DNA of 64,000 nt, taken from contig JAQUQI010000002.1 in NCBI GenBank assembly GCA_028716165.1, forward strand, positions 83,228 to 147,227. The letters run 5' to 3'. The DNA comes from Candidatus Omnitrophota bacterium (lineage in GTDB: Bacteria; Omnitrophota; Gorgyraeia; JABMRG01). The notes under the pieces were generated by a model, which did no database searches, was not told the origin of the DNA, and saw nothing but the letters and a program-made list of their open reading frames with translations. The position numbers and the translations under genes were made by a program. Shown in pieces: positions 1 to 64,000 of the stretch (position 1 is the first letter of the stretch; each line of letters starts with the position of its first letter).

Positions 1-1
1 C

Positions 2-661
2 CGGGCGGGATTTGGTATTATTAACGATAAAATTGTTGAGAACGCGGCAAGGCAGGAGATAATAAGGCGTTATTTCAGGTATTCATGCGAATACATACTC
101 GGTCTCGTGGAAAAAGACGCTGTTGAGCGCGTTGAGGCTATTATGAAAAAGCTCAAGATCAAATTATCCGACCGGCGCGTCGTGTCTTTTGCCCAGAAGG
201 CGGCGAAAGAGGCCGAGAAATCCGGCAAAGGAAACGAGGGCATCTATTGCGGGGCCGCCATAGAGCTTAAGGACGGGATCATTATTACCGGGAAAAATTC
301 ATCTCTTATGCACGCTACGTCAAGCCTTATATTGAATACGATAAAAGTGCTTGCCAAAATACCCGATAGCGTGCATCTCTTGTCTCCGGGCATAATCAAA
401 TCAATAGCCAGGCTGAAAAAGGATATATCGGATGAAAAGACGGCAAGCCTTGACCTTGAAGAGGCCTTGATAGCGCTTAGCATAAGCGCTGCGACTAATC
501 CGACCTCAAAGATCTGCATGAAACATCTTAAGGGCTTATCCGGCTGCGAGATGCATATGACGCATATACCGACTACAGGTGATGAAACAGGCCTGCGCAG
601 GCTGGGGATAAACCTTACTACCGAAGCGAATTTTTCAACTAACAGTATGTTCTTATCCTGA
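2..661 (+). CDS. 5'-truncated CDS (C-terminal ~220 aa) of a conserved hypothetical protein; family not securely recognised
   Basis: The frame is open from position 2 with no upstream stop, and the ORF track starts it at GTG 107. It runs off the window start; no diagnostic motif recognised. Confidence 0.5.
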   Translation, partial: RAGFGIINDKIVENAARQEIIRRYFRYSCEYILGLVEKDAVERVEAIMKKLKIKLSDRRVVSFAQKAAKEAEKSGKGNEGIYCGAAIELKDGIIITGKNSSLMHATSSLILNTIKVLAKIPDSVHLLSPGIIKSIARLKKDISDEKTASLDLEEALIALSISAATNPTSKICMKHLKGLSGCEMHMTHIPTTGDETGLRRLGINLTTEANFSTNSMFLS

Positions 662-678
662 CAAACGGGGGTATCAAA

Positions 679-984
679 ATGACAAGACTTGCGCCTCTTG
701 CTTTATTAACGGTTTATTTATTTTTTTCTTTTCAAAACATAATCATGGCGCAGGAAACTGACCCGGGAATATACATGCCCGAACAAGCTGCCAAAGAATA
801 CGTTTCGCGTAAATACGGATGCGATATTGACGAATTGGTTATTACGGATGTTATGATAGGCCGAAGGTCGGCGCGTGTTGACGTTTCTTATGGATATACG
901 AAAGAGCGGGTTGCTTTAAAATATAATGAATCCGAAAGCCGCTGGGAGGCGGAAGGATCGTCTTCTCCCTCCGACGGTTTCTGA
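679..984 (+). CDS. small secreted hypothetical protein (signal peptide)
   Basis: Hydrophobic N-terminus LAPLALLTVYLFFSF followed by an AQE-type cleavage context. GGGGGT RBS-like motif 7-12 nt upstream. Confidence 0.5.
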   Translation: MTRLAPLALLTVYLFFSFQNIIMAQETDPGIYMPEQAAKEYVSRKYGCDIDELVITDVMIGRRSARVDVSYGYTKERVALKYNESESRWEAEGSSSPSDGF

Positions 985-1155
985 CACTCATAAACACGCT
1001 ACGGATAAAACCCGCGGGCATTTTTCAGACGGACTGTTCGCGCGCATTTCCAAAAATAATCAGGAAAGCCTTTAACGGGTATCTGTAAAAATTCTTTGCC
1101 TGTTATCACAGCGTTTTTTATGCCGGTAAGAAAGCGGACAGGATTTGCTCTTTGC

Positions 1156-1183
1156 TTGACAAATAACGTTGTTTTGTTAAAAT
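1156..1183 (+). promoter_or_regulatory. sigma70-type promoter upstream of typA (TTGACA-16-TAAAAT)
   Basis: ttgaca at 1156-1161 and taaaat at 1178-1183 with a 16-nt spacer, ~80 nt upstream of the typA ATG. Confidence 0.45.
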
Positions 1184-1222
1184 ACAGGAATTCATGAAAT
1201 TGGCCATACGTGCAACTCATCA

Positions 1223-1249
1223 AAGGCGCTTAAATACGCCTTTTTTATT
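1223..1249 (+). promoter_or_regulatory. leader hairpin + U-tract (AAGGCG-cttaaata-CGCCTT-TTTTTATTT) 12 nt upstream of typA start; possible attenuator or upstream terminator
   Basis: Inverted repeat followed directly by a T-run, read directly from the sequence. Confidence 0.3.
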
Positions 1250-1261
1250 TATGCCGAAAAT

Positions 1262-3097
1262 ATGACTCATCAGAAAAGAAGAAAAGACATAAGAAACCTC
1301 GCTATTATAGCCCATGTTGACCATGGTAAGACCACTCTGATTGACGCCTTGCTGAAATATGCCGGCGCTTATAAGTTCAAGGAAGGTGAGTCCGCTATAA
1401 TGGATTCCAATCCTATTGAAAGAGAAAGGGGCATTACCATATTGTCTAAAAATGCCTCTCTTCAGTACAAGGGAGTCCAGTTTAATCTAGTGGATACGCC
1501 CGGCCACGCCGATTTTGGAAGCGAGGTTGAGCGCATACTGAAGATGGTTGACGGCGTCTTACTGCTTGTTGACGCCTTTGAAGGCCCGATGCCTCAAACT
1601 AAATTTGTCCTTAAAAAATCTCTTGAGCTTCACCTAAAACCCATACTTGTGATAAACAAGCTTGACCGCCCGCACGTGCGTCCTGATGAAGTAGCGGACA
1701 TGGTATTTGACCTTTTCTGCGAGCTAAATGCTACCGACGAACAACTTGATTTTCCAATAGTCTATGCCTCCGGCAAAGAAGGTTATGCCGCCCTTGACCT
1801 TGACGATCCCAGGGATTCAATGAAGCCGCTCTTGGAAATAATACTGCACAGGATATTGCCCCCTGTTGCCGATGCCGAAATGCCTTTTCAGATGCTGATA
1901 ACGATGCTTGATTACGATTCTTATATAGGCCGTATCGGCATAGGCAGGATATTCTGCGGCGCTGTCCATATAAATGACAGTATAGCGCTTGTTAAACGCG
2001 ATGGCGTGATTGAAAGAGGCAAGGTAACCAGAATAATGAAATACCGCGGCCTGGCCCGCGTTGAAGTTGAAGAGGCCTCGGCAGGCGACATTGTATTAAT
2101 TTCCGGTATTGACAATGTTGAAGTGGGAGAGACCCTGGCATGCGCGGACAATCCGCAAGCCCTGCCGGCAATCAAAATAGACGAACCTACCATATCCATG
2201 AATTTTTCTCATAATACAAGCCCGCTTGCGGGCACCGACGGCGGCAGGTTCCTGACATCAAGGCATATACGCCAACGCCTGATGCACGAAGCAATGATCA
2301 ATGTGGGCGTTAAAGTGGAGGATGTGGCAGGTACGGAAAGGCTTAAGGTTTCCGGCAGGGGGGAGCTCCATCTTGCCATACTTATTGAAACAATGCGCCG
2401 CGAGGGTTATGAAATTGAGGTATCAAAGCCGCAGGTCATCCTGAAAAAGATTGACGGCCGTATACTTGAACCCGTGGAAGAGGTGGTAATAGAAGTTGAC
2501 AGTGAATATCAGGGCGCTGTCATGCAGGCGCTCGGTTGCCGTAAGGCGCAGACGCGGGAGATAAAGATAACGTCAGCCGGAACTTGCCGCATGGAATTTA
2601 TTATCGCTTCAAGGGCGCTGGTAGGGTTTAGGAGCGATTTTTTAATGATGACACGCGGCAACGGCGTGATGTATCAGAATTTTTTTGAATATCAACCTTA
2701 TAAAGGGGAATTACCGTTTCGCCAAAACGGTGTTCTTATTTCCCAGAACTCCGGAAATGCCGTCGCTTACGCTATTTTTAACCTTCAAGACCGCGGTGAG
2801 ATATTTATACGCCCGGGAGACAGGATATATGAAGGTATGATAGTAGGCGTGAATAATAAAGGCGTTGATCTGGTAGTAAACGCCCTGCGCGAAAAAAAAC
2901 TGACCAATATGCGCGCGTCAGGAAGCGATGAAGCGATAGCCCTTACCCCTCCGAGGCAGATAAGCCTTGAATTTGCCCTTGAGTTTATTGAAGATGACGA
3001 GCTGGTTGAGATTACCCCGAAGTCTATAAGGATCAGAAAAATTCATTTGAGCGAAACCGACCGCAAAAGGGCCGGCCGCGCGGCGCAGATAAATTAG
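1262..3097 (+). CDS. typA: translational GTPase TypA/BipA
   Basis: 611 aa. G1-G4 motifs [26 protein letters not shown]-like domain order with a BipA-type C-terminus. Confidence 0.95.
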
Positions 3098-3114
3098 TTT
3101 TTTTTGTCATTTTA

Positions 3115-4074
3115 TTGTATAATGTTTATATGATTATTTTATATTTATATGTAATATTTACGTTTTTAAGCCCGCACGCGGCCCCTGCCCAAGCGCAAGG
3201 CATTATCAGCTCTATGCGTGCCATAGGCCTTGAAAGGTTATTGAGGCCGGTATCAGCCGCTTTAGCGCGCGGCGTTGAAGATCTGGCCGGCGCAAGTGAG
3301 CTGCCATCAGTTTTTGTCTCTCCGGCCGTTACAATAGAACGCAATCCCTTATTGGAAGTATTAGCCATACTGGAAGAGCATTTTTATGATACAAGTGGGT
3401 GCGTAACGGTCCAGGATGTCCGTCGGTTTTGGCATGTTGACGGACGCGGCCTGCGGTATGTGGCGGCAGATATCAGGACAGCGCTTAGACTGCTGGAACA
3501 ACTGGGCATATTATCCAGGCCCTTATCCGGCGCCGGTTTCCTCTTTACCCATAGTCCTTATAAACAACTGAACGAATTTGAACGGGATAGCCTCAAACGA
3601 AAACTTGCCGCCGCTCAAAAACACAGCGGTATATTATACGATAACGCGGGATACGGCACATATATAGCCCGGCAGCTTAGTTTCTATTTTAAGCTATTCC
3701 CATCGGATTCAAAAGAAGAATTTATGTTCAATATCATATGCAGTGTGATATGCGACAAAGAGAAATTTGACCGCTTTGTCATGATGTTTGTCCGCGCGCG
3801 CAACGAATTTGAACTGGATAATATAGTCCAATTTGCCCGGGATTCAAAAGCCGATATAGGCATTCTGATATTGCGTTATATATTCAGTAATTTTGACACA
3901 GACGATGAAATTGTTGAAGGCCTGGACCGGTTGGTGCGGATGCCGGGCAACCAGGGCGCGGGTATTAGGGATTATCTTATTGAGCGCCTGGCCAAAGACG
4001 CGAATTCAAAAAACGCGCGCGCGTTACCGCGGCAAAATATTTCAATCCTGAAAATGTTACAAAGCCTGGCCTGA
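3115..4074 (+). CDS. hypothetical protein (start uncertain; the first ~25 codons are AT-rich and may be non-coding, with an alternative start near 3214)
   Basis: 319-aa ORF with coding-like composition after residue ~30; no recognised domain. Confidence 0.5.
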   Translation: MYNVYMIILYLYVIFTFLSPHAAPAQAQGIISSMRAIGLERLLRPVSAALARGVEDLAGASELPSVFVSPAVTIERNPLLEVLAILEEHFYDTSGCVTVQDVRRFWHVDGRGLRYVAADIRTALRLLEQLGILSRPLSGAGFLFTHSPYKQLNEFERDSLKRKLAAAQKHSGILYDNAGYGTYIARQLSFYFKLFPSDSKEEFMFNIICSVICDKEKFDRFVMMFVRARNEFELDNIVQFARDSKADIGILILRYIFSNFDTDDEIVEGLDRLVRMPGNQGAGIRDYLIERLAKDANSKNARALPRQNISILKMLQSLA

Positions 4075-4138
4075 ATAAATAATAGATGTTTTAAAAATCA
4101 TAATGCGCACTGCCCCAGGATTGAGATTGCAAGGCATG

Positions 4139-5218
4139 TCACCTTTTTAACCACTTTATATCATAATCATTCTTAAGCCTGTCAAGAATTTCTATAATTT
4201 CATTAAAACTGTTTGCGGATGATATAGCCTCGCGGGCTCTTTTGGAGTAAGGCAGGCCCTTGGAATACCACATAGCCACTTTGCGCAGGTGGCCGATATA
4301 GTATTTTTCAGGGGCAGGGCCGGAGGAAACGGACCCTTTGTTTTTACTTTGGCACTTATTAGCGGGAATGGGGTGTTGATGCCGCTTGTCTCTATCTTTC
4401 CAGCCCTTAAAGATTTGGAGGTGTTTTTTTGCCGTATCCACTATCATTTCATAAGAGACAGGTTCCGGAGGCGAGGAAGGGTTTTTAAGAAACATTTCCG
4501 TTTGATCAAAGATCCATGGAGCGCCGAAGGCGCCTCTTGCTATCAATACGCCGTCACAGCCGGTTTTATCTAACATATTCTTTGCCAACTCGGCAGAAAA
4601 TACGTCACCGCTTCCAAGGAGAGGCACTTTTAAGGCTTCTTTGGCCTGTTTTATTGCCTCATAATTGACCCTTCCGGAATAACCCTGCCGCATGCTTCTG
4701 CCATGGAAAAATACCGCGCTTACGCCATTATCTTCACATATCCTTGATAACAGGATACCTTCTTTGCCGTCGTTTGTATTATAGCCTGCCCTTACCTTGA
4801 CTGTGACAGGAAGATGAAGAGAAGAGGACAGTTTCTTGACTATTTTGCCCGCCTGTTTGGGATTTTCAAGAAGAGCGGATCCGCACTTTTTTTTAAGGAC
4901 TTTTTTGGCAGGGCAGGCGAAGTTTAAATCAATTATTTTAGGTTTTGAATGGGCTAAAATTATGTTTGCAGCTTCAAGGCATCGGTCTGGGTCTGAGCCT
5001 AGAATCTGGGCGCCAATTGGAGAATCTTTTTTATCGGATTCAAGCATTTCAAGTGTTTTTTTGTGGCCATAGGTTAAACCATGAGCATCAAGCATTTCAT
5101 AAAAGGCAAACTTGCAGTCATGAGCCCGGCATATTGTTCTAAAGGGCAGGTCTGTACAGCCTGATAACGGGGCTAAGATGAGTTTTGATTTTAGGGTGTA
5201 GGAGCCAATTTTTAACAT
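4139..5218 (-). CDS. dusB: tRNA-dihydrouridine synthase (DusB-like) with a lysine/basic-rich C-terminal extension
   Basis: LILAPLSGCTDLPFR N-terminus and DLNFACP, FFHGR, GSGDV motifs of the Dus TIM barrel. About 60 extra C-terminal residues (KDRDKRHQHPIPANKCQSKNKGS...). Confidence 0.85.
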   Translation of the reverse strand: MLKIGSYTLKSKLILAPLSGCTDLPFRTICRAHDCKFAFYEMLDAHGLTYGHKKTLEMLESDKKDSPIGAQILGSDPDRCLEAANIILAHSKPKIIDLNFACPAKKVLKKKCGSALLENPKQAGKIVKKLSSSLHLPVTVKVRAGYNTNDGKEGILLSRICEDNGVSAVFFHGRSMRQGYSGRVNYEAIKQAKEALKVPLLGSGDVFSAELAKNMLDKTGCDGVLIARGAFGAPWIFDQTEMFLKNPSSPPEPVSYEMIVDTAKKHLQIFKGWKDRDKRHQHPIPANKCQSKNKGSVSSGPAPEKYYIGHLRKVAMWYSKGLPYSKRAREAISSANSFNEIIEILDRLKNDYDIKWLKR

Positions 5219-5277
5219 GGGATGATTATAGCAAAAGCCTGGTAAATGTCAAAGGGTTAAGTTGGATGATATTTTTA

Positions 5278-5306
5278 TTGACAGGTGAACAATCGTTTAC
5301 TATAAT
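5278..5306 (+). promoter_or_regulatory. near-consensus sigma70 promoter (TTGACA-17-TATAAT) of lexA with a Cheo-type LexA box (GAACaatcGTTT, 5287-5298) inside the spacer
   Basis: ttgaca 5278-5283 and tataat 5301-5306 with a 17-nt spacer. The spacer contains GAAC-N4-GTTT, 7/8 match to the GAAC-N4-GTTC SOS box. lexA ATG at 5316. Confidence 0.6.
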
Positions 5307-5315
5307 GTATCTGCT

Positions 5316-5897
5316 ATGGAAAAAGAAAAACTGCTGTTACATTTAGAGAAGATAAAGACATTTTATTTTAAGAAAAAACGCATGCCATCGTATTCTGAGA
5401 TGCTTGGTGTTTTTAATCTGAGTTCAAAGAATGCTGTTTTCAAAAGAGTCCAAACGCTTATAAATGCAGGATTCCTGGAAAAAGATAACAGGGGTAAACT
5501 GATTCCAAAAAGGCCAATGATAGCAGTGCCTTTACTCGGCTCTATACAGGCAGGGTTTCCAAGCCCTGCTGAAGAAGAATTACAAGACGTTGTAAGCCTT
5601 GATGAATATCTTATATCAAATCCCAATGCAACTTTTTTAGTAAAAGTACAGGGTGATTCCATGTTAGATGCAGGCATCCACCAGGATGACCTTGTGCTTA
5701 TCCAGAAAAACCTTCAGCCAAAAGACGGCGATATTGTTATCGCGCAGGTTGACGGCGAATGGACATTAAAGTATTTTAAGCAGAAAGACAAAAAGGTCTA
5801 TTTGCAGGCGGCAAATCAAAAATACCCTACCATAATACCCAGGCAAGAACTTTCTATAGCCGGGGTAGTTATCGCAAATATAAGAAAATATAAATAA
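5316..5897 (+). CDS. lexA: LexA-family SOS repressor (winged-HTH N-terminus + S24 peptidase)
   Basis: Ala-Gly cleavage site in IQAGFP. S24 motifs VQGDSM (Ser) and a downstream Lys. 193 aa. Confidence 0.85.
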   Translation: MEKEKLLLHLEKIKTFYFKKKRMPSYSEMLGVFNLSSKNAVFKRVQTLINAGFLEKDNRGKLIPKRPMIAVPLLGSIQAGFPSPAEEELQDVVSLDEYLISNPNATFLVKVQGDSMLDAGIHQDDLVLIQKNLQPKDGDIVIAQVDGEWTLKYFKQKDKKVYLQAANQKYPTIIPRQELSIAGVVIANIRKYK

Positions 5898-5901
5898 AAA
5901 C

Positions 5902-7215
5902 GTGGCTGAATTCATAACCCTTGAAAGTTATCCAAAAGCCATATTGCACGTAGATTGTGATGCCTTTTTTGCATCATGCGAACAGGCCAGAAACCCATCC
6001 CTAAAGGGAAAATCCGTGATAACAGGAAAGGAGAGGGGTATAGTCTCCTGCGCTAGCTATGAGGCAAAAGCCAGGGGTGTTTCAAGGGGTATTCGCTTGC
6101 ATGAGGTCAAAAACATCATACCTGATGCTGTTATAATACCCAGCGATTATGAACTTTACAGCATTTATTCTGAAAGGATGTTTGCTATTTTAAGAGAGTT
6201 TAGCCCTGATGTTGAGGAATATTCTATTGATGAGGCTTTTTGTGACATTACTGGTATGAGGCGTTTGTATCATACCAGTTATGAAAATATAGCCCTTTTG
6301 ATCCAAAAAAAGGTGCAAAAAGATCTTGATATTACTGTTTCTATAGGCCTTAGTACTTCAAAGACCCTGGCAAAGATATGCTCTGGCTATAATAAACCTT
6401 GCGGTTTTGTGGCATTGCCCGGCCATGAAATTGCTAATTTCCTAAAAGAAATACCGCTTTTAGAGGTCTGTGGTTTTGGCCATAATACGGTTGAACTTTT
6501 AAGCCGTTATGGGCTTAAGAATGTCTTTGATTTTATAGACAAACCCCTAAATTTTGCAGAGAGCGTTTTAGGTAAGATTGGCAGGGAATTATGGTGTGAA
6601 TTAAGGGGCCATTATGTCTATCAAATTAGCACCCAAAAAAAGGAAAAATACCTGTCTATTAGCAAGACAAAGACCTTTTCACCGGCATCTAAAAATAAGG
6701 GGTTTATCAGGGCCCAGATCACCAGAAATCTTGAGTCCGCCTGTATCAAGTTAAGGCGCCATGGGCTTATTGCAAGGCGTCTTCTGGTATTCCTTAAAAC
6801 AGAGGATTTTGAGGGATTTGGTTTGCATGTAACTCTTACCCGGCATACATCATCAACCATGGAATTTGCTATTGCTTTAGCGGGTATTTTTGACCAGTTA
6901 TGCCAGGATTTTAGCTATAGGGCATCTGGAGTAGTCTTATTAGATATCCTGCCTGAAGGCCAGTGTCAAAGGGACCTTTTTGATGACCCTATAAGGGTAG
7001 AGAAGGTAGAAAAGGCCTCAAAAATAATTGATGAAATTGCCCTAAAATATGGCAAGCATAAGCTGCATCTGGCATCATCAGATCCTCTAAGCAAAGGCCC
7101 TAAAAAACACCCCAGAAACAGCCCGTCCTGGCGTCAAAAAAACCTGGTAAAAGGAGAAACCCAAAGGCTGCGGCTTAATATTCCGCTTTTAAATCTGGGC
7201 CAAATTAACCCCTAA
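5902..7215 (+). CDS. Y-family translesion DNA polymerase (UmuC/DinB-like), co-operonic with lexA
   Basis: HVDCDAFFASCEQ catalytic motif and SYEAKARGV. 437 aa. Starts 5 nt after the lexA stop. Confidence 0.85.
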   Translation: MAEFITLESYPKAILHVDCDAFFASCEQARNPSLKGKSVITGKERGIVSCASYEAKARGVSRGIRLHEVKNIIPDAVIIPSDYELYSIYSERMFAILREFSPDVEEYSIDEAFCDITGMRRLYHTSYENIALLIQKKVQKDLDITVSIGLSTSKTLAKICSGYNKPCGFVALPGHEIANFLKEIPLLEVCGFGHNTVELLSRYGLKNVFDFIDKPLNFAESVLGKIGRELWCELRGHYVYQISTQKKEKYLSISKTKTFSPASKNKGFIRAQITRNLESACIKLRRHGLIARRLLVFLKTEDFEGFGLHVTLTRHTSSTMEFAIALAGIFDQLCQDFSYRASGVVLLDILPEGQCQRDLFDDPIRVEKVEKASKIIDEIALKYGKHKLHLASSDPLSKGPKKHPRNSPSWRQKNLVKGETQRLRLNIPLLNLGQINP

Positions 7216-7620
7216 AAAACCTCCAAGACACCCCCAAAATCGTAAAAAAAAAATATCCACAAAAACTCTGATGTTTTATATGTATTTGAGCATAAAAAAA
7301 GAAAAATGAATTTTACTCATTTTTATGCCCAATGATAAAAGATTAGGTAGTATCTGATAGTATTTGAGCTGTTTTAAAGGACTTTAGGAGGATTCCTTAT
7401 GTATTATCCACAGCCAATATGTATAAGCTTATAACTTATGGCATATAATGACTTGCGATAGGGTTTGCCATATTGCATAGTTAACATAAGATATATTATA
7501 GGACATTGAGATTAGGTTTAGAATAGCGCCTTTATGGCTTAAACATGCCTATTGAACTGTTTATGATTGGTTATTATCAGATATTTATTGATTGATATTA
7601 TATTGCAATGCCGGGCCTGG

Positions 7621-7926
7621 CTATCCAATTTTTACCTTACCGCCTTCAATTCTTATGATCTTGCCATTGACTATCGCGTCAGCGATTTTATTTCTGGCGT
7701 TTCTTAATATTCTTTCAAAGGTTTGACGCGATATGCCCATGATCTTTCCGCATGCGGCATGCGGCATTGCCTTGTAATCAGCCAGTCTTATTGATTCATA
7801 TTGGTCTATGGCAAGTTCTATCTCATTTGGCCTGCCGGCCTTACCACGCGGGCTGAATTGACTTATCGTTGGGCATGCCTTTATGTATCTTGTTTTTGAC
7901 GGCCTTCCCGCCTTTTTTGCCGGCAT
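7621..7926 (-). CDS. DUF134/UPF0251-family putative DNA-binding protein
   Basis: Basic PAKKAGRPSK N-terminus. ESIRLADYKAMPHAACGKIMGISRQTFERILRNARNKIADAIVNGKIIRIEGG matches the DUF134 sigma70-region-4-like core ending ...NGKAIRIEGG. Confidence 0.6.
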   Translation of the reverse strand: MPAKKAGRPSKTRYIKACPTISQFSPRGKAGRPNEIELAIDQYESIRLADYKAMPHAACGKIMGISRQTFERILRNARNKIADAIVNGKIIRIEGGKVKIG

Positions 7927-8011
7927 TTAAACCCCTATTTATTTTGAGCATATGCCCATTATTAATATATCTTTACCAGCCTCTATACGATTGTCTTTTC
8001 CGGGCCACTTC

Positions 8012-8425
8012 TTAACGGATAATGATCGTTATATCCTTTGCTTCCTGGCAGGATTTGTCCCTTTCCCAGGGCCTGGCGTATTCAAGGGATATACTTGTCT
8101 TGCCGGGTTTTATTGCTTTAAATACCCATTCCTGCCTGCCGCCTGCTCCCATAAGCCGGCCTGTGCCGGTTCCTATATAGCGCGAGTCAACAAGTTCTAA
8201 AAAATGCGCGTCTATTTCTTTGGCAAACTGCCAGCTGAAACCTGTAGTGGGATTGGAATTAAGCGTTACAGTAAATTTTTCACCGCGTCTGACTGTTATA
8301 ATATCGGATATATCGTGATTCTTGATACCCATTGCCGCGGCCTGCCCGGTAATGGAAAAAAGCCATAATGCTGTAAGCGCGGTTATATGAATTTTGTTTA
8401 TGTTTATTTTCATTTTCATGCCCAA
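8012..8425 (-). CDS. secreted chagasin-family cysteine-peptidase inhibitor (ICP, MEROPS I42)
   Basis: Signal peptide, then the three chagasin loop motifs NPTTGFSW, GAGG and RPW in the correct order. 137 aa. Confidence 0.7.
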   Translation of the reverse strand: MGMKMKININKIHITALTALWLFSITGQAAAMGIKNHDISDIITVRRGEKFTVTLNSNPTTGFSWQFAKEIDAHFLELVDSRYIGTGTGRLMGAGGRQEWVFKAIKPGKTSISLEYARPWERDKSCQEAKDITIIIR

Positions 8426-8434
8426 TTTAAATCT

Positions 8435-9073
8435 TTAAGCCGCTTGCGGATTAGGCGTCTCCGGAGGGGTTTCGATAAGTGATAGCGCGAGCCCGATTTT
8501 TTCAAGAGCGATTTTTGCCGCAATATTGATATTAAACATCTTGCCGCCCAAGCCGGTGCCTTGGGCCAGCACCCTTATGGAAAAATCAGTCATACTGGAC
8601 GGGTGATAGCCTGACTCTATTAGTTTCAGGCATTGTTTGTATGTTTCAGGATATGTATTTTTTATGACCTTGCATGAGCCGTATATATACTTGTTATTTT
8701 TATCTTTTGTGGTAAAAAACCCAAAGAGCCTGCATACCAATGGCCTTAATTGATATATGCCGCAGCTTCCATTTTGGCTTATTTTGGGGTCTTTTTTAAA
8801 GAAAACACAAACATTGTCTTGCCTTGCTGATAATAACGATAGGGTTTCATCGGCTTTGCCGTTTGCCCAAAGCCAGGCTGATATAGGAAGCATCTCCAAT
8901 ACCGTGGTCTCTATTTTCATACTGTTACAGCAAAATCCGCATCCCCGGGGGCAGTGTATGCCGGTTATTTTTACGAACTCATTTATCTTAGCGTCAACGG
9001 CGGCAAAAAGCCCCAAGACTTCATTGATGCCGTATTTATAACTGTCAGGTAGTTTTTGAATAATGTTATTCAT
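8435..9073 (-). CDS. YkgJ-family Fe-S/zinc cluster protein (CxxCxxCC, UPF0153)
   Basis: CPRGCGFCC motif and a second cysteine group GSCGIYQLRPLVCRLF. Confidence 0.7.
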   Translation of the reverse strand: MNNIIQKLPDSYKYGINEVLGLFAAVDAKINEFVKITGIHCPRGCGFCCNSMKIETTVLEMLPISAWLWANGKADETLSLLSARQDNVCVFFKKDPKISQNGSCGIYQLRPLVCRLFGFFTTKDKNNKYIYGSCKVIKNTYPETYKQCLKLIESGYHPSSMTDFSIRVLAQGTGLGGKMFNINIAAKIALEKIGLALSLIETPPETPNPQAA

Positions 9074-9113
9074 GTTTTTTAAAAGAAATCCTGACTTTTA
9101 TCAAAGCAGACGG

Positions 9114-9689
9114 TCAGGCTAAAAGCGCCATGAGGCCTTTTCTTATCATCATGACCGCTATGGCCGCCAGTAAAAGATTCATGATTTTGGACAAAGCCCT
9201 GGATCCTGCCACGCCGAGTGTTTTTATAAGTGCGCCTGAAAAAAAGAAAATCGTCCCGGCGAGCGCTATGTTTATGATAACCGATAATAAGGTTGCGCTA
9301 ATGCCGTAATTCTCAAGCATTACCAGCGATGTTGTAAGAACGGCCGGGCCCGCTATAAGCGGCGTGCCTAAAGGCACCGCTCCAAGCTGACTGCCCGGTA
9401 TGCGCCTATTTTTTTCAGGATTGAGTATGTCAAGTATGGCAATTGAAAAAAGGACTGTGCCGCCTGCTATCATAAAATCTGAAACGGTGATATTTAGCAG
9501 TCTGAACGTGGCTTTGCCTAAAAATATGAAACCAATCGCCAGGCAGCATGCCGTTATCATTGACTGAATAATTATTTTTCGTTTCTGAACGCGGCTTAGC
9601 CCGTCAGTAAGCGAGGCAAATATCGGCAATACCCCAATAGCGTCAACGGCTACGAATAATGGTATAAAAACAGGTAAAAAGCCCTTCAT
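9114..9689 (-). CDS. MarC-family (UPF0056) integral membrane protein
   Basis: 191 aa with 6 TM segments. N-terminal LPVFIPLFVAVDAIGVLPIF and mid-protein GTVLF.. motifs typical of MarC. Confidence 0.75.
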   Translation of the reverse strand: MKGFLPVFIPLFVAVDAIGVLPIFASLTDGLSRVQKRKIIIQSMITACCLAIGFIFLGKATFRLLNITVSDFMIAGGTVLFSIAILDILNPEKNRRIPGSQLGAVPLGTPLIAGPAVLTTSLVMLENYGISATLLSVIINIALAGTIFFFSGALIKTLGVAGSRALSKIMNLLLAAIAVMMIRKGLMALLA

Positions 9690-9709
9690 TCCCGCCCCTT
9701 TCTTTAAGG

Positions 9710-10492
9710 TTAAATATTATCAGGCGCTTTGGGAAATTTCCCGTTTAGAGCGTTTAATGCCAGTAATTTTACTTCATCGCCAAAATCCGCGCCGGCAAGC
9801 CATTCCAGATAACCGCGGTCATTCTGCGCTATGGCCTTTATATGTTTTTTGCGCCTGTATTTTCCAAAGGACGGGTAAAGGTCCCCGTTCCACCAGCAGA
9901 ACTTTTTCTCCGGGTCATAATAGTAACTGGATGTTTCGTAATCAATATCCTTTAGCGATTCAATACCCGCGCTTTCAGAGCCGTATTTCATTATTTGCGC
10001 GCTTAGTATTTCTACAGTAGCTTCGGCATCCCCTAAAGCTGTATGGGCATTGGTAAGCTCTTTGCCGCAGTAGAGCTGATAAGCGGCCATAAGGTCTCTT
10101 TTTTCATGTATATGATAAATCTTTTGAGCGTCATATATGCCGCGGTCTTTCCAATGAAAGCTCATGCCCGCTTCAATTATCTCGCGTTCAAGGACCGGCA
10201 GGTCAAACCTGTATATATTAAAACCCCCGAGGTCGCAATCGCCTATAAATTCCAAAACCTCCGAACATATATCTTTAAAAACCGGGGCATCTTTAACATC
10301 GTTGTTTGTTATGCCGATTATCTTTGTGACATTGACGGGTATCGGTATGCCGGGATTTACGCGTTTTACATATCCCTGCCTGTTTCCGTCAGGCATAAGC
10401 TTAACCATGCCGATCTCAACGATCTTGTCTTTTTCCACCCACGTGCCTGTTGTTTCAAGGTCAAAGACTACAAGAGGTTTTTTTATAAACAT
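9710..10492 (-). CDS. DEDDh 3'-5' exonuclease (DnaQ-like) with a C-terminal DUF3820-like domain
   Basis: Exo I motif VVFDLETTG and Exo III motif HTALGDAEAT. C-terminal FGKYRRK...YLEWL resembles DUF3820. Confidence 0.8.
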   Translation of the reverse strand: MFIKKPLVVFDLETTGTWVEKDKIVEIGMVKLMPDGNRQGYVKRVNPGIPIPVNVTKIIGITNNDVKDAPVFKDICSEVLEFIGDCDLGGFNIYRFDLPVLEREIIEAGMSFHWKDRGIYDAQKIYHIHEKRDLMAAYQLYCGKELTNAHTALGDAEATVEILSAQIMKYGSESAGIESLKDIDYETSSYYYDPEKKFCWWNGDLYPSFGKYRRKKHIKAIAQNDRGYLEWLAGADFGDEVKLLALNALNGKFPKAPDNI

Positions 10493-11202
10493 GGCCTCTC
10501 CTTAAAATTGTTTGTTTTTTTACTTGTTATCTCCAGGATCTTATTATAGATATCTTTGAAATCCCCTGTCTTGCAATCGTAATGAGCCATATCTGAAAGC
10601 GCCATGTCGCGAGAGTTGAACGCTATAAAATAGCCGGAGTTTTTTGCCAGCGGGATATCGCCCGCGCTGTCTCCCACGCTTATGACCTCATTTTTTTTAA
10701 GCCCGAAACGCTTTCTGACTTGCTTTAAGGCCGCGGCTTTGGCTCCATGGCGTATATTTATTCTGACGCCGCCTGTCATTATGCCTTTACGCGAGGCCAG
10801 GATATTCGTGAGGGTAAAATCAAAATCTATATCTTTTGATATGGCGTTGGCGCTATATTGCAGGCCGGTTGAAAGCGCGGCTAATTTAAACCCCATTTTT
10901 TTTAGTTTAATTAGGCACGCCTTCGCGTTCTTTGCATACCTGACCGGCCAAAATATGGCCGATATTTTTGATTCTGGCATACCCTTCCAGCAGGCGGCAT
11001 CAAGGCGGCAGAATTCATCATAACTTATCCTGCCTTTTAAAAAGTTTTCCTGCCATCGGCAGGCAAGGTTGTCCCACATACCAAGCTTTTCGTGTATCAT
11101 CTGCCAGGAGCTGACATGCCTTGTTATGGTACCGTCAATGTCAAAGACTATCAACCTGAACACGCGATGTCCGCCGCTTGTTTTGCCGCTAATTGGCCGC
11201 AT
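10483..11202 (-). CDS. HAD-superfamily hydrolase (phosphoserine-phosphatase-like, HAD-IB); the true start is probably GTG/TTG near 11166-11157
   Basis: HAD motif I LIVFDIDGTIT, motif III K...(GD)SAGD. The ORF-track ATG start overlaps rlmN by 52 nt. Confidence 0.8.
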   Translation of the reverse strand: MRPISGKTSGGHRVFRLIVFDIDGTITRHVSSWQMIHEKLGMWDNLACRWQENFLKGRISYDEFCRLDAACWKGMPESKISAIFWPVRYAKNAKACLIKLKKMGFKLAALSTGLQYSANAISKDIDFDFTLTNILASRKGIMTGGVRINIRHGAKAAALKQVRKRFGLKKNEVISVGDSAGDIPLAKNSGYFIAFNSRDMALSDMAHYDCKTGDFKDIYNKILEITSKKTNNFKERPCL

Positions 11203-12197
11203 GCCGCTTGTATGTCCCTGCCTCTGGACTGCCTTATGGTGATATATTCGTGCCTCCTTTTTACCTGGCTTATAAACATATCAAGCTGGCGCGGCGTTGG
11301 AGGCGTAAATCTTGCCCCTAAAACCTCGCTATAAGGTATAAGGTTGATTTTTGATTTAAGCTCTCCTGCTATCTGCGCGAGTCCTTCAGCATCAGAAATT
11401 GAGTCGTTTACACCCGGTATCAGTATATATTCAAGGGTAATTATCCTCCCTGATTTGCGCGCGTATTCGGACATGGCTTCTATGAGCTTACCAAGCGGGA
11501 AAATCCTGTTGACAGGCATAATCCTTGAACGCTTTTCATCCGTCACCGCGTGCAGGGACAATGACAGGTTGACCTGCAAGTTAAACGCGCTAAGTTTTTT
11601 TATGCCGGGCACGATACCGCAGGTTGATATTGTAATTCTTCTGGCGCCAATGTTAAAAGCATTTTTATCGTTCATTATCCTTATCGCCTGAATAAGATTG
11701 TCATAATTATCAAGGGGTTCGCCCATACCCATAAAGACATAGTTGGTCGCCTGTATATGCAGGATGTCCCGGACATGCAGTATCTGGCCTAATATTTCTG
11801 ACACAGACAGGTTTCGTTTAAAACCTTTCATGCCGCTGGCGCAAAAGGCGCACTTGAACTTACAGCCCGACTGTGTTGAAAGGCAGATGGTATTCCTTGA
11901 CCTGGACTGTATAACGACAGCCTCAATACAGGAGCCGTCTTCAAGCAGAAAGATTATTTTTATGCTTGAGTCCCTGCTTACTAATTTTTGCAGCTGGCGA
12001 AGAGGCGATATGTAAAAGTAATTTTCAAGATACTGTATTAGCGGTTTTGGGATATCTGTCATCTTGTCAAACGAGACAGCTCCTTTTTGGAAAAGCCATA
12101 AGAATACCTGCCTCGCCCTATAGGCGGGGTATCCTTTTTTTATCACGGCCTTTTCCAAATCCTGGAGGGTTGTATTTCTTATGTCAATTTTTTTCAT
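11151..12197 (-). CDS. rlmN: 23S rRNA m2A2503 / tRNA m2A37 radical-SAM methyltransferase RlmN
   Basis: CxxxCxxC as CAFCASG. RlmN-specific LSLSLHA and GMGEPL motifs. 348 aa. Confidence 0.9.
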   Translation of the reverse strand: MKKIDIRNTTLQDLEKAVIKKGYPAYRARQVFLWLFQKGAVSFDKMTDIPKPLIQYLENYFYISPLRQLQKLVSRDSSIKIIFLLEDGSCIEAVVIQSRSRNTICLSTQSGCKFKCAFCASGMKGFKRNLSVSEILGQILHVRDILHIQATNYVFMGMGEPLDNYDNLIQAIRIMNDKNAFNIGARRITISTCGIVPGIKKLSAFNLQVNLSLSLHAVTDEKRSRIMPVNRIFPLGKLIEAMSEYARKSGRIITLEYILIPGVNDSISDAEGLAQIAGELKSKINLIPYSEVLGARFTPPTPRQLDMFISQVKRRHEYITIRQSRGRDIQAACGQLAAKQAADIACSG

Positions 12198-13083
12198 AAA
12201 ATCTTTTGTCCTGTTTTGCTATTCCGACCGCTTTTAAAGCGCTTTTTTCCTTGTCTTTGATTTCAAGCATTATGTCAAAATCATAGGGTTTTGTGTTTAG
12301 CAAAAATCTGCTAAAATGGGCCTGCGATATACTTAAAGCATGGGCCCCTTTTCTCGCCCCCTTCTTCTGAATGCTGTAGTCAAGGACTGGCAGTCCGTCG
12401 TGCTTTTGCCATGTCTTAACAAAATCCCGCATCAGCTCTTCCGCCGGCCCCTTGCCGCCGTTCAATGAGTGATGGAGTATATCCAAAACGACAGGAATGC
12501 CCGTTTCCCGGTGTATCGTAATGCAGTCTTTAAAACTGAAAAGCCTGTCATCATTTTCTATGACCAGATGCTTTTTTATTGTTTGCGGCAATTTTTTATA
12601 TCTGGCTATAAATCGCTTTATGCTGGCGGTTTTATCATTATACATACCGCCGACGTGAATTTGTATTTTTGCCTGCCGCCCAAGCCCAAGACTGCGCATA
12701 AGATCGGAATGGTAAACTAATTCGGCGGCACTTTTTTCGTATATTCCGGGGTCAAGGCAGTTAATTATCGTGAACTGGTCCGGATGCATGCAGACGCGCA
12801 TATTGTTTAATTTTATATAACTGCTTATTTCGTCAAATTCGGCCTTAAAATCCAATTGCCAATCAATCCGGCACACCTTATGCGAAGCAAACGGCACGAG
12901 CCCCGAACCTATCCTGAAAAACATTATACCATGTTGTGCGTTAAACTTCAGTATGTTTAACAGGCATTTCAGGTTTTTCTCTATGACTGCCCGGTGTAGT
13001 TGCCTTGAGTATGATTTTAACCGGAATGTCCCGTTACTGGTGCAACCGCAGGTATTATTAACGCAGGGGTAACCTATTTTCAT
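12184..13083 (-). CDS. uvdE: UV DNA damage endonuclease UvdE/UvsE
   Basis: TIM-barrel UVDE motifs MHPDQF, VIENDD, LDILHH. ~300 aa. Confidence 0.85.
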   Translation of the reverse strand: MKIGYPCVNNTCGCTSNGTFRLKSYSRQLHRAVIEKNLKCLLNILKFNAQHGIMFFRIGSGLVPFASHKVCRIDWQLDFKAEFDEISSYIKLNNMRVCMHPDQFTIINCLDPGIYEKSAAELVYHSDLMRSLGLGRQAKIQIHVGGMYNDKTASIKRFIARYKKLPQTIKKHLVIENDDRLFSFKDCITIHRETGIPVVLDILHHSLNGGKGPAEELMRDFVKTWQKHDGLPVLDYSIQKKGARKGAHALSISQAHFSRFLLNTKPYDFDIMLEIKDKEKSALKAVGIAKQDKRFYEKN

Positions 13084-13124
13084 CAGTATAGTATTAGATA
13101 ATACAGTGGCCAGGGGTGTTTATA

Positions 13125-14093
13125 TCAGACAGCCTCTATGGTTGAAGGAGGTTTTGTGGTTATATTATAGGTTACGCTTACAATGCCCCCGACTTCAGAC
13201 GTTATTCTGTCGGCGATCTTACGCAGTATTTTAAACGGCAGGTTCGTGGGTTTGGCCTCTCTTGCGTCCTTGCTGTCCCAGCACCTTATTTCTATCTGTC
13301 TGCCAAAGTCCCTCTTTCCATATCTTATGCCCGTAACTCTGTCTTTGTGAAGTATAGCCATATACTGAAAAGCCTTTACTCCTTTGCATTCCTGTTCAAG
13401 GATGTCTGTTGCTTCACGAGCCAATTTAATCTTTTCGTCAGTTACTTCTCCGATTATCCTGGCGGCAAGCGCGGGCCCCGGAAACGGCGGGCGGTCATAT
13501 ATGTCTTCCGGCAAACCGAGAGATTTTGCAAGATACCTGACGCTGTCCTTGCGAAGGCAGGCAAGGGGCTCCAATATTTTATAGCCAAAATTTTTTTCCG
13601 GGTCAATGCCAAGCTGTTCAAATACATTGTGCTGTCTTTTGATGCCGGCGCGGGTTTCGTCAATATCGGTCAGTATTGTTCCCTGCAGGAGAAATCTGGC
13701 CTCACTGTTTCTTACGAGTTTTCCAAAGACGTCTTTATAAAAAGTTTGCGATATGGCCTCTCTCTTTAATTCAGGGTCATCTATGCCGCGAAGGGCGGAT
13801 AAGAATGTATTTTTGGCGTCAATGACACTGACCTCAACGCCGAGTTTCTTGAAAATTCCCTTTACCTTTTTTGCCTCATCCCGGCGCATAAGGCCATTAT
13901 CTATAAAATATGTTTTGAGTTTTTTGCCTATCGCTTTATGGCCGAGCATGGTAACGGCGGCGCTGTCTACTCCGCCCGAAAGAGCATTGATAGCCTTTCC
14001 CTTGCCTATGATAGCGGAAATATTAGCGCATTTTTCTTTTATAAATTTATCAATATTTGTTTTTTTAAGGCGTATCTCCTGCATAGGGTCCAT
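13125..14093 (-). CDS. guaA: GMP synthase subunit B (ATP-pyrophosphatase + dimerisation domain; archaeal-type split GuaA)
   Basis: PP-loop SGGVDS. C-terminal ...RITSEVGGIVSVTYNITTKPPSTIEAV matches the GMP synthase C-terminal signature KPPATIEWE. No glutamine amidotransferase domain in this ORF or adjacent. Confidence 0.8.
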   Translation of the reverse strand: MDPMQEIRLKKTNIDKFIKEKCANISAIIGKGKAINALSGGVDSAAVTMLGHKAIGKKLKTYFIDNGLMRRDEAKKVKGIFKKLGVEVSVIDAKNTFLSALRGIDDPELKREAISQTFYKDVFGKLVRNSEARFLLQGTILTDIDETRAGIKRQHNVFEQLGIDPEKNFGYKILEPLACLRKDSVRYLAKSLGLPEDIYDRPPFPGPALAARIIGEVTDEKIKLAREATDILEQECKGVKAFQYMAILHKDRVTGIRYGKRDFGRQIEIRCWDSKDAREAKPTNLPFKILRKIADRITSEVGGIVSVTYNITTKPPSTIEAV

Positions 14094-14108
14094 TGGGCGC
14101 TCCTGTAG

Positions 14109-14390
14109 TTATTCGCTTCTACTGATTATTTCAATAAGATGGTATCCGAATTCTGTTTTTATTGGGCCATAAACCTTGCCGATTTCCTTGCTGAATACTA
14201 TTTCGTCAAATTCTTCAACCATCTGTCCGGGTTCAAATTCGCCGAGATTTCCGCCGTCCTGCCCTGACGGACATTCCGAATGAAGCCCGGCCAATTTTTC
14301 AAAACTTTGGCCGGATTCTATCTGTTTTTTCAGGTCTTCGCACTTCTCTTTGCTTGAAACCAGGATATGCCTTGCCGTAGCCTTTGCCAT
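14109..14390 (-). CDS. ppiC: parvulin-type peptidyl-prolyl cis-trans isomerase (PpiC/Par10-like)
   Basis: 93 aa. ARHILV..., GGNLGEF, HLIEI motifs of the rotamase domain. Confidence 0.85.
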   Translation of the reverse strand: MAKATARHILVSSKEKCEDLKKQIESGQSFEKLAGLHSECPSGQDGGNLGEFEPGQMVEEFDEIVFSKEIGKVYGPIKTEFGYHLIEIISRSE

Positions 14391-14415
14391 TACAACCTCC
14401 GCGTGTAGTTTATTA

Positions 14416-15069
14416 TTATAATAGTTCCGCTTCCATTCTGTCTATAGTTTTTTGAACATCATCTATTGTCTTTGATGAAAGTATATTTGACGTCCTGGCT
14501 TCGCTGACAAGGCTTTTAAGCGTTGTCAAAAATCTCTTTAGCAGGGTAAGCCGTTTTTTCTGCCACACCTCTTCAGGCTCCAACTCTTCACGTTGTCTGA
14601 TAAGAGCTGTCAGGTCTTTTTTGACAGAACCGGCGTCTTTGCCCATTTCAAGCACTGATCTTTTTATCTTCGCGTAGTCATCCCGGTTTAGATTTTTTTT
14701 GTTACTGGCAAGGCGCAGGACATCAACCGACTCATAGCTGGGCAAGAGCGCCGTGTCCGCTTCATCGTTATAATCTTTTTTAAGATAAAGAGGGTCTTCT
14801 TTTTCCAAAAAAGAATATGACCTTAACAGCTTGATGGCCGTCTGTTTACGTATGCCTATCTCTTTCGCTGTATATACTTCAAACTTATCGTAACCCCATC
14901 CTTTGTATAATTTATCTTTCCACACGCTGTATAGGGCCTGTGCCAGGTTTATCCATGAGGTCTTGAAATTTTTAGCGGATTCCAGTATGCCATGCCTTAT
15001 GCCGGACTCTTCAAACTGCGACATCTTTTCTTCTATTATTTTTATGGATTTGGTTTTTATATCGCTCAT
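14416..15069 (-). CDS. hypothetical protein
   Basis: 217-aa ORF with coding composition; no recognised motif. Confidence 0.55.
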   Translation of the reverse strand: MSDIKTKSIKIIEEKMSQFEESGIRHGILESAKNFKTSWINLAQALYSVWKDKLYKGWGYDKFEVYTAKEIGIRKQTAIKLLRSYSFLEKEDPLYLKKDYNDEADTALLPSYESVDVLRLASNKKNLNRDDYAKIKRSVLEMGKDAGSVKKDLTALIRQREELEPEEVWQKKRLTLLKRFLTTLKSLVSEARTSNILSSKTIDDVQKTIDRMEAELL

Positions 15070-15123
15070 CTTATGTGCCTGTTTTTCCCGCGGGCTTGTC
15101 TAAGTGGAAATATTAGAAAGCGC

Positions 15124-15170
15124 AGAATAAAAATAAACGCGCGGACCGTGTTGAAAGCGAATCCGCGCGG
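15124..15170 (-). terminator. rho-independent terminator (CGCGCGGA...TCCGCGCG hairpin + U-tract) downstream of the small Cys-rich ORF
   Basis: 8-bp GC-rich inverted repeat at 15138-15169. aataaaaataaa at 15126-15137 on plus gives the U-tract on the minus strand. Confidence 0.6.
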
Positions 15171-15223
15171 TCGGGTTTAATGCGGTAGTGCCGGTTTATC
15201 CGAGATTACAAACGCTGTTGTCG

Positions 15224-15397
15224 TTAATAGTAGTTTTCGTCTTCCTTGTCATAGCCGTCATAGTTGTCGCCGCCGGAACTTTCGCCCTTGCCGGCGCTTG
15301 AACATTCATTATATTCAGGGCACCGGGGACAGCATTCATCTTTTATCTGATCATCTTCTAAACATTTTTCATAACGTATACATGACTCGCAGCACAC
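15224..15397 (-). CDS. 57-aa cysteine-rich zinc-ribbon-like small protein with acidic Tyr-rich tail (VCCESCIRYEKCLEDDQIKDECCPRCPEYNECSSAGKGESSGGDNYDGYDKEDENYY); not in the supplied ORF track
   Basis: Translated by hand from the minus strand. GTG start preceded by GGAGGA (plus tcctcc 15405-15410) with a 7-nt spacer. Two CxxC pairs (CESC, CPRC). Followed by an intrinsic terminator. Confidence 0.5.
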   Translation of the reverse strand: MCCESCIRYEKCLEDDQIKDECCPRCPEYNECSSAGKGESSGGDNYDGYDKEDENYY

Positions 15398-15444
15398 AGA
15401 AATATCCTCCTTATATTTTTGGCGCCTCCAGCAATTATTTCAAA

Positions 15445-15819
15445 TCAATCTTCCATAGACTCAAGTTCTTCAAACTCTTCAACACGGTCAACAAAGATAT
15501 CCTTCGCCACGTTTTTCCCGCCCTCTAAAACAATGAATTCAATATCCACAAGATTGCCGGGGGTGATCTGCTGGACTGATTCTACCGAATCAAAGGACGT
15601 TTGTTCGTTAATATAGTAGGCGACTTCCTGATCTTCCCCTGTCGCGTAGTCAAATTCTCTTATAAGTATCTGTTCAGGAGAAACGCTCAATACCTCACCG
15701 TAAGCATAAAAAGACTGCGCCTCTTCAACAGCCGGAGCAGGTGTGTTTTCCGTCTGGGCATGGAGATATCCTACGCAGAAGCAAAACGTAACAGTAATAC
15801 ACGCTAACAAAATTCTCAT
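15445..15819 (-). CDS. secreted acidic hypothetical protein (start taken at internal Met MRILLAC...)
   Basis: Signal peptide ILLACITVTFCFCVGYLHAQ; the 8 codons upstream would overlap greA. Confidence 0.55.
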   Translation of the reverse strand: MRILLACITVTFCFCVGYLHAQTENTPAPAVEEAQSFYAYGEVLSVSPEQILIREFDYATGEDQEVAYYINEQTSFDSVESVQQITPGNLVDIEFIVLEGGKNVAKDIFVDRVEEFEELESMED

Positions 15820-15826
15820 AACAGGT

Positions 15827-16312
15827 TCACCTCCTTTCAATATTTATTATTTTGTATTTTAAAGTGCCAGCAGGCACATTAATCTCAACGGTTTCGTCTT
15901 TTTTTCTGCCAAGAAGGGCCTTGCCTACGGGTGAGGATACCGATATCATTCCTTTTGAAAAATCGGATTCAGCTTCGGAAACAAGGGTATAGGATTCATT
16001 TTCGCCGGTGTCAATATCCTTAACAGTCACAGTGGCCCCGATAAGGGCTTCGTTTGAGGATATGCGCGATTGGTCAATTATCCTGGCCCTGGCCAATTGA
16101 TTTTCCAGCTCAAATATCCTTTTCTCATTCATGCCCTGGGCGTCTTTCGCCGCGTCGTATTCGGCGTTTTCGCTTATATCTCCGAGAGCGCGGGCTTTGC
16201 CTATCTCTTCAGACAGCTGGCGCCTTTTTTTTGTTTTCAAATATTCAAGCTCATTTTTTAGCTTGGTATAGCCTTGTTGTGTCAGGTAAATATTTTCCAT
16301 AGCTTTTACCAT
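15827..16312 (-). CDS. greA: transcription elongation factor GreA (probable start at MENIYLTQQG, 16300)
   Basis: N-terminal coiled-coil with ...ALGDISENAEYDAAKDAQ... FKBP-like C-terminal domain. ~157 aa. Confidence 0.9.
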   Translation of the reverse strand: MVKAMENIYLTQQGYTKLKNELEYLKTKKRRQLSEEIGKARALGDISENAEYDAAKDAQGMNEKRIFELENQLARARIIDQSRISSNEALIGATVTVKDIDTGENESYTLVSEAESDFSKGMISVSSPVGKALLGRKKDETVEINVPAGTLKYKIINIERR

Positions 16313-17037
16313 CTGTTGCGCGTTTTTGAGAGCAGTCTCAAGATTTCAAGATAAAGCCATATTAACGTGACCATCAAGGCAAAGGCGCTATACCACTCCA
16401 TATACCCCGGAGCATTATACGCGGCGCCTTTTTGGATAAAGTCAAAATCAATTACAAGATTAAGCGCTGCTATAACTACAACAACAGCGCTAAAAACTAT
16501 TCCCATCGGGGTGGTGCTGTAAATAAACCCCATATTGAACCCAAAAAAACCCATAATCAGGCTCGCCGCGTAAAAAAGCGCTATTCCGCCCGTCGCCGCC
16601 ATTACCCCGAGCTTAAATCCTTCAGTAGCCCTGATGGCACCGGTCTTATAAGCTATCAACATGCACAGCAGGGTTGATAGAGTCAGCCCTACGGCCTGTA
16701 TTACTATACCCGGATAACTTGTTTCAAAAAACGCGGATATAGAACCCAATACAATACCCTGCGTTAAGGCGTATATAGGCGCCGTATAAGCGGAGTATTC
16801 TTTTTTAAATACCGTTATAATCGCTATTATTAATCCGGCAATGACTGAAGGCAGTAAGAAAGCGGCCGCGGCCGCGGGCCTGTTCCATACAAGGCTGGCT
16901 GACAAAATAACAATAAGGGCCATTAAAAAAGCCTTGTTTACTGTTCCTTGTATGGTCATCACTCCGGATGTTTTTGCAAACGCAGGCGAATGGCCGAAAA
17001 CATCCCCTCTAAGCGCGGGATTGCCTGATCTCATCAT
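16306..17037 (-). CDS. Bax-inhibitor-1/YccA-family 7-TM membrane protein
   Basis: 243 aa, about 7 TM helices, MMRSGNPAL... N-terminus typical of the BI-1/YccA family. AAGGAGGT RBS. Confidence 0.6.
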   Translation of the reverse strand: MMRSGNPALRGDVFGHSPAFAKTSGVMTIQGTVNKAFLMALIVILSASLVWNRPAAAAAFLLPSVIAGLIIAIITVFKKEYSAYTAPIYALTQGIVLGSISAFFETSYPGIVIQAVGLTLSTLLCMLIAYKTGAIRATEGFKLGVMAATGGIALFYAASLIMGFFGFNMGFIYSTTPMGIVFSAVVVVIAALNLVIDFDFIQKGAAYNAPGYMEWYSAFALMVTLIWLYLEILRLLSKTRNRW

Positions 17038-17172
17038 GTTCCTGACCTCCTTTTTAACGCGATGCCTTTTACCGCGGCAAACCAGCGCCTTATTCTGATC
17101 TGAGCCCTATAGCGCTTTCTGCACAGGCTATATCGTAAAAGTTTCATAAATTTGCCTATAAATAATACCAGT

Positions 17173-17994
17173 TTAATTATTGGCGGGCGAGAAATTAGAG
17201 CATGGTTGTTTTTTGGCGCAAGGTTTTTTATTCGCGCGTTCAGCCTTTTTGGCTTCAACACAGCCCTCTTCTGGGGCATAAGGCGCCTCTTGTGGTTGAT
17301 TCATCCTGAATTCCGCCCTGCTTTTTTTGTAGCTTGATCTTATCTGTTCTATGCGGGCCTCAATAGCCTGTTTTTCCTTCTGATACTCCATTCTCAACGC
17401 GTGTTCTTTGACTTGGGCGTCGGAGAGTATCTGGTTTTTTAATTTGCTTTTATTGGCCATATCGGTAATCTGTTCTATCTGGCTGTTTGCGTCTTCATAT
17501 ATCGCGGCAATACCGGCGTGCAATTTATCTTTCGCCGCCTGCACATCCGCCCTGCATACGTTTATCTCTTCATTATATGCTTCGTATCCGGGGTCACCGG
17601 CAAGGCGGTCTATTCTTTTATTCAGGGCCTTTATGGATCTAGAGCATTTTTTGTGTGATTCTTTAAATCCATTGTATTCCTGCCTGACAGGCGCGTATTT
17701 GACGTGGAAATCCTGTTTTAACTGTGATTGCCTTCTTTTGGACTCGCGGATAAACGTCTTTTCATCCATGTGAGATTTGCATAATATAAGATCCTGCCTT
17801 AATGATATATCCGCTTCATTGAATTCCTTTGTTAGCGCTTTGATCCTCTCCTTATATACCGTTATTTTTTCTTCAAGCTCGGCAAGTTCTTTTTTTGCCG
17901 CCTCCAGTTCGCTCGTATAATCGTTCTGTGATAAGGCATAGGAAGCCATGCCGAACAACAGCATACAAACGACAGCAAAGGTTTTTTTAAACAT
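17173..17994 (-). CDS. secreted coiled-coil hypothetical protein (start at MFKKTF with AAGGAGGG RBS)
   Basis: Signal peptide FAVVCMLLFGMASYALSQ followed by a long heptad-rich charged region. Confidence 0.6.
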   Translation of the reverse strand: MFKKTFAVVCMLLFGMASYALSQNDYTSELEAAKKELAELEEKITVYKERIKALTKEFNEADISLRQDLILCKSHMDEKTFIRESKRRQSQLKQDFHVKYAPVRQEYNGFKESHKKCSRSIKALNKRIDRLAGDPGYEAYNEEINVCRADVQAAKDKLHAGIAAIYEDANSQIEQITDMANKSKLKNQILSDAQVKEHALRMEYQKEKQAIEARIEQIRSSYKKSRAEFRMNQPQEAPYAPEEGCVEAKKAERANKKPCAKKQPCSNFSPANN

Positions 17995-18103
17995 ACACCC
18001 TCCTTGGTTTAATTTTATAAGATATTTTACCCTCGTATTCCGCGATTTACAAGAAAATTCCGTCATAAGCGTAATATAAATGGCAGTTACCTGCCCGGTT
18101 TTT

Positions 18104-19006
18104 TTATGGCATATAATATTTGTATACCATCTCTGCCAGGGCCGCTATGAATTTTCGTGATTTATAAGAATCTCTGTTTTTGTGTCCGGTAAGGACACAT
18201 ATGAGAAAATTGCCTTTTTCCGTAAATACTATACCGGCGTCATGGCAGACGCCGTTTTCAAGGCCTGTCTTGTGCGCTACTACCGTGCCTTTGGGCAGTT
18301 TTGCCGGTATCCTGTTGCGGGTTTTTTGCGTTTTTAATATGCGCAGGCATTCAAGAGAGGCATCCTTGTCAGAGAGGCGGTTTAGGTATATTTTGTCAAG
18401 CATTAAGGCGATATCGCCTGCCGTAGTATAATTTTCAATACCCTTATCCCTTAACGCCATATCCATCATCAATCTGGATATATTCGTATTTTTTAATCCG
18501 GCCTCTTTCATCCATGAGTTGAGAAAGTCAAAACCAAGAAGCTTTATCAGGATATTTGTCGCGGTATTATCACTTATAGAGACCATCATCTCTATAAGTT
18601 CCTTTACGCTGAATTCCTTTCCCGGACGCTGATTTTTTAAGATGCCGGAACCGCCTGTTATATCGCTTCTTTTAAGTTTTACCTTATCGCATAATGAAAA
18701 ACCTTTTTCCTGCTGGCAGGACAATATGGCCGCCATAATGGGGATTTTTACAATACTGGCGGCGGCAATTTTTATCTCGGGGTTTCTCTTAATCTGCCAG
18801 CCCCGGTTATAGTCTTTTATAACAATGCATGCCTGTCCGCGGAAATTTTCACTTTTTTCAAATATGGATTTTTCAAGCTGTAACCACCGCCCCCTCTCTA
18901 TTTTATACTCCCTGAAGAAATGAAGAGATACCGCTGATATGGATGCCAGGAGTATAATGATTAATGAGGTTTTTATTATGAGACCTCTTTTCAAAGACAG
19001 GGTCAT
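18104..19006 (-). CDS. class-A beta-lactamase-family serine hydrolase, membrane-anchored
   Basis: N-terminal TM helix. SxxK as SIVK, SDN as SISDNTA, KTG as AHKTG, in class-A spacing. Confidence 0.7.
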   Translation of the reverse strand: MTLSLKRGLIIKTSLIIILLASISAVSLHFFREYKIERGRWLQLEKSIFEKSENFRGQACIVIKDYNRGWQIKRNPEIKIAAASIVKIPIMAAILSCQQEKGFSLCDKVKLKRSDITGGSGILKNQRPGKEFSVKELIEMMVSISDNTATNILIKLLGFDFLNSWMKEAGLKNTNISRLMMDMALRDKGIENYTTAGDIALMLDKIYLNRLSDKDASLECLRILKTQKTRNRIPAKLPKGTVVAHKTGLENGVCHDAGIVFTEKGNFLICVLTGHKNRDSYKSRKFIAALAEMVYKYYMP

Positions 19007-19740
19007 TTTGAGCCTGCCGCCTGTTTAGAGATCTCGTGGCAGAATATGGCGCTTGCCATGGCCACATTAAGCGAAAGGGGTTCGCCCTTCATGTTTAGCG
19101 TGATGAGCAGGTCAATGTGTTTTAATATGGCCTGTTTTATTCCTTTGCCTTCGGAACCGAGCACAAGCGCGAACGGAACGGGAAACGTGAAATTCGTGAT
19201 GTCGTGGCCGCCCTCTACAACCGCCGCCGCCATCCAATAACCGGCTGATTTAGCTTTCGTGATAGCATTGAACAGATTGCTTACGACAGCCACAGGCGTG
19301 AAATTTTCTCCTCCCGAGGCGACATGTATAACCGTGTCGTTTACCTGACAGCTTGAATGAGCTGGAATGACAACGGCAAAACCGCCAAGGCAGGCGGTAA
19401 TCCTTAAAATAGAGCCAAGGTTATGGGGATCATTTATATCGTCTAAGAATAATATACACGGCCTGACGGGATTATCCGGGTTTACGATAGCCTCAAGGGG
19501 GGTGTATTCAAAACCCGGCACTTCGGCGACAATTCCCTGCAGTCTGTCCGCGTGTTTTATCCTTGAAAGCTCTTTTTCACGGACTACCCTGTAAGGTATC
19601 CCGTTTGCCTTCAAAAGCTGGATTATATGAGGGCCATTAAAATTGTCCTGCACATACACGCCTTTAATGGATTTGGGATTGACCCTCAAACGTTCATAAA
19701 CTGAATTTTTACCGTATAGAAATGTTTTATTGCGGGCCAT
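19003..19740 (-). CDS. rlmB: 23S rRNA Gm2251 2'-O-methyltransferase RlmB (SpoU/TrmH family)
   Basis: N-terminal L30e-like substrate-binding domain plus SPOUT motifs LDDINDPHNLGSILR and VLGSEGKG. Confidence 0.85.
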   Translation of the reverse strand: MARNKTFLYGKNSVYERLRVNPKSIKGVYVQDNFNGPHIIQLLKANGIPYRVVREKELSRIKHADRLQGIVAEVPGFEYTPLEAIVNPDNPVRPCILFLDDINDPHNLGSILRITACLGGFAVVIPAHSSCQVNDTVIHVASGGENFTPVAVVSNLFNAITKAKSAGYWMAAAVVEGGHDITNFTFPVPFALVLGSEGKGIKQAILKHIDLLITLNMKGEPLSLNVAMASAIFCHEISKQAAGSK

Positions 19741-19821
19741 TTGCCTGCCTTGTCTATCGCGCGCCTGTGTTTTTTTGACGAATTATGGCCAACCTGCCGG
19801 CGCCTTACCGGCTGTTTTAGT

Positions 19822-20058
19822 TTAGTCCATATTGGAAAGGGCTTCTTGTATAATGGGCAAAAGGCACTGCATCTCGGATTTTGACACTCTGCCTAATTTG
19901 GCGAATTTTAAATTATCCTGCTGGTCCCTGGACTCTCTTGAGATCTGTATTTTTTTCGGCCCATTGTTGTAAGAATAAACGCTTACGCTTAACCTGCCAT
20001 TGTCTGTTTCGCATGATTTTGTGAATAACTGCTGGTCTAAACTGCTGTCATACGGCAT
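19822..20058 (-). CDS. small protein, possibly PC4/YdbC-like ssDNA-binding fold
   Basis: 78 aa, strong RBS AAGGAGGAAAAA. LSVSVYSYNNGPKKIQISRE...KLGRVSKSEMQCLLPII loosely resembles bacterial PC4-like proteins. Confidence 0.4.
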   Translation of the reverse strand: MPYDSSLDQQLFTKSCETDNGRLSVSVYSYNNGPKKIQISRESRDQQDNLKFAKLGRVSKSEMQCLLPIIQEALSNMD

Positions 20059-20154
20059 TTTTTCCTCCTTTTTTATTAAATGGAATATCAGCTTACATTA
20101 TTGTATGCGGATTGTCAAGGGTATTTGCCGGGTTATATACTTGTGTGTTTTAAG

Positions 20155-21387
20155 TTAAAGGCTTTTGATGGAAAATACTTTATCATTTTTATGCGCTTTG
20201 AAGGGGACCTTTATGCCCACACGCAGGCCTGTTAACGCTGTATGCAGGGGCTTTTTTTCCGACTGCATCTCTTCTATCAGGCAATATTCGGCGGGCGTAT
20301 GTTTGCCCGATATCAGTATCCTGTCTCCGATTATAAGGGGGCCTTTTTCTATCAAGACATCAGCTACGCTTATCTTTGGAAAAAAACGCATTACCCTGCC
20401 GGCGTATATCTTTTCACTGCTTTTACGCGGGCCATTGTTCAATCCCCGGGGTTTGCCAAGATAAAACCCCGCGTCCAGGCCTCTGTTATATGTTGAGTTA
20501 AGGCGTTTAAGAAGTGTTTCTTTCAATCCGTCATCCAGCCGGTGCCCATAATATGCCTCCATTGCCTCGCGATAGCAAAGAGTTGTCTCCTTGACGTATT
20601 CCGGAGAACGGTTTCTGCCTTCTATCTTGAATACATCCGCTCCTGATTCCATCATTTTTTCAAAAAAAGGCATAACGCACAGGTCCTTGGGGCTTAGCAG
20701 ATAATCAGGGCCTATCCTGTAACTGCTTTCATTGTCAATGTCCTGGATAAAGAACATGCGCCTGCAGGGTTGTAGGCATTGGCCTCTGTTGGCCGATTTT
20801 TTGAACGCTTCATCCGACAAAAAACACCTGCCCGATACGCTTACACACATGGCGCCGTGTATGAATACCTCTATTTGGCATGGTATTTTCTCTTTTTCCA
20901 TAAAATCAGCGCTCTCCCTTATGCTGTCAAGGCCGCACTCTCTTGCGAGGACAACTCGTTTAGCGCCCGCCAGGGCATAGTATCGCAGGGCGTTTTTATT
21001 GGCAATGCCTGCCTGCGTAGACAGATGTATGTCAAGGCCTATGTTATTTGCTATCGGAATAAGCGACATGTCCCAGCATATAACGGCATGGACACCGCAT
21101 TTTTTCGCCTGGATGAGGATCTTTTCGGCTTTCTCCATCTCACGGTCAAAAATTATTGTATTAAGGGCAAGATAGCCTTTTTTATCTTTGGAACGCAAAA
21201 AATCCATCACCTTATTGAGTTCAAGTATATCAAAATTATCAGCCCCCTGCCTCATATTCAGTCCTTTAACCCCAAAATAAACACTGTCAGCTCCGGCTGT
21301 GACGGCTGTTCTAAGACAGCACCAGTTGCCCGCGGGCGCTGAAAGTTCCACCCTTTTTGGTTTTATTGACTGGATTTTTTTTCTCAT
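20155..21387 (-). CDS. peptidase U32-family protein (RlhA/TrhP/YegQ-like RNA-modification-associated)
   Basis: 410 aa. U32 core E-x-F-x-H-G-A-x-C as EVFIHGAMCVS and CxxxC... motifs. Confidence 0.85.
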   Translation of the reverse strand: MRKKIQSIKPKRVELSAPAGNWCCLRTAVTAGADSVYFGVKGLNMRQGADNFDILELNKVMDFLRSKDKKGYLALNTIIFDREMEKAEKILIQAKKCGVHAVICWDMSLIPIANNIGLDIHLSTQAGIANKNALRYYALAGAKRVVLARECGLDSIRESADFMEKEKIPCQIEVFIHGAMCVSVSGRCFLSDEAFKKSANRGQCLQPCRRMFFIQDIDNESSYRIGPDYLLSPKDLCVMPFFEKMMESGADVFKIEGRNRSPEYVKETTLCYREAMEAYYGHRLDDGLKETLLKRLNSTYNRGLDAGFYLGKPRGLNNGPRKSSEKIYAGRVMRFFPKISVADVLIEKGPLIIGDRILISGKHTPAEYCLIEEMQSEKKPLHTALTGLRVGIKVPFKAHKNDKVFSIKSL

Positions 21388-21401
21388 GATTTACCGTTAA
21401 T

Positions 21402-22040
21402 TCAGGTTTTCGCTTTAAAGCCATTTAAATGTGTTATGCTGTTAAGGCTTCTTTTGGGGACATTTAAGACATTATTATTATCAAGAAAATATTTAACACA
21501 GCCGTTGAATCTTACCGGCTTTGAAGGCATATTGGCCTGGCCCAGGGCTATAACAGAATCAAGGTTTATGCCTCCGGGCAGTTTGAACAGGCGCCTTAAT
21601 TTTTCTTTATCAATAGCTCCCAGCCAACAGCTGGCTATATTATCCGCCTGCGCTGTCAGCATGATATTTTCCGCCGCGGCTCCTATATCACGCAGGTCAG
21701 GCGCAAGGTTTTTGGCGCCGGGTAAGGCTAATTTGGATAAATTAACGAGTATTATGATGTATGCTTTAGGCTTGTCTTTTTGACCGGGGTTTAGCCTTGG
21801 GCTAAGATATCCTGCCCATTGCAGGTGTTTGAATATTTTTTCGCGCAAGGATGCCGATGTGACAATGATAAATTCCAGTATTTGCATATTACCCGCGCTT
21901 GGCGCCAGTCTCGCGGCATTTACCATGCGCCGCAGGTTTTTTATGCCGACCGGCTTATTGCCAAAACTGCGTATTGACCTTCTGTTTAATATAGCCTCGT
22001 AGGCGTTCATATGGGCCCTTTGTTTAGGACGACGGATCAT
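21402..22040 (-). CDS. nitroreductase-family flavoprotein
   Basis: ILNRRSIRSF and RLAPSAGN motifs of the FMN nitroreductase fold. Confidence 0.8.
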   Translation of the reverse strand: MIRRPKQRAHMNAYEAILNRRSIRSFGNKPVGIKNLRRMVNAARLAPSAGNMQILEFIIVTSASLREKIFKHLQWAGYLSPRLNPGQKDKPKAYIIILVNLSKLALPGAKNLAPDLRDIGAAAENIMLTAQADNIASCWLGAIDKEKLRRLFKLPGGINLDSVIALGQANMPSKPVRFNGCVKYFLDNNNVLNVPKRSLNSITHLNGFKAKT

Positions 22041-22399
22041 GACGCGTAAAGTATCATAAAAAACCCGCAGGCTGATTGCGCAAGCGCCATAAGCCTAAAA
22101 AAAAGAACCGGTTGTTTTCGGATAAATCCGGATATCTTTTGTGAAAATTTAGATTTTACAAAAAAGGCAAGCTTAACTATCAGGAGAACGCAGATAATTA
22201 TTATGAATTTAATCCATACCCCGTCAGCCTTTAACCATATTTTTATGAATACCGCTATCAAAACAGCCGTAAAGGCAAACAGATAATTTCTTATTATTCT
22301 TTTGCTCTTTTTTTGGATACGCCAGCGTAAAATTTGCGGAAATAAAAACAGCGCAATGCCTAAGAGAAGCCATGCCCATCCGATAATCCTGATTATCAT
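22037..22399 (-). CDS. small integral membrane protein (hypothetical)
   Basis: 120 aa with 3-4 TM helices; overlaps the downstream gene by 4 nt. Confidence 0.5.
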   Translation of the reverse strand: MIIRIIGWAWLLLGIALFLFPQILRWRIQKKSKRIIRNYLFAFTAVLIAVFIKIWLKADGVWIKFIIIICVLLIVKLAFFVKSKFSQKISGFIRKQPVLFFRLMALAQSACGFFMILYAS

Positions 22400-22433
22400 A
22401 ACAACCTCTAAAAGAGCGGTTTGCCCGTTTTGC

Positions 22434-23057
22434 CTAATCTTTTATCGCGCGGAATAGTTCTTCTATCATCAAGAATATTTTTTTAAAATCACCCGCGGCA
22501 ATCAGGTCTTTTTTGAAGATGCTTTCTCCGAAGGCAGCCGCGGAGGCCCCGCTGGCGAAATACTGCTTTATATTATCTTTATTAATGCCGCCGCAGGCGA
22601 GCAGTTCAATATGGTTAAAAGGGCCTTTGAGGTCATTAAAATATGCCGCGCCCACGGTTCTCGCGGGAAAGACCTTTACCATGGCGCATCCCGACTTGTA
22701 GGCGCCATAAACCTCCGCGGGAGTCAGCGCTCCCGGGAAATGAGGTATTGAATTTTTGGCGCAATAATCGCAAACCTCATTTATAAGGCATGGCGATACT
22801 ATGAACTCTGCCCCCGCCTTCACCGCCTCGTTTAACGCGCCCGTATCCAGGACCGTTCCTGCTCCGACAAATAACCTGCCGCGGGCTTTATCGCGGGCGT
22901 GCTTTATCAAAAGAGGCGCGTCGGCCGTGTTCATTGTAATTTCAATGGCCCGCAATCCCGCCGCGGCCGATGCCTCAATTACCGGTTCAACCGCGCTGTA
23001 ATGTATGCCCCGAAGTATGCCCAAAAGAGGGTATTTTTTAAAAACCGCGATATCCAT
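22434..23057 (-). CDS. eda: KDPG/KHG aldolase (Eda family)
   Basis: 207 aa. GILRG..., IEIT, GAGTV, FPG aldolase motifs. Confidence 0.8.
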   Translation of the reverse strand: MDIAVFKKYPLLGILRGIHYSAVEPVIEASAAAGLRAIEITMNTADAPLLIKHARDKARGRLFVGAGTVLDTGALNEAVKAGAEFIVSPCLINEVCDYCAKNSIPHFPGALTPAEVYGAYKSGCAMVKVFPARTVGAAYFNDLKGPFNHIELLACGGINKDNIKQYFASGASAAAFGESIFKKDLIAAGDFKKIFLMIEELFRAIKD

Positions 23058-23068
23058 GTGGCCTTGTG

Positions 23069-24019
23069 TTAATCAGCGGCCGTGTCTCTTACCGCTTCGT
23101 AAAATTTTCTGTAATTGTCTTTTTCGGGCGTTTTCCTGAATGCCATAGCCGCCTTGGGGTGTTCGTTAAACATGCCGGCGATGGCATATGGGATAATATA
23201 GCCCCACTCTATTGTGTTTTTGAGAGCGATGAATTCTTCGGATATTATGTCAAGCACCGGCCTGATGTCAAACTTGGGATTTTTCAGAAATCCCACAAGC
23301 AATTCAAGCGGACAGTTGCCGGCGGCCCTTCCGATGCCGTATATTGTAGCATCCATGAAATTGGCATCATGTATAATGGCCTCTATGGTATTGGCAAAGG
23401 CAAGCTGTTGGTTGTTATGCCCGTGGAATCCGATTTCTTTGGTTTTCAGCCGTGCCTTAAATTTTTTTACAAGGTCTTCGGTGGATTCCTGGTAAAGCGC
23501 GCCGAAGCTGTCAACGATATAAACCGCGTCGGCGCTTGATTCAGCTTCAATCTGGTCCAGCGCCTCATCCAGGGCCGCCCCCTGGTCCCTGGATATGGCC
23601 ATTATGTTAAAAGTGGTTTCATACCCTTTCTGGGCGAAATGGTTGACCATGAATATGGCCTTATCAATGTCTTTTACATAACAGGCAACGCGTATCATGT
23701 CAACGGGGCTCTTGTCTTTTGGCTTGACATCATCAAGGTCCACCCTGCCGACGTCAACCATGACAGATATCTTTGAGCCTTTGCCCGCGAGGCCTATGAC
23801 CTGTTCTATTATTTCATCCTCGCAGAACTTCCATAACCCGTATTCATTACCGGGAAACAGCCTCCTTGAGTTTTTGTATCCAAGTTCAACGTAATCAATG
23901 CCCGCCGCGGAAAGGGCGTGGTAGATTTTTTTTACGAAATCTATGCTGAAATTGTGGTTATTGATGAGCCCGCCGTCGCGGATAGTGCAGTCAAGCACCT
24001 TTATCTTGTCTCTGAACAT
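23069..24019 (-). CDS. DRE-TIM metallolyase (HMG-CoA lyase / 4-hydroxy-2-oxovalerate-aldolase-like); start at MFRDK with GGAGG RBS
   Basis: CTIRDGG motif, and later GFHGHNN and Y/G..AGN metal-binding motifs. Confidence 0.7.
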   Translation of the reverse strand: MFRDKIKVLDCTIRDGGLINNHNFSIDFVKKIYHALSAAGIDYVELGYKNSRRLFPGNEYGLWKFCEDEIIEQVIGLAGKGSKISVMVDVGRVDLDDVKPKDKSPVDMIRVACYVKDIDKAIFMVNHFAQKGYETTFNIMAISRDQGAALDEALDQIEAESSADAVYIVDSFGALYQESTEDLVKKFKARLKTKEIGFHGHNNQQLAFANTIEAIIHDANFMDATIYGIGRAAGNCPLELLVGFLKNPKFDIRPVLDIISEEFIALKNTIEWGYIIPYAIAGMFNEHPKAAMAFRKTPEKDNYRKFYEAVRDTAAD

Positions 24020-24083
24020 ATTGCCTCCGTTTATTTGCTTCGTGTTTCCTGATAATATACCGCTATTACGGCCCGCTTTCAAG

Positions 24084-24165
24084 CAAAAAAATAAAGACGG
24101 CTGTTTAGTCCAGGGTATCCTGAACCGCGCAACCGTCTTTACAAAACCGGAAATACTTTACCCGG
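24084..24165 (-). terminator. tandem rho-independent terminators after cspA
   Basis: Hairpin CCGGG-N10-CCGG followed by TTTTGT directly after the stop. Then GACGG...CCGTC (24096-24137) followed by a T3AT7 tract (plus aaaaaaataaa 24084-24094). Confidence 0.6.
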
Positions 24166-24366
24166 TTATATCTTTACCACATTCTTGGCTTGTTCGCCTT
24201 TTGGGCCTTGTTCTATTTCAAACTCAACATCCTGGCCTTCTTCAAGCGACTTGTATCCCTCACCCTGAAGAGCGCTGTAATGAACGAATACGTCCTTACC
24301 GTCTTCAGGAGTAATGAAACCATAGCCTTTTTGGTTATTAAACCATTTAACTTTGCCTTTTGCCAT
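24166..24366 (-). CDS. cspA: cold-shock protein (CspA family)
   Basis: 66 aa. RNP1 KGYGFI and RNP2 VFVHY motifs. GGAGG RBS. Confidence 0.95.
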
Positions 24367-24419
24367 TACTCACTAACCTCCTTTCATAAGAATTTAATGC
24401 TAGTAAATAATGGCACAGA

Positions 24420-24459
24420 CTAAAAATCCGCAAGGCGAACTGTTTCTTTACCTTGCGGC
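24420..24459 (-). promoter_or_regulatory. terminator-like hairpin + U-tract inside the cspA 5' leader (GCCGCAAGG...CCUUGCGG AUUUUUAG), ~60 nt upstream of the start codon
   Basis: Perfect 8-bp inverted repeat at 24427-24458. On the minus strand it is followed by the complement of taaaaa (24421-24426). Confidence 0.45.
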
Positions 24460-24496
24460 TACAAACATTTCTACTGCCTTATTTACTTTCATTATC

Positions 24497-24525
24497 ATTT
24501 TACTGTATTGAAGTGGTTCTGTCAA
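24497..24525 (-). promoter_or_regulatory. sigma70-type promoter of cspA (TTGACA-17-TAAAAT) giving a ~125-nt leader
   Basis: Complement of tgtcaa 24520-24525 and atttta 24497-24502, with a 17-nt spacer. Confidence 0.5.
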
Positions 24526-24735
24526 CAAAAAAAACAGTTTTTCCCAAAAATTTTTTATTTTGGTATTCTTACCAGAGTTTGAGCCAAAAACAGTCGTTTC
24601 ATCGTTTTGCGTCACGGCCGCGCCATCAGCGGACAAGCATTTATGTAAATGATCCTTAATGTAATTTTACCCCTAAGCCGGTAGTCTGTCAAGCGCCATC
24701 AGCAATGTTGATGAAAAAAAATGAACGCAATGCTT

Positions 24736-25905
24736 TTATAGCGATGTCTTGAGTATGGATAATATATCGTCTTGATCCAATGGCACAAATGAACCCAAAT
24801 GAGCGTTTCTACCCGCTATGTTCTTTGCCATTTCTTCAAGTCCGCGTTCATCAATACCCATCTGCCGAAGATTAGACGGCATGCCAAGCGAATTGAAAAA
24901 CTCTCTTGTTCTATCAATGGCATAGTTGGCTATCTCCGGTAAGCTGTTTCGTGTTTCAGCAGACCAGATATTCCGTCCGTAATCGGCAAACCTGCAGGCT
25001 GTTTCCTTGCTAAGCACGTGCCGCATCCAGTTTGGCACTATGACGGACAGCCCCGCGCCATGGCTGATATCATAAACAGCGCTTATCTCATGCTCTATGC
25101 CGTGAGACGACCAGTCTGTTATCCTGCCGGCGCCGAGAAGGCCGTTTAATGCCAGTGTTCCCGCCCACATGATATTCGCCCTGGCATCGTAGTTTTGTTT
25201 TTCTTTAATGACTACCGGAGCGTATTTTATGCACACATTAAGTATGCCTTCGCAGAGCCTGTCCTGGACGTCGCATGCCGGGGTGCGGCTGAAATACTGC
25301 TCAAAAACGTGGGCCATAATGTCAACAATGCCGGCGGCAGTATTAAATTCATCCACCGTAAAAGTATAGACAGGGTCTAATATCGCGAATACCGGGCGCA
25401 GTATGTCAGCGCATAGCGCCAATTTTTTCTGACGTTCTTCATGCGTAATCACCGCGTTGCCGTTTGTTTCCGTGCCCGTGGCCGCGAGGGTCAGGACACA
25501 GCCTGTGGGAAGCGTTTTTTGCGGCAGGGCCAATTTATCAAAAAAATCCCAGCAATCACCGTCATAGACAGCCCCTGCCGCTATTGTTTTTGAGGCGTCA
25601 ATTACACTGCCCCCTCCCACGCCCAGGACAAGGTCTATGTTATCACGCCTGCATATCCGTATGCCTTCATAGACCGTTTTTATCCTTGGGTTTGGCCTTA
25701 TGCCGGAAAGTTCAGAATAACGGATGCCGGTTTTATTTATCTGCGAAACGACGTCCTTAAACGCGGTGTATTTTTTCGCGCTTGCCTTGCCCGTTACGAT
25801 AAGGACATTGCGAAAACCCCTGTTTATGATTTCGCGCGAAAGCGATTCTATCTGACCTTTTCCGAAATATACCGTTGTCGGAGAACAGTATCTGAAGTTG
25901 TCCAT
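24736..25905 (-). CDS. iron-containing (group III) alcohol dehydrogenase
   Basis: GGGS-x-D NAD motif as GVGGGSVIDASK. Metal-binding His in HGIEHE and HG..LS. Confidence 0.85.
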   Translation of the reverse strand: MDNFRYCSPTTVYFGKGQIESLSREIINRGFRNVLIVTGKASAKKYTAFKDVVSQINKTGIRYSELSGIRPNPRIKTVYEGIRICRRDNIDLVLGVGGGSVIDASKTIAAGAVYDGDCWDFFDKLALPQKTLPTGCVLTLAATGTETNGNAVITHEERQKKLALCADILRPVFAILDPVYTFTVDEFNTAAGIVDIMAHVFEQYFSRTPACDVQDRLCEGILNVCIKYAPVVIKEKQNYDARANIMWAGTLALNGLLGAGRITDWSSHGIEHEISAVYDISHGAGLSVIVPNWMRHVLSKETACRFADYGRNIWSAETRNSLPEIANYAIDRTREFFNSLGMPSNLRQMGIDERGLEEMAKNIAGRNAHLGSFVPLDQDDILSILKTSL

Positions 25906-25907
25906 TA

Positions 25908-27125
25908 TCAGGATATCTCCCCGGCCGCCTTAAGTGACAATTTGACGAAAATTGAACCGATTATTTCCGAGAGTATGGTGCCGCCGATTACCACGGCTAT
26001 TATGATGTCCGCGAATCCGGAAAAAGCCGGTTCTTGTTTCATTAAAAGCCCCAGGCCCACTACAATGCCGCCGTAAGGTATTAGTCCTGCCGATGTGTAT
26101 TTTTTTACGTTAGTTCCTGCCTTGGCCGCGGCCGCTCCGCAAAGCGTGCCGGCGGTTTTTCCCATTATCCTGAACGCGACAAAAAATATTATCAGCACCA
26201 TGGCCGTTGGTATTACGGAAAAGTTCAACTGCATGCCGCTTACCACGAAAAACATCAGGAATATGAGCTCTTCCGTGCTTTGCTCAAGGACCTTGAATAT
26301 CTTTTGCTGTATCGGGTTAAGATTCACCGCGACAACTCCCATGACCATTGTTGCCAGCAAAGCGTCAAGCTTTAATGACTCCGTGATCCCGAAGCACAGC
26401 GTTAACAGGCCCAAAAGGGCGGCGATAAGAGTGCCGTCAGGCCTTTTCTCAAGGAATATGGATATGGCATTGAGAAAAAGCCCGAAGAGTATTCCGAATC
26501 CCGCAGAACCCGCGATTATGCCGGCAGGAACCGCTATGGATTGATACAGGCTGAAGTTTGTGTGCATGGCAAAAGTGCCTGCCAATACCATGGCTATGCA
26601 GAAATTCATGATGCCGACCGCGTCATCCAGTGCTGATACGCCGAGTATTGTTGACGTAACATCGCCTTTGGCATTGTATTCATGCGTTATGGCAAGCGCT
26701 GGCGTAGGATCAGTCGGCGAAGCTATACACCCTATCAGTATGCTGAAAGGTATATATGTATTAAACCAGCCTATGCCGGGCCCTTTTAAAAACAATTGCG
26801 TCAGCGCGAGGAAACCGAATGTGACAAAAAGGAAAGCGAACTGCGCTTCAAGTATCGTTATCCAGAGTATGCCCTTTCCGAGCTTTTTAAGGTTTGCCAG
26901 GGACAGTGTCCCGCCGATGGAAAACGTTATGAAGCATAAAGCGAGGTTTATGACGAGATTAGTCGCCTTCGCGGCCGCGTGGGGCATAAACTTCATTATG
27001 TCCGGGTTTAACAATATGCCCGCCAATATAAAACCCGTGACCCTTGGAAGGCCTGCCTTTTGTGCCAGCTCGCCGCAAATAAAACCGACGACAACAATAA
27101 TGCCGATTGCCAATACCGGATTCAT
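25908..27125 (-). CDS. cation:proton antiporter (CPA1/CPA2 family) membrane protein
   Basis: 405 aa with about 12 TM helices. Na+/H+-exchanger-type motifs. Confidence 0.8.
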   Translation of the reverse strand: MNPVLAIGIIVVVGFICGELAQKAGLPRVTGFILAGILLNPDIMKFMPHAAAKATNLVINLALCFITFSIGGTLSLANLKKLGKGILWITILEAQFAFLFVTFGFLALTQLFLKGPGIGWFNTYIPFSILIGCIASPTDPTPALAITHEYNAKGDVTSTILGVSALDDAVGIMNFCIAMVLAGTFAMHTNFSLYQSIAVPAGIIAGSAGFGILFGLFLNAISIFLEKRPDGTLIAALLGLLTLCFGITESLKLDALLATMVMGVVAVNLNPIQQKIFKVLEQSTEELIFLMFFVVSGMQLNFSVIPTAMVLIIFFVAFRIMGKTAGTLCGAAAAKAGTNVKKYTSAGLIPYGGIVVGLGLLMKQEPAFSGFADIIIAVVIGGTILSEIIGSIFVKLSLKAAGEIS

Positions 27126-27189
27126 TTAATTCCCCCGAATTAATGCGGCCGAAACAACTGCCCCGCGCTTGATTAACGCCCGCGAAAAG

Positions 27190-28389
27190 TTAAAGGCCTT
27201 TTATGGCGTTAATTACACGGCTCAAGACGGATTCATCTTCCTTCGGCTGTTCTCCTTCCGCCTCCTCGTCCTTTCCCGAAATAACGCCCGCTATTTTGTC
27301 TATGACCATGTATGCCAGGGCCTGCTTTGTTTTTGGGCCTAAGTAAAATTCAGGCTTATCAATAGCGCCTTTTACCTTAAAGTCAAAAAGGATATCGCCT
27401 TGTTCCGAAGAAAAATAACTATACAGGTCATCCGCCCCGGACGGCCAGAATCTGTTGAAGCCGTGGTTTTTTTTATTTTCCAATTCAAGGTTTGAAAATA
27501 CCAGTTCATTTGAAGAATCTATGAGCTCATTATCAATATTGATCACAAGCCTGCCGCTTACTGTGCCGGCGTGAAATATGAACGGAGAAAATTCATCATA
27601 ATAAGGGCCGAACGATTTTATATCGGCATTTTTTATATTTATATTATTGTTTAATACCGGATGAGATTTGGAAAAATCATACATTGCCGACAGCGATAGT
27701 ATCCGGCCCGGCTCGTTGTTTATAATGCCTGACCCGTCAAAATTAATTGAGCTTATATCACGCCCCCCGCGTTTTAAAACCGCGCTTGCCTTCGCGCTTA
27801 TCTTTTCCACGCTGGCCCTATAGCCTTCGCTGTCAATAAAATAATCGTTAAAGAAAACGGCGCCATTATCTATGTCAAAGACGGGTTCCAGGCGCAAAAG
27901 CTGATTTATGTCAATCTTAGGCGCAAAAAAGCCCGCCGCGCGGGCGGTTATATTTGCCCATATTCCGACGGCACTCTTGCCGTGGTTTTTGCTATTTAAA
28001 ACAGCCTCCATTTTTGCGGCGTTGAACAGGCCTAAGCTGTTTTTCTCAAGAAACACCTTTACGCCCGAGGCCTTAATGTTTTTTAGCGTGATGCCGCTCA
28101 ATATATTCCGGCTGTCGGTCTGCTCATAGGATAAACTGATGTTTTCTATCTGTAGAAAAATATCGTTTTTAAACCCGTAAGGATTGGCTACCGTAAGGCC
28201 TTTAGCAGTAATCAAGCGATTTGGCATATCAAGGCTTAATTCCTGTATCCGGGCATAGCTGGGTATGGACGCGCGTATTATCCTGTCCAGGCCGGCATTA
28301 AGCAATTTTTGCCTTTCGGCATAGGCATAAATGCCTAAAGCTATGGCAAGGGCTGTGATAATCGCGCATATGGCGAAAAATGCCTTCAT
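27190..28389 (-). CDS. membrane-anchored hypothetical protein (possibly AsmA/DUF748-like)
   Basis: Single N-terminal TM helix and a long beta-rich periplasmic region; family assignment is tentative. Confidence 0.5.
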   Translation of the reverse strand: MKAFFAICAIITALAIALGIYAYAERQKLLNAGLDRIIRASIPSYARIQELSLDMPNRLITAKGLTVANPYGFKNDIFLQIENISLSYEQTDSRNILSGITLKNIKASGVKVFLEKNSLGLFNAAKMEAVLNSKNHGKSAVGIWANITARAAGFFAPKIDINQLLRLEPVFDIDNGAVFFNDYFIDSEGYRASVEKISAKASAVLKRGGRDISSINFDGSGIINNEPGRILSLSAMYDFSKSHPVLNNNINIKNADIKSFGPYYDEFSPFIFHAGTVSGRLVINIDNELIDSSNELVFSNLELENKKNHGFNRFWPSGADDLYSYFSSEQGDILFDFKVKGAIDKPEFYLGPKTKQALAYMVIDKIAGVISGKDEEAEGEQPKEDESVLSRVINAIKGL

Positions 28390-29540
28390 CGCAGGGCAAG
28401 CTCCGCGGTTATGTCTTTAATGATGTCATAGGCCGCCCTGGGTTTGGATACGTATTCTAAATGCCCGCGCATTATTGCCAGCCTTCTTTTATTGGTGAGC
28501 AGGTCGGCAATTTTTTTGCCGCCTGTTTCCATATCGTGTATTCTTATGGCCACGCCTGATTCAAGCAGATAATCGGAGTTTCTTTGTTCCTGTCCGGGTA
28601 TAGGGTCTATGACAGCCATTAAAGTCTTGCTTGCCAAAACCTCGGATGTGGTAAGCCCGCCGGGCTTAGATATCACGATATCAGAGGCTGCCATGAATTC
28701 ATGCATATTGTCAACTATGCCGAAGACGGAAATTTTTTTGTTTTTTAAGCCCTTGGCAATTTGTTTCATCTTAAGCTCAAGTAATTTATTTTTTCCCGCC
28801 AGGACTATTATATGGCAATAGTCGTCCACATCCTTAAAAGATTCCAGCAGTTGTTCATAGCCGCGCAGGTTATATCTGCCGCTTATCATAAGCGCGCAGG
28901 GCGCCTCCTGGTCAATGCCCAATTTTTCGCGCAGGACCTGCTTATTATAATCAGCCGCGAACAAAGGGCTGACAGGTATGCCCGATATCAGTATATTATT
29001 TTCCGCGATATTATGCAGTCTTAACAGCCTCTTTTCGCCCTCGCTTGCCACGTAGTATTTATAAACATGTTTATTGATCCATAGGGCGTGCACGGCGAAA
29101 TCGGTTACCACGCAGAAAAACGGTATATCAAACAGTTTCAGGCTTTTTAAACTTCCGAGCGCGTCCCATCCCAAAAAATGCGTGAATATGATACCGTCTG
29201 GCTTGAACTCTTTTACGTATTTTAACAAAGGGGCAAGATGCATATTGCCGACAGCATGGTGCAGGCGGGTTGTTATAGTAGGCGTTTTGAATTTATAAGA
29301 ACGGTCATAAAGATAGCCCCACAATTCCGGTATTCTTTTTACTATCTGAAGATAACTGCCTTTATAGAATTTTTTAAAATACGACGGAGTATAGTCAAGT
29401 ATATCTATGGCCTCCGCGCCGGTATAACCGTTTTCCAGGCATACGGCTTTTAAGGCCTTTGCCGCCTGCATGTGGCCTGCCCCTGCCGAGGCATAAAGCA
29501 TAAGCAATTTTGGTTTCTTATCACCCGTCATAAATACCAC
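28386..29540 (-). CDS. glycosyltransferase family 28 (MGDG-synthase/UgtP-like diacylglycerol glycosyltransferase)
   Basis: N-terminal MGDG_synth-like region LMLYASAGAGH. C-terminal GT-B glycosyltransferase domain. GGAGGTGG RBS. Confidence 0.75.
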   Translation of the reverse strand: MVFMTGDKKPKLLMLYASAGAGHMQAAKALKAVCLENGYTGAEAIDILDYTPSYFKKFYKGSYLQIVKRIPELWGYLYDRSYKFKTPTITTRLHHAVGNMHLAPLLKYVKEFKPDGIIFTHFLGWDALGSLKSLKLFDIPFFCVVTDFAVHALWINKHVYKYYVASEGEKRLLRLHNIAENNILISGIPVSPLFAADYNKQVLREKLGIDQEAPCALMISGRYNLRGYEQLLESFKDVDDYCHIIVLAGKNKLLELKMKQIAKGLKNKKISVFGIVDNMHEFMAASDIVISKPGGLTTSEVLASKTLMAVIDPIPGQEQRNSDYLLESGVAIRIHDMETGGKKIADLLTNKRRLAIMRGHLEYVSKPRAAYDIIKDITAELALR

Positions 29541-29555
29541 CTCCGGAATTATTAT

Positions 29556-29597
29556 ATTAAAAAACCGGCTGACATTAAAGTTAAATCAGCCGGTTAT
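29556..29597 (-). terminator. rho-independent terminator after maf (10-bp perfect stem AACCGGCTGA/TCAGCCGGTT + U-tract)
   Basis: Inverted repeat at 29563-29572 and 29586-29595. A-run at 29559-29564 on plus gives the U-tract on minus. Confidence 0.7.
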
Positions 29598-29637
29598 GAA
29601 TTATTTTAAACCGCGAACAAACGCGGGCCTGGCATGC

Positions 29638-30249
29638 CTATGAATGAAGTCCGCGCCCGCGCGCTTTACAGAAATCAAGAATATTAAGCCCTATCTTTTC
29701 AAAAAGTTTGTTCAAGAGCCCCATAGGCAGGCCTAAAATATTGAAATACGAACCCCTGATATCGTCATAAAGTATTGATCCTATGCCTTCTATTGAAAAT
29801 CCTCCAGCCTTGTCATATGGTTTTAAGGCGTTAAAATACCTGACAAGCTCTTCTTGCCGGAGCTTTTGGGCGTATAAATAACTTGTTTCTGCCCCGCACG
29901 CTTTTTTACCGGAAGGCGTATCCAAAACGCAGACTCCGGAGCAGATGGCCAGTTTCTTACCGCTGAAATCACGGAAAAGTTTTTTTGCCTCTTCTTTGCC
30001 CTCCGGCTTGCCTATGAGCTTTTTGCCCGACATGACAAGGGTATCTGCCGCGATAATGATATTATTTTTGTGTATTTTAGCGCAGGCAAGGGCTTTTCTA
30101 CGGGCGTTTTCCGTCACATTCCATCGTAACGGGCGGTTTTGACAATGGGCCTCTTCGGCATTGGTAATATGAATTTTGTGCCGTATCCCGCAGGAAAAAA
30201 GTATTTGAGACCGCCTCTTTGAACCTGATGCCAGGATTACGGTTTTCAT
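29638..30249 (-). CDS. maf: Maf-family nucleoside-triphosphate pyrophosphatase
   Basis: N-terminal ILASGSKRR and D..V...GK, YxDxxG-type Maf motifs. 203 aa. Confidence 0.85.
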   Translation of the reverse strand: MKTVILASGSKRRSQILFSCGIRHKIHITNAEEAHCQNRPLRWNVTENARRKALACAKIHKNNIIIAADTLVMSGKKLIGKPEGKEEAKKLFRDFSGKKLAICSGVCVLDTPSGKKACGAETSYLYAQKLRQEELVRYFNALKPYDKAGGFSIEGIGSILYDDIRGSYFNILGLPMGLLNKLFEKIGLNILDFCKARGRGLHS

Positions 30250-30695
30250 CAGCGGGGCCCGTTGTTTTCATGTTTCAGGCACGAGTCCGGAATCCACGCC
30301 TTTTCAATTCCTACGGCTGTTTCCGTGTAGCGGGATGTGTAAAGAAACTTTATCTCTTTCCAGAGGCTTGCTTCAAATTCCCGCTTCTGGCCGGTCAGGA
30401 CAACTATGGTGTCAGGCGCAAGCTGTGTCATCTTGGCCCCGCCGGGGTAATTATATACGGTTATGTCCATGTCCATATACAGCCCGTCGCCTGTATGGAC
30501 CTTACCGTTTACCAATGCCGTCGGATGGTCCTTAACCAACTGCTCATACTCTTCATTGAGCTTTCTGTCAGAACTGTATCGCCTGATGCCTGTAAGCATT
30601 GATTCCCATGTTTCTTGCGAGCCCGATGTCACGGCGCCTGACACGGCAGGAAACAGAGCAATCAAAAGGACGGATAATAATATCAGTTTAATCAT
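30249..30695 (-). CDS. secreted hypothetical protein
   Basis: Signal peptide LILLSVLLIALFPAVSGA. 148 aa. Confidence 0.5.
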   Translation of the reverse strand: MIKLILLSVLLIALFPAVSGAVTSGSQETWESMLTGIRRYSSDRKLNEEYEQLVKDHPTALVNGKVHTGDGLYMDMDITVYNYPGGAKMTQLAPDTIVVLTGQKREFEASLWKEIKFLYTSRYTETAVGIEKAWIPDSCLKHENNGPR

Positions 30696-30972
30696 TCTTT
30701 TCGCGTCCTCGGCGCGGATTGCGGTATATTAACACGATAGCAAACGTTATTGTAAACAATATAAAATTTGATATGGTAAAAGAACGCAAAACTATTTCAT
30801 CCGTGACAAGTCCGTGCGGGAGCATAAGCAGTAATGATGTCCATACCCCCGCGCCCCATAACAGGCTGATATCTTCCGCGGACTTTCTTTTTATGACGCG
30901 CGCGATAAGCGGTATATTCCAGAAAGGAAGCATTATGCCGGCGATTAGAGATATTACCGCGAGTAAACTCAT
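30688..30972 (-). CDS. small 3-TM membrane protein, possibly PQ-loop/SemiSWEET-like
   Basis: 94 aa with three predicted TM helices. LPFWNIPLIARVIKRKSAEDIS resembles the PQ-loop region (PQ replaced by PL). Confidence 0.4.
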   Translation of the reverse strand: MSLLAVISLIAGIMLPFWNIPLIARVIKRKSAEDISLLWGAGVWTSLLLMLPHGLVTDEIVLRSFTISNFILFTITFAIVLIYRNPRRGREKND

Positions 30973-31259
30973 TGTCTTCTCTCCAAATACGCGCAGTTTT
31001 CGGGCAGAGCGTCTTTTTTTATAAGTTCTTTAATATGCACGCAAGTAAACTCTTTTCCGGATATTGTTTTGCGCCTGCCCAGCCTGTTCGCGTATGTATT
31101 GCACGCGTAAACACTTTCGCCAATTTTTTCAAGGTGCGCGCACGGATCATCCGGTATGCCGCAGCATCTGCCGCACCTTAAGCATAACGATTCATGTTCT
31201 TTTTCTTTCAATTCCAGATACGCGGCATAATTGTCCGTGTCCATTAAAACGTTTCCCAA
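30969..31259 (-). CDS. small CxxCxxCC (UPF0153/YkgJ-like) cysteine-cluster protein
   Basis: CLRCGRCC motif and additional Cys residues; 96 aa. Confidence 0.6.
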   Translation of the reverse strand: MGNVLMDTDNYAAYLELKEKEHESLCLRCGRCCGIPDDPCAHLEKIGESVYACNTYANRLGRRKTISGKEFTCVHIKELIKKDALPENCAYLERRQ

Positions 31260-31741
31260 TGGATAACGCTGTCAAGGGCTCTTTTCTTTTTGCCCGGGGC
31301 TTGTTTTTTGGACGGAATACCCAGCGATATGATGCTTACCAGTTTATGGCCTTTTGGGCAGTTCAAGAGGCGTTCAATAACAGCGGCATAGTCTTTTTTA
31401 TCTCCGGCTATCCAGCAGGCCCCTATGCCGGAATCAGATGCCATAAGCAGTATATTCTCACTGGCGGCGGAGCAGTCTTCAATATAGTATTTGGTGTCTT
31501 GCGAAAATACTACAATAGCGGCGGCGGCGTTTTTGATAAATGCTCCGTTTGGCGCGAGCCGTGATATTTCATCAAGTGTTTTTTGCTGTTGGATTATCAC
31601 AAAGTCCCACGGCTCAACGCCTCTGGCAGTGGGCGCGAACCTGGCCGCGTCAACAAGCTTTTTTAAAAGCCCGCGGGGGACGGCCTTTTTGGCGTATTCC
31701 CTGACGCTTCTTCTTTTCTTTATCGCCTTAAATGTCTGCAT
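31244..31741 (-). CDS. nitroreductase-family flavoprotein (ATG start at MQTFKAIKKRRSVREY; the upstream M in the ORF track is a TTG)
   Basis: RRSVREY and ARFAPTA nitroreductase motifs. Confidence 0.8.
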   Translation of the reverse strand: MQTFKAIKKRRSVREYAKKAVPRGLLKKLVDAARFAPTARGVEPWDFVIIQQQKTLDEISRLAPNGAFIKNAAAAIVVFSQDTKYYIEDCSAASENILLMASDSGIGACWIAGDKKDYAAVIERLLNCPKGHKLVSIISLGIPSKKQAPGKKKRALDSVIHWETF

Positions 31742-31751
31742 GGTATGCGCC

Positions 31752-32291
31752 TTATGATGACCTTCTTTTTCTGTCAATATCGTCTAATATGTTTTTGATG
31801 TCTCTGTCTGCCGACCGCGCGGCCATATTGCAGATGTAAATAAGAACGGAGAATTGCCAGCAATCCTCGGGCCCCATAATAAGGCCGGTATGCACGTCTT
31901 CTCTTTTCTGTAATTTTTGCCTGAATTTATCCTCGGCCTTTTTGAGGCTTGCTTCCATCACGTCCAGAGACTGGACCGTATTGTTATATTTGTATGACGG
32001 AAAGCGTATGCCTCTTATGAACAGAAAGTTTGTGACCATAGATTCCGTGGTGTCCATTTCTTCTTCAAACTTGAAGCCTTCAAAATACGGCATATTGCCC
32101 GGAAGTATTATGGCGGGTTTTTCGGCATAGACCTTGCCTTTTCTTACCACGGTATCACCTATGTTGACCGCTGATTCAGCCAGAAATATATAAGGCATTT
32201 CAGTGGTCGCGAAGGTAAGAAGCGGCTGTATCCTCGGCCTTACTATCTCGGTTTTTTTAAGGGCTTTTTCCCATCTATCCATAATGTCCAT
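31752..32291 (-). CDS. hypothetical protein
   Basis: 179-aa ORF in a tightly packed operon; no recognised motif, and no CIG-type motif that would mark an AMMECR1 domain. Confidence 0.5.
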   Translation of the reverse strand: MDIMDRWEKALKKTEIVRPRIQPLLTFATTEMPYIFLAESAVNIGDTVVRKGKVYAEKPAIILPGNMPYFEGFKFEEEMDTTESMVTNFLFIRGIRFPSYKYNNTVQSLDVMEASLKKAEDKFRQKLQKREDVHTGLIMGPEDCWQFSVLIYICNMAARSADRDIKNILDDIDRKRRSS

Positions 32292-32422
32292 TAATAATCC
32301 GTGTTTAATTGTGAAATTATATTCTATAGAAAATCAGAGTTTTGTCAACCTTAATTAAAAAATCAGCCGGCATAATGCTGCAAAAAAATTACTTTTACGT
32401 GTTTTGGCGGCGCCTGCCATTA

Positions 32423-33289
32423 TCACACATTGCCAAGATAAATATTTTTAAGGCCCTGCCCCGCGCCTATTAGCCTTGCCTCTTCCATTATCTCTACAGG
32501 TGTAATAACATCATCAAGCATTTTGTAATCGGGATGAAACCTGCTTATGTGCCAGGGCATGTTTTTATCAATGCCGGCTAAAAAAGAGGCCATATCGCGC
32601 AGTTCATCGTAAGAATCGTTTTTACCGGGGATAAGAAGGGTTGTTATTTCTATCCATATGCCTTTAGCCTTCATCCTCTCTATGGTGTCAAGCACGGGTT
32701 TGAGGCTCGCCCCGCAAAGGTTTCGGTAAAAATTTTCATTAAAAGATTTCAGATCAATATTCGCGGCGTCAAGATAGGGGCTTATGGTATCAAGGGCCTC
32801 TTTGCTCATATATCCGTTGGTAACGTATATGTTATACAGGCCCTCTTGCTTTGCCAGTTTGGCTGTCTCATAAGAGTATTCAAAGAATACCGTAGGTTCC
32901 GTATATGTGTAAGAAATGGACGCGCAGGCGGACTCTTTTGCCGCTTTTACTATCTCGTAAGGGGCAAGGCTTGCCGGCGCTTTAGGGTATCGGGCCGTTT
33001 GCTGGGATATTTGCCAGTTTTGACAGAACATGCATTTAAAATTACACCCGTACGCGGCAATGGAGAATGTCATTGTTTTAGGTAAGAAATGATAAAGCGG
33101 TTTTTTCTCAACCGGGTCTATATTCGCCGCCGCCGCTTCGCCATAAGCAAATGTGAAAAGCCTGCCGTCTGTATTTTTTCTCTGTCCGCATATTCCGAAC
33201 GCGCCGGGTTTTATCCTGCAATAATGGGCGCAGAGACGGCATTGGATACAGCCGTCAAGATTTTTGAAAAACATTGCCGGGTATTTCAT
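32423..33289 (-). CDS. AmmeMemoRadiSam-system-type radical SAM enzyme (PFL-activase-like); start taken at MKYPAMFF
   Basis: N-terminal CIQCRLCAHYC...GICG cluster and radical-SAM CNFKCMFCQNW. IDPVEKKPLYHF matches the TIGR04337-type signature. Confidence 0.8.
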   Translation of the reverse strand: MKYPAMFFKNLDGCIQCRLCAHYCRIKPGAFGICGQRKNTDGRLFTFAYGEAAAANIDPVEKKPLYHFLPKTMTFSIAAYGCNFKCMFCQNWQISQQTARYPKAPASLAPYEIVKAAKESACASISYTYTEPTVFFEYSYETAKLAKQEGLYNIYVTNGYMSKEALDTISPYLDAANIDLKSFNENFYRNLCGASLKPVLDTIERMKAKGIWIEITTLLIPGKNDSYDELRDMASFLAGIDKNMPWHISRFHPDYKMLDDVITPVEIMEEARLIGAGQGLKNIYLGNV

Positions 33290-33918
33290 GAATTTTTTTC
33301 CAGGCACAGGCTTTTTACAGGGCATTTTACGCACAAAGGGCGCTTTGCCCTGCATACCGCGCGGCCGAAATTTACCAAAAGATAGTTGAATTCAAGCCAG
33401 TATCGCCGCGGCAGGACGCGCATAAGGTCTTGTTCTATTTTTACAGGGTCTGTGTTGGAGCTTAGCCCCAAACGGCGCGAAATTCGTTTTACGTGAGTGT
33501 CAACCGCGATACCCTCGCGGACATTAAAGGCGCTTGAGAGTATGATATTGGCTGTCTTGCGGCCGACCCCCGGCAGGGTGATAAGTTCATCCATTGTCCG
33601 TGGCACACGGCCTTTAAAATTCTTTAGTATGAGTTTTGCCGACGCTATTATGTTGCGCGCCTTTTGCCTGTAAAATCCCGATTGATATATGTCTTTTTGA
33701 AATTCGCGCAGGTTTGCCTTGGCAATATCCCTAATGCCTTTGTATTTTTTAAATATTTTTGTAGAAACCCTGTTTGCTGTTTGGTCTGTTGACTGGGCTG
33801 ATAAGATCGTTGCGACCAAAAGTTCAAACGGCCTGCGGTAGATGAGCGATGTCTTGTTTTTTGGAAAAAAAGCCTTTAGCTTTTTTACGATAAGCGCGGC
33901 CCCGCTGTTATTTTTCAT
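33286..33918 (-). CDS. nth: endonuclease III (Nth)
   Basis: HhH-GPD motif LPGVGRKTANI. C-terminal 4Fe-4S cluster Cx6Cx2Cx5C as CRAKRPLCVKCPVKSLC. Confidence 0.9.
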   Translation of the reverse strand: MKNNSGAALIVKKLKAFFPKNKTSLIYRRPFELLVATILSAQSTDQTANRVSTKIFKKYKGIRDIAKANLREFQKDIYQSGFYRQKARNIIASAKLILKNFKGRVPRTMDELITLPGVGRKTANIILSSAFNVREGIAVDTHVKRISRRLGLSSNTDPVKIEQDLMRVLPRRYWLEFNYLLVNFGRAVCRAKRPLCVKCPVKSLCLEKNS

Positions 33919-33929
33919 ATTGACAATGG

Positions 33930-34112
33930 CTACTTCTTGCTCTCTAATTCCTTGATAAGCCTGTCAATCTCGTCTTCAAGAGCAAAGAGCATTTTTTTTG
34001 ATTCCATCACCTTTAGCCACTTAGACAGCCTATGAGGCTTGGCCTTGTCTTTTTCCATATCATGCTGGAGTTTTTTTAAAATTATTCTTCTTTTTTCTTT
34101 TTTATCTTTCAT
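33930..34112 (-). CDS. small highly charged (Lys/Glu-rich) hypothetical protein
   Basis: 60 aa. Weak AGGA RBS. Sits between a bidirectional terminator and nth. Confidence 0.35.
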   Translation of the reverse strand: MKDKKEKRRIILKKLQHDMEKDKAKPHRLSKWLKVMESKKMLFALEDEIDRLIKELESKK

Positions 34113-34130
34113 GTTTCATCCTGCCGGTAG

Positions 34131-34170
34131 AAAACTCTAGTCCTGCCTCGCGGCAGGGTCAGAGTTTTTA
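34131..34170. terminator. bidirectional hairpin terminator (12-bp imperfect stem CTCTAGTCCTGCC/GGCAGGGTCAGAG) flanked by A/T runs
   Basis: Inverted repeat at 34135-34164. ttttt at 34165-34169 on plus and aaaa upstream. Confidence 0.5.
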
Positions 34171-34229
34171 AGACTGTAAAAAACGCGTTTAGATAAAACT
34201 TTTGGTTTTTTGGTTACGCTATAATGATA

Positions 34230-34919
34230 TTATTTGGTATATTTCTCAATGGTCGTAATCAGCGCGCGGCCTTCAGCCGTAGGCTGGACCTTATTTGCCA
34301 TAAGAATATCATATGAGGTAAGTGATTGCTTGTAATAGTTTTCATTGGCGTCCGCTATCGGTGAGAGAACAGCGCCGTCAAGGGCAATACCCGCGAAAAG
34401 CCCCTTGCTTCTTGAATAAGACAGGATACCGGCTTTAAGAAACAGGTCTGTGCTTGCCTCGGCATTGCGTCCGACGGGGCCTGCTGAAACCGCGGCGTCA
34501 CCTCCAAGGGTAAAATTATTTTGCAATAAGCCCTTCATACCGCGTTCATTTGTTATGACCAATACCAGGTCAATTATTTGTCCGCCGATCTGGAGGCCCC
34601 AACTGCCCCCCGCTATCCTGTAAAAACACGGCGCGCTCCATTTACGCGTATTTTTGTCCCTGTGAAGGGCTACTCCCGTTCCATATCTTGCGCCGAATAT
34701 AAATCCGCCCTTAAGGACTGACGGAAATATTACTATGCCTTCGGCTTTTGATAAAAGATCTGACGGTATACTCTGTTCGGGCATTTGCATTATCTCGCGT
34801 ATCAGGTCATCCGCCTCGCTGATTTTTATGTTTAAACTCGCATTATCAGCGCAGGCGCATGGCGCGATAATAGACAATAACATTACCAAGGCGCAAAACA
34901 AGCCGCATACAGTTTTCAT
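34230..34919 (-). CDS. SYLF (Ysc84/DUF500) lipid-binding domain protein, secreted/lipoprotein
   Basis: Signal peptide with a Cys. SYLF-type Gly-rich beta motifs GGFIFGARYGTGV and GGSWGLQIGG. Confidence 0.7.
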   Translation of the reverse strand: MKTVCGLFCALVMLLSIIAPCACADNASLNIKISEADDLIREIMQMPEQSIPSDLLSKAEGIVIFPSVLKGGFIFGARYGTGVALHRDKNTRKWSAPCFYRIAGGSWGLQIGGQIIDLVLVITNERGMKGLLQNNFTLGGDAAVSAGPVGRNAEASTDLFLKAGILSYSRSKGLFAGIALDGAVLSPIADANENYYKQSLTSYDILMANKVQPTAEGRALITTIEKYTK

Positions 34920-34931
34920 AAAACATGCTCC

Positions 34932-35123
34932 TTATCTGTTTTTGAGGGTATCGTGCGCGATAGAACCGGACTTGCCCCACCCTTGTGCGGCCGGCATGGC
35001 TAAATCATCGTCCAGGATTATGCGTTTAAATATTACCCTGTGCCCCGCGCATTTTGGACACCATTCCGCCAGCGGGCCCTGGACAATATTTTTGCATATC
35101 TGGCATTCGTATAGCGTTTTCAT
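34932..35123 (-). CDS. small rubredoxin-like zinc-ribbon protein
   Basis: 63 aa with two CxxC knuckles (CQIC, CPKC). Confidence 0.5.
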   Translation of the reverse strand: MKTLYECQICKNIVQGPLAEWCPKCAGHRVIFKRIILDDDLAMPAAQGWGKSGSIAHDTLKNR

Positions 35124-35184
35124 ATTTCCTCCCGAAGGTTATTTATAGATATAACCCTTGAGAAGGAAAATTATTCCGCTATTT

Positions 35185-35457
35185 TTATTTAAAGGTATAG
35201 ACCTTGCGGATGCTTTCCACTACCTGCCAGGCGCATACTATGCCTTTAGGTAATTTTACCAGGTCGCCTTTTGTGATGATTATTTCCCCGCCTTTTTCGG
35301 TTCTTATTACGGCCTTACCCTCTATTAAAAAAAACCATTCCTCTTTATCGTATGTTCTCTGGAATTGGGAAGGCTGGCATTCCCATGGGCTCCATTTACC
35401 TATGTCAAGTTTTTGTATTTCGTCCTCTGAAGGCTGTGAAACTTCAATTTCACGCAT
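35185..35457 (-). CDS. cupin-fold protein (DUF861/cupin_3-like)
   Basis: 90 aa. EEWFFLIEGKAVI...GD beta-barrel pattern. Confidence 0.6.
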   Translation of the reverse strand: MREIEVSQPSEDEIQKLDIGKWSPWECQPSQFQRTYDKEEWFFLIEGKAVIRTEKGGEIIITKGDLVKLPKGIVCAWQVVESIRKVYTFK

Positions 35458-35473
35458 AAAAATTATCCGGATT

Positions 35474-36163
35474 TCATGGCCTTAAGCCTATATCCGCTAT
35501 CCTGATATCGCCGCAAAGGCCGGGCCCGTCGTTTTGATAAAAACCTTTTTTCGCCAAACCCATCGTCACGGTCATATCGGCTTTTACCGCTTCCGCGCGC
35601 TTTTTGCCTGAATCAGCATCCAGGCCCGAAGGGATGTCCGCGGATATAGTGTATGCCGGGCTCTTATTGATAAGGGTTATGACATCTTTGTAAATGCCTT
35701 CTGCCTTGCCGTTAAAACCCGTCCCGAATACGGCATCAATGATTATATCCGAATGAGCGGGTTTTTTCAAGGTATTAATATCGCGGCTCGTTAAAATCTC
35801 ATGTATGTTCCGGTTTATCCGTTTCAGGGCAAGCAGATTAAAATATGAAATACCGCGAACCTGCGCTTTTTGGCACATAAGATATATGTTAACATCGTAA
35901 CCCGCGCTTAAAAGATACCTGGCGCATACCAGTCCGTCGCCGCCATTATTGCCTTTGCCGCAAAATATACAAACAGATACAGCACCTTTATTTTTATCTG
36001 ATTTTTGGATAATATCAAAAACTGCCGCGGCAATTGCCACGCCCGCGTTTTCCATAAGTATGGCGGCAGGTATGCCGTAAGTATTAATGGTTTTTTTATC
36101 AATCGCCCTTGCCTGGCTTTTTGTCAGTAATTTTTTTGGTTTATGGAATAATGGTTCGCGCAT
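35474..36163 (-). CDS. nnrE: NAD(P)H-hydrate epimerase (YjeF N-terminal domain, NnrE)
   Basis: CGKGNNGGDG motif and D.VFGTGF. 229 aa. Confidence 0.8.
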   Translation of the reverse strand: MREPLFHKPKKLLTKSQARAIDKKTINTYGIPAAILMENAGVAIAAAVFDIIQKSDKNKGAVSVCIFCGKGNNGGDGLVCARYLLSAGYDVNIYLMCQKAQVRGISYFNLLALKRINRNIHEILTSRDINTLKKPAHSDIIIDAVFGTGFNGKAEGIYKDVITLINKSPAYTISADIPSGLDADSGKKRAEAVKADMTVTMGLAKKGFYQNDGPGLCGDIRIADIGLRP

Positions 36164-36235
36164 ATTGTAAGGTATTTTGCCCTAACTGCGGGCGTTTTGT
36201 TATATTAAAAACTATTATTTTAAAGGTGAAATATT

Positions 36236-37120
36236 TTAAGAAGATTTTTCGTTATACAAAAATTCGCCTTTTTTATAATCATTTCCCTCGCCTTTTACCT
36301 CTTCTACTATAATTGGATTTTTAACGGCATATCTGTCACAGCGCGTGCCTGTTATCTGCCATGATATCTGTTGGTTTGGCCTTCCTCCGGCTATGGTGAA
36401 AGAATTATTCTTTACCCCGTCTTTTATATGCAGGCTTGGCGCTGGCGCTCCCATGGCTGTTAATTGATAGCGAAAGTCTTTATTTAATGCCTCAAAATAA
36501 TCCGGCAGTATTACAACCGCTTCGCCGTTTTTATCAAGGGTAATTGTGCCGTCATAGATATTTTTCATGTCCGGCGATTCAACAAAACTATGCCGTAATA
36601 TTTTGTTTTCCGGATCTAATGGATGGTCAATCAAAAAAGAACCGGCGGTTTTTGTTAGTGTGCCGGTTACCTGCATATTTCCATTTCTTATAAGAGTGGT
36701 ACGATTTAAAAGCATTAGTACTGTTGCTGTTGAGGTATCATACCAATATAAGCCTATTGGTCCCACTGAACATGATCCTAATAGCATATTTAAATCGGGA
36801 AAGTTTATAGCTGTACCTGTCCCATGGCTTAACCGTATGGCCTCATAGAACATTCCCGGCACTATGGCCGTATCAGGCACAATCTCAAGCTTCGCGTTAG
36901 GGCTTGCTGTCCCGATACCGATACGGCCTTCAACAGTAAGCGTTCCGTCTGTAGTTGAAGCCGTGTAGTCGCTTCCTACTGAAAGCGAGTCGTATTCGCC
37001 GTAAGGGGCGGGATAATAAGTGGTTAATGTTATGGTTTCTTCGGCCTTAACGCCCGTGCCTGTTAAAAGCATAAGGCAGAATACCGGAAACATCGTAAAC
37101 ACGGCTTTTTTATCATACAA
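36236..37120 (-). CDS. secreted beta-fibre-like protein, paralog A of the tandem pair (translation start compromised: TTG at 37120 or internal ATG at 37093)
   Basis: After the signal peptide, the N-terminal ~75 residues are near-identical to the downstream paralog. Relative to paralog B, a 1-nt deletion puts its ATG out of frame. Confidence 0.6.
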   Translation of the reverse strand: MYDKKAVFTMFPVFCLMLLTGTGVKAEETITLTTYYPAPYGEYDSLSVGSDYTASTTDGTLTVEGRIGIGTASPNAKLEIVPDTAIVPGMFYEAIRLSHGTGTAINFPDLNMLLGSCSVGPIGLYWYDTSTATVLMLLNRTTLIRNGNMQVTGTLTKTAGSFLIDHPLDPENKILRHSFVESPDMKNIYDGTITLDKNGEAVVILPDYFEALNKDFRYQLTAMGAPAPSLHIKDGVKNNSFTIAGGRPNQQISWQITGTRCDRYAVKNPIIVEEVKGEGNDYKKGEFLYNEKSS

Positions 37121-37188
37121 GTCCCTCTCTATTTTAAGATGAATATGTATTACCTGTTTTAAGCCTGTTAATACATTCATAAATATGC
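36913..37188. repeat. direct repeat copy 1 (~275 bp, ~92% identical to 37862-38135), covering the 5' coding region, RBS and upstream region of paralog A
   Basis: Aligned by eye against the segment upstream of paralog B. Confidence 0.8.
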
Positions 37189-37196
37189 GTAGCAGT

Positions 37197-38066
37197 TTAC
37201 GGCTGTTTATCAAGTTTTTGCCTTAATTCAGTTACTTCGTTTTTTAAAATGTCTATTTGCGCCTGAAGTTCTTTTACGGCATTGACTAAGACGGCGTTCA
37301 AATTCCCGTAAGAGATTCCTTTTTCACCGTCTTTTCCGCTTACGATTTCAGGCACTACCTGTTCCATTTCCTGCGCTATAAATCCGATTTGCCTGGAGCC
37401 GTCTTTTTTTATGGTGAACTTTTTTGGCTGTATCAGCATAATCTCATTAAGGCCGTAATCCAAGTCGGTAATATTTTCTTTAAATGCTATATCAGAGGCG
37501 TTTGTCCATGCCCCGCCCGCACTGCAGTATGCCCCGCTTGCCATATGCAGAGGATACGCCGGGCTTGTTGTCCCTATACCGACATAACCGGTATTAAGTA
37601 TTGTAAGCCTTGCCTGCGGCCCTGTGGCATAAGAATTTGTTGTTGCCAGATACATATGCGTGCCGGCGGCATTGTCCTGGTGGACATAGATACCTGCCTG
37701 CGCGCTGTCTGCCGTCGACTGGCTGAATGTTATGGCGTTTCTTGTATTGCTTGTAAGACTGCGCACTTGTATAGCGCCCCTGTTGGTACTGCCGAAATTA
37801 GGAGCTGTATAAGAGCCTTCTCCCCCATATACTACAAGCGGGGCGTTCGGTGCCTCTGTCTTAATACCGACACTGCCTTCAACAGTAAGCGTCCCGTCTG
37901 TAGTTGAAGCAGTGTAGCCGCTTCCTACTGAAAGCGAGTCGTATTCGCCGTAAGGGGCGGGATAATAAGTGGTCAAGGTTATGGTTTCTTCGGCCTTAAC
38001 GCCCGCGCCTGTTAAAAGCATAAGGCATAATACCGGAAATATCGTAAACACGAACTTTTTTGTCAT
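37197..38066 (-). CDS. secreted tail-fibre-like protein with C-terminal intramolecular-chaperone (Peptidase S74) domain, paralog B
   Basis: Signal peptide MTKKFVFTIFPVLCLMLLTGAGVKA. C-terminal ...SDIAFKENI...IGFIAQEMEQVVPEIV...LNAVLVNAVKELQAQIDILKNEVTELRQKL matches the S74 chaperone domain (RLKENI / GFIAQEV..V.PE / L..AIKEL coiled coil). Confidence 0.7.
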   Translation of the reverse strand: MTKKFVFTIFPVLCLMLLTGAGVKAEETITLTTYYPAPYGEYDSLSVGSGYTASTTDGTLTVEGSVGIKTEAPNAPLVVYGGEGSYTAPNFGSTNRGAIQVRSLTSNTRNAITFSQSTADSAQAGIYVHQDNAAGTHMYLATTNSYATGPQARLTILNTGYVGIGTTSPAYPLHMASGAYCSAGGAWTNASDIAFKENITDLDYGLNEIMLIQPKKFTIKKDGSRQIGFIAQEMEQVVPEIVSGKDGEKGISYGNLNAVLVNAVKELQAQIDILKNEVTELRQKLDKQP

Positions 38067-38135
38067 ACGAGCCTCTCTTTTTAAGATGAATATGTATTGC
38101 CTGTTTTAAGCCTGTTAATACGTTCATCAATATAC
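37862..38135. repeat. direct repeat copy 2 (pairs with 36913-37188)
   Basis: See copy 1. Includes a conserved upstream element TAAGATGAATATGTATTRCCTGTTTTAAGCCTGTTAATAC. Confidence 0.8.
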
Positions 38136-38860
38136 GGGTGAGACCTCAAAATATACGCGACTGATATGCCTTTTTCTTCATCGGACTTAAGCACTTCAAG
38201 GGCCCTTTTCATGCCGTCAGGGTCAAAGCCCGCGCCCGTGGTATATTTTATGGCAAGTTCATCGGCCTGGTATTCATCTTTTCTGCTATAGCCTAACTGG
38301 ACGAGGTTAAAGGCGGTCGCGCCCGCGTAAGCGGCATAACCTGCCTGCTTACTTTTCTTATCATCCTGATTATTCGTATATGCCATAAGCGCTACCGTTG
38401 AGAGCAGTTGATAACCCAAAGATGCCTGCATTTTTTTTACGATATGCCTTGCCGCGACATGGCCTATTTCGTGGCCCATAACAGCGGCAAGCTGATCGTC
38501 GTCAAGCCTGTCATATAAGCCCCTGTAAATATACACATGCCCGCCCGGTATGGTAAAGGCGTTGAGCGTTTTATCCTCTATAAGATAAAATTTATATTCA
38601 AGGTCTCTTCTGTCGGATGCCGCGGCCACTTTTTTGCCTATATTCTCAAGGCGCGATATGGAAGAAGTGTCTTTGCTGATTTTATATTTTTGTTCAATCT
38701 GCGCGGCCGCGCTTTTTCCTATGACTGTCTCCGATGCCGTGTTTATGAATATGGCCTCATTGCACCCTGTAGCGGGATTAAACGTCGTCGCGCATCCGCA
38801 GGCCAGGAGCCCTGATAAAACAACCGTGCCGATAAAAAGAATTTTTGTTTTTTTTGCCAT
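38081..38860 (-). CDS. M48-family zinc metallopeptidase lipoprotein (BepA/LoiP-like)
   Basis: Lipobox LLACGC. HEIGH zinc motif in AVMGHEIGHVAARH. Downstream E for the third ligand. Confidence 0.8.
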   Translation of the reverse strand: MAKKTKILFIGTVVLSGLLACGCATTFNPATGCNEAIFINTASETVIGKSAAAQIEQKYKISKDTSSISRLENIGKKVAAASDRRDLEYKFYLIEDKTLNAFTIPGGHVYIYRGLYDRLDDDQLAAVMGHEIGHVAARHIVKKMQASLGYQLLSTVALMAYTNNQDDKKSKQAGYAAYAGATAFNLVQLGYSRKDEYQADELAIKYTTGAGFDPDGMKRALEVLKSDEEKGISVAYILRSHPYIDERINRLKTGNTYSS

Positions 38861-38895
38861 TTGTTTTTTAATACCTGTTTGTTTTAAACCGTTTT

Positions 38896-40158
38896 TTATT
38901 TAAGCAGTGACAGCATATTTTTCTTGTATGCTTCAACGCCGGGCTGATTAAAGGGGTTGACCTTCAGCAAATATCCTGAAAGCCCCACCGCGCGCTGGAA
39001 GAAATAAAATATCTGCCCCAGGCAAAAGGCCGACCTTTCTTTTACGGATAATGTCATATTGGGCACGCCCCCCTGCATATGCGCCAGGGACGTCCCTTTA
39101 TAAGCCATTTTATTGATAAAGCTTAGGCCCTTGCCAGCCAGATAATTTAAGCCGTCAAGATTATCGTCACATGCGGGCAGGGCGATGTCTTTACTTTTTT
39201 CATCTATAGCAAGAAAGGTCTCAAATATATTGCGTTCGCCTTCCTGTATCAATTGGCCATTGGCATGAAGGTCTGTGGAAAATATTGCGGTAAGCGGCAC
39301 AATGCCTTTGCCGTTTTTACCCTCGCTTTCCGCGTAAAGCTGTTTCCACCACTCAAGCACATAAAGCATTGATTGATGAAAGCTTGCCCCTATTTCTATT
39401 TTTTTACCCATTCTGTATAGTATATTTCTGTAAACCGCGTATTTACAAGACGGGTTCTTTTCCAAATCGCAGGACGCGCTCATTTCTTCCGCGCAGACGG
39501 CGCCTTTGATAAGCTCGTCAATGTCTATGCCGGCTATGGCCATCGGCAAAAGCCCTACAGAAGTCAATACGGAAAATCTCCCGCCTATGTTTTCAGGTAT
39601 AAAGAAGAGCCCGAATCCGTTTTTGCGCGCTATTTGAAAGAGCGCCCCCTTTGATTGCGTAGTTGTGCAGATAACGCGTTTTTTAAGCTCATTTGCCTTG
39701 TAGCGTTTTTTCATTTCATCCATTACCACCCTGAATGCCGCCGCTGGCTCTAAGGTAGTGCCTGATTTTGAAATGACATTAACCGCTATGTCCTGCCCCT
39801 TTAACTCGTCCAGCCTGTTACTAAGGTAATCAGGGTCTATATTGTTTCCCGCGAATATTATTTTTACGCCGCGGGTGATATCCATAAATTCTATGGCCGC
39901 TCTGGCACCCAGATATGAGCCGCCTATACCTATTACAACGCAGGCCTGGCAGGAATTCCTTATAGATGATGCCGCTAATTGTATTTCTTCAATGGATTTT
40001 TTATCTGTCCGGGAAGGAAGGTGCAGCCAACCCAGGTAATCCGACCCCTCTCCCGAACCTTTCTCCAGCATATTATGGCATTCAATGACTTCGGTTTTAA
40101 CTGACTCTAAATCAGCTTTTTTGATGAACTTATCGGCATAGGACGTATCTAATCTCAT
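38896..40158 (-). CDS. pgi: glucose-6-phosphate isomerase (short bacterial type)
   Basis: SIS-domain motifs VIGIGGSYLGARA and ISKSGTTLE. C-terminal catalytic E/H region. 420 aa. Confidence 0.85.
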   Translation of the reverse strand: MRLDTSYADKFIKKADLESVKTEVIECHNMLEKGSGEGSDYLGWLHLPSRTDKKSIEEIQLAASSIRNSCQACVVIGIGGSYLGARAAIEFMDITRGVKIIFAGNNIDPDYLSNRLDELKGQDIAVNVISKSGTTLEPAAAFRVVMDEMKKRYKANELKKRVICTTTQSKGALFQIARKNGFGLFFIPENIGGRFSVLTSVGLLPMAIAGIDIDELIKGAVCAEEMSASCDLEKNPSCKYAVYRNILYRMGKKIEIGASFHQSMLYVLEWWKQLYAESEGKNGKGIVPLTAIFSTDLHANGQLIQEGERNIFETFLAIDEKSKDIALPACDDNLDGLNYLAGKGLSFINKMAYKGTSLAHMQGGVPNMTLSVKERSAFCLGQIFYFFQRAVGLSGYLLKVNPFNQPGVEAYKKNMLSLLK

Positions 40159-40200
40159 TTTCTCCTCTAATGTTTATATAGCTTTGGCCCCCGCTCACCT

Positions 40201-41520
40201 TTACAGCATCTTTGCCGCGATAGAGGCAAGTTCGCTTCTTTCACTGCTCGTCAGCGTTACGTGCCCGAACATGGGCTGGTTTTTCATTTTTTCAACGCAA
40301 TAAGTCAGGCCGTTGCTTGATGAATCAAGGTATGGATTGTCTATCTGGTAAGGGTCGCCGGTCAATACCATTTTCGCGTAATTTCCGGTCCTGGTTATAA
40401 CGGTTTTTATTTCATGGGGCGTCAGGTTTTGGGCCTCATCAATAATTATAAACTGTTTTGGTATGCTCCTGCCCCGCATATACGTAAGGGCTTCAAGCTG
40501 TAAAAGCCCTGTGTCAAGAAGGTCATTTATTGTTTTGAATTTTCCGCGCTGTTTTTTACGGTGCATTGAAAGGATGAATTCAAGGTTATCAAAAATAGGC
40601 TCCATCCAATTCTCAAGCTTTTCTTCTTTTGTCCCGGGCAGATATCCGATGTCCCTGCCCAGCGGCATAATTGGCCTTGATATAAGGAGCCTGTCGTATG
40701 AGGCGTCGTCAAAGACCTTTTGCAGGCCCGCGGCTAAGGCGAGCAGTGTCTTTCCCGTGCCCGCACTGCCGACTAATGTTACAAGCTTGATGCTGTCGTC
40801 GCAGAGCAGTTCCTGCGCCATGACCTGTTCTTTATTGCGGGCATTTATGCTCCATATCTCTTTGCCGCCGTGTTTTATCTGCTGGAACGCTTTTTTATCC
40901 GCGTTATGCCTGGCCAGCGCCGTGTGCTTTTCATTGTCCATATCAGAAAAAAAGGCGAATTCGTTCGGCATGAAGTCAGAAGGCATGCCTTCCTGTATTG
41001 TTTTATGCTCATAGAATTCATCTATTTTCTCTTTCGGCATGCTGATCTTGCGCCAGCCTGTATATAATTTGTCAAAGTCTATTTTTTCTTTTTCAAAGTC
41101 CATTGCTTTGATGCCTATGGCATCTGCCTTGACCCTGGCATTTATGTCCTTTGAAACGAAGATTACCTTCATCTGCTGGCTTTGCAGGAGATACGCTGTC
41201 ATCAATATCCTGTTGTCAGCGACATTGGGCGAAAGCCCCAGCTCTCTTATAGCCGGCGACAAGTCCATATTGGCTATGACACGTATAAGGCCGCCGTTTT
41301 CAGTGGCAACTCCGTTACCAAGCTTTCCCTTTCTTCGGAAAGTATCAAGTTGCCTTATCGCCTCCCTGGCATTGCGGCCTTTTTCATCATGGTCTTTTTT
41401 GAATTCGTCAAGTTCTTCAATTACCTCTATAGGAATGACCACTTCATTGTCCGCGAACGCCAAAAGCGAAGCGGAATTATGCAGCATAACGTTTGTATCA
41501 AGCACGAATATCTTTTTCAT
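40201..41520 (-). CDS. PIN-domain + PhoH-like ATPase (YlaK family)
   Basis: N-terminal PIN domain VLDTNVMLH. Walker A GSAGTGKT and Walker B IIIDEAQN of the PhoH domain. Confidence 0.85.
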   Translation of the reverse strand: MKKIFVLDTNVMLHNSASLLAFADNEVVIPIEVIEELDEFKKDHDEKGRNAREAIRQLDTFRRKGKLGNGVATENGGLIRVIANMDLSPAIRELGLSPNVADNRILMTAYLLQSQQMKVIFVSKDINARVKADAIGIKAMDFEKEKIDFDKLYTGWRKISMPKEKIDEFYEHKTIQEGMPSDFMPNEFAFFSDMDNEKHTALARHNADKKAFQQIKHGGKEIWSINARNKEQVMAQELLCDDSIKLVTLVGSAGTGKTLLALAAGLQKVFDDASYDRLLISRPIMPLGRDIGYLPGTKEEKLENWMEPIFDNLEFILSMHRKKQRGKFKTINDLLDTGLLQLEALTYMRGRSIPKQFIIIDEAQNLTPHEIKTVITRTGNYAKMVLTGDPYQIDNPYLDSSSNGLTYCVEKMKNQPMFGHVTLTSSERSELASIAAKML

Positions 41521-41537
41521 CTACGCCCGCCCTTTCG

Positions 41538-42110
41538 TTATAATTGAAAATCAACTTTCGGCACAGCCTTTGCGGCTGATTCGGCCTCAAAATACTCTGC
41601 CGGTTTATCAAGGCCGCGCATGCGCGCGAATATTCCGCCGGCTATGGTCCTGATGTAACTGTTAAATATCTGGACATTTCTGTTATACCTGTTTCTTTCA
41701 ACCGATATGCGGTTTTCCGTGCCCTCAAGCTGGGCCTGGAGTGAAAGAAAGTTTTGATTAGCCTTTAAGTCGGGATAATTTTCAGCTATAAGCAAAAGCC
41801 TTGATATGGCGCTTTGCATGCCTTCGGCGGCCTTGATTTTATCATCCTGTGTAGACGCCGATGCCCATTGCCCGCGCAGGCGAGTTACCTCGGTAAAAAG
41901 GCCTTTCTCGTGCGAGGCATATCCTTTTACCGTATTGACAAGGTTTGGTATCAGGTCATTACGCCTTTGGAGCTGGTTTTCAACCTGGCTCCACGAAGCT
42001 GTTATCGCTTCATTAAGAATGGCTACCTGGTTAAGCCCTCCGATTACCCAGCCGGCAAGTATGATAATGATAACACCTATCGCGATCAATACTACCCAAA
42101 CGGTCTTCAT
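41538..42110 (-). CDS. lemA: LemA-family membrane protein
   Basis: N-terminal TM helix, then LNQV..., RRNDLIPNLV, ENYPDLKAN LemA motifs. Confidence 0.85.
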   Translation of the reverse strand: MKTVWVVLIAIGVIIIILAGWVIGGLNQVAILNEAITASWSQVENQLQRRNDLIPNLVNTVKGYASHEKGLFTEVTRLRGQWASASTQDDKIKAAEGMQSAISRLLLIAENYPDLKANQNFLSLQAQLEGTENRISVERNRYNRNVQIFNSYIRTIAGGIFARMRGLDKPAEYFEAESAAKAVPKVDFQL

Positions 42111-42166
42111 GCGCTCCTCCTATTGAATTTGTGTTTTTTATATCCTATGGTTTTCGTAGATATTTA

Positions 42167-42976
42167 TTACCAGCGGCCCGATGCTCCTCCGCCGCCGGAA
42201 AATCCTCCCCCGAAACCGCCAAACCCGGAACCGAACCCGCCTCCAGACCCGCCCGGGCCATACCAGTAACCGCCGCGCCTTCGTCCGTTCGGCGTTGTCA
42301 GAAAAAAGAACAAAAGTCCTGAACGCATGCCGAATAAAAGGACAAACAGCAGTAAATATGCCAATGACGAGAGCGGTGACGAGCGTTCTTCTGTCTGTTG
42401 CCGTATGGCAGACATGTTCTCATCAAGGTCAATATTGACATTGTATTCTTTGGCAATAAGGTCAGTGATGGCCAGGATCCCTGCCAGTACCCCTTTTTCA
42501 TAAAGCCCGTTCCTGAATTGTGGGATGATAATTCCGTGGATAATATTGCTTGCAATGGCATCAGGTATCGCCCCTTCCATGCCGTATCCTGTTTCTATCC
42601 TGACGGCTCTGTCAGCCATGGCAAAGAGCAGTAATACCCCATTATCCGAGCCTTTTTGGCCTATGCTCCATTTCTCAAAAAGCCCTGCCGCGTATTGCTC
42701 TATTTCAAGCGGGTTGGTTGTATTAACAATGACAACAGCCAGCTGGGCTCCGGTAAGGGCTTCTATTTGGCTGGCAATGGAAGCGCCTGTTTGCACAGCC
42801 TTTTGGCTTAATGTGCCCGTATAGTCATTAATATAACCGGCGGGTGCCGGGTATGTTTCATTTTCTTCTGTGTATGATGATGAAACAGCAAGAAAAATCA
42901 GGCACAGTATTCCTGCCGCGCTTAAAAAAGGCCTCTTTAATAAAGCTAAACCAAATCTTGCGTCAGGCCTGTTCAT
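42167..42976 (-). CDS. TPM-domain (YgcG-like) protein with C-terminal TM helix and Gly-rich tail
   Basis: TPM phosphatase-like core YINDYTG...LS...AQLAVVIV. C-terminus GGGFGSGFGGFGGGFSGGGG. Confidence 0.8.
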   Translation of the reverse strand: MNRPDARFGLALLKRPFLSAAGILCLIFLAVSSSYTEENETYPAPAGYINDYTGTLSQKAVQTGASIASQIEALTGAQLAVVIVNTTNPLEIEQYAAGLFEKWSIGQKGSDNGVLLLFAMADRAVRIETGYGMEGAIPDAIASNIIHGIIIPQFRNGLYEKGVLAGILAITDLIAKEYNVNIDLDENMSAIRQQTEERSSPLSSLAYLLLFVLLFGMRSGLLFFFLTTPNGRRRGGYWYGPGGSGGGFGSGFGGFGGGFSGGGGASGRW

Positions 42977-43719
42977 AAAACATTATCCGCTATTATGGAT
43001 AGTTTTTCAAGCTGTTCTATAAAACAAAACAAGGCTTCTTCAAGGTTATTGCCGTTGATTTTACCGTCATTTCTTTTGTCCGCGAGTATGTCAGAAAATA
43101 TATCTGTATCAATGTCAAACGCCGTCCCCATGGCCCTTATATTGCCTTCTTTTGTTTGTAAGGCAGGAATGCCCTTTACCCTTAATAATGCTTTGAAGAC
43201 AGGCAATAATCCCGCGAATGAATCCTTTATCAGGGCTTCAATACCTTTACGCCTTTGGCCTATTTCAAGGTAACCCTGCCGCAGCCTTACAAGTTTTCCT
43301 TTTATCTGTTCTTCACATATAAAACGCAGGTTTTTGGGGTCAATATTTATACCGGAAATAATGTCCTCTCCGTATATAAGTATATTATGTTCTTTCATTT
43401 CCATAAACTCTATCGGGAAGGTGTCAAGAGATGACATTATATAGTCCGGCGTAAGGAAAAGAGGCGCGTTAATCCCGCGCCTTATGCCGTCATTGAGTAT
43501 ACCGAGGCTTTTTTTAAGTTCAACGCGGCTTATATGACTGAAAATGACCGCGCTGTTTATGTCGGAGGAGCCCTTTTTGAATTCTTTGCCGGCACAACTG
43601 CCGTATATGAATATAGAAACGATTTTGCCGCTGTGTAATTGCAGGAACCTGTTGAAGTATGGCCCGATCAATTTATAAACATAAACGTCTAATAAGCCGG
43701 TATTCTTTAATTCTGGCAT
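42973..43719 (-). CDS. hypothetical protein with a degenerate polymerase-beta-type nucleotidyltransferase-fold N-terminus
   Basis: IYGSCAGKEFKKGSSDINSAV resembles hGS-x9-13-DhDh, with the second Asp replaced by Asn. First gene of the LemA/TPM operon. Confidence 0.4.
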   Translation of the reverse strand: MPELKNTGLLDVYVYKLIGPYFNRFLQLHSGKIVSIFIYGSCAGKEFKKGSSDINSAVIFSHISRVELKKSLGILNDGIRRGINAPLFLTPDYIMSSLDTFPIEFMEMKEHNILIYGEDIISGINIDPKNLRFICEEQIKGKLVRLRQGYLEIGQRRKGIEALIKDSFAGLLPVFKALLRVKGIPALQTKEGNIRAMGTAFDIDTDIFSDILADKRNDGKINGNNLEEALFCFIEQLEKLSIIADNVL

Positions 43720-43879
43720 AATGATAACCTCTGTTATTTTAACGGATGTATTATATAATAATTACGCGATGCACTCAAGCACCAAATTATATAATGATTT
43801 ATTTGAACATGCTCTAAGATTTTGACAGGATATCGGCGCGGAATAGTATTGTTTGGATGAGATTGTCTGTATTTTTAAT

Positions 43880-43918
43880 AACAAAAAAAGAAGCCCGCTT
43901 AAATATCGCGGGCCTCTT
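43880..43918 (-). terminator. rho-independent terminator after the 531-aa secreted protein gene
   Basis: Stem GAAGCCCGC/GCGGGCCTC at 43890-43916. A-run 43883-43889 on plus gives a U7 tract on minus. Confidence 0.65.
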
Positions 43919-43944
43919 TAATCTGTTCTATGATTTTTTTGTTA

Positions 43945-45540
43945 TTATGCCGCCAATAACGCGTTTTCATACGAATTTATAAATTCCATATGCTCCTGGC
44001 TGTAATCTGATATTATCTCAAACCTCTTGTCTTTTAACAACATGACAAGGGCCTCTATCAAACCTTGCCTGCTCCATGCTATCAAGTCTTCTTCGGCGCT
44101 GGCAAAGACCCTACTCTGGCTTATGTTATTATTAAGCATGAAACCCGCTATTATCAAAGCCGACTGGTCTGGCGTTATTGATGTTTGCTTGAATACGTAA
44201 TTTTCAAATATGTTTTTGTCTATGCCTAATTGGCCTAAAAATATATCCGCAGGCATATTTTCTTTGTTGACTAAATAGAACTTTCTGATATCTCCGGCAG
44301 ATTGTTTTATGACAGCTTGTAAAGCCGGGCTTTCCTTTAACGCGTCGGAATAGACAATTACAGCCTGCGCATTAAGGGGCTTGGCTATATTGTCCTTTGT
44401 AGTAGGCGCGTATGCAAGCAAAGCCTGTGCCATCTGAAGCTGGGCCTCATATTCCGCATCCGGCAGTCTTTCAGGTGTAATGCCGGCTGAAGAGGATTTC
44501 GTCTCCGATATATCTTCTTTCGCGGACAGGGTATACTTCTCTGTAACCGGCTTTTTGGTATCACCGGGGATATTACTGATAGGCGATATATTAGGTATGG
44601 TTGACCTTGGCTTTGTAGAAAATACTTCCCGAATGCCTATTATTTTCTGAAATTTAGCAAAGGCGTTGTTTCTAGGTTGAAGCAAATTCCGGCCCAACGC
44701 TACTTCTCCTGAATGGACGGAGATCAGTGTTACATTCTTTAATTCATCCGGTGCCAGAGGTATATCCGAAGCCAATATTTCAACAATACCGTTTTCTGGT
44801 ATTGTATATTTCTTATTGATTAACCCCCTTGGGCTGTCAGGCGCGTATCCTTGCGGTAGAAGGCGAATATAGAAGTTGATACCGGCCTGTTCTTTGGGAA
44901 ATACCACTTGTAATGTTTTATATCCGCTAAAGTTAAAATTGCCGACTGAAAAACAACTGAACATGCCCTTGTCTTCGCCCCATCTGATAGGTTTATCAGT
45001 TATGACTTGTTCCATGACACATTCAACAGCCTTAGCGCTTGACGGCTCCTCTTGGGAATCCTTGATTAACCTTTTATTCACGTTATATTGCAGAATAGGT
45101 ATGCCTGGTTCCATTTGCGCAGTGAGCCATGTCCAAAAAAAGACGCGAGATAAAATAGCCCAGGGGCTTGGCTTTGCTGATTTTAGGGCATCGGATACGG
45201 CATTGCTAAGCTCTTGACGATTATTGATATTAACGACAGTTCTGCTTTCTGGGCTGATTATTTTTATCTCACTATTTGTTACCGCCTTTGCGGATAAGCG
45301 CCACCCTTTAAAAACCTCATTATTAAGAGCCCAAGCTAATGCCCAAGCGTTGAGGGGGGCTTCAAGTGTGAGTGTAACAATTTTCTCGTTTAGTTCCTTT
45401 TCTATGCCTTTCATTACTATCGGTCCCGCAATCGGAGCCCTTAATGTCCATTCTTGGGCCAAGCCAGGGGTTGCAGACAAAACCGTATTATATAAAAAAG
45501 AAAGCACAATTAATAATGAAACAATTCTTTTGTAGCGCAT
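43945..45540 (-). CDS. large secreted hypothetical protein (orphan)
   Basis: Signal peptide IVSLLIVLSFLYNTVLSATPGLAQE. 531 aa. No recognised domain. Confidence 0.6.
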   Translation of the reverse strand: MRYKRIVSLLIVLSFLYNTVLSATPGLAQEWTLRAPIAGPIVMKGIEKELNEKIVTLTLEAPLNAWALAWALNNEVFKGWRLSAKAVTNSEIKIISPESRTVVNINNRQELSNAVSDALKSAKPSPWAILSRVFFWTWLTAQMEPGIPILQYNVNKRLIKDSQEEPSSAKAVECVMEQVITDKPIRWGEDKGMFSCFSVGNFNFSGYKTLQVVFPKEQAGINFYIRLLPQGYAPDSPRGLINKKYTIPENGIVEILASDIPLAPDELKNVTLISVHSGEVALGRNLLQPRNNAFAKFQKIIGIREVFSTKPRSTIPNISPISNIPGDTKKPVTEKYTLSAKEDISETKSSSAGITPERLPDAEYEAQLQMAQALLAYAPTTKDNIAKPLNAQAVIVYSDALKESPALQAVIKQSAGDIRKFYLVNKENMPADIFLGQLGIDKNIFENYVFKQTSITPDQSALIIAGFMLNNNISQSRVFASAEEDLIAWSRQGLIEALVMLLKDKRFEIISDYSQEHMEFINSYENALLAA

Positions 45541-45677
45541 AGACCCTCCATTTTTGAGTTCATTAATATATTTTAAATGTTTTTAAATACTATCATATAA
45601 ATCATTTGGTGTCAAGTATTAGTTTATCAAATAACAGGTATGCGATTTATAGATAGAAATAGCTTTAGGCGCGGTTT

Positions 45678-46100
45678 TTAACAGATTTTCACGCTAATTA
45701 ACATCTCGTTTAGCTGTTTAAGATCAACCGGCTTATGCAATATCTTGATATCCGGTTTTTCGTAGAGCCTTTTACGGGCAGTTTCTTCGGTATGCCCTGT
45801 AAGCATAATGGGTATGGTATCGGGGCTGGTTTCCTTGAGTCCGGCTATAATGATATCTCCGTCCAGTGGACATGAACTGCTTAAATCCAAATCGCATAAA
45901 AGGACGTCCGGTTTTTCTTTGGCAAGTATAGCCAGGGCTTTTTCAGCCGTATCGGCGCTGGAGATTGCGTAGCCTAAGCGCGTCAAGCATTCGGCTAACA
46001 TATTTAACGCCTTTACATCATCGTCAACCAGCAATATTTTCACTTTAATGCCTCTATGCTTTTGGAAATTCCAGGCAAAACGTGCTTCCGCCGCCGGCAT
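45678..46100 (-). CDS. stand-alone response-regulator receiver (REC) domain protein
   Basis: KILLVDDD, a phospho-acceptor-like Asp in LLCDLDL, and a conserved T/K region. The 5' end overlaps the histidine kinase gene, so the true start may be the internal GTG. Confidence 0.8.
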   Translation of the reverse strand: MPAAEARFAWNFQKHRGIKVKILLVDDDVKALNMLAECLTRLGYAISSADTAEKALAILAKEKPDVLLCDLDLSSSCPLDGDIIIAGLKETSPDTIPIMLTGHTEETARKRLYEKPDIKILHKPVDLKQLNEMLISVKIC

Positions 46101-48132
46101 TATTCCTTGCCGTTATACTGCCTTTATTGCGCAGGATAATTTCACGCACTACTGCCAGCCCGTAACCCGAACCGTCTGTTTTGGTAGTGACAAACGGTTC
46201 AAATATTTTATCAAGCTTATCTTCGGGTATACCGCAGCCCGAATCCGTCACCTCTATTTTTACCTTGTTGTTATCTTCTTTTGCCGTGATCAGAATACAC
46301 CCTTTTTCTTTTATAGCTTCCGCTGCGTTTTTAATCAGATTAAAAAATATCTCTTGCATCTGGTCTTTATCAGCAATGATATCAGGTAAATCCAAAGGTA
46401 TATTTTCTTCTATATGTATCCTGTCTGACTGAAGCTTATGCCCCAGAATATTAAGTGTATCTTTCACGCTTTCTTTTATATTAATGGGTTTTGAATCAAC
46501 AATCTTTTTTGGCTTGGCAAAATTTGAAAGCTTGCCTGTTATGCTGGCGACCTTTTGGATCTCGGACATTATGTCATACATTATTTTTTCCACTTCCTTA
46601 AACTGGTTTTCAAGGTCTCTATTTTCAAAAGGCTTGGCCTTTTTGTTTAATATGTAAGCCTGTATCTGGATGCTTATTCTATTTAACGGATTGCATACTT
46701 CATGATTCACGGCAGAGGCCAATGTCCCTATTGCCGCTAATTTTTCACACTGCGACGCCTGCATAAAAAGCTTAGCGTTGCTTATTGCTATTGAAAGCGC
46801 TTTCATTAAAGTCGTGATTATATCTATATCGTTTTCATCATAAGGCTGATCGGATTTTTTTGCCCCTAAACTTAGTATGCCTACCATTTCATTGTGTATA
46901 ACCAGCGGCAGGCACGCCATGGATTTTATTTTTTCCATGTCTTTTTTTACCGGTTCAGAGGCTTGCGTGCTCTTATTGCGGCTCTGGTAAAGCAAGGGCT
47001 GGTAATTTGCTTTAAGCGCCTGGACAAGACTGCTTTTTGAATCAAAATATACGCCTTTTCCGTCCACTCCAGCCGCGTTATACACTTGATACCCCACCTC
47101 TTCTTTGCTAAGGAGCAAGATAGCGCAATTTGATAAACATAAATGCCTGACCAAAGCCTCAATGGTGACATTGCAGAGCGTATCAAGATTTAAGATAGTT
47201 AATGCTTTGTTGGAGAAATCTTTAAGCATTGTTCGGGCGTCATACTTTTTTTGAAAAAGGTATTTATTGGTTAAGCTTATCAAAAAATTATAAACAGGCT
47301 GTTGTAACAGCACAATAATAACAGCGCTTATCGCCAATGCCAAATACCTGGAGTGCGGAATGTATTTTGCGATAAATTCCTGAGTCAAAAGAGCCGCCAT
47401 GATTATAATGGTGAACACAAAACCGAATAGCCCCGCGAAAACAAGGGTTTTTTTGACAATAACTTCAATATCAAGGAGTTTATGGCGTATAATGGCATAA
47501 GCTACTATTATTACGTATACGGCGATTAAGATATTTAAATAAGGAGAGAATTTAATATCGTACCACATAGGCCAATTAGACGCCCCTCCTATAAAACCAA
47601 AAGCTGCTGCAACTATGCAATATTTTATCTGTTCATGCTTAAAACCGCTACTCGTCTTTAGCCCACGAATAAAATGTATAAAACCATACAATACTTGTAT
47701 AAACCAAAAAACTAAATAAATGTTAAAAAATAAACTTGGTATGGGCCATAATCCTAAATTATATTTTAATATGAACCCATTATAAAAAATACCGGAAAAG
47801 TTGAAATAAATAAAAACGAAACTAACAGCGTAAATGACGCGTAGTAAATTTCTTTTCACAACAAGTCTATCGGTAAAAGCGAAAACAAAATGCAAGAAAG
47901 CGGCATTAATTAAAATGACTCCTAAAACCAAAACTTTAAACCAAAAAATTTTACTTGTATGACCAGCCGTTGTCTGCCATAAAAAATAGCCTATGCTATA
48001 AAGAGTGATAGATAAGTTAACGTTCAAATAGGCCTTGCTGACGGAACTATTCGGTTTTTTTAGATAACCAAACAACCCTAATATCAAACTGGTTAATGCG
48101 TTTATAAGTCCTGTAAAAGCTAAAAAAGTCAT
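46054..48132 (-). CDS. sensor histidine kinase: N-terminal 7-8 TM domain + GAF + HisKA + HATPase_c
   Basis: About 8 hydrophobic helices in the first 330 aa. H-box NHEVCNPLNRI. N, G1 and G2 boxes (DSGCGIP, GSGYGLAV). Confidence 0.85.
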   Translation of the reverse strand: MTFLAFTGLINALTSLILGLFGYLKKPNSSVSKAYLNVNLSITLYSIGYFLWQTTAGHTSKIFWFKVLVLGVILINAAFLHFVFAFTDRLVVKRNLLRVIYAVSFVFIYFNFSGIFYNGFILKYNLGLWPIPSLFFNIYLVFWFIQVLYGFIHFIRGLKTSSGFKHEQIKYCIVAAAFGFIGGASNWPMWYDIKFSPYLNILIAVYVIIVAYAIIRHKLLDIEVIVKKTLVFAGLFGFVFTIIIMAALLTQEFIAKYIPHSRYLALAISAVIIVLLQQPVYNFLISLTNKYLFQKKYDARTMLKDFSNKALTILNLDTLCNVTIEALVRHLCLSNCAILLLSKEEVGYQVYNAAGVDGKGVYFDSKSSLVQALKANYQPLLYQSRNKSTQASEPVKKDMEKIKSMACLPLVIHNEMVGILSLGAKKSDQPYDENDIDIITTLMKALSIAISNAKLFMQASQCEKLAAIGTLASAVNHEVCNPLNRISIQIQAYILNKKAKPFENRDLENQFKEVEKIMYDIMSEIQKVASITGKLSNFAKPKKIVDSKPINIKESVKDTLNILGHKLQSDRIHIEENIPLDLPDIIADKDQMQEIFFNLIKNAAEAIKEKGCILITAKEDNNKVKIEVTDSGCGIPEDKLDKIFEPFVTTKTDGSGYGLAVVREIILRNKGSITARNNAGGGSTFCLEFPKA

Positions 48133-48136
48133 AGTT

Positions 48137-49477
48137 CTATCTTTTGGTTATAATCACAAATAGGATTATGCCAGATTTATCTCTTTCAGTTTGCACATCA
48201 AAGTCTATTGATATGCCTTCTTTTATGATATTAAGAAGTTTTTCTTCATGCCTGGGATAGAATGTCCAGTCTGCCCACCAATCTATGGCGACAGGATCGT
48301 ATTTGATTATATCCTTGTGAGCTAAAATCAGGGTTCCGTTCGGTTGCAGGATATCAAACCAAAAAGAGATAAGTAACTTAAGTAGCCTGTCAGGCAGATA
48401 ATCAGCCAAACCTATACTATAAATAAGCGAATAATCGCCTAAAATTTTTTTATAATCCTGACTATCTTTTATATAGTTTAATACATTATGGTTTAGGTAT
48501 CTATGTTCAAGAAGTTTTGATGCATAGGGACTTAAAACTTTTTTGGAAAAATCCAGCGCCTCTTGATCGTGATCAACCAGAGTGAAGATTGTCTTGTTTT
48601 TCGGCGCAAAGCCTGTTGAGAGCATTTCTACTATTTCTCTGCAGGATCCGCAAGCAATATTTAAAATTTTTGTGGGATTAAACCTTGATTTTAAGAGATA
48701 TTTTTCAAGCATATCTTTCATTTTGTCTTTTCTGTTTCTTACGGCCGCAGCGTACTCATTGTTTAAAAAATACATATCCGAACAATACCCTATATTTTCA
48801 GAGATCGCTTTATTGTTATAAACAAGCTCTATAGTAAAATAATCACCTGGATAACCGCGCGGTTTTTCATAGGCGCGTTTAAGAATTTTGCCTCTATAAG
48901 CCCACGGGCCTAACAACGCTCTAAAACATTCTTTTGATTTTTTGATTAATTTCTTATTGGAAAGCAAGTTTTCAAGATTATGGCCTTTTTCCACAATGTC
49001 ATCAGTTATTCTTCCCGCTTTATTACAGGCATCGGTTAATCGTATTTTATTATTTTGGATATCATTGACAAGAGAATCCAATTGCGACATATATTTCTTA
49101 CAGTGTATAGTCCAGAAGTCTGATACAGTTTGTTTATCATCAGAACACGTTATTTCATCAATAATGGGTTTTATGGTTTCGCGTATGCACATGCCGCGCA
49201 GATAGTCTAGATCCCTTTCCTTTAATCTTATAAAACACGCGCCGTACCTGAAACCGTTTTTTTGTATAAGATGTTTGCTCCAAATGATTTTAAATTCTGT
49301 TTTTATGGATTCGTTTGGCGACAGTTCTATATCCGCAACGGCGTTTGACAGTAGCAAAGGTTTTTCAAAAGCAATGCCGAAACCTGTTTCACTGATGTCT
49401 ATGACTTTACCAAATACATTGGAATTGATACGTAAAGGAAAAGAAGTTTTAATTCTTGGGTATAGCCGTTTATTCAT
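48137..49477 (-). CDS. PilZ-domain protein fused to a class-I SAM-methyltransferase-like domain
   Basis: N-terminal RIKTSFPLRIN...DISETGFGIAF matches the PilZ RxxxR / (D/N)xSxGG motifs. C-terminal ILNIACGSCREIVEM resembles MTase motif I with Gly-to-Ala/Cys substitutions. Confidence 0.55.
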   Translation of the reverse strand: MNKRLYPRIKTSFPLRINSNVFGKVIDISETGFGIAFEKPLLLSNAVADIELSPNESIKTEFKIIWSKHLIQKNGFRYGACFIRLKERDLDYLRGMCIRETIKPIIDEITCSDDKQTVSDFWTIHCKKYMSQLDSLVNDIQNNKIRLTDACNKAGRITDDIVEKGHNLENLLSNKKLIKKSKECFRALLGPWAYRGKILKRAYEKPRGYPGDYFTIELVYNNKAISENIGYCSDMYFLNNEYAAAVRNRKDKMKDMLEKYLLKSRFNPTKILNIACGSCREIVEMLSTGFAPKNKTIFTLVDHDQEALDFSKKVLSPYASKLLEHRYLNHNVLNYIKDSQDYKKILGDYSLIYSIGLADYLPDRLLKLLISFWFDILQPNGTLILAHKDIIKYDPVAIDWWADWTFYPRHEEKLLNIIKEGISIDFDVQTERDKSGIILFVIITKR

Positions 49478-50388
49478 TATTTTACCTTTCTGATCAGGTT
49501 ATGCTTAAAGCATATAGACCATATCATTTTATTCAGTCTTTCGGCGTTTTCTTTGTCTTTTTTTTCATCATAGTTATACATATCGTCGCTTTCAATCCAT
49601 ATACCCCCGCTATGCTTGGCGTCTTTAAAACCGTGGGAGTTTATGTTTTGTTGAGTGCCATGGACAATTATTGCTTTCGGCGCATACTTTGATTTCATAA
49701 TATCACTTATCAGGTTGGCGGTTGATTCGGATTTTTTGCCATGCGGCTTGTCCGTTGGTACCTCGGTAGCGCATATTACTATATCCGGCCTGAAAGCAGA
49801 CAGGGCCCTCCGAGCTTCTTTTTGGCAATATACCGGCATATACTCATATTCGCCGTATGGCTCTACAAGCGGCGGAGGATATTTGTGTTCGCCGTCTTGA
49901 ATAGGCAAAAGATAAGGCATCCAGAACTCTCTTTCAATAAAAAGTATTTTTGCCGCCGGAACAATGTCATTTCTTCTTGTGATTTCATCTAAAGAAACGG
50001 GAATTACCCTGGTAGCGTCTTTTGCCTTTAGAACATCGTCTATTCTGTTTATTATCTCATCAAGTAGAATAGGTTTCGGGAAAAAACCGTCCACTCCAAG
50101 TTCTGCTACTGCTTTTTTCACTTCATTGTCATAACTTGTTATGACTAATACCTTTGTATCGGGATATTCCTGACGAATTATTTTTAGTACCTGTATCCCG
50201 TTTATTCCCGGAAGCTGCATATCAAGCAAAACAATGTCAGGTTTTTTTTCTTCCAATATTTTTAAAGCTTCTTCACCTGTCAGTGTTAAATATATTTCAT
50301 GTTTTAATACTTTTGGGATAAGGTCTGTGAGGAGATTAATAATGCTTACATCGTCATCAACAACAAGGATCTTTTTGATATCCGCCAT
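49477..50388 (-). CDS. response regulator: REC domain + uncharacterised C-terminal flavodoxin-like (degenerate REC-like) domain
   Basis: KILVVDDD...DIVLLDMQLPGINGIQ canonical REC. C-terminal beta-alpha-beta pattern (KILFIE, PDIVICATE, AIIVHGT) without a recognised output domain. Confidence 0.7.
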   Translation of the reverse strand: MADIKKILVVDDDVSIINLLTDLIPKVLKHEIYLTLTGEEALKILEEKKPDIVLLDMQLPGINGIQVLKIIRQEYPDTKVLVITSYDNEVKKAVAELGVDGFFPKPILLDEIINRIDDVLKAKDATRVIPVSLDEITRRNDIVPAAKILFIEREFWMPYLLPIQDGEHKYPPPLVEPYGEYEYMPVYCQKEARRALSAFRPDIVICATEVPTDKPHGKKSESTANLISDIMKSKYAPKAIIVHGTQQNINSHGFKDAKHSGGIWIESDDMYNYDEKKDKENAERLNKMIWSICFKHNLIRKVK

Positions 50389-50503
50389 AGCCCTCCCCTA
50401 CCGCTTCTTTAGATACAGCGGTGGTTTATTAGTTAATATTATTATAACAAATAGATAAAGCCGGCGGTAGGGAAAAATAGTAAAATGAAGTATTTCTTTT
50501 GAT

Positions 50504-50524
50504 AAAAACGCGAATATCGCGATT
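50504..50524 (-). terminator. rho-independent terminator after the FAD-linked oxidase gene (CGCGA-ATA-TCGCG + U-tract)
   Basis: Palindrome at 50509-50521 with aaaaa at 50504-50508 on plus. Confidence 0.55.
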
Positions 50525-50581
50525 TGTCCTTAAACGAATATTATAAAAATAATAGGCGGATTATTTTATTGCGATGGTATC

Positions 50582-52075
50582 TTACAGTGCGGGCTCAAGC
50601 AAATGCCTTGGAAATATATTATCAAGCCCCAGTATGCAGTAGGGGTCAAGCTGTTTTTTAAGGCGCGCCATCTGCGCTACGGCCTCTTTCCCGTAAAGCA
50701 TTTCAAGATAACCGTGTTTGATTTTTCCAATACCGTGTTCGGCGGTGGGTGTTCCGCCAAGCGATATGGCTTTCTGGACCAGCTTATTATATACCCGCTT
50801 TCCTTTTTCGTGCTCGGCTGTATTTTTAGGCAAAATATTTATATGCAGATGCGCCTGGCCTATGTGCCCGAAGCAAAGATATTTTAGACCGGCGCCTGAA
50901 AGCGTATTATCACAGTATTTCATCATAGCCGGCAGGTCTTTGTGGGGGACGGCCATATCAGTGCCTATTTTAAGCATATTATGTTTTTTTAAATATTCGT
51001 TGACCATATCCGGGACATCGTGCCTTATATCGCTTACTCTTTGCCTGTCTTTGTCCGCTAAGGCAAGCCATGTCTCATCTGTCAAGCCGTTACAGCGCGC
51101 TATAAGGTTTGCCCAGGCGCTTATGAGCATGTCGCCATCATCTCCACGCGGTATTTCTTGTTGAAAATATACGGCGCCTTTGGCCAGGGAAGGTATTATA
51201 TCGTGTTTTTGCCTTAAAAGATCCAACGCGTTGGAATCAAAAAATTCAAGGCAAGCGGCATCAAGGGCCGTGTTCTTGATAAGGCTTTGTTCCCTTGCCT
51301 TTAGCGCGAAAGAAACGGCATCATCGTTATTTTTAAAAAAGGCGTAACAATCCATGGACTGCCCGGGTTTTTTTATCAGTTTAAGGGTGGCGTTTAATAT
51401 TATGCCCAGAGTGCCTTCCTGGCCTATAAAAAGGTCTATGGCATCCATATCGTCTTTTATATAATATCCTGCCGCGTTCTTTACCCTCGGCATATCGTAT
51501 GACGGCAGGGTAAGAGACAGCCTGTGTCCTGATTCGGTAGTAATGTCAAGGCGCCTTCTATCGGCAAAAATCTCGCCGCGTTTTAGATTGAGTATCTGCC
51601 CGTTTGAAAGCATGAGCCTTAAGCTTTTAACAAAATCTCTTGTGGCGCCGTATTTGAAGCTCTTTGCTCCCGATGCTGACGTTGAAATGTTTCCTGCCAC
51701 AAAAGATGTTTTTTCCGTGGGGTCCGGCGGATAGAAATAACCGCCTTGATCTACTTTTTCCAGAAGGTCTTTTAATATGAGGCCCGCTCCAACCGTTATT
51801 TCAGCCGTGCCGTCCGGAAGCGGCCTGATAGCGCTTATGGAGTTCATTTTTTCAAGGGATAAGACATTGCCGCCAAAAGGTATTCTTGCTCCGGCGACAC
51901 CCGTGCCGGCTCCGGTTATAGTCAGAGGCGCCATCAGGGAGACTGAATCATGGAGCGCTTGCCGGATATCATCTTCTGTTTCGGCGAAATAGACGTCTTG
52001 GCAGAAGCCTGATTTCAGGTTGGAATAGTCTTCCAAAAATCCTTTAATAATGTCGGGGTCTTTTTTAATTATCAT
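50582..52075 (-). CDS. FAD-linked oxidase (PCMH-type FAD-binding domain; GlcD/D-lactate dehydrogenase-like)
   Basis: FAD-binding motifs TITGAGTGVAGARIPFGG... and the C-terminal FAD-oxidase_C region HGIGKIK. Confidence 0.8.
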   Translation of the reverse strand: MIIKKDPDIIKGFLEDYSNLKSGFCQDVYFAETEDDIRQALHDSVSLMAPLTITGAGTGVAGARIPFGGNVLSLEKMNSISAIRPLPDGTAEITVGAGLILKDLLEKVDQGGYFYPPDPTEKTSFVAGNISTSASGAKSFKYGATRDFVKSLRLMLSNGQILNLKRGEIFADRRRLDITTESGHRLSLTLPSYDMPRVKNAAGYYIKDDMDAIDLFIGQEGTLGIILNATLKLIKKPGQSMDCYAFFKNNDDAVSFALKAREQSLIKNTALDAACLEFFDSNALDLLRQKHDIIPSLAKGAVYFQQEIPRGDDGDMLISAWANLIARCNGLTDETWLALADKDRQRVSDIRHDVPDMVNEYLKKHNMLKIGTDMAVPHKDLPAMMKYCDNTLSGAGLKYLCFGHIGQAHLHINILPKNTAEHEKGKRVYNKLVQKAISLGGTPTAEHGIGKIKHGYLEMLYGKEAVAQMARLKKQLDPYCILGLDNIFPRHLLEPAL

Positions 52076-52308
52076 GGCTTTTTGAAAAACCGGCGGATAT
52101 TCGGCAGGTCAAAAAAATAGTTATGACATTCATTAAAAAAGGGCCCATCGGAAAAGATAAACTATAACCAACAGGCCCTTCTCGGTGGGCTGAACCATTC
52201 ATATTTCAAATGTGAATATAGCATATTTTGCCGCGTAATGCAAGCAAAAAAATAAAAAAAAGCAATCAAAAAACAAGGTTGATAAAAAAGCCTTTTTCTC
52301 CGCCGCCA

Positions 52309-52337
52309 TTGACATAACCTGTATAAAGAGGTATTAT
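52309..52337 (+). promoter_or_regulatory. sigma70-type promoter (TTGACA-17-TATTAT) for the small secreted protein gene at 52355
   Basis: ttgaca 52309-52314 and tattat 52332-52337. GGAGG RBS at 52344-52348. Confidence 0.5.
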
Positions 52338-52354
52338 ATTGACGGAGGCTGTTT

Positions 52355-52681
52355 ATGAGAATAAATATTAAATCTTTGCCTTTATTTGTCCTGCCGGCGG
52401 CTCTTGCCATATTTTTGCTTGCCCTGTATTTACATGCCGCCGAAGACCGAGCCGAGGCTTTGGATAATTATTATGATAATGCCAAAACCTATAGCCCAAC
52501 CGCGCAAACACAGCAGGGGCAATGGCTGGCAGGCCAGGATATGACCACAGAAACCCATCAACCGGTAACATATTTTCCCGTTAATGCCGGTGTCCAGGAT
52601 GATAGCGCGCAGGCCCCTATGCCTTCAGGTTATAATTATGAAGATTCCTGCAAAGATTGTCAAAAAACATGGACAGGCTAA
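52355..52681 (+). CDS. small secreted hypothetical protein
   Basis: Signal peptide LPLFVLPAALAIFLLALYLHAAE. 108 aa. Consensus promoter and RBS upstream. Confidence 0.6.
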   Translation: MRINIKSLPLFVLPAALAIFLLALYLHAAEDRAEALDNYYDNAKTYSPTAQTQQGQWLAGQDMTTETHQPVTYFPVNAGVQDDSAQAPMPSGYNYEDSCKDCQKTWTG

Positions 52682-52716
52682 AAACCCTGCAACAAGCCTG
52701 TAATTTTTCAAGCTCT

Positions 52717-53025
52717 TTATTTACCGCTTCTTTCAACACCCTGCCTAAAACCGGCATTGTATCCGGCCTCGTAACCGGCATTATATCCTGTTTCATATGA
52801 ATCTGTAGACCCTGATACCTGGGAAGAGGCTTGCCTGGGCTGCATGCCGCCTGTGACATCATCAATGATATTTCCCTGCCTGCCTGTCACGACCTTGACG
52901 CCTTCATATATGGCAAGGCCTTTGCCTATATTGCCCCATGTCTTATTAGAGCCGGCATAGCTGATACCGCAGTATGCCTGCGCGATAAGAAACGACAATA
53001 TGATGCCTGTGATAATTTTTTTCAT
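52717..53025 (-). CDS. small secreted protein with GY(N/E)AGYEAGYNAGF repeats
   Basis: Signal peptide ending ...AQAYCGIS. A short Gly/Tyr/Asn/Ala repeat block near the C-terminus. Confidence 0.55.
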   Translation of the reverse strand: MKKIITGIILSFLIAQAYCGISYAGSNKTWGNIGKGLAIYEGVKVVTGRQGNIIDDVTGGMQPRQASSQVSGSTDSYETGYNAGYEAGYNAGFRQGVERSGK

Positions 53026-53048
53026 CCCTGTCCGCCTCCTGTCATATT

Positions 53049-54236
53049 TTATTCATAAACGATATTATCCAGGTATATCACGGCTCCGTCCGGATTGGAA
53101 TTTCTATCGGTCATCCAGTAAAAACCACCGCTGACACAAGTAAGGTCTTTACCGGTGAGGTCTATCTGGTATTCTCTCCAAGTATTTGATAATACCACTG
53201 GCCCGATTTCGGCTTTTACAGAATCAGGGTATTGCCCTGTAATTCCTCCGACGCCGAAGCGGACTATGGTTTCGCCGCCCTTTTCTCCGCGAGCCCAGAA
53301 GCTTAATCTCTTTGCTCCGCTTAAATCATAACCGCCCTGCACATCACCCCAGTTATTGACGGGATTCTGCCAATAGACCCCTGCCCAGCCTGCCCCCTGC
53401 GGAGTTTTGCCCGTATATCTAAAACGCAGGCAGTCTTTTCCGGAATGCGGGTTTTCCTCCCACGAAAGCCTTCTTATCGCATCATAGTCTCCGAGCCAGC
53501 CTGAAGGATGATAATGGTTTTTTGGGTCATTTTCATCAAAAAAGACATAAAAAGGACGAAACATTTTATATATCAATTCATCCTTCCATTCTCTCCATTT
53601 TTGCCTGTCATCTTCATTTAAAGGTGTGGGTTGTTCAGGGGCCCTTGATTTATAAATTACTGTCTGATTGCCTTCGCTGACAACGATCTCTTTACCGATA
53701 ACGGATTGCATGCCCGCGCCTTTGACATAGACCCTTCCCTCATATACTTTCAATATGGTCTGGTCGTCTTTTGCTATTGTTTCAAAACCCGTGCCAAGGA
53801 CCCCGCAAACAGCCGTAGGCGTCTTTATTTCAAATTTGCTTCCGGGATCAAGGCCCTTGAGGTCTGATATTAATTTACCCTGTTCCAGGTTTATGCCCTT
53901 ATCTCCCGAGAGCTCTATCTTTTTTATGCCCAGCGACGTATCTTCTGAAGCGGATATAATATTTTTCATGTCCTTGCCGAATTTGATGTCAACGGCGGAA
54001 CCCTTGGCTGTTTTTAGATAATCGCCGTCGGATATTCTAGTATCAAGCGTCAGGGCCGACCATTGCCCTTCCCTTCCCTTTTTGTGGCTGACATAGCCCG
54101 AAACATAAAAGGCCTCGTTCTTTTGGGATGCCTTGCCCGCGGCAAGGACTTGACCCTTTTGGTAATAAAAATAAACACCGCCTGCCGCGGCAGCAATTAC
54201 CGCTATAATGATTAATAATACAATTAGCTTTGACAT
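53049..54236 (-). CDS. membrane-anchored FecR-domain protein with an uncharacterised ~170-aa C-terminal beta-rich domain (paralog 1)
   Basis: N-terminal TM helix, then a FecR-like region (..GSAVDIKFGKD...TPTAVCGVLGTGFE..ILKVYEGRVYVKG..). The C-terminus shares GWLGDY / GAGWAGVYWQNP.NNWG / GGYDLS / NPDGAVIYLDNIVYE with the next gene. Confidence 0.6.
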   Translation of the reverse strand: MSKLIVLLIIIAVIAAAAGGVYFYYQKGQVLAAGKASQKNEAFYVSGYVSHKKGREGQWSALTLDTRISDGDYLKTAKGSAVDIKFGKDMKNIISASEDTSLGIKKIELSGDKGINLEQGKLISDLKGLDPGSKFEIKTPTAVCGVLGTGFETIAKDDQTILKVYEGRVYVKGAGMQSVIGKEIVVSEGNQTVIYKSRAPEQPTPLNEDDRQKWREWKDELIYKMFRPFYVFFDENDPKNHYHPSGWLGDYDAIRRLSWEENPHSGKDCLRFRYTGKTPQGAGWAGVYWQNPVNNWGDVQGGYDLSGAKRLSFWARGEKGGETIVRFGVGGITGQYPDSVKAEIGPVVLSNTWREYQIDLTGKDLTCVSGGFYWMTDRNSNPDGAVIYLDNIVYE

Positions 54237-54250
54237 GACTGCCCCTGTTT

Positions 54251-54853
54251 TTATTCGTATTTTATGTCATCAAGATAAATCACAAATCCGTCGGGATTGT
54301 CCATACGGCTTGCGGCAAAAACAAAACCGCCGCTGATATAAAAAAGCTCCGCGCCTGAAAGGTCAATGGTGTATTCGCTCCACTCATTGCTAAGCGCCAG
54401 AGGCCCGATTCCAACGGTATCCGAATCCGGAAACTGTCCGGTTATGCCGCCTGTCTTGAATTCCAGTATCTCGCCGCCCTTGGCGCCGCGCGCCATAAGG
54501 GTCAATTTGCCTGCCCTTGACAGATTGTATCCTCCGTCTTTGGAGCCCCAGTTATTTTCGGGATTTTGCCAGAATACTCCCACCCATCCCGCTCCCTGTG
54601 ACGGTTGGCCTGTGTATGTTATTTCAATGCACGAATTGCCTGAATAAGGGCTGTTTTTACAGGATTGATTGATTTTAATTGAGCTGAAATCTCCCATCCA
54701 CCCGGACGGCACAAAATGGTTTTTTTGGGAATTGTTATCATAGTAGATGAAAAAAGGCATTGTCTCTTGATCTTTAGGCTTAAATGCCCACGCGTTACCT
54801 GTTGATAACAGCATCATGGCAATGACAGCGCATATTGCGGCTTTGTTCTTCAT
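54251..54853 (-). CDS. secreted protein consisting of the same uncharacterised C-terminal domain (paralog 2); start at MKNKAAI
   Basis: Signal peptide. About 55% identical to the C-terminal 170 aa of the FecR-domain protein. Confidence 0.6.
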   Translation of the reverse strand: MKNKAAICAVIAMMLLSTGNAWAFKPKDQETMPFFIYYDNNSQKNHFVPSGWMGDFSSIKINQSCKNSPYSGNSCIEITYTGQPSQGAGWVGVFWQNPENNWGSKDGGYNLSRAGKLTLMARGAKGGEILEFKTGGITGQFPDSDTVGIGPLALSNEWSEYTIDLSGAELFYISGGFVFAASRMDNPDGFVIYLDDIKYE

Positions 54854-54990
54854 ATCTTTCCCCTTTCCATAGATACTATTTATTAGACAATAAAATAGTA
54901 TCAAATTTAAGCCCAATAATCAAGATAAATCATGGCAGGATAACAGGAAAATGCCGGTTTTAGGGATACGGGACACAAAGGCCTTGTTAC

Positions 54991-57900
54991 TCATTTTGGC
55001 TTGTCCGCGCAAGAAGCGGCGCCTGAACGGGAAAGCTCCCACCTGTCAAGGACATTTTCCTGAAATTCCTGCATATATAAATATATGCCGGGCGTTACAA
55101 AAAGCGTAACCACCTGCGCGAATATAAGCCCTCCGACGACTATCAGCCCGAGAGGCCTTCTTGAGGCGCCGTCGGCGCCATAACCGAGAGCGATAGGCAG
55201 AGCGCCGATTATAGTTGACGCTCCGGTCATTAGTATCGGCCGAAACCGCACAAGGCAGGCATTGTAGATGGCCTGCGCGCTGTTTTTCTCGCCCTCGTTG
55301 AGATTCTGCTGGGCAAAATCAACCATGATAATACCGTTTTTGGACACAATTCCGAGAAGCATAAATACGCCTATATACGCGTAAAGCGATAACTCTGACC
55401 TGAATAATAAAAGTGTCAGCAGGCCCCCGAAGGCCGCTACGGGAAGCGTGGTAAGTATGGTGAACGGATGTATATAACTTTCATATAAAATACCAAGCAC
55501 TATATACATTAAAAAAATTGCCGCTATCAACAAGCCCGACATGCTTTTAACCGCTGATTGAAATTGTTGGGCCTCGCCCTGGAATGAGCCTGAAGCGCCC
55601 GGAGGCAAAATCGCCCGCGCCAGCCCGGAAACGGTCTTAGTAATTTCCCCAAGCGGCATGTTTTCCTTGAGATTAAACGATATGGTTGCTGAATTCAACT
55701 GGTTATAATGCGGGACATCTTGCGGCCCGACACTCTCCTTTATGTCAATAAGCGAACCCAAAGGCGTAAGTTTGCCGGTGGTTTTTGACCTGACATAGAT
55801 GTTGTCAATGTCGGCAGGATTACGCTTATAGTTTTTGTCTAACTCAACAATGACCCAGTATTGGTCTGTGTCATTTTTAAAAAGCGTTACCTTACCCTGC
55901 GCGTAAGCAAGGCTAAGCGAAGATACAATATCTTCGGCGGTGATGCCGAGTGTTGACGCCCTGTCTCTTAACAGTATAATGTCTAACTGCGGCATATCAA
56001 GTTTTACGCTGTTTTGTATGCCTGTCAGCCCCGGCATGGCCCTCATTTTTTGTTCAAGCAGATTGGCCGCTTCATAGAGTTTTTCCCTGTCCTGCCCGCT
56101 CATGACATAGGAATATTTTGAGCCGGTGGCGGTGCTTTCTCCTCCCGTGCTTATAACAAGGGCCGGCATGGCCATGGTAAATACGAGGCCGTCGCTTATC
56201 ATATACAACTTTGAGTTCAATGCTTCAACGACCTTTGCTATAGGTTGTCTGCCCTTTTCGTTGTGCGGTTTGAGTATAGCGTAAAAAATGCCCGTTGATT
56301 GGTCGGCGCCTGTCTGAAGCCCTGTTACGGTAACGGCTTTTTCTATATTTTTATCGGACTGGAGCACGGCATTGACCTTGTCCTGGAATTGGGACATTTT
56401 TTCAGACGATACGCCCAGAGGCGCCTGCATAAAACCGATGACCGCGCCGCTGTCGCCTTCCGGTATGAAGGTTTTCGGCAATATCCGGATAAACCAAAAC
56501 GTGCCGATAATGCATATTATCCATATGATAAGCGCGATATGCCTGCGCTCAAGGACATATTTTAAAGCGCGGGCATAATAATCCTTGAGCCGTTTTTCTA
56601 TTATGTCGGATTTTTCCTTAAGCCGTGTCTTTTTTTCTTCAGCGCCGCCTGTTTTCGGTTTTTCCTTAAGCATGCGCGCGCACATCATAGGCGTTAATGT
56701 GAGGGCCGCTATAGTGGAACATACTATGGCCGCTACAACCGTAAGCGATAATTCCCTGAACAGCCTGCCGACTATACCGCTCATAAATACGAGCGGCACG
56801 AAAACTATAATAAGGGCGATACTCGTTGAAATAACGGTGCCCGTGATCTCACCCATGCTTTTTATGGCCGCATTCATAGGTTTTTCGCCGGCCTCCACAT
56901 GCCTTACAGTGTTCTCAAGAACGACAATGGCATCATCAACTAAAAATCCTACCGATAAGGTTAGCCCCATCAACGAAAGATTATTAAGGCTGAATCCGGC
57001 CGCGTACATTACGGCAAACGTGCCGACAATCGCAATCGGAAGGGTAATGCTCGGTATCACGGTATCCGAGAGCCTTCCAAGAAAAAGAAATATTATCAAG
57101 ACGACAAGGATAACGGCGATTATTATGGTATCTTTTACGTCCTTAACGGACTCCACAATAGAATTGGATTGGTCGTATAAGATGTCTATTGTTACGGCCC
57201 CGGGCATCTCCTTTTTTAATTCTTCAAGGGTATCCATTATTCTCTTTGACAGAGCGACCGTATTTGCCCCCGATTCCTTGGTAATGGATAAGTATACATT
57301 AGTGTCTTTCCAGCCCAAGCCTTTCTTATATGATATTACCCTTATAACGTCGTTTTTGGAACTGTCATAGCATTTGGCAATATCTTTTAAATACACAGGC
57401 GCGTTGTTCCTGTATGTTATAATGAGATTTTTGTAAGCTTCGGCGTCCATCAACTGCCCCTGCGGCTCTATTGAGAATGTATGGAAAGTTCCGTCAAGGC
57501 TTCCAGCCGGCATTATGATTGTGCCTGTTTTTACGGCTTTTGCCACCTCGTCTATGCCTATATCCATTGCCGCCAGTTTTTTAGGGTCAACCTGCACGCG
57601 GACAGCGGTCTGGGCGCCCCAGACATTGACCTTTGAAACCCCTTCAACCATGCTAAGCCTTTGCCCTATTGCCGTATTACCGTAATCATAGAGTTGGCCC
57701 GAAGTGAGCGTATCGGAACTTACGACAATATGTATGATAGGTTTATCCGACGGGTTTGTTTTTTGATATGTGGGCGGCTGGGGCAGGTCATCGGGCAGAT
57801 TGGACATCGCCCTTGATATGGCCGCCTGGACATCAGGCGCGGCCAGGTCAACATCCACGTTTAGTTCAAATGTCAGAGTTATCTGGGATTGGCTTTCGGT

Positions 57901-58152
57901 ATTGGTTGATATGATCGTTGAAAGCCCTTGTATCTGCATACATTCATTTTCAATGGGTTTTGCAACTGTAGCCGCCATCATTACGGGGCTCGCGCCGGGG
58001 TATACAACTGTAATCGTAATAACGGGGTATTTTACTTCAGGCAAATCGCTTACAGGAAGGCCCATATATGCCGCCGCGCCAAAAATAATGGTTGTTACCA
58101 TCACAAGCACCGTCATTATCGGCCTTCTTATAAAAACTTCGGAAAATATCAT
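54991..58152 (-). CDS. RND efflux transporter permease (HAE1/AcrB-type)
   Basis: 1053 aa with 12 TM helices and two large loops. TM4 GFLVDDAIVVLEN matches the HAE1 signature. Confidence 0.9.
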   Translation of the reverse strand: MIFSEVFIRRPIMTVLVMVTTIIFGAAAYMGLPVSDLPEVKYPVITITVVYPGASPVMMAATVAKPIENECMQIQGLSTIISTNTESQSQITLTFELNVDVDLAAPDVQAAISRAMSNLPDDLPQPPTYQKTNPSDKPIIHIVVSSDTLTSGQLYDYGNTAIGQRLSMVEGVSKVNVWGAQTAVRVQVDPKKLAAMDIGIDEVAKAVKTGTIIMPAGSLDGTFHTFSIEPQGQLMDAEAYKNLIITYRNNAPVYLKDIAKCYDSSKNDVIRVISYKKGLGWKDTNVYLSITKESGANTVALSKRIMDTLEELKKEMPGAVTIDILYDQSNSIVESVKDVKDTIIIAVILVVLIIFLFLGRLSDTVIPSITLPIAIVGTFAVMYAAGFSLNNLSLMGLTLSVGFLVDDAIVVLENTVRHVEAGEKPMNAAIKSMGEITGTVISTSIALIIVFVPLVFMSGIVGRLFRELSLTVVAAIVCSTIAALTLTPMMCARMLKEKPKTGGAEEKKTRLKEKSDIIEKRLKDYYARALKYVLERRHIALIIWIICIIGTFWFIRILPKTFIPEGDSGAVIGFMQAPLGVSSEKMSQFQDKVNAVLQSDKNIEKAVTVTGLQTGADQSTGIFYAILKPHNEKGRQPIAKVVEALNSKLYMISDGLVFTMAMPALVISTGGESTATGSKYSYVMSGQDREKLYEAANLLEQKMRAMPGLTGIQNSVKLDMPQLDIILLRDRASTLGITAEDIVSSLSLAYAQGKVTLFKNDTDQYWVIVELDKNYKRNPADIDNIYVRSKTTGKLTPLGSLIDIKESVGPQDVPHYNQLNSATISFNLKENMPLGEITKTVSGLARAILPPGASGSFQGEAQQFQSAVKSMSGLLIAAIFLMYIVLGILYESYIHPFTILTTLPVAAFGGLLTLLLFRSELSLYAYIGVFMLLGIVSKNGIIMVDFAQQNLNEGEKNSAQAIYNACLVRFRPILMTGASTIIGALPIALGYGADGASRRPLGLIVVGGLIFAQVVTLFVTPGIYLYMQEFQENVLDRWELSRSGAASCADKPK

Positions 58153-59330
58153 TATCTGCTTTCTTTCTCTTTATCTTTACCGTCCGCCTCTACTACAGGC
58201 GCGCCGGGGTAAAGCCCTAATATCCCTGAAATTATGGCTTTTTCACCGGGCCTGGCCCCTTCTTCAATAACAATATAATCATCCTGCCGCAAGCCTGTCT
58301 TTACAAGCCGCAATTCAGCCTTATTTGATTCGTCAAAGATAAAAAGATAATGGCCTTTCTGGCCTATTTTTATGGCGGAATAAGGGGCCAGCACGGCGTT
58401 TTTACTGACGCTCAATATCAACCTGATGGTAGTAAATTGCCCCGCCCATAATTGATGTGTTTTATTGTCAATTAAGGCGCGCGCGTATATTGTTCCCGTT
58501 GTATTATCAACCGCGTTGTTTATAAAAACAAGTTCACCCTCAAAAACGCTTTTGCCTCCTTCAGGCACGATCTCAACTTTTAAAGCGCCCCGGGCCATGG
58601 ATTCTCTCACCCTGAAAAGTTCTCTTTCCGGAAGAGTAAAGTCGGCGAACAAGGCGTCTATATCTTTAATATTGACAAGCACAGGGCCATTGTCAGCTAC
58701 CACTATATTGCCCGGGTCAAGCTGGTTTTTCGCGGTTACGCCGCTTACAGGCGAAACGATATGGCAATAACCCAGATTAATGGCGGCCAACTCAAGCGAT
58801 GCCTTATCAAGGTCAACCTGTCCCTGGGCTGAAAGCAGCTGCGCTTGAAGCGTCTCAAAATCCTGTTTTGATATGAGCTCTTTTTCTACCAGTTTTTTGT
58901 TACGCTCAAGCGTATCTGTTTTTAATTTAAGGTCAGCCTCACTTTGCTCAAGACAGGCCCTGGCCTTGGCCAGTCCGGCTTCATATTCACTCGGATCTAT
59001 GGTGTATAATTTGTCGCCCTGTTTTACATAGTCGCCGTTTTTAAAATGCACCTCTTTTATCCTGCCTGTTACCTGTGATTTTATATCAACGTCAAGCAAA
59101 GGTGAAAGCGTCGCGAAAGACTCCGCGTAAACAGGCACGTCTTTCTGAATTATAAGGCTTGTCTGGATCGGCCTTGGAGGTATGCAGGCCGGTTTCGGCC
59201 GGAATATAATGTTTTTGACGTTAACAAGGGCCGCTAACACAAGCGCCAGCGCCAAGACGCGTTTTAAAATTTTTTTGTCTTTGAGAAGTTTTTTATACGC
59301 GTCAGGGCTTTTATAATTGAATCCTGTCAT
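58152..59330 (-). CDS. RND efflux periplasmic adaptor (membrane fusion protein, AcrA/HlyD family)
   Basis: N-terminal TM/lipoprotein region, coiled-coil hairpin, lipoyl and beta-barrel regions. Start overlaps the RND gene. Confidence 0.85.
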   Translation of the reverse strand: MTGFNYKSPDAYKKLLKDKKILKRVLALALVLAALVNVKNIIFRPKPACIPPRPIQTSLIIQKDVPVYAESFATLSPLLDVDIKSQVTGRIKEVHFKNGDYVKQGDKLYTIDPSEYEAGLAKARACLEQSEADLKLKTDTLERNKKLVEKELISKQDFETLQAQLLSAQGQVDLDKASLELAAINLGYCHIVSPVSGVTAKNQLDPGNIVVADNGPVLVNIKDIDALFADFTLPERELFRVRESMARGALKVEIVPEGGKSVFEGELVFINNAVDNTTGTIYARALIDNKTHQLWAGQFTTIRLILSVSKNAVLAPYSAIKIGQKGHYLFIFDESNKAELRLVKTGLRQDDYIVIEEGARPGEKAIISGILGLYPGAPVVEADGKDKEKESR

Positions 59331-60817
59331 GGGGCCTCTTTCTCCGGCGGTGTTCCGGCTTTTAAAGAACCTGTCGCGTGCGCCAATTCGGCGATTGCCA
59401 CAAATGCCTGCCTTTGAGAATCAACGTATCTTGCCCTGGCATTTGACAGCTCGCTTTGCGCTTGCAAAAGATCAAGCATGCTTCTGATTCCGTGCGAATA
59501 TCCCTCAAGGGCAAGTTCGTGAGATGCCGTAGAGCTGTCAAGATACGCTTTGCCGTATTCCAGTTTTTTGACAGCCGTGTTATAATTAAAATATTTTTTC
59601 CAAACATCGGCGCTTGCCTCAAGCTCAAGCCTTATGAGTTTATCCGTCTGTGCGCCGAATTCCGCCTCTGCCTGGAGTTTTTTGTTAAAATTATAAAAAC
59701 CGTCAAAAATGTCCCAATTAACGCTTAGATACCCGCTATAACTATACCCGTTATCGCGCGCGGGTTTTTCATTATAATATTTATACCAGTCATGACCGTA
59801 TGCCCCGCCCGCGTTAATTTCAGGAAATAGAGCGGAGCTTGCCTGTTTAATTCTTGCTTTTTTTTCGTTTACCAAAGCTCTTGCCGAAGCTATGTCGGGG
59901 CGGCAGGACAATGCTTCATCTATCATCTCCTTGATGTCGGACTCTTGCATCTTAAAAGAGGCCTCTTGGGCCGGAGCGGTAATATCAAAATCCGTGTCCG
60001 CGCTAAAACCCACGGCAATGGCAAGTTCAGCCTTGGCTTGTTTAAGCCTGCCCTTGGCATCTTCCAGTTCGTAAAGCGACCTGTCGCGGCTTGCCTCTGC
60101 CTGCAATTTGTCAAGCTTGGACGCGATGCCTGTCTGGAATTTTAAGTCCGCGGCTTCAAAACCTTTATTGGCGTCAACGAGGTTTGACTCCGCCGATTGC
60201 AGGGTGGAATAAGCGCTAAAAAGCCCGTAATAGGATTTTTGAACGTCAAGTATTAAGTCTTGAAGAGATTGGTTGAAGGCGTAGCCGGCAGATAGCATGT
60301 CTTGATAAGCCGCTTCAATAGAGGCATTTCTGCCTCCGAAATCAAAAAGCAAAAGTTCCGCTTTGCCTGAAGGCCCGTATTTTAATTGGTTTTCTTTTCC
60401 TGATGCCGTATTGGGAACAGATTTCTCTCTTGCGCCCTCGGCGCTGACAGATACCCGCGGCATTAATCCGCTTTTTGCTTGGCCGAGAAGGGCTCTTTTG
60501 GATTTGATGTCATGCCATGATTTTGATGTTATGGGGCTATTGTAAAAAGCAGTGTCAAGGAGTCCGGCAAGTGAAAAAGGCCCTTTGCCATCAGGCACGC
60601 GGCCTCTTATCCCCTGCCATACCTTATCGGGCGTGGGGGTTTTAGACGGTTTGGCGGCAGGCTGCCATTGCTCGTATGGAGGTGTTGGCGCCTTATAATC
60701 TCTGCATCCTGTCAGGCAGAATACCGCTGACAGGGCAAGGGCCGCTAAAGAAAAAATATTTAATATTTTATACCCGTGTATATATTTTTTGGCGAAAAAT
60801 ACGCCTTTTATAGCCAT
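59327..60817 (-). CDS. outer-membrane efflux protein (TolC-like OMF)
   Basis: Lipobox LTGC. Two OEP repeat regions rich in coiled-coil heptads. 496 aa. Confidence 0.8.
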   Translation of the reverse strand: MAIKGVFFAKKYIHGYKILNIFSLAALALSAVFCLTGCRDYKAPTPPYEQWQPAAKPSKTPTPDKVWQGIRGRVPDGKGPFSLAGLLDTAFYNSPITSKSWHDIKSKRALLGQAKSGLMPRVSVSAEGAREKSVPNTASGKENQLKYGPSGKAELLLFDFGGRNASIEAAYQDMLSAGYAFNQSLQDLILDVQKSYYGLFSAYSTLQSAESNLVDANKGFEAADLKFQTGIASKLDKLQAEASRDRSLYELEDAKGRLKQAKAELAIAVGFSADTDFDITAPAQEASFKMQESDIKEMIDEALSCRPDIASARALVNEKKARIKQASSALFPEINAGGAYGHDWYKYYNEKPARDNGYSYSGYLSVNWDIFDGFYNFNKKLQAEAEFGAQTDKLIRLELEASADVWKKYFNYNTAVKKLEYGKAYLDSSTASHELALEGYSHGIRSMLDLLQAQSELSNARARYVDSQRQAFVAIAELAHATGSLKAGTPPEKEAP

Positions 60818-60819
60818 TT

Positions 60820-61383
60820 TTACAGGTTTATTATCTTTCTGCCGAGTTTATACGCTTTTTGAAGGCATGCCTCATTGTTAGCGGCGCTGTCCCCGGCCTC
60901 AAGCCCAAAGCACCAAAGCGTTTGAGCAAGTTTAATGTCCAATACCCTGAAAAGCACCTCAACAATTTCTTTGGAATTTCTGAAAAAATTCCTGTTTTCA
61001 TATTTACTTACGCATATAAATGCCCCGCGCCTATCCCGGCAGGCTTTTTTGCCTAATAGGTATTTTTTGACCCAGGCCTGTTGGCACCTGTCTATCATTG
61101 TTTTAAGCTGTGCTGTAATTGAGCCAAAATATACCGGAGAGGCTATAATGAGCCTGTCACATGAGTCAATTTTTTTAATAAGAGCGGGCATATCGTCTTT
61201 TATGCGGCATCTGCCGTCTGCAAGGCAGGAATCATCGCCGCGGCAGGGGTTTATTTCAAGCCGGGACAGGGATATCATTTCGCTTTTGGCTCCGGCCTGG
61301 CCCGCCGAGCAAAGGGCGCGGTCAAGAAGAGTGTGCGAATTGCCGTTTACGCGCGGGCTTGCCGATATGCCCAATACCTTCAT
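60820..61383 (-). CDS. NADPH-dependent FMN reductase-family flavoprotein with Cys cluster (iron-sulfur-flavoprotein-like)
   Basis: MKVLGISASPR...NS flavodoxin-like N-terminus. CRGDDSCLADGRC cysteine motif. Confidence 0.65.
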   Translation of the reverse strand: MKVLGISASPRVNGNSHTLLDRALCSAGQAGAKSEMISLSRLEINPCRGDDSCLADGRCRIKDDMPALIKKIDSCDRLIIASPVYFGSITAQLKTMIDRCQQAWVKKYLLGKKACRDRRGAFICVSKYENRNFFRNSKEIVEVLFRVLDIKLAQTLWCFGLEAGDSAANNEACLQKAYKLGRKIINL

Positions 61384-61384
61384 C

Positions 61385-62176
61385 TTACCTTCCCCTGTCT
61401 AAAACAGCAAGCATCTGCGAATGTATCTTATTATTTGAGGCAAGGACGCGTTTCATGAAAGGGTCAAAACGCCTGCCGTTAAAATCCGTGACTTTTCCGC
61501 CGGCCTCCTGGACTATAAGCGCTCCTGCGGCAGTATCCCAGGGGCGCAGTTCCATTTCCCAAAAACCGTCAAACCTGCCGGAGGCGACATAGCATAAATC
61601 CAAAGACGCCGAACCCGGCCTCCTTATGGCCTGCGCCCTTAGCATAAATGACTTAAAGTATGCTATGTTATCGCGCATTTCTTTTCCAAGCTTATACGGA
61701 AATCCCGTTGAAAGCAAAGACTCTTTTACGGCCTTAACGCGGGAGACGTGTATCCTTTTTTTATTTAGATATGCTCCTCTGCCCTTCATGGCGGTAAACA
61801 TCTCGTCCCTGACAGGGTCATAAACAATGCCGGCTATGATATCATCATTTTTCATCAATGCTATGGATACCGCGAAGAAACAAAAGCTATGGGCGTAATT
61901 GGTAGTGCCGTCAAGAGGGTCTATTACCCACCTGTATTCAGAACCGGCCTTGCCCGCATGCCCTGTTTCCTCGGAAAGAATACTGTGGGAGGGAAAGTTC
62001 CGGCGAAGGGACGCGATGATCAGCGCCTCACTTTTTTTATCCATTTCGGTAACAAGGTTTTTTCTGCCTTTGTATCTGATGTCGTGTTTTTTGCCAAGGC
62101 CTTTAAGCAGGCAGTCCCCCGAGCGCTTGGCCGCGTGCCTGCCCGTGCGTAAAAAAAAGCTAAGCTCATCTTTCAT
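61385..62176 (-). CDS. suhB: inositol monophosphatase-family protein (SuhB-like)
   Basis: IMPase motifs WVIDPLDGT and WDTAAG. Confidence 0.85.
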   Translation of the reverse strand: MKDELSFFLRTGRHAAKRSGDCLLKGLGKKHDIRYKGRKNLVTEMDKKSEALIIASLRRNFPSHSILSEETGHAGKAGSEYRWVIDPLDGTTNYAHSFCFFAVSIALMKNDDIIAGIVYDPVRDEMFTAMKGRGAYLNKKRIHVSRVKAVKESLLSTGFPYKLGKEMRDNIAYFKSFMLRAQAIRRPGSASLDLCYVASGRFDGFWEMELRPWDTAAGALIVQEAGGKVTDFNGRRFDPFMKRVLASNNKIHSQMLAVLDRGR

Positions 62177-62224
62177 TTTTTAATTTTCCCTTCCATGCCG
62201 CGCGCTGTATAGATAAAAAATTGG

Positions 62225-63379
62225 CTAAAAACTCGGCTCAACGCATAATACTTTATATTTTTTAAAACCTTTAAGCCCGCCTGCCACAAAGCTTAGGTTT
62301 GTCAGATACCTCATCCTTGCCCATTCAAAGAAACATTTCCCCGGTTTCATAAAAAAGCACCAGTAGAAAAACCTGTATGCCGACCAGAGTGCAAAAAAAG
62401 CCATGGCAAAGGTAAATATGACAAGCCCATTATTGCCCGGGTTGGCGATAGATGCCGCAAGGCCGATGATAAAAGCCGCCGCGGATACGTGCATCATATG
62501 AAAACTCCCGATATAAATATATCCTTTTATAAAAAAAGGCACGCGAAATAGCGGTGTCCTGGGGTAGCGGCCGATAAACTGGAATATCAGTTCAAATTTG
62601 CGGCAGCTATGCTTGTCTATTAGCGCCGGATGGGCCATGGCATAGGTATACCATACCCTCCTCAACGCGTTAAGGTCAGACCTGTGCATATGCTCTACCT
62701 TTGCCTCGGGAGCAAAATAAAGCCTCCAGCCATGTTGTCCTATCTGCAGTGACATGTCTATATCTTCACCGGTAGGATGCGGCCAGAACCTGGCGCCAAC
62801 ACTATCCAGCGCCTTTCTTCGGTATGCCACGTTGGCTGTCACAAAAAAATACGCCCTGTGGCCGGCTATCTGCGTGGGGCTTTTGTCTGTAAGCGGCGGG
62901 AAATACCCCTCTTTAATAAATCCATAACGCGGAGATACCATGTTAAATTTAAAATGTTCGCAATAGGCTTCCGTCAGGTTGTCTTTGTCAACCCTTAGCG
63001 TGTATATCTCGCCGCCTACCGCGCCGATTGTCCGGTCTTTTTCAAACTTGCTTAGTATGATATTTATCCATTCTTCGCATGGAGCGCAGTCGCCGTCCGT
63101 AAAGAATATGTATTCCCCCGCGGCGCGTTTGATCGCTTCATTTCTTGACGCGCCTGCCGTCAGAGACCCGGGGACATTCACTATTTTTATAAAAGGGTAT
63201 TTCGCCTGCCAGCTTTTTATGATATCAAGGGTGGAGTCTGTTGAGCCTCCATCGGCGATGATTATCTCCCAACGGTCGTGGGGATAATTTATCTTAAGCA
63301 GGTATTGGAAGGTTTTTCCTACCGTTCTTTCAAAATTTTTGATTGGGATTATTACCGAAACAAATGGTTTTTCGCTCAT
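62225..63379 (-). CDS. family-2 glycosyltransferase with C-terminal multi-TM region
   Basis: VSVIIPIKN, DGGSTD, FFTDGDC (DxD) GT-A motifs. Four C-terminal TM helices. Confidence 0.8.
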   Translation of the reverse strand: MSEKPFVSVIIPIKNFERTVGKTFQYLLKINYPHDRWEIIIADGGSTDSTLDIIKSWQAKYPFIKIVNVPGSLTAGASRNEAIKRAAGEYIFFTDGDCAPCEEWINIILSKFEKDRTIGAVGGEIYTLRVDKDNLTEAYCEHFKFNMVSPRYGFIKEGYFPPLTDKSPTQIAGHRAYFFVTANVAYRRKALDSVGARFWPHPTGEDIDMSLQIGQHGWRLYFAPEAKVEHMHRSDLNALRRVWYTYAMAHPALIDKHSCRKFELIFQFIGRYPRTPLFRVPFFIKGYIYIGSFHMMHVSAAAFIIGLAASIANPGNNGLVIFTFAMAFFALWSAYRFFYWCFFMKPGKCFFEWARMRYLTNLSFVAGGLKGFKKYKVLCVEPSF

Positions 63380-63427
63380 AATGCCACCGGCCGGTTTTTG
63401 ATCACGGCGAAAACGGATAATCCTATG

Positions 63428-63457
63428 AAAAAGGGTTGTCTAAAGACAACCCTTTTT
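63428..63457. terminator. bidirectional rho-independent terminator (GGGTTGTC-TAAA-GACAACCC flanked by A5/T5)
   Basis: Perfect 8-bp stem at 63433-63452, between the TIGR04073-like gene end and the GT2 gene start. Confidence 0.7.
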
Positions 63458-63482
63458 CATAGTTTACTGATGTATATAAAAG

Positions 63483-63821
63483 TTATTTACTTACGTTGCA
63501 ATTAGGTATTTCCACCATAGAAGGTTTTATGGCTGACTTGTATTCAGGATTGTGAAGTGTTACGGCATCTCCGACGCCTGACACGGTCCTGGCAAAAGCG
63601 TTTACCACGCCTTTCCACAGGCCTATCGTAAGTCCGAGAAACGGGTTGTCCGAATCCTTGGTAACCGCTGCCACGGCCTTTGGTATTTCCGTCCAACCGA
63701 GCAGGGCGTTATTGTGCACGGTCTCTATCTTGTCCTTGTCATCTGTTTGTGCCGTCGCGGGCATAAACATTACGCTTAACACAAGGCTTACTGTTAACGC
63801 GCATATTACCATTTTTTTCAT
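63483..63821 (-). CDS. secreted exosortase-system-associated TIGR04073-like protein
   Basis: Signal peptide. LGWTEIPK...NPFLGLTIGLWKGVVNAFARTVSGVGDAVT resembles the TIGR04073 core (GW.EIP...G...G..kG...a..R...G..e..TF). AGGAGGG RBS. Confidence 0.5.
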   Translation of the reverse strand: MKKMVICALTVSLVLSVMFMPATAQTDDKDKIETVHNNALLGWTEIPKAVAAVTKDSDNPFLGLTIGLWKGVVNAFARTVSGVGDAVTLHNPEYKSAIKPSMVEIPNCNVSK

Positions 63822-64000
63822 TGCACTTCCCTCCTGTTTTTAATTATACTAACACAAAAAAAATCCATAGGCAACAAAAATTATACCGCTTGGTAATTTT
63901 TAGCGGCAGCGATACGTTCAGCCGCCGGTGGATGGCTGTAAAAAAATATTTTTTCAAACCTGCACGGGGAAGGGTCTGAAAGGTTTTGCGATGAGAGCCT

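Follow-up and report, generated by a model that had tools for sequence, protein, structure and literature searches.

The gene studied here is a 446-amino-acid (aa) open reading frame (ORF) on the minus strand, at exactly positions 48137 to 49477 of the window, by which we mean the whole 64,000-nucleotide stretch of Candidatus Omnitrophota DNA that was analyzed; it is the gene remarked upon by the first-pass annotation. ORF calling, Pfam, AlphaFold2 (AF2), and hhalign together resolve its product into a PilZ domain, a helical lid, and a class I methyltransferase core. An identical protein has already been deposited as a "PilZ domain-containing protein," with a Candidatus Omnitrophica MAG as its source, and NCBIfam assigns it no family. 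A word-indexed search returned more than 470 homologs, and in an exhaustive profile search the homolog clusters (50% identity) numbered 1,154 at E ≤ 1e-30 and 3,862 at E ≤ 1e-10. Relatives in such numbers show that the gene encodes a genuine protein under selection, as opposed to a chance ORF. All 11 invariant positions of the family are kept in the window protein, and the single departure noticed among the near-invariant positions is A402, which is Cys in 114 of 118 homologs. Searching the PDB with the single sequence yielded only a marginal match to OxaG. GC content is 0.365–0.371 over 46–50 kb of the window, against 0.42–0.47 in the adjacent 2-kb bins.

The methyltransferase gene is the second of four same-strand genes that form a tight, translationally coupled unit, in the order REC protein, PilZ-methyltransferase, 7TM-GAF histidine kinase, and REC protein (all coordinates given here and below are on the minus strand). 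The first gene encodes a 303-aa response regulator (49477..50388; Pfam REC, 88.8 bits) with a REC domain carrying D56 and an orphan C-terminal domain of ~175 aa, for which only 45 homolog clusters were found, all in REC proteins of ~300 aa. Its stop codon overlaps the start of the methyltransferase gene (TAATG). A 692-aa sensor histidine kinase (46054..48132) starts 4 nt after the methyltransferase stop, and Pfam places within it a HisKA_7TM domain (47467–48105), a GAF domain (46783–47190), a DHp domain with H477 (46543–46761), and a HATPase_c domain (46060–46371). The last gene encodes a stand-alone receiver of 140 aa with D70 (45678..46100; Pfam REC, 66.4 bits), whose annotated start overlaps the end of the kinase gene by 47 nt and whose true start is uncertain. 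A terminator-like hairpin followed by a T-run (50509..50521), found by consensus scan only, lies between the upstream FAD-oxidase gene and the cassette, and probably bounds the four-gene operon on its upstream side. Neither an ACP gene nor a second PilZ or methyltransferase gene was found in the window, and a regular-expression search of its ORFs found no GGDEF motif. An RND efflux operon is also present upstream of the cassette; we considered it as an exporter and set it aside, as it is not in the conserved block.

An AF2 model of the protein, built on 120 homologs, reached a pLDDT of 93.1 and a pTM of 0.88. At the N-terminus, residues 3–97 (49187..49471) form a PilZ β-barrel that Pfam recognizes (PF07238) with 28 bits against a cutoff of 22.5 (E 3e-6), covering profile positions 2–100 of 102. 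The model places six strands within residues 9–84 (9–17, 21–28, 32–37, 45–51, 57–70, and 75–84), followed by a helix at 87–108, with pLDDT of about 88–94. Among PDB sequences, the family profile matches the PilZ domain of Bacillus subtilis YpfA (5vx6, E 9e-4), with weak matches to Alg44 (E about 0.5). Both c-di-GMP motifs can be read in the translation, and their conservation was counted over the 104 homologs that carry a PilZ domain. RxxxR is present as R4-L-Y-P-R8 (49454..49468) and kept in 101 of 104; D/NxSxxG is present as D27-I-S29-E-T-G32 (49382..49399) and kept in 89; 88 of the 104 keep both. Judged by this conservation, the PilZ domain is clearly maintained as a canonical c-di-GMP receptor, and the window protein would be expected to bind c-di-GMP.

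The helix at residues 87–108 (49154..49219), which ends the PilZ domain and links it to the remainder of the protein, may act as a transmission element, because the equivalent helix mediates the MapZ-CheR1 contact. In that Pseudomonas aeruginosa pair, c-di-GMP controls a class I SAM methyltransferase, with MapZ making contact via its PilZ C-terminal helices. Further precedents are a Xanthomonas PilZ adaptor acting with an N5-glutamine methyltransferase and the inhibition of RlmI by c-di-GMP. In these systems, protein or rRNA methyltransferases are controlled in trans or through the nucleotide binding to them directly, whereas the window protein carries its PilZ domain in cis, fused to a methyltransferase of small-molecule type. 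Literature searches, including two surveys of PilZ proteins, found no description of such a cis fusion, and neither PhcB searched together with PilZ nor Omnitrophota searched together with c-di-GMP led to anything relevant. The first-pass annotation had called the PilZ-methyltransferase arrangement unusual. This holds for the literature but not for sequence space, where the arrangement is common in Omnitrophota and neighboring phyla.

C-terminal to the PilZ domain, the AF2 model contains a helical bundle at residues 112–263 (48689..49144), assigned as the lid or substrate domain, and a Rossmann SAM-binding core at residues 269–445 (48143..48673). The core is a seven-stranded Rossmann-like sheet ending in a β6–β7 hairpin, which is typical of class I methyltransferases. 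Pfam and AF2 thus bear out the proposal that PilZ stands N-terminal to a class I methyltransferase-like domain, and the structural prediction did not show a non-Rossmann fold, which the annotation had named as grounds for rejecting it. The size of ~300 aa proposed for the methyltransferase domain is right if the lid is counted, but the Rossmann core itself comprises residues 269–445 only. The Pfam methyltransferase family matched is Methyltransf_20 (PF12147, "putative methyltransferase"), at residues 215–289; the score of 24.9 bits exceeds the gathering cutoff of 21, yet the match is partial, spanning only profile positions 78–155, or 78 of 309, and many homologs of the window protein have no Methyltransf_20 match at all. 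A near-invariant loop, KPRGYPGDY (residues 205–213, 48839..48865), is a family signature that aligns to the invariant K219–Y227 of PhcB, where it reads KPLGYAGDY. Within this loop, pLDDT falls below 50 at residues 208–210, which suggests that the loop is mobile.

The glycine-rich loop of the SAM site had attracted attention in the first-pass annotation, which reported that GxGxG was replaced by ACGSC and proposed weak SAM binding or binding of a different nucleotide. The string is indeed present, at residues 275–279, within motif I (ILNIACGSCRE, 48635..48667), which aligns to LNVGCGPAxE of PhcB. Across 120 homologs, motif I is conserved at N273 (111), A275 (111), C276 (119), G277 (120), S278 (111), C279 (106), R280 (120), and E281 (120). 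In a profile alignment, the Pyrococcus SAM methyltransferase 1wzn reads LDLACGTG where the family reads LNLACGSC, and therefore Ala at the first Gly position is ordinary; OxaG also reads ACGTG in motif I. Set against the E/DxGxGxG consensus, the real deviations are Asn for Asp and a residue other than Gly, here Cys, at the third glycine position. The PhcB family shows deviations of both kinds, and in the literature it figures as the methyltransferase needed for signal synthesis (PMC8578825, PMC6989110); with the loop conserved across 120 homologs as well, the proposal of weak SAM binding or of another nucleotide is unsupported. The acidic residue that ends β2 and occupies the ribose-binding position, D302 (48572..48574), is invariant and aligns with the β2 Asp of 1wzn and with D318 of PhcB. 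It also has the same structural position as D147 of FmtB, and the D147A mutation in FmtB abolishes function (PMC5426589).

The Asn and the Cys would be the grounds for regarding the site as degenerate, and the domain as a sensor or pseudo-enzyme whose affinity for SAM is weak or whose ligand is a different nucleotide. The occurrence of the same two kinds of deviation in the PhcB family, the invariance of G277 and D302, the conservation of NxACGSCRE across the 120 homologs, and the ACGTG of 1wzn and OxaG all speak against this view, which we consider the least probable of the readings discussed here. From these alignments, the ACGSC loop marks the family and does not point to decay, and the window protein would be expected to bind SAM and transfer methyl groups. 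Overall, what the first-pass annotation observed holds, and its interpretation finds partial support.

The methyltransferase part of the protein led to PhcB by several routes. Among relatives of METHYLTRANSFERASE, homologs in several JGI records carry the name [quoted passage not shown] that is, PhcB. When plasmids were searched by tblastn, a 468-aa methyltransferase turned up in Paraburkholderia graminis, encoded on a plasmid in an operon of the order methyltransferase-HK-RR-RR. Proteins 64–92% identical to it occur in Cupriavidus, Massilia, Pseudoduganella, and Paraburkholderia, and some of these are annotated with that PhcB name or as "Regulatory protein." R22 is invariant in the family of the P. 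graminis protein; R22 is the site of an adaptive PhcB mutation (R22C) and is conserved in Ralstonia, Cupriavidus, and Paraburkholderia (PMC6989110). The window protein matches the P. graminis protein by BLASTP over residues 169–441 (E 1e-21), and hhalign aligns the two families with 99.7% probability (E 1.2e-25, 243 columns, residues 191–441 to 205–458), though identity to PhcB is only 24%. Positions that the two families share, mostly invariant, include K205-P-x-G208-Y209-x-G211-D212-Y213, R247/R249, N273, C276, G277, E281, D302, G356-L-x-D359-Y360-L-x-D363, W404, and R409. The two families have in common the motifs KPxGYxGDY, A(V/H)RNR, LNxxCG..E, the β2 Asp, and GLxDYLxD. On these alignments, the methyltransferase core is homologous to that of PhcB, the 3-OH-PAME/3-OH-MAME synthase of the PhcB/PhcS(RQ) quorum-sensing module in Ralstonia, Cupriavidus, and Paraburkholderia, which KEGG lists under the extracellular-factor name given above.

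The resemblance extends to layout and gene order. Both proteins have an N-terminal β-rich domain of ~100 aa, then helices, then the Rossmann core, and both genes lie directly upstream of a gene for a polytopic membrane histidine kinase, with REC proteins adjoining. The N-terminus is a canonical PilZ domain here, whereas that of PhcB has no detectable similarity to it (hhalign 0.1–0.4%). We had considered that the PhcB N-terminus might be a cryptic PilZ domain, and this profile–profile comparison of the N-termini gave the idea no support; the AF2 model of the PhcB family is β-rich over residues 1–100 and unreliable there, with pLDDT of 24–57. The N-terminal region of PhcB is functionally important, as R22C indicates, and PhcQ influences signal synthesis (PMC6989110). 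The kinase sensors also differ: the HisKA_7TM and GAF domains found here are not homologous to the PhcS-type sensor (hhalign 0.4%, which ruled out homology of the 7TM domain), and the kinase cores alone align. Likewise, the REC proteins align with PhcR/PhcQ in the REC domain only, and among the ORFs examined around the cassette, in the part of the window that was scanned, there was no PhcA-type LysR regulator. The cassette is found in Omnitrophota and other phyla, as opposed to Betaproteobacteria for the Phc system; Phc-type signaling has been described as genus-specific to Ralstonia (PMC9102662), and Phc homologs have been noted in Cupriavidus and Paraburkholderia (PMC6989110). Taken together, the comparisons suggest that the cassette works most like PhcB/PhcS, without being a member of the Phc system.

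[quoted passage not shown] FmtB combines a Rossmann core with a helical fatty-acid-binding domain, as does the window protein. 3OCJ is absent at E ≤ 10 from profile searches of PDB sequences, such that homology is not detectable at the sequence level. FmtB differs in having neither a PilZ nor a REC domain, and in being monocistronic and unpaired with neighboring two-component genes, and the literature reports that it showed no activity in vitro. Other strong structural neighbors are polyketide synthase C-methyltransferases and alpha-keto-acid methyltransferases.

CheR, which had been suggested as a family to align against, appeared neither in the search with a CheR SAM-binding profile nor among the fold neighbors, and no CheR signal was found for the window protein. 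This bears on the idea that the protein methylates the neighboring receptor kinase or a response regulator, as a CheR-like adaptation enzyme under c-di-GMP control. The methyltransferase is encoded beside a membrane receptor, MapZ-CheR1 is a precedent for control of CheR1 by c-di-GMP and PilZ, and the PhcB-like protein has a weak Pfam match to CheR (E 0.0011, below cutoff); we nonetheless regard a CheR-like role as very unlikely.

To place the cassette in a wider context, one genome per species was scanned, and relatives were found in at least 578 genomes, spanning Omnitrophota, Spirochaetota/Leptospirales, Planctomycetota, Nitrospirota, Thermodesulfobacteriota, and Margulisiibacteriota. ORFs were then called at 85 loci and searched with HMMs built for this analysis. 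For the PilZ form, the start of a HisKA_7TM gene lay between −10 and +34 nt from the methyltransferase stop at 32 of 43 loci, and 3 more had a different membrane hybrid kinase 100–216 nt downstream. Forms without PilZ had a 7TM neighbor at 19 of 42 loci, and the distant members from Planctomycetota and Nitrospirota mostly lacked one. In a reciprocal test, metagenome contigs were scanned with the 7TM domain alone, for which a 47-sequence alignment was too diverse as a seed and a closer set of 21 sequences worked. A methyltransferase gene ended immediately upstream of the 7TM gene at 56 of the 63 assessable loci, and 29 of these 56 methyltransferases had a recognizable PilZ domain. At one locus, L004, the 7TM domain has an HD/HD_5 domain joined to it in place of a kinase. 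Immediately upstream of this gene is a 303-aa methyltransferase paralog, and the closer 362-aa homolog lies ~2 kb upstream. At least in L004, therefore, the methyltransferase is coupled to the sensor domain as opposed to phosphotransfer.

The three closest relatives, L091, L092, and L093, keep the RR-methyltransferase-HK block at 61–70%, 52–65%, and 47–61% identity, respectively, and BLAST of these loci against the window gave no match outside the four cassette genes. A small ACP gene directly follows the kinase gene in L091 and L092 and lies two genes further on in L093/L001; overall, about 17 distinct loci, out of roughly 150 examined, contain ACP-like ORFs. These genes, dedicated to the cassette in its closest relatives, could indicate a small secondary-metabolite or lipid pathway in which the protein serves as C- or O-methyltransferase, with an ACP-bound acyl or beta-ketoacyl substrate instead of a free fatty acid. 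The structural matches to the polyketide synthase (PKS) methyltransferase domains CurJ, AprA MT2, and citrinin CMeT point the same way, as does a tblastn match to a plasmid homolog inside a type I PKS of Enterobacter. Most cassettes, including that of the window, nevertheless have no ACP; no ketosynthase, acyltransferase, or thioesterase is conserved beside the methyltransferase–kinase pair; and free fatty acids are the substrates of the top relatives, by structure and by sequence. An ACP-linked substrate seems to us unlikely.

Three loci encode REC-PilZ-methyltransferase fusions, and the REC domain of these fusions is most similar, at 47–51% identity, to the stand-alone REC protein encoded directly upstream of the methyltransferase elsewhere. 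By a Rosetta-stone argument, this resemblance implies that the upstream REC protein acts on the enzyme. Phosphorylation feeding into the enzyme, as the fusions and the adjacent upstream REC indicate, could also mean that the methyltransferase is a regulated output of the 7TM kinase, the REC proteins, and c-di-GMP. The 7TM domain would then sense membrane state, an external lipid, or the like, and the product would be a metabolite or a lipid modification and not a signal. Gene order alone is silent on the direction of information flow, nor is FmtB, whose structure is the closest, known to produce a signal. On the other hand, the 7TM gene with HD/HD_5 output is still directly preceded by a methyltransferase paralog, a pairing at 56 of 63 loci is unusually specific for a generic output, and PhcB, the characterized sequence relative, is a signal synthase encoded beside its receptor kinase. 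We consider such an output enzyme rather unlikely.

We propose instead that the protein is a SAM-dependent small-molecule methyltransferase of the PhcB/FmtB type, gated by c-di-GMP and acting with the kinase in an autoinducer-type loop, a reading that we hold to be about evenly balanced between right and wrong. In this model, c-di-GMP would bind R4/R8 together with D27/S29/G32 of the PilZ barrel, and the resulting change would pass via the C-terminal helix at 87–108 to the lid at 112–263, which would cover the substrate pocket, and so switch catalysis; the sign of this regulation, like the step itself, is conjectured. The phosphorylated upstream REC protein would provide a second input to the enzyme. 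The substrate would most likely be a fatty-acid-like carboxylate and the product a methyl ester. Being hydrophobic, the methylated product would partition into the membrane, where the HisKA_7TM domain of the adjacent kinase may sense it. The kinase would then phosphorylate both REC proteins, closing an autoinducer-type feedback loop that would be Phc-like or autocrine.

Several observations weigh against this model. Identity to PhcB is low, and class I methyltransferases change substrate easily. With no homology between the 7TM domain and the PhcS-type sensor, the analogy to a receptor rests on gene order only, and a kinase that controls the enzyme and does not sense its product would fit the adjacency equally well. 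Also counting against the model are the strong structural similarity to polyketide synthase C-methyltransferases and alpha-keto-acid methyltransferases, the Enterobacter homolog inside a type I PKS, the missing 7TM neighbor in the more distant members from Planctomycetota and Nitrospirota, the failure to find an ACP gene or, by regular expression on ORFs, a GGDEF motif in the window, and the inactivity of FmtB in vitro. Based on sequence, the protein is best described, at present, as a putatively c-di-GMP-gated, PhcB-like methyltransferase in a conserved methyltransferase/7TM-kinase/REC cassette.

A broader reading is that the PilZ-methyltransferase and the HisKA_7TM kinase constitute an unrecognized, widespread autoinducer synthase/receptor system, with a signal of the fatty-acid-methyl-ester type, gated directly by c-di-GMP and phosphorylation. 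We advance this as a tentative possibility that may well prove wrong. If true, it would provide the first ligand class for the HisKA_7TM sensor and thereby a testable ligand hypothesis for a domain to which the papers searched assign none. For c-di-GMP, it would be the first known direct action on an autoinducer synthase. One polypeptide would then join two major decision systems of bacteria, with the output of a lipid-type signal, either cell-to-cell or autocrine, set directly by intracellular c-di-GMP; such links have so far been described at the level of transcription or via trans-acting adaptors. Phc-type signaling would be extended to mostly uncultivated phyla, including Omnitrophota, and a concrete function would be available for more than 1,000 clusters now labeled only "PilZ domain-containing protein" or "class I SAM-dependent methyltransferase."

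The four genes of the cassette seem to travel together as a unit. Over the cassette (window positions 46001-50000) GC content falls to 0.365-0.371, whereas the flanking 2-kb bins are at 0.42-0.47. When the window was compared by BLAST with the loci carrying the closest relatives of the cassette (L091-L093), the four cassette genes were the sole matches. Directly downstream lies a minus-strand gene (43945-45540) for a protein of 531 aa whose N-terminus resembles a signal peptide; the protein has no Pfam match, and the related loci used for comparison contain no equivalent. A few kb upstream, and outside the conserved cassette block, lies a complete RND efflux operon (54991-60817, minus strand) comprising an OEP outer-membrane factor, an HlyD-type adaptor, and an AcrB-type pump; a FecR-domain protein is encoded at 53049-54236.

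Within the cassette, the 303-aa response regulator carries, after its REC domain, a second domain of ~175 aa that makes up its C-terminal half (approximately residues 127-303; 49477-50001, minus strand) and has no match in Pfam or PDB. Only 45 homolog clusters were found among 5.8 billion proteins searched. The full-length homologs all have a REC domain and a total length near 300 aa, every homolog with an organism name is from Omnitrophota, and several are on contigs equal in size to those carrying PilZ-methyltransferase homologs. It looks like an orphan output domain confined to the PilZ-methyltransferase cassette.

A small acyl-carrier-protein (PP-binding) gene accompanies the closest relatives of the cassette, directly after the kinase in L091 (6128-6358) and L092 (4904-5176), and two genes on from it in L093/L001 (L093:6711-6974, L001:10059-10322). 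Among roughly 150 loci examined, about 17 distinct ones have acyl-carrier-protein-like ORFs, and there is no acyl-carrier-protein gene within the 64-kb window.

We also examined the methyltransferase against PhcB, the quorum-sensing signal methyltransferase family homologous in its catalytic core. Residue 402 (48272-48274), which falls in the DWFCDW motif, is Ala in the window protein, compared with Cys in 114 of 118 homologs. The corresponding residue in PhcB is Leu, so the motif Cys is probably not catalytic. The position held by PilZ in the window protein is occupied in PhcB by a conserved, beta-rich region of ~100 aa, possibly a decayed PilZ (residues 1-100; PhcB family alignments A2 and A3, e.g., member P0171), in which R22 is invariant. 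The substitution R22C changes quorum-sensing responsiveness (PMC6989110). Sequence similarity between this region and PilZ was not detected, and its AF2 model was unreliable (pLDDT 24-57).

Elsewhere, the arrangement varies. Tandem pairs of cassettes occur in some Omnitrophota genomes (L040:2-16252 and L065:1475-16113), with the second PilZ-methyltransferase in each pair followed by a conserved seven-gene block whose products are about 360, 415, 417, 348, 266, 459, and 293 aa. Rhizobial plasmids commonly encode a member of the wider family that consists of the methyltransferase alone, about 345 aa and 27% identical to residues 202-423 of the window protein; it is carried by Rhizobium johnstonii pRL12 (L009:2511-5726) and 139 other plasmid records, mostly from Rhizobium; on pRL12, a gene for a GGDEF-domain phosphodiesterase adjoins it in divergent orientation. 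In L004 (8152-11221; on the same contig as L013), HisKA_7TM is fused to an HD/HD_5 (HD-GYP-type) domain in place of a kinase. Directly preceding the fusion gene is a 303-aa methyltransferase paralog, and a closer homolog of 362 aa is encoded ~2 kb upstream. The fusion protein of L004 may link the same signal to the turnover of c-di-GMP.

Follow-up and report, generated by a model that had tools for sequence, protein, structure and literature searches.

A 64,000-nucleotide stretch of DNA from a Candidatus Omnitrophota bacterium (the window) carries two adjacent genes that share one CBM-like domain, encoded first as a free protein with a signal peptide and then as a fusion to a membrane helix and a FecR-type domain. 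The pair probably binds glycan. That its products are, more fully, exported free and membrane-tethered β-glucan-binding paralogues is a reading that we hold with about even confidence. A preliminary description of this DNA had suggested envelope sensing or ligand capture; ligand capture is the better-supported half, and for sensing we found no identifiable output.

All four open reading frames lie where they had been placed (Table 1), and the NCBI record of the source MAG, from a Candidatus Omnitrophica bacterium, has annotations for all of them (PHV77_02120, 02125, a 02130 equivalent and 02135). We take the ATG at 54853, which follows the Shine-Dalgarno-like GGAAAGGGGAAAG, as the start of the free-copy gene instead of the TTG at 54916, the outer coordinate of the earlier finding, which we reject. 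The stop-to-stop frame of the fusion (ORF w_53052_54266) offers at most ten further codons upstream of its start. The weak promoter match in front of the free copy may be the pair's own, and a gap of 150–480 bp at this position persists in relatives without the RND operon. The 102-aa gene is probably co-transcribed with the fusion. A weak terminator-like hairpin lies at 52690–52673, and a promoter-like TTGACA-17-TATTAT (11 of 12 positions) lies at 52309–52337, near the 108-aa ORF. An Rfam scan of 51800–55300 returned one match, at chance level.

Table 1. Features of the locus, in coordinates counted from the first letter of the window.
Feature	Coordinates	Strand	Description
Free-copy gene	54251..54853	-	200-aa product: SPase-I-type signal peptide (MKNKAAICAVIAMMLLSTGNAWA|F, by eye) and one CBM-like β-jelly-roll, ~33–200
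Fusion gene	53049..54236	-	395 aa: signal-anchor helix, FecR-type β domain, helix and flexible linker, CBM-like domain
Single hydrophobic helix of fusion	54159..54227	-	Codons for residues 4–26; Met-Ser-Lys alone before the helix
FecR domain of fusion	53730..54020	-	Pfam PF04773 match, residues 73–169
Gly148-Thr149 of fusion	53790..53795	-	Inside invariant motif TPxAxCGVxGTxF; translation TAVCGVLGTGFET
CBM-like domain of fusion	53052..53555	-	Residues 228–395; paralogue of free copy; family-profile hmmsearch E 3.8e-86
102-aa small secreted protein	52717..53025	-	C-terminal (GYxA)3 glycine-zipper-like repeat; 23 bp downstream of fusion
108-aa small ORF, convergent	52355..52681	+	Hydrophobic N-terminus; C-terminal GYNYEDSCKDCQKTWT conserved
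Weak sigma-70-like promoter match	54875..54904	-	9/12 consensus positions; in the 137-bp gap between RND gene and free copy
OEP-MFP-RND operon directly upstream of pair	59327-60817, 58152-59330, 54991-58152		Pfam

The preliminary description assigned the fusion a membrane helix, a FecR-like domain and a ~170-aa domain, and gave the free gene a signal peptide and the same domain. Alignment bears this out: residues 228–395 of the fusion match residues 33–200 of the free copy over ~168 aa at 55% identity (E 5e-67), which is far beyond chance and spans the whole mature free-copy product. Every conserved block listed there is present (GWLGDY, GAGWAGVYWQNPxNNWG, GGYDLSxAxxL, ARGxKGGE, GGITGQxPDS and NPDGxVIYLDxIxYE), and most residues of these blocks are invariant across 37 homologues from Omnitrophota and Endomicrobia. 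The same 37 sequences have 36 invariant columns and a mean column identity of 55%, and the identity of the domain across phyla, at 55–70%, is unusually high for a CBM. Free and fused copies form separate clades in an NJ tree without support values and, judged by sequence, are anciently diverged paralogues. Together with mean identities, the tree loosely pairs the free copy with the second domain (D2), and the fused copy with the first (D1), of the tandem two-copy relatives described below; the fused-to-D1 affinity rests on a mean identity of 52.4% versus 50.6%.

The shared domain is unrecognised by sequence, as had been proposed. The free copy matched nothing in Pfam or NCBIfam, and scans of the 37 close homologues returned only sub-threshold jelly-roll families. 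A check against CBM families gave a divided result. The HMMs for CBM30 (Pfam PF21582) and CBM11 (Pfam PF03425) matched no window protein; among the 37 close homologues the former matched one (E 0.1) and the latter none. A fold search with the domain, in contrast, matched CBM30, CBM8, CBM11 and CBM4, and each of the twelve best structural matches is either a CBM or a glycosidase that contains one. The domain has the β-jelly-roll fold of type-B CBMs and is a remote relative of the β-glucan-binding modules CBM30 and CBM11. It is only 15–19% identical to their type-B representatives from C. thermocellum Cel9D-Cel44A (CBM30; PDB 2c24/1wmx) and Lic26A-Cel5E (CBM11; 1v0a/6r3m), and conservation within its family is far higher than is typical of CBMs. 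When the family profile and a five-copy relative were compared with PDB sequences, only noise or nothing was returned, and no solved structure related by sequence was found. Literature searches on Omnitrophota with FecR or with glucan likewise found nothing on this domain family.

We extended the analysis to the wider family, which comprises some 3,100 clusters at 50% identity and in which one protein may carry as many as eight copies of the domain. Here the link to known CBMs also appears at the sequence level: the Pfam CBM30 model matches 5 of 58 multidomain relatives (best 31.4 bits against a cut-off of 27) and the CBM_11 model matches two (E 1e-9). Both of the CBM30 matches that we checked fall inside copies of the domain (in P0242, at 661–725 within the copy at 597–745), and UniRef names an E. 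proavitum homologue 'CBM11 domain-containing protein'. Among fusion partners a GH17 catalytic domain is the commonest, found in 15 of the 58; GH26, GH2_C and NosD/β-helix domains are others. In P0247, a catalytic domain at 229–479 matches the GH17 β-1,3-glucanosyltransferase 4wtp (E 9e-31), and three copies of the shared domain lie behind it. Some family members are contiguous modules of a carbohydrate-active enzyme, as CAZy expects of a carbohydrate-binding module, whereas the window proteins carry no catalytic domain: one copy is free-standing and the other is fused to a FecR domain. The family differs from CBM30 and CBM11 in its usual catalytic partner, which is GH17 and not GH9, GH44, GH5 or GH26.

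Tandem two-copy proteins occur in Ca. Velamenicoccus archaeovorus and in another Omnitrophota genome, both times in glycan-utilisation loci. The gene order there is GH94, sugar-binding protein, two permeases, GH, tandem protein, GH158-like, TPR protein, GH116 and ROK kinase. The GH just before the tandem protein has a GH158 match in the PDB (E 1e-14), and GH158 is a family of β(1,3)-glucanases (PMC7157763, PMC13195107). The secreted, β-rich, carbohydrate-binding appearance that the preliminary description read from the W/G/N-rich blocks is strengthened by these loci, by the fold matches and by the GH17, GH26 and GH2-type fusions. In E. proavitum, four paralogues come after three GH2_C-like genes.

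The same evidence bears on a different ligand class. If the CBM likeness went no deeper than the fold, the β-sandwich could bind a protein or other non-carbohydrate surface, for example that of a host or prey of these possibly host-dependent nanobacteria. We consider this improbable, given that the best structural matches are without exception CBMs or enzymes that contain them, that the commonest fusion partner is a glycosidase-family catalytic domain and that the tandem genes sit within loci for sugar uptake; an inner-membrane tether would also be an odd site for a host adhesin.

Harder to set aside, although still unlikely, is the possibility that the domain binds an invariant glycan of the cell's own envelope, such as periplasmic or osmoregulated β-glucans, a polymer of the capsule or sheath, or the glycan strands of peptidoglycan. 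In that case the pair would serve envelope structure or homeostasis, with the tethered copy linking the polymer to the inner membrane. The very high conservation of the domain would be explained by an invariant endogenous ligand no less readily than by a dietary glycan. The gene contexts of some relatives point the same way. In two Endomicrobia genomes the free copy is fourth in an operon that also encodes an ECF sigma factor, a zf-HC2 anti-sigma factor and a 123-aa membrane protein, a hint of a role in envelope stress; in E. proavitum another copy follows a 933-aa OmpA-domain protein. A GT2 glycosyltransferase lies two to three genes upstream in most of the Omnitrophota loci, and the window pair is free-standing, with no glycoside hydrolase or sugar transporter gene adjacent. 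However, one locus (L017) keeps the pair without the upstream GT2-Inositol_P-FMN reductase block, and the fusions and tandem contexts of the family (GH17, GH158-like, GH94, GH116, ABC transporter and ROK) belong to degradation and uptake, not synthesis. A CpxP/Spy-like LTXXQ assignment for the 123-aa Endomicrobia neighbour is unsupported, the resemblance being sub-threshold (E 0.047) and found in one of the two proteins.

The N-terminal half of the fusion is a genuine FecR-type module. The protein begins with Met-Ser-Lys and a hydrophobic helix, and all 24 aligned fusion homologues start with M-x-K/R followed by a hydrophobic stretch. The FecR assignment survives HMM detection: the PF04773 match (E 1.4e-10) scores 41.9 bits against a gathering cut-off of 24 and covers profile positions 2–96 of 97, and all 24 fusions carry a precomputed PF04773 annotation. 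The AF2 model of the full-length fusion has a helix at 2–33, strands at 40–195 that make up the FecR-type β domain, a helix at 208–224 and strands at 254–394, with pLDDT below 50 at residues 227–251. In Foldseek searches the N-terminal half matched 4m0n (E 1.8e-6; TM to target 0.53) and PupR 6ovk_R (E 1.3e-5), both anti-sigma periplasmic domains, and the C-terminal half matched CBM30 (E about 2e-5). A search with the FecR half alone recovered the same fusion family and one 27%-identical protein, and no informative sister architectures.

Gly148-Thr149 is invariant in the 24 fusion homologues, and hhalign against E. coli FecR places it on G181-T182. Gly181-Thr182 is the known self-cleavage site of E. 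coli FecR (PMC8144685). Going by these two residues only, the FecR-type domain of the fusion probably self-cleaves at the corresponding bond.

The likeness to FecR, PupR and FoxR extends to a predicted single-pass inner-membrane topology, a periplasmic PF04773 domain and a Gly-Thr motif at the homologous position, and the fusion matches the PupR C-terminal cell-surface signalling domain and BDI_1681 structurally. At both ends, however, the proteins differ. The cytoplasmic part of the fusion is three residues, compared with the anti-sigma domain of about 85–100 residues in FecR, PupR and FoxR. At the other end, the FecR_C/STN-type subdomain is replaced by the CBM-like domain, and no FecR_C or STN-like subdomain was matched in the fusion by Pfam at E up to 1. 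Lacking a cytoplasmic domain, the fusion is no anti-sigma factor and cannot control a sigma factor, and no sigma partner is to be expected. The preliminary description was correct that no ECF sigma factor is encoded nearby, but the puzzle that it saw there dissolves, with all 24 homologues having only three residues before the helix.

The sigma-factor search itself was negative: phmmer and hmmsearch, run with a small profile and three ECF sigma queries, matched no ORF of the 64-kb window at or above 9 bits, with modest sensitivity (FecI, compared with an Endomicrobium ECF sigma factor as the positive control, reached only E 0.0014). The called genes of L003, L004, L008, L010, L017 and L018 include none of the Sigma70_r2/r4 or TonB-receptor families, and neither the window nor seven related loci contain a gene for a TonB-dependent transducer or an S2P protease. 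FecR, PupR and FoxR, by comparison, have an adjoining ECF sigma factor and TonB-dependent transducer.

These observations weigh on the idea that the fusion is a FecR-type glycan sensor in which a CBM stands in place of the transducer-binding C-terminal domain. The free paralogue would be a co-receptor or competitor, and ligand would trigger FecR-style cleavage, with the signal passing through the membrane helix to an unlinked partner. In its favour are the FecR domain with its invariant Gly-Thr motif, the closest structures, one of which comes from a Bacteroidales species where anti-sigma factors control glycan loci, the Endomicrobia operons that tie the free domain to a sigma/anti-sigma pair, and a histidine kinase and response-regulator cluster 3–8 kb downstream of the pair. 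We nevertheless think it doubtful: nothing beyond Met-Ser-Lys is available to hold or release a sigma factor, the expected partner genes were not found in the window or the seven related loci, and the two-component cluster has been inserted in the window alone. A more specific form, for which we see a similarly slim chance, is an undescribed FecR-based receptor whose transducer-signal-receiving domain has been swapped for a glycan-binding module. Periplasmic β-glucan, perhaps bridged to the tethered D1-type copy by the free D2-type one, would govern the Gly-Thr and the site-1/site-2 cleavages directly, with output through the membrane helix to an unlinked partner. If true, cell-surface signalling would have given rise, in a poorly known phylum, to a sigma-independent offshoot that senses its ligand directly.

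Leptospira exports proteins that have a FecR domain but no anti-sigma domain, namely LipL45, Lsa33 and Lsa19; processing turns LipL45 into a smaller, peripheral membrane form. Of the NCBIfam models, Lsa33 (E 6.5e-14) and LipL45 (E 7.6e-8) match residues 47–214 of the fusion best, both far below the cut-offs of the LipL45/Lsa33 models NF033165 and NF047849 (Lsa33, 51.8 against 420 bits; LipL45, 31.8 against 350 bits). The Leptospira proteins are lipoproteins without a CBM-like C-terminal domain, whereas the fusion is anchored by its helix and has no Cys in a lipobox context at its N-terminus. A FecR domain with an intact self-cleavage motif has here been reused outside sigma-factor control, and 'anti-sigma factor' calls made from a FecR match deserve caution.

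Gene order supports the pair as the unit. The free copy is followed by the fusion, 3–24 bp apart, in seven of seven distinct Omnitrophota loci (the window, L003, L004/L005, L008/L009, L010/L011, L017 and L018), and the pairing holds at identities as low as 49% and beside different upstream genes. All seven loci belong to a single, broadly syntenic Omnitrophota lineage, and the adjacency may partly reflect inheritance rather than function. As described previously, the RND operon adjoins the set in the window, where it lies directly upstream of the pair on the same strand, and the arrangement recurs in L008/L009 and L010/L011. It could be taken to mean that the pump uses the pair and the small proteins as accessories in the periplasm. 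Comparison of the loci largely refutes this, and we regard it as highly improbable: in L003, L004/L005, L017 and L018 the pair is intact and the three pump genes are missing, with an EamA, FMN reductase or TrkA_C gene upstream instead. It seems that the pair is the older and that the pump was inserted beside it in one clade.

We therefore return to the β-glucan-binding reading. The unit would be a conserved two-gene operon, to which a third small gene has been added in the window's clade, and both products would be exported. The 200-aa protein would be set free in the periplasm or outside the cell as a soluble glycan-binding protein, and the 395-aa protein would be held in the inner membrane by its uncleaved N-terminal helix, with the FecR-type β domain, a helix and a flexible linker of ~25 residues keeping the tethered binding domain off the membrane. 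Both would most likely bind β-glucan chains or oligosaccharides, probably β-1,3-linked, and, perhaps in cooperation, retain or position them at the inner membrane. After self-cleavage as in FecR and FoxR, the membrane stub would hold the C-terminal fragment non-covalently. On this model the pair would be non-catalytic partners of the β-glucan uptake and degradation machinery that is encoded beside the tandem two-domain version in related Omnitrophota.

A functional parallel is offered by the surface glycan-binding proteins (SGBPs) of Bacteroides β(1,3)-glucan utilisation loci, which are also non-catalytic and have no sequence relationship to the window pair; they are outer-membrane lipoproteins that work with SusC/SusD (PMC7157763). 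Here the tether is instead an inner-membrane helix and FecR domain, the transporter type is ABC and the window pair lies outside such a locus.

The finding alone does not reveal a new mechanism. It defines a large Pfam-less domain family, probably β-glucan-binding, that is prominent in two groups, Omnitrophota and Endomicrobia. Almost everything known of their physiology comes from genomes, and recognising the domain would improve the annotation of their sugar-utilisation loci. It also points to β-1,3-glucan as a substrate for Omnitrophota, which are discussed mainly as predators or parasites.

The window pair is flanked by FMN reductase or RND genes upstream and by a cytoplasmic FAD-linked oxidase downstream. 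The oxidase was considered as a secreted oligosaccharide oxidase and rejected, as its FAD-oxidase_C domain is of the GlcD type and inspection by eye showed no signal peptide.

The preliminary description treated the pump, the pair and the small proteins as one module, which the distribution of these genes contradicts: the RND operon is absent from four of the seven loci, and the two small ORFs are full-length in two, the window and its closest relative. We reject the small ORFs as conserved module parts and regard them as clade-specific neighbours. The 102-aa ORF is absent from L003, L004, L017 and L018, and the 108-aa ORF, which is fast-evolving, has a counterpart in L008 (39% identical) and in none of the other loci. 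At the same position in L008 the 102-aa ORF has a 75%-identical homologue, and in L010 a truncated remnant of 61 aa. Its protein has sub-threshold similarity only, to FliH and Yae1_N, in Pfam and NCBIfam, and the GYNAGYEAGYNAGF repeat that had been noted in it is real.

All four open reading frames (ORFs) picked out in the preliminary description are identical to NCBI proteins, encoded on one 257-kb contig of a Candidatus Omnitrophica (Omnitrophota) MAG. The FecR-fused and free paralogues it proposed were recovered by comparison: the C-terminal 168 residues of the 395-aa fusion share 55% identity with the mature 200-aa free copy (E 5e-67), and every sequence block listed for the shared domain is present and largely invariant in homologues. 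The free copy begins at the ATG at 54853, preceded by a good Shine-Dalgarno-like stretch, and the TTG at 54916 is not its start.

Coordinates of the genes and segments discussed (window positions unless a relative's locus, L-number, is named)
Feature	Position	Strand	Remark
OEP gene	59327-60817	-	first in minus-strand gene order
MFP gene	58152-59330	-	after OEP
RND pump gene	54991-58152	-	137-bp gap to 200-aa gene
Free copy, 200 aa	54251-54853	-	14-bp gap to 395-aa gene
Fusion, 395 aa	53049-54236	-	23-bp gap to 102-aa gene
Small secreted protein, 102 aa	52717-53025	-	within the fusion-FAD oxidase slot
Small secreted protein, 108 aa	52355-52681	+	convergent with minus-strand genes
Sigma-70 promoter-like site	52309-52337	+	TTGACA-17 nt-TATTAT, 11/12 positions, 18 nt upstream of 108-aa ATG
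Cytoplasmic GlcD-type FAD-linked oxidase	50582-52075		beyond small ORFs
Response regulator	49477-50388	-	43945-50388 block
PilZ + methyltransferase-like protein	48137-49477	-	43945-50388 block
7TM-GAF histidine kinase	46054-48132	-	43945-50388 block
Second response regulator	45678-46100	-	43945-50388 block
531-aa protein, no Pfam match	43945-45540	-	43945-50388 block
Fusion-FAD oxidase slot, window	52076-53048		two small secreted ORFs
Slot, L008	11189-14737		two small ORFs, 386-aa gene, R.Pab1-type restriction endonuclease
Slot, L010	11183-12578		unrelated genes; 198-aa secreted protein with GGYDY-type repeats
Slot, L018	9186-10103	-	unrelated 231-aa gene
Tandem-gene locus	L015 1-15151; L016 231-14589		Omnitrophota, including Ca. 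Velamenicoccus archaeovorus
Endomicrobia sigma/anti-sigma operon	L002 3592-5661; L006 6347-8615		free-domain protein as fourth gene
Identical 200-aa genes and paralogue cluster, Endomicrobium proavitum (CP009498.1)	L001 8001-15976; L002 5059-5661		the two 200-aa genes 100% identical

We compared seven distinct Omnitrophota loci (the window, L003, L004/L005, L008/L009, L010/L011, L017 and L018), whose fusions are 49-82% identical. The free copy lies immediately before the fusion in all seven, on the same strand and 3-24 bp away, and the gene upstream of the pair is variously an RND pump, an FMN reductase, an EamA transporter or a TrkA_C protein. This tight spacing and changing upstream flank argue for an operon. 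Because the compared genomes share broad synteny, adjacency of the pair carries less weight here than in a comparison of unrelated genomes. The three efflux genes are confined to the window and the two relatives closest to it, where they seem to have been inserted between the FMN-reductase gene and the older pair. L008 encodes a 75% identical counterpart of the 102-aa protein and L010 a 61-aa remnant, and the other loci lack it; the 108-aa protein has its sole counterpart in L008 (39% identity). The conserved unit is therefore the two-gene pair, with the pump and the small secreted proteins as clade-specific neighbours, and the earlier suggestion that the whole set forms one module does not survive. 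The same comparison essentially excludes a role for the pair as an RND pump accessory, which we regard as highly improbable.

The slot between the fusion and FAD oxidase genes is a variable hot spot; its content differs among loci, and L003, L004 and L017 have nothing there. The 108-aa protein encoded in it keeps a C-terminal CxxC-containing motif, GYNYEDSCKDCQKTWT, in L008, where the remainder is just 39% identical. On the other side of the oxidase, a block at 43945-50388 (-) separates it from the 248-aa/TPM/LemA genes. Each of the six related loci has these genes close behind the oxidase, separated from it by no more than one small gene; the block is therefore an insertion particular to the window genome.

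The FecR-like domain ascribed to the fusion was confirmed by Pfam above the curated cut-off (residues 73-169, 41.9 versus 24 bits). A full-length model (pLDDT 80) comprises a helix (2-33), a beta domain (40-195), a second helix (208-224), a disordered linker (227-251) and a jelly roll (254-394). Foldseek matched the N-terminal half to anti-sigma periplasmic domains (4m0n, E 1.8e-6; PupR 6ovk, 1.3e-5) and the C-terminal half to CBM30, CBM8 and CBM11. All 24 aligned fusions (48-82% identical) start M-x-K/R with a hydrophobic helix directly after, and the reading frame allows at most ten more codons upstream; hence there is no cytoplasmic anti-sigma domain. Pfam detected no FecR_C/STN-type domain in the fusion. 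In line with the preliminary remark that none is encoded nearby, no ECF sigma factor is detectable within the 64-kb window, and the called genes of the related Omnitrophota loci include neither a sigma factor nor a TonB-dependent transducer or site-2 protease. This absence had been presented as a puzzle, but it is expected of a fusion without an anti-sigma domain. The fusion is a FecR-domain protein and not a sigma regulator, and annotators should not equate a 'FecR' match with 'anti-sigma factor'. Among named proteins, the Leptospira FecR-type lipoproteins Lsa33 and LipL45 come nearest to the FecR half, at scores far below family cut-offs; they offer a precedent in kind for a FecR tether lacking an anti-sigma domain. 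When only the FecR half was used as query, nothing matched beyond the same fusion family and one 27%-identical protein. Joining FecR to a CBM, in obligate partnership with a free paralogue, seems not to have been described before.

The motif TPxAxCGVxGTxF is invariant across the fusions, and hhalign places Gly148-Thr149 of the fusion exactly on Gly181-Thr182 of E. coli FecR. The FecR self-cleavage site is a GT motif common to several Pseudomonas anti-sigma factors, and cleavage there is proposed to need no enzyme (PMC8144685). An attractive but improbable alternative is that the fusion senses glycan directly, by way of the FecR cleavage cascade, and signals through its membrane helix; it has no identifiable output.

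No Pfam or NCBIfam family recognises the shared domain. Scanning 37 homologues singly gave only sub-threshold matches, to the jelly-roll families 3keto-disac_hyd, CBM_4_9 and CBM30, and the family profile found no solved structure by sequence. A carbohydrate-binding beta-sandwich had been guessed from the W/G/N-rich blocks, and structure prediction bears this out: the domain matches CBM30, 8, 11 and 4, followed by CBM27, 29, 22, 6, 16, 61 and others (6-19% identity), so the predicted fold is the type-B CBM beta-jelly-roll. Taken alone, the carbohydrate-binding nature of the domain is quite likely. A literature search found no paper on this family; it is a new one, but both its fold class and its function class are very well known.

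When 1.84 billion representative proteins were searched exhaustively with the family profile, 3,111 clusters matched at E ≤1e-3 and 2,226 at 1e-10. Architectures range from a signal peptide plus single domain to eight copies (the relative P0241, 1,745 aa), with four to five in P0242-P0246. Among 58 multidomain members scanned, GH17 was matched in 15, the Pfam CBM30 model in five, CBM_11 in two, and GH26, GH2_C, NosD and Por_Secre_tail in two each. Both CBM30 matches examined (P0242, P0243) sit within copies of the shared domain, making the family a remote sequence relative of CBM30. In P0247, a catalytic domain (229-479) matching the GH17 beta-1,3-glucanosyltransferase 4wtp (E 9e-31) is followed by three domain copies, the classical enzyme-plus-CBM layout. 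Other partners in relatives are beta-helix/NosD, Laminin_G_3, cadherin-like, PKD, FG-GAP, cohesin and caspase domains and a type-IX secretion tail. Only P0310 of ten ~400-aa relatives inspected is a FecR fusion. In P0304, P0314, P0317, P0340, P0362 and P0376 (378-419 aa), one clear C-terminal copy follows ~200 residues without a Pfam match, which may represent either a first copy that has diverged or tethering modules of another kind.

The Omnitrophota are usually discussed as predatory or host-dependent. In this phylum the domain very commonly occurs as two tandem copies in a secreted protein of ~380 aa, for instance in Ca. Velamenicoccus archaeovorus and Ca. Gygaella. In two genomes its gene comes after genes for GH94, a sugar-binding protein (SBP_bac_1), two ABC permeases and a 760-817-aa glycosidase, and before those for a 411-aa glycosidase, a TPR protein, GH116 and a ROK kinase. 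The best solved relative of both glycosidases is GH158 (9oro; E 1e-14 and 7e-7), a beta(1,3)-glucanase family (PMC7157763, PMC13195107). This conserved locus looks like a beta-glucan utilisation system. Fold, fusions and neighbourhoods thus all predict that the ligand is a carbohydrate, with a beta-glucan the likeliest and a beta-1,3 linkage plausible; that the shared domain is instead a non-carbohydrate adhesin seems a slim prospect.

As the likeliest mechanism we propose, with about even confidence, that the pair is an exported device for glycan capture or retention at the inner membrane that includes a probably self-cleaving FecR domain. Both proteins would be exported. Signal peptidase would release the free copy (between A-W-A and F, judged by eye), and the fusion would stay in the inner membrane, where a FecR-type stalk and a flexible linker would present its binding domain. 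The pair would bind beta-glucan chains or oligosaccharides and keep them at the inner membrane, a non-catalytic complement to glucan-degrading and ABC-uptake genes encoded elsewhere. The FecR domain would probably cleave itself at Gly148-Thr149, after which the binding half would be held non-covalently and could be released. Three elements of this proposal are inferences: the preference for beta-1,3 linkages, the compartment in which the pair resides and self-cleavage of the FecR domain.

An NJ tree of 78 domains, without support values, separated free copies, fused copies and the first (D1) and second (D2) domains of the tandem proteins into four clades. The fused copies join D1 in the tree, with a small contrast in mean identity (52.4% to D1, 50.6% to D2); by mean identity the free copies are nearest D2 (56%, versus 50% to D1). 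Free and fused copies are old paralogues. If this clade pairing holds, it suggests that D1-type and D2-type domains may work together, covalently joined in the tandem protein and as a tethered-plus-soluble pair at the window locus.

In two Endomicrobia genomes, the fourth gene of an operon encodes a free-domain protein (200-204 aa); the first three encode an ECF sigma factor, a zf-HC2 anti-sigma factor and a membrane protein of 123-124 aa, which has only a sub-threshold match to LTXXQ/CpxP (E 0.047). The domain gene is linked there to sigma signalling, whereas the Omnitrophota pair has no such link. This operon, like the unusually high conservation of the domain, fits an alternative in which the ligand is the cell's own envelope glycan and the pair an envelope-homeostasis component, which we judge rather unlikely. 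Recognising the shared domain and the FecR fusion should be useful for annotating the carbohydrate biology of Omnitrophota and Endomicrobia.

In E. proavitum, four domain paralogues follow three GH2_C-like genes and a gene for a 933-aa OmpA-domain protein. The UniRef label of an E. proavitum protein is 'CBM11 domain-containing', and the current Pfam CBM_11 model does not match it. The two identical 200-aa genes of this genome lie about 840 kb apart, one of them beside a Transposase_mut gene, and three further paralogues (219, 273 and 291 aa) are clustered after the GH2_C-like and OmpA-domain genes.
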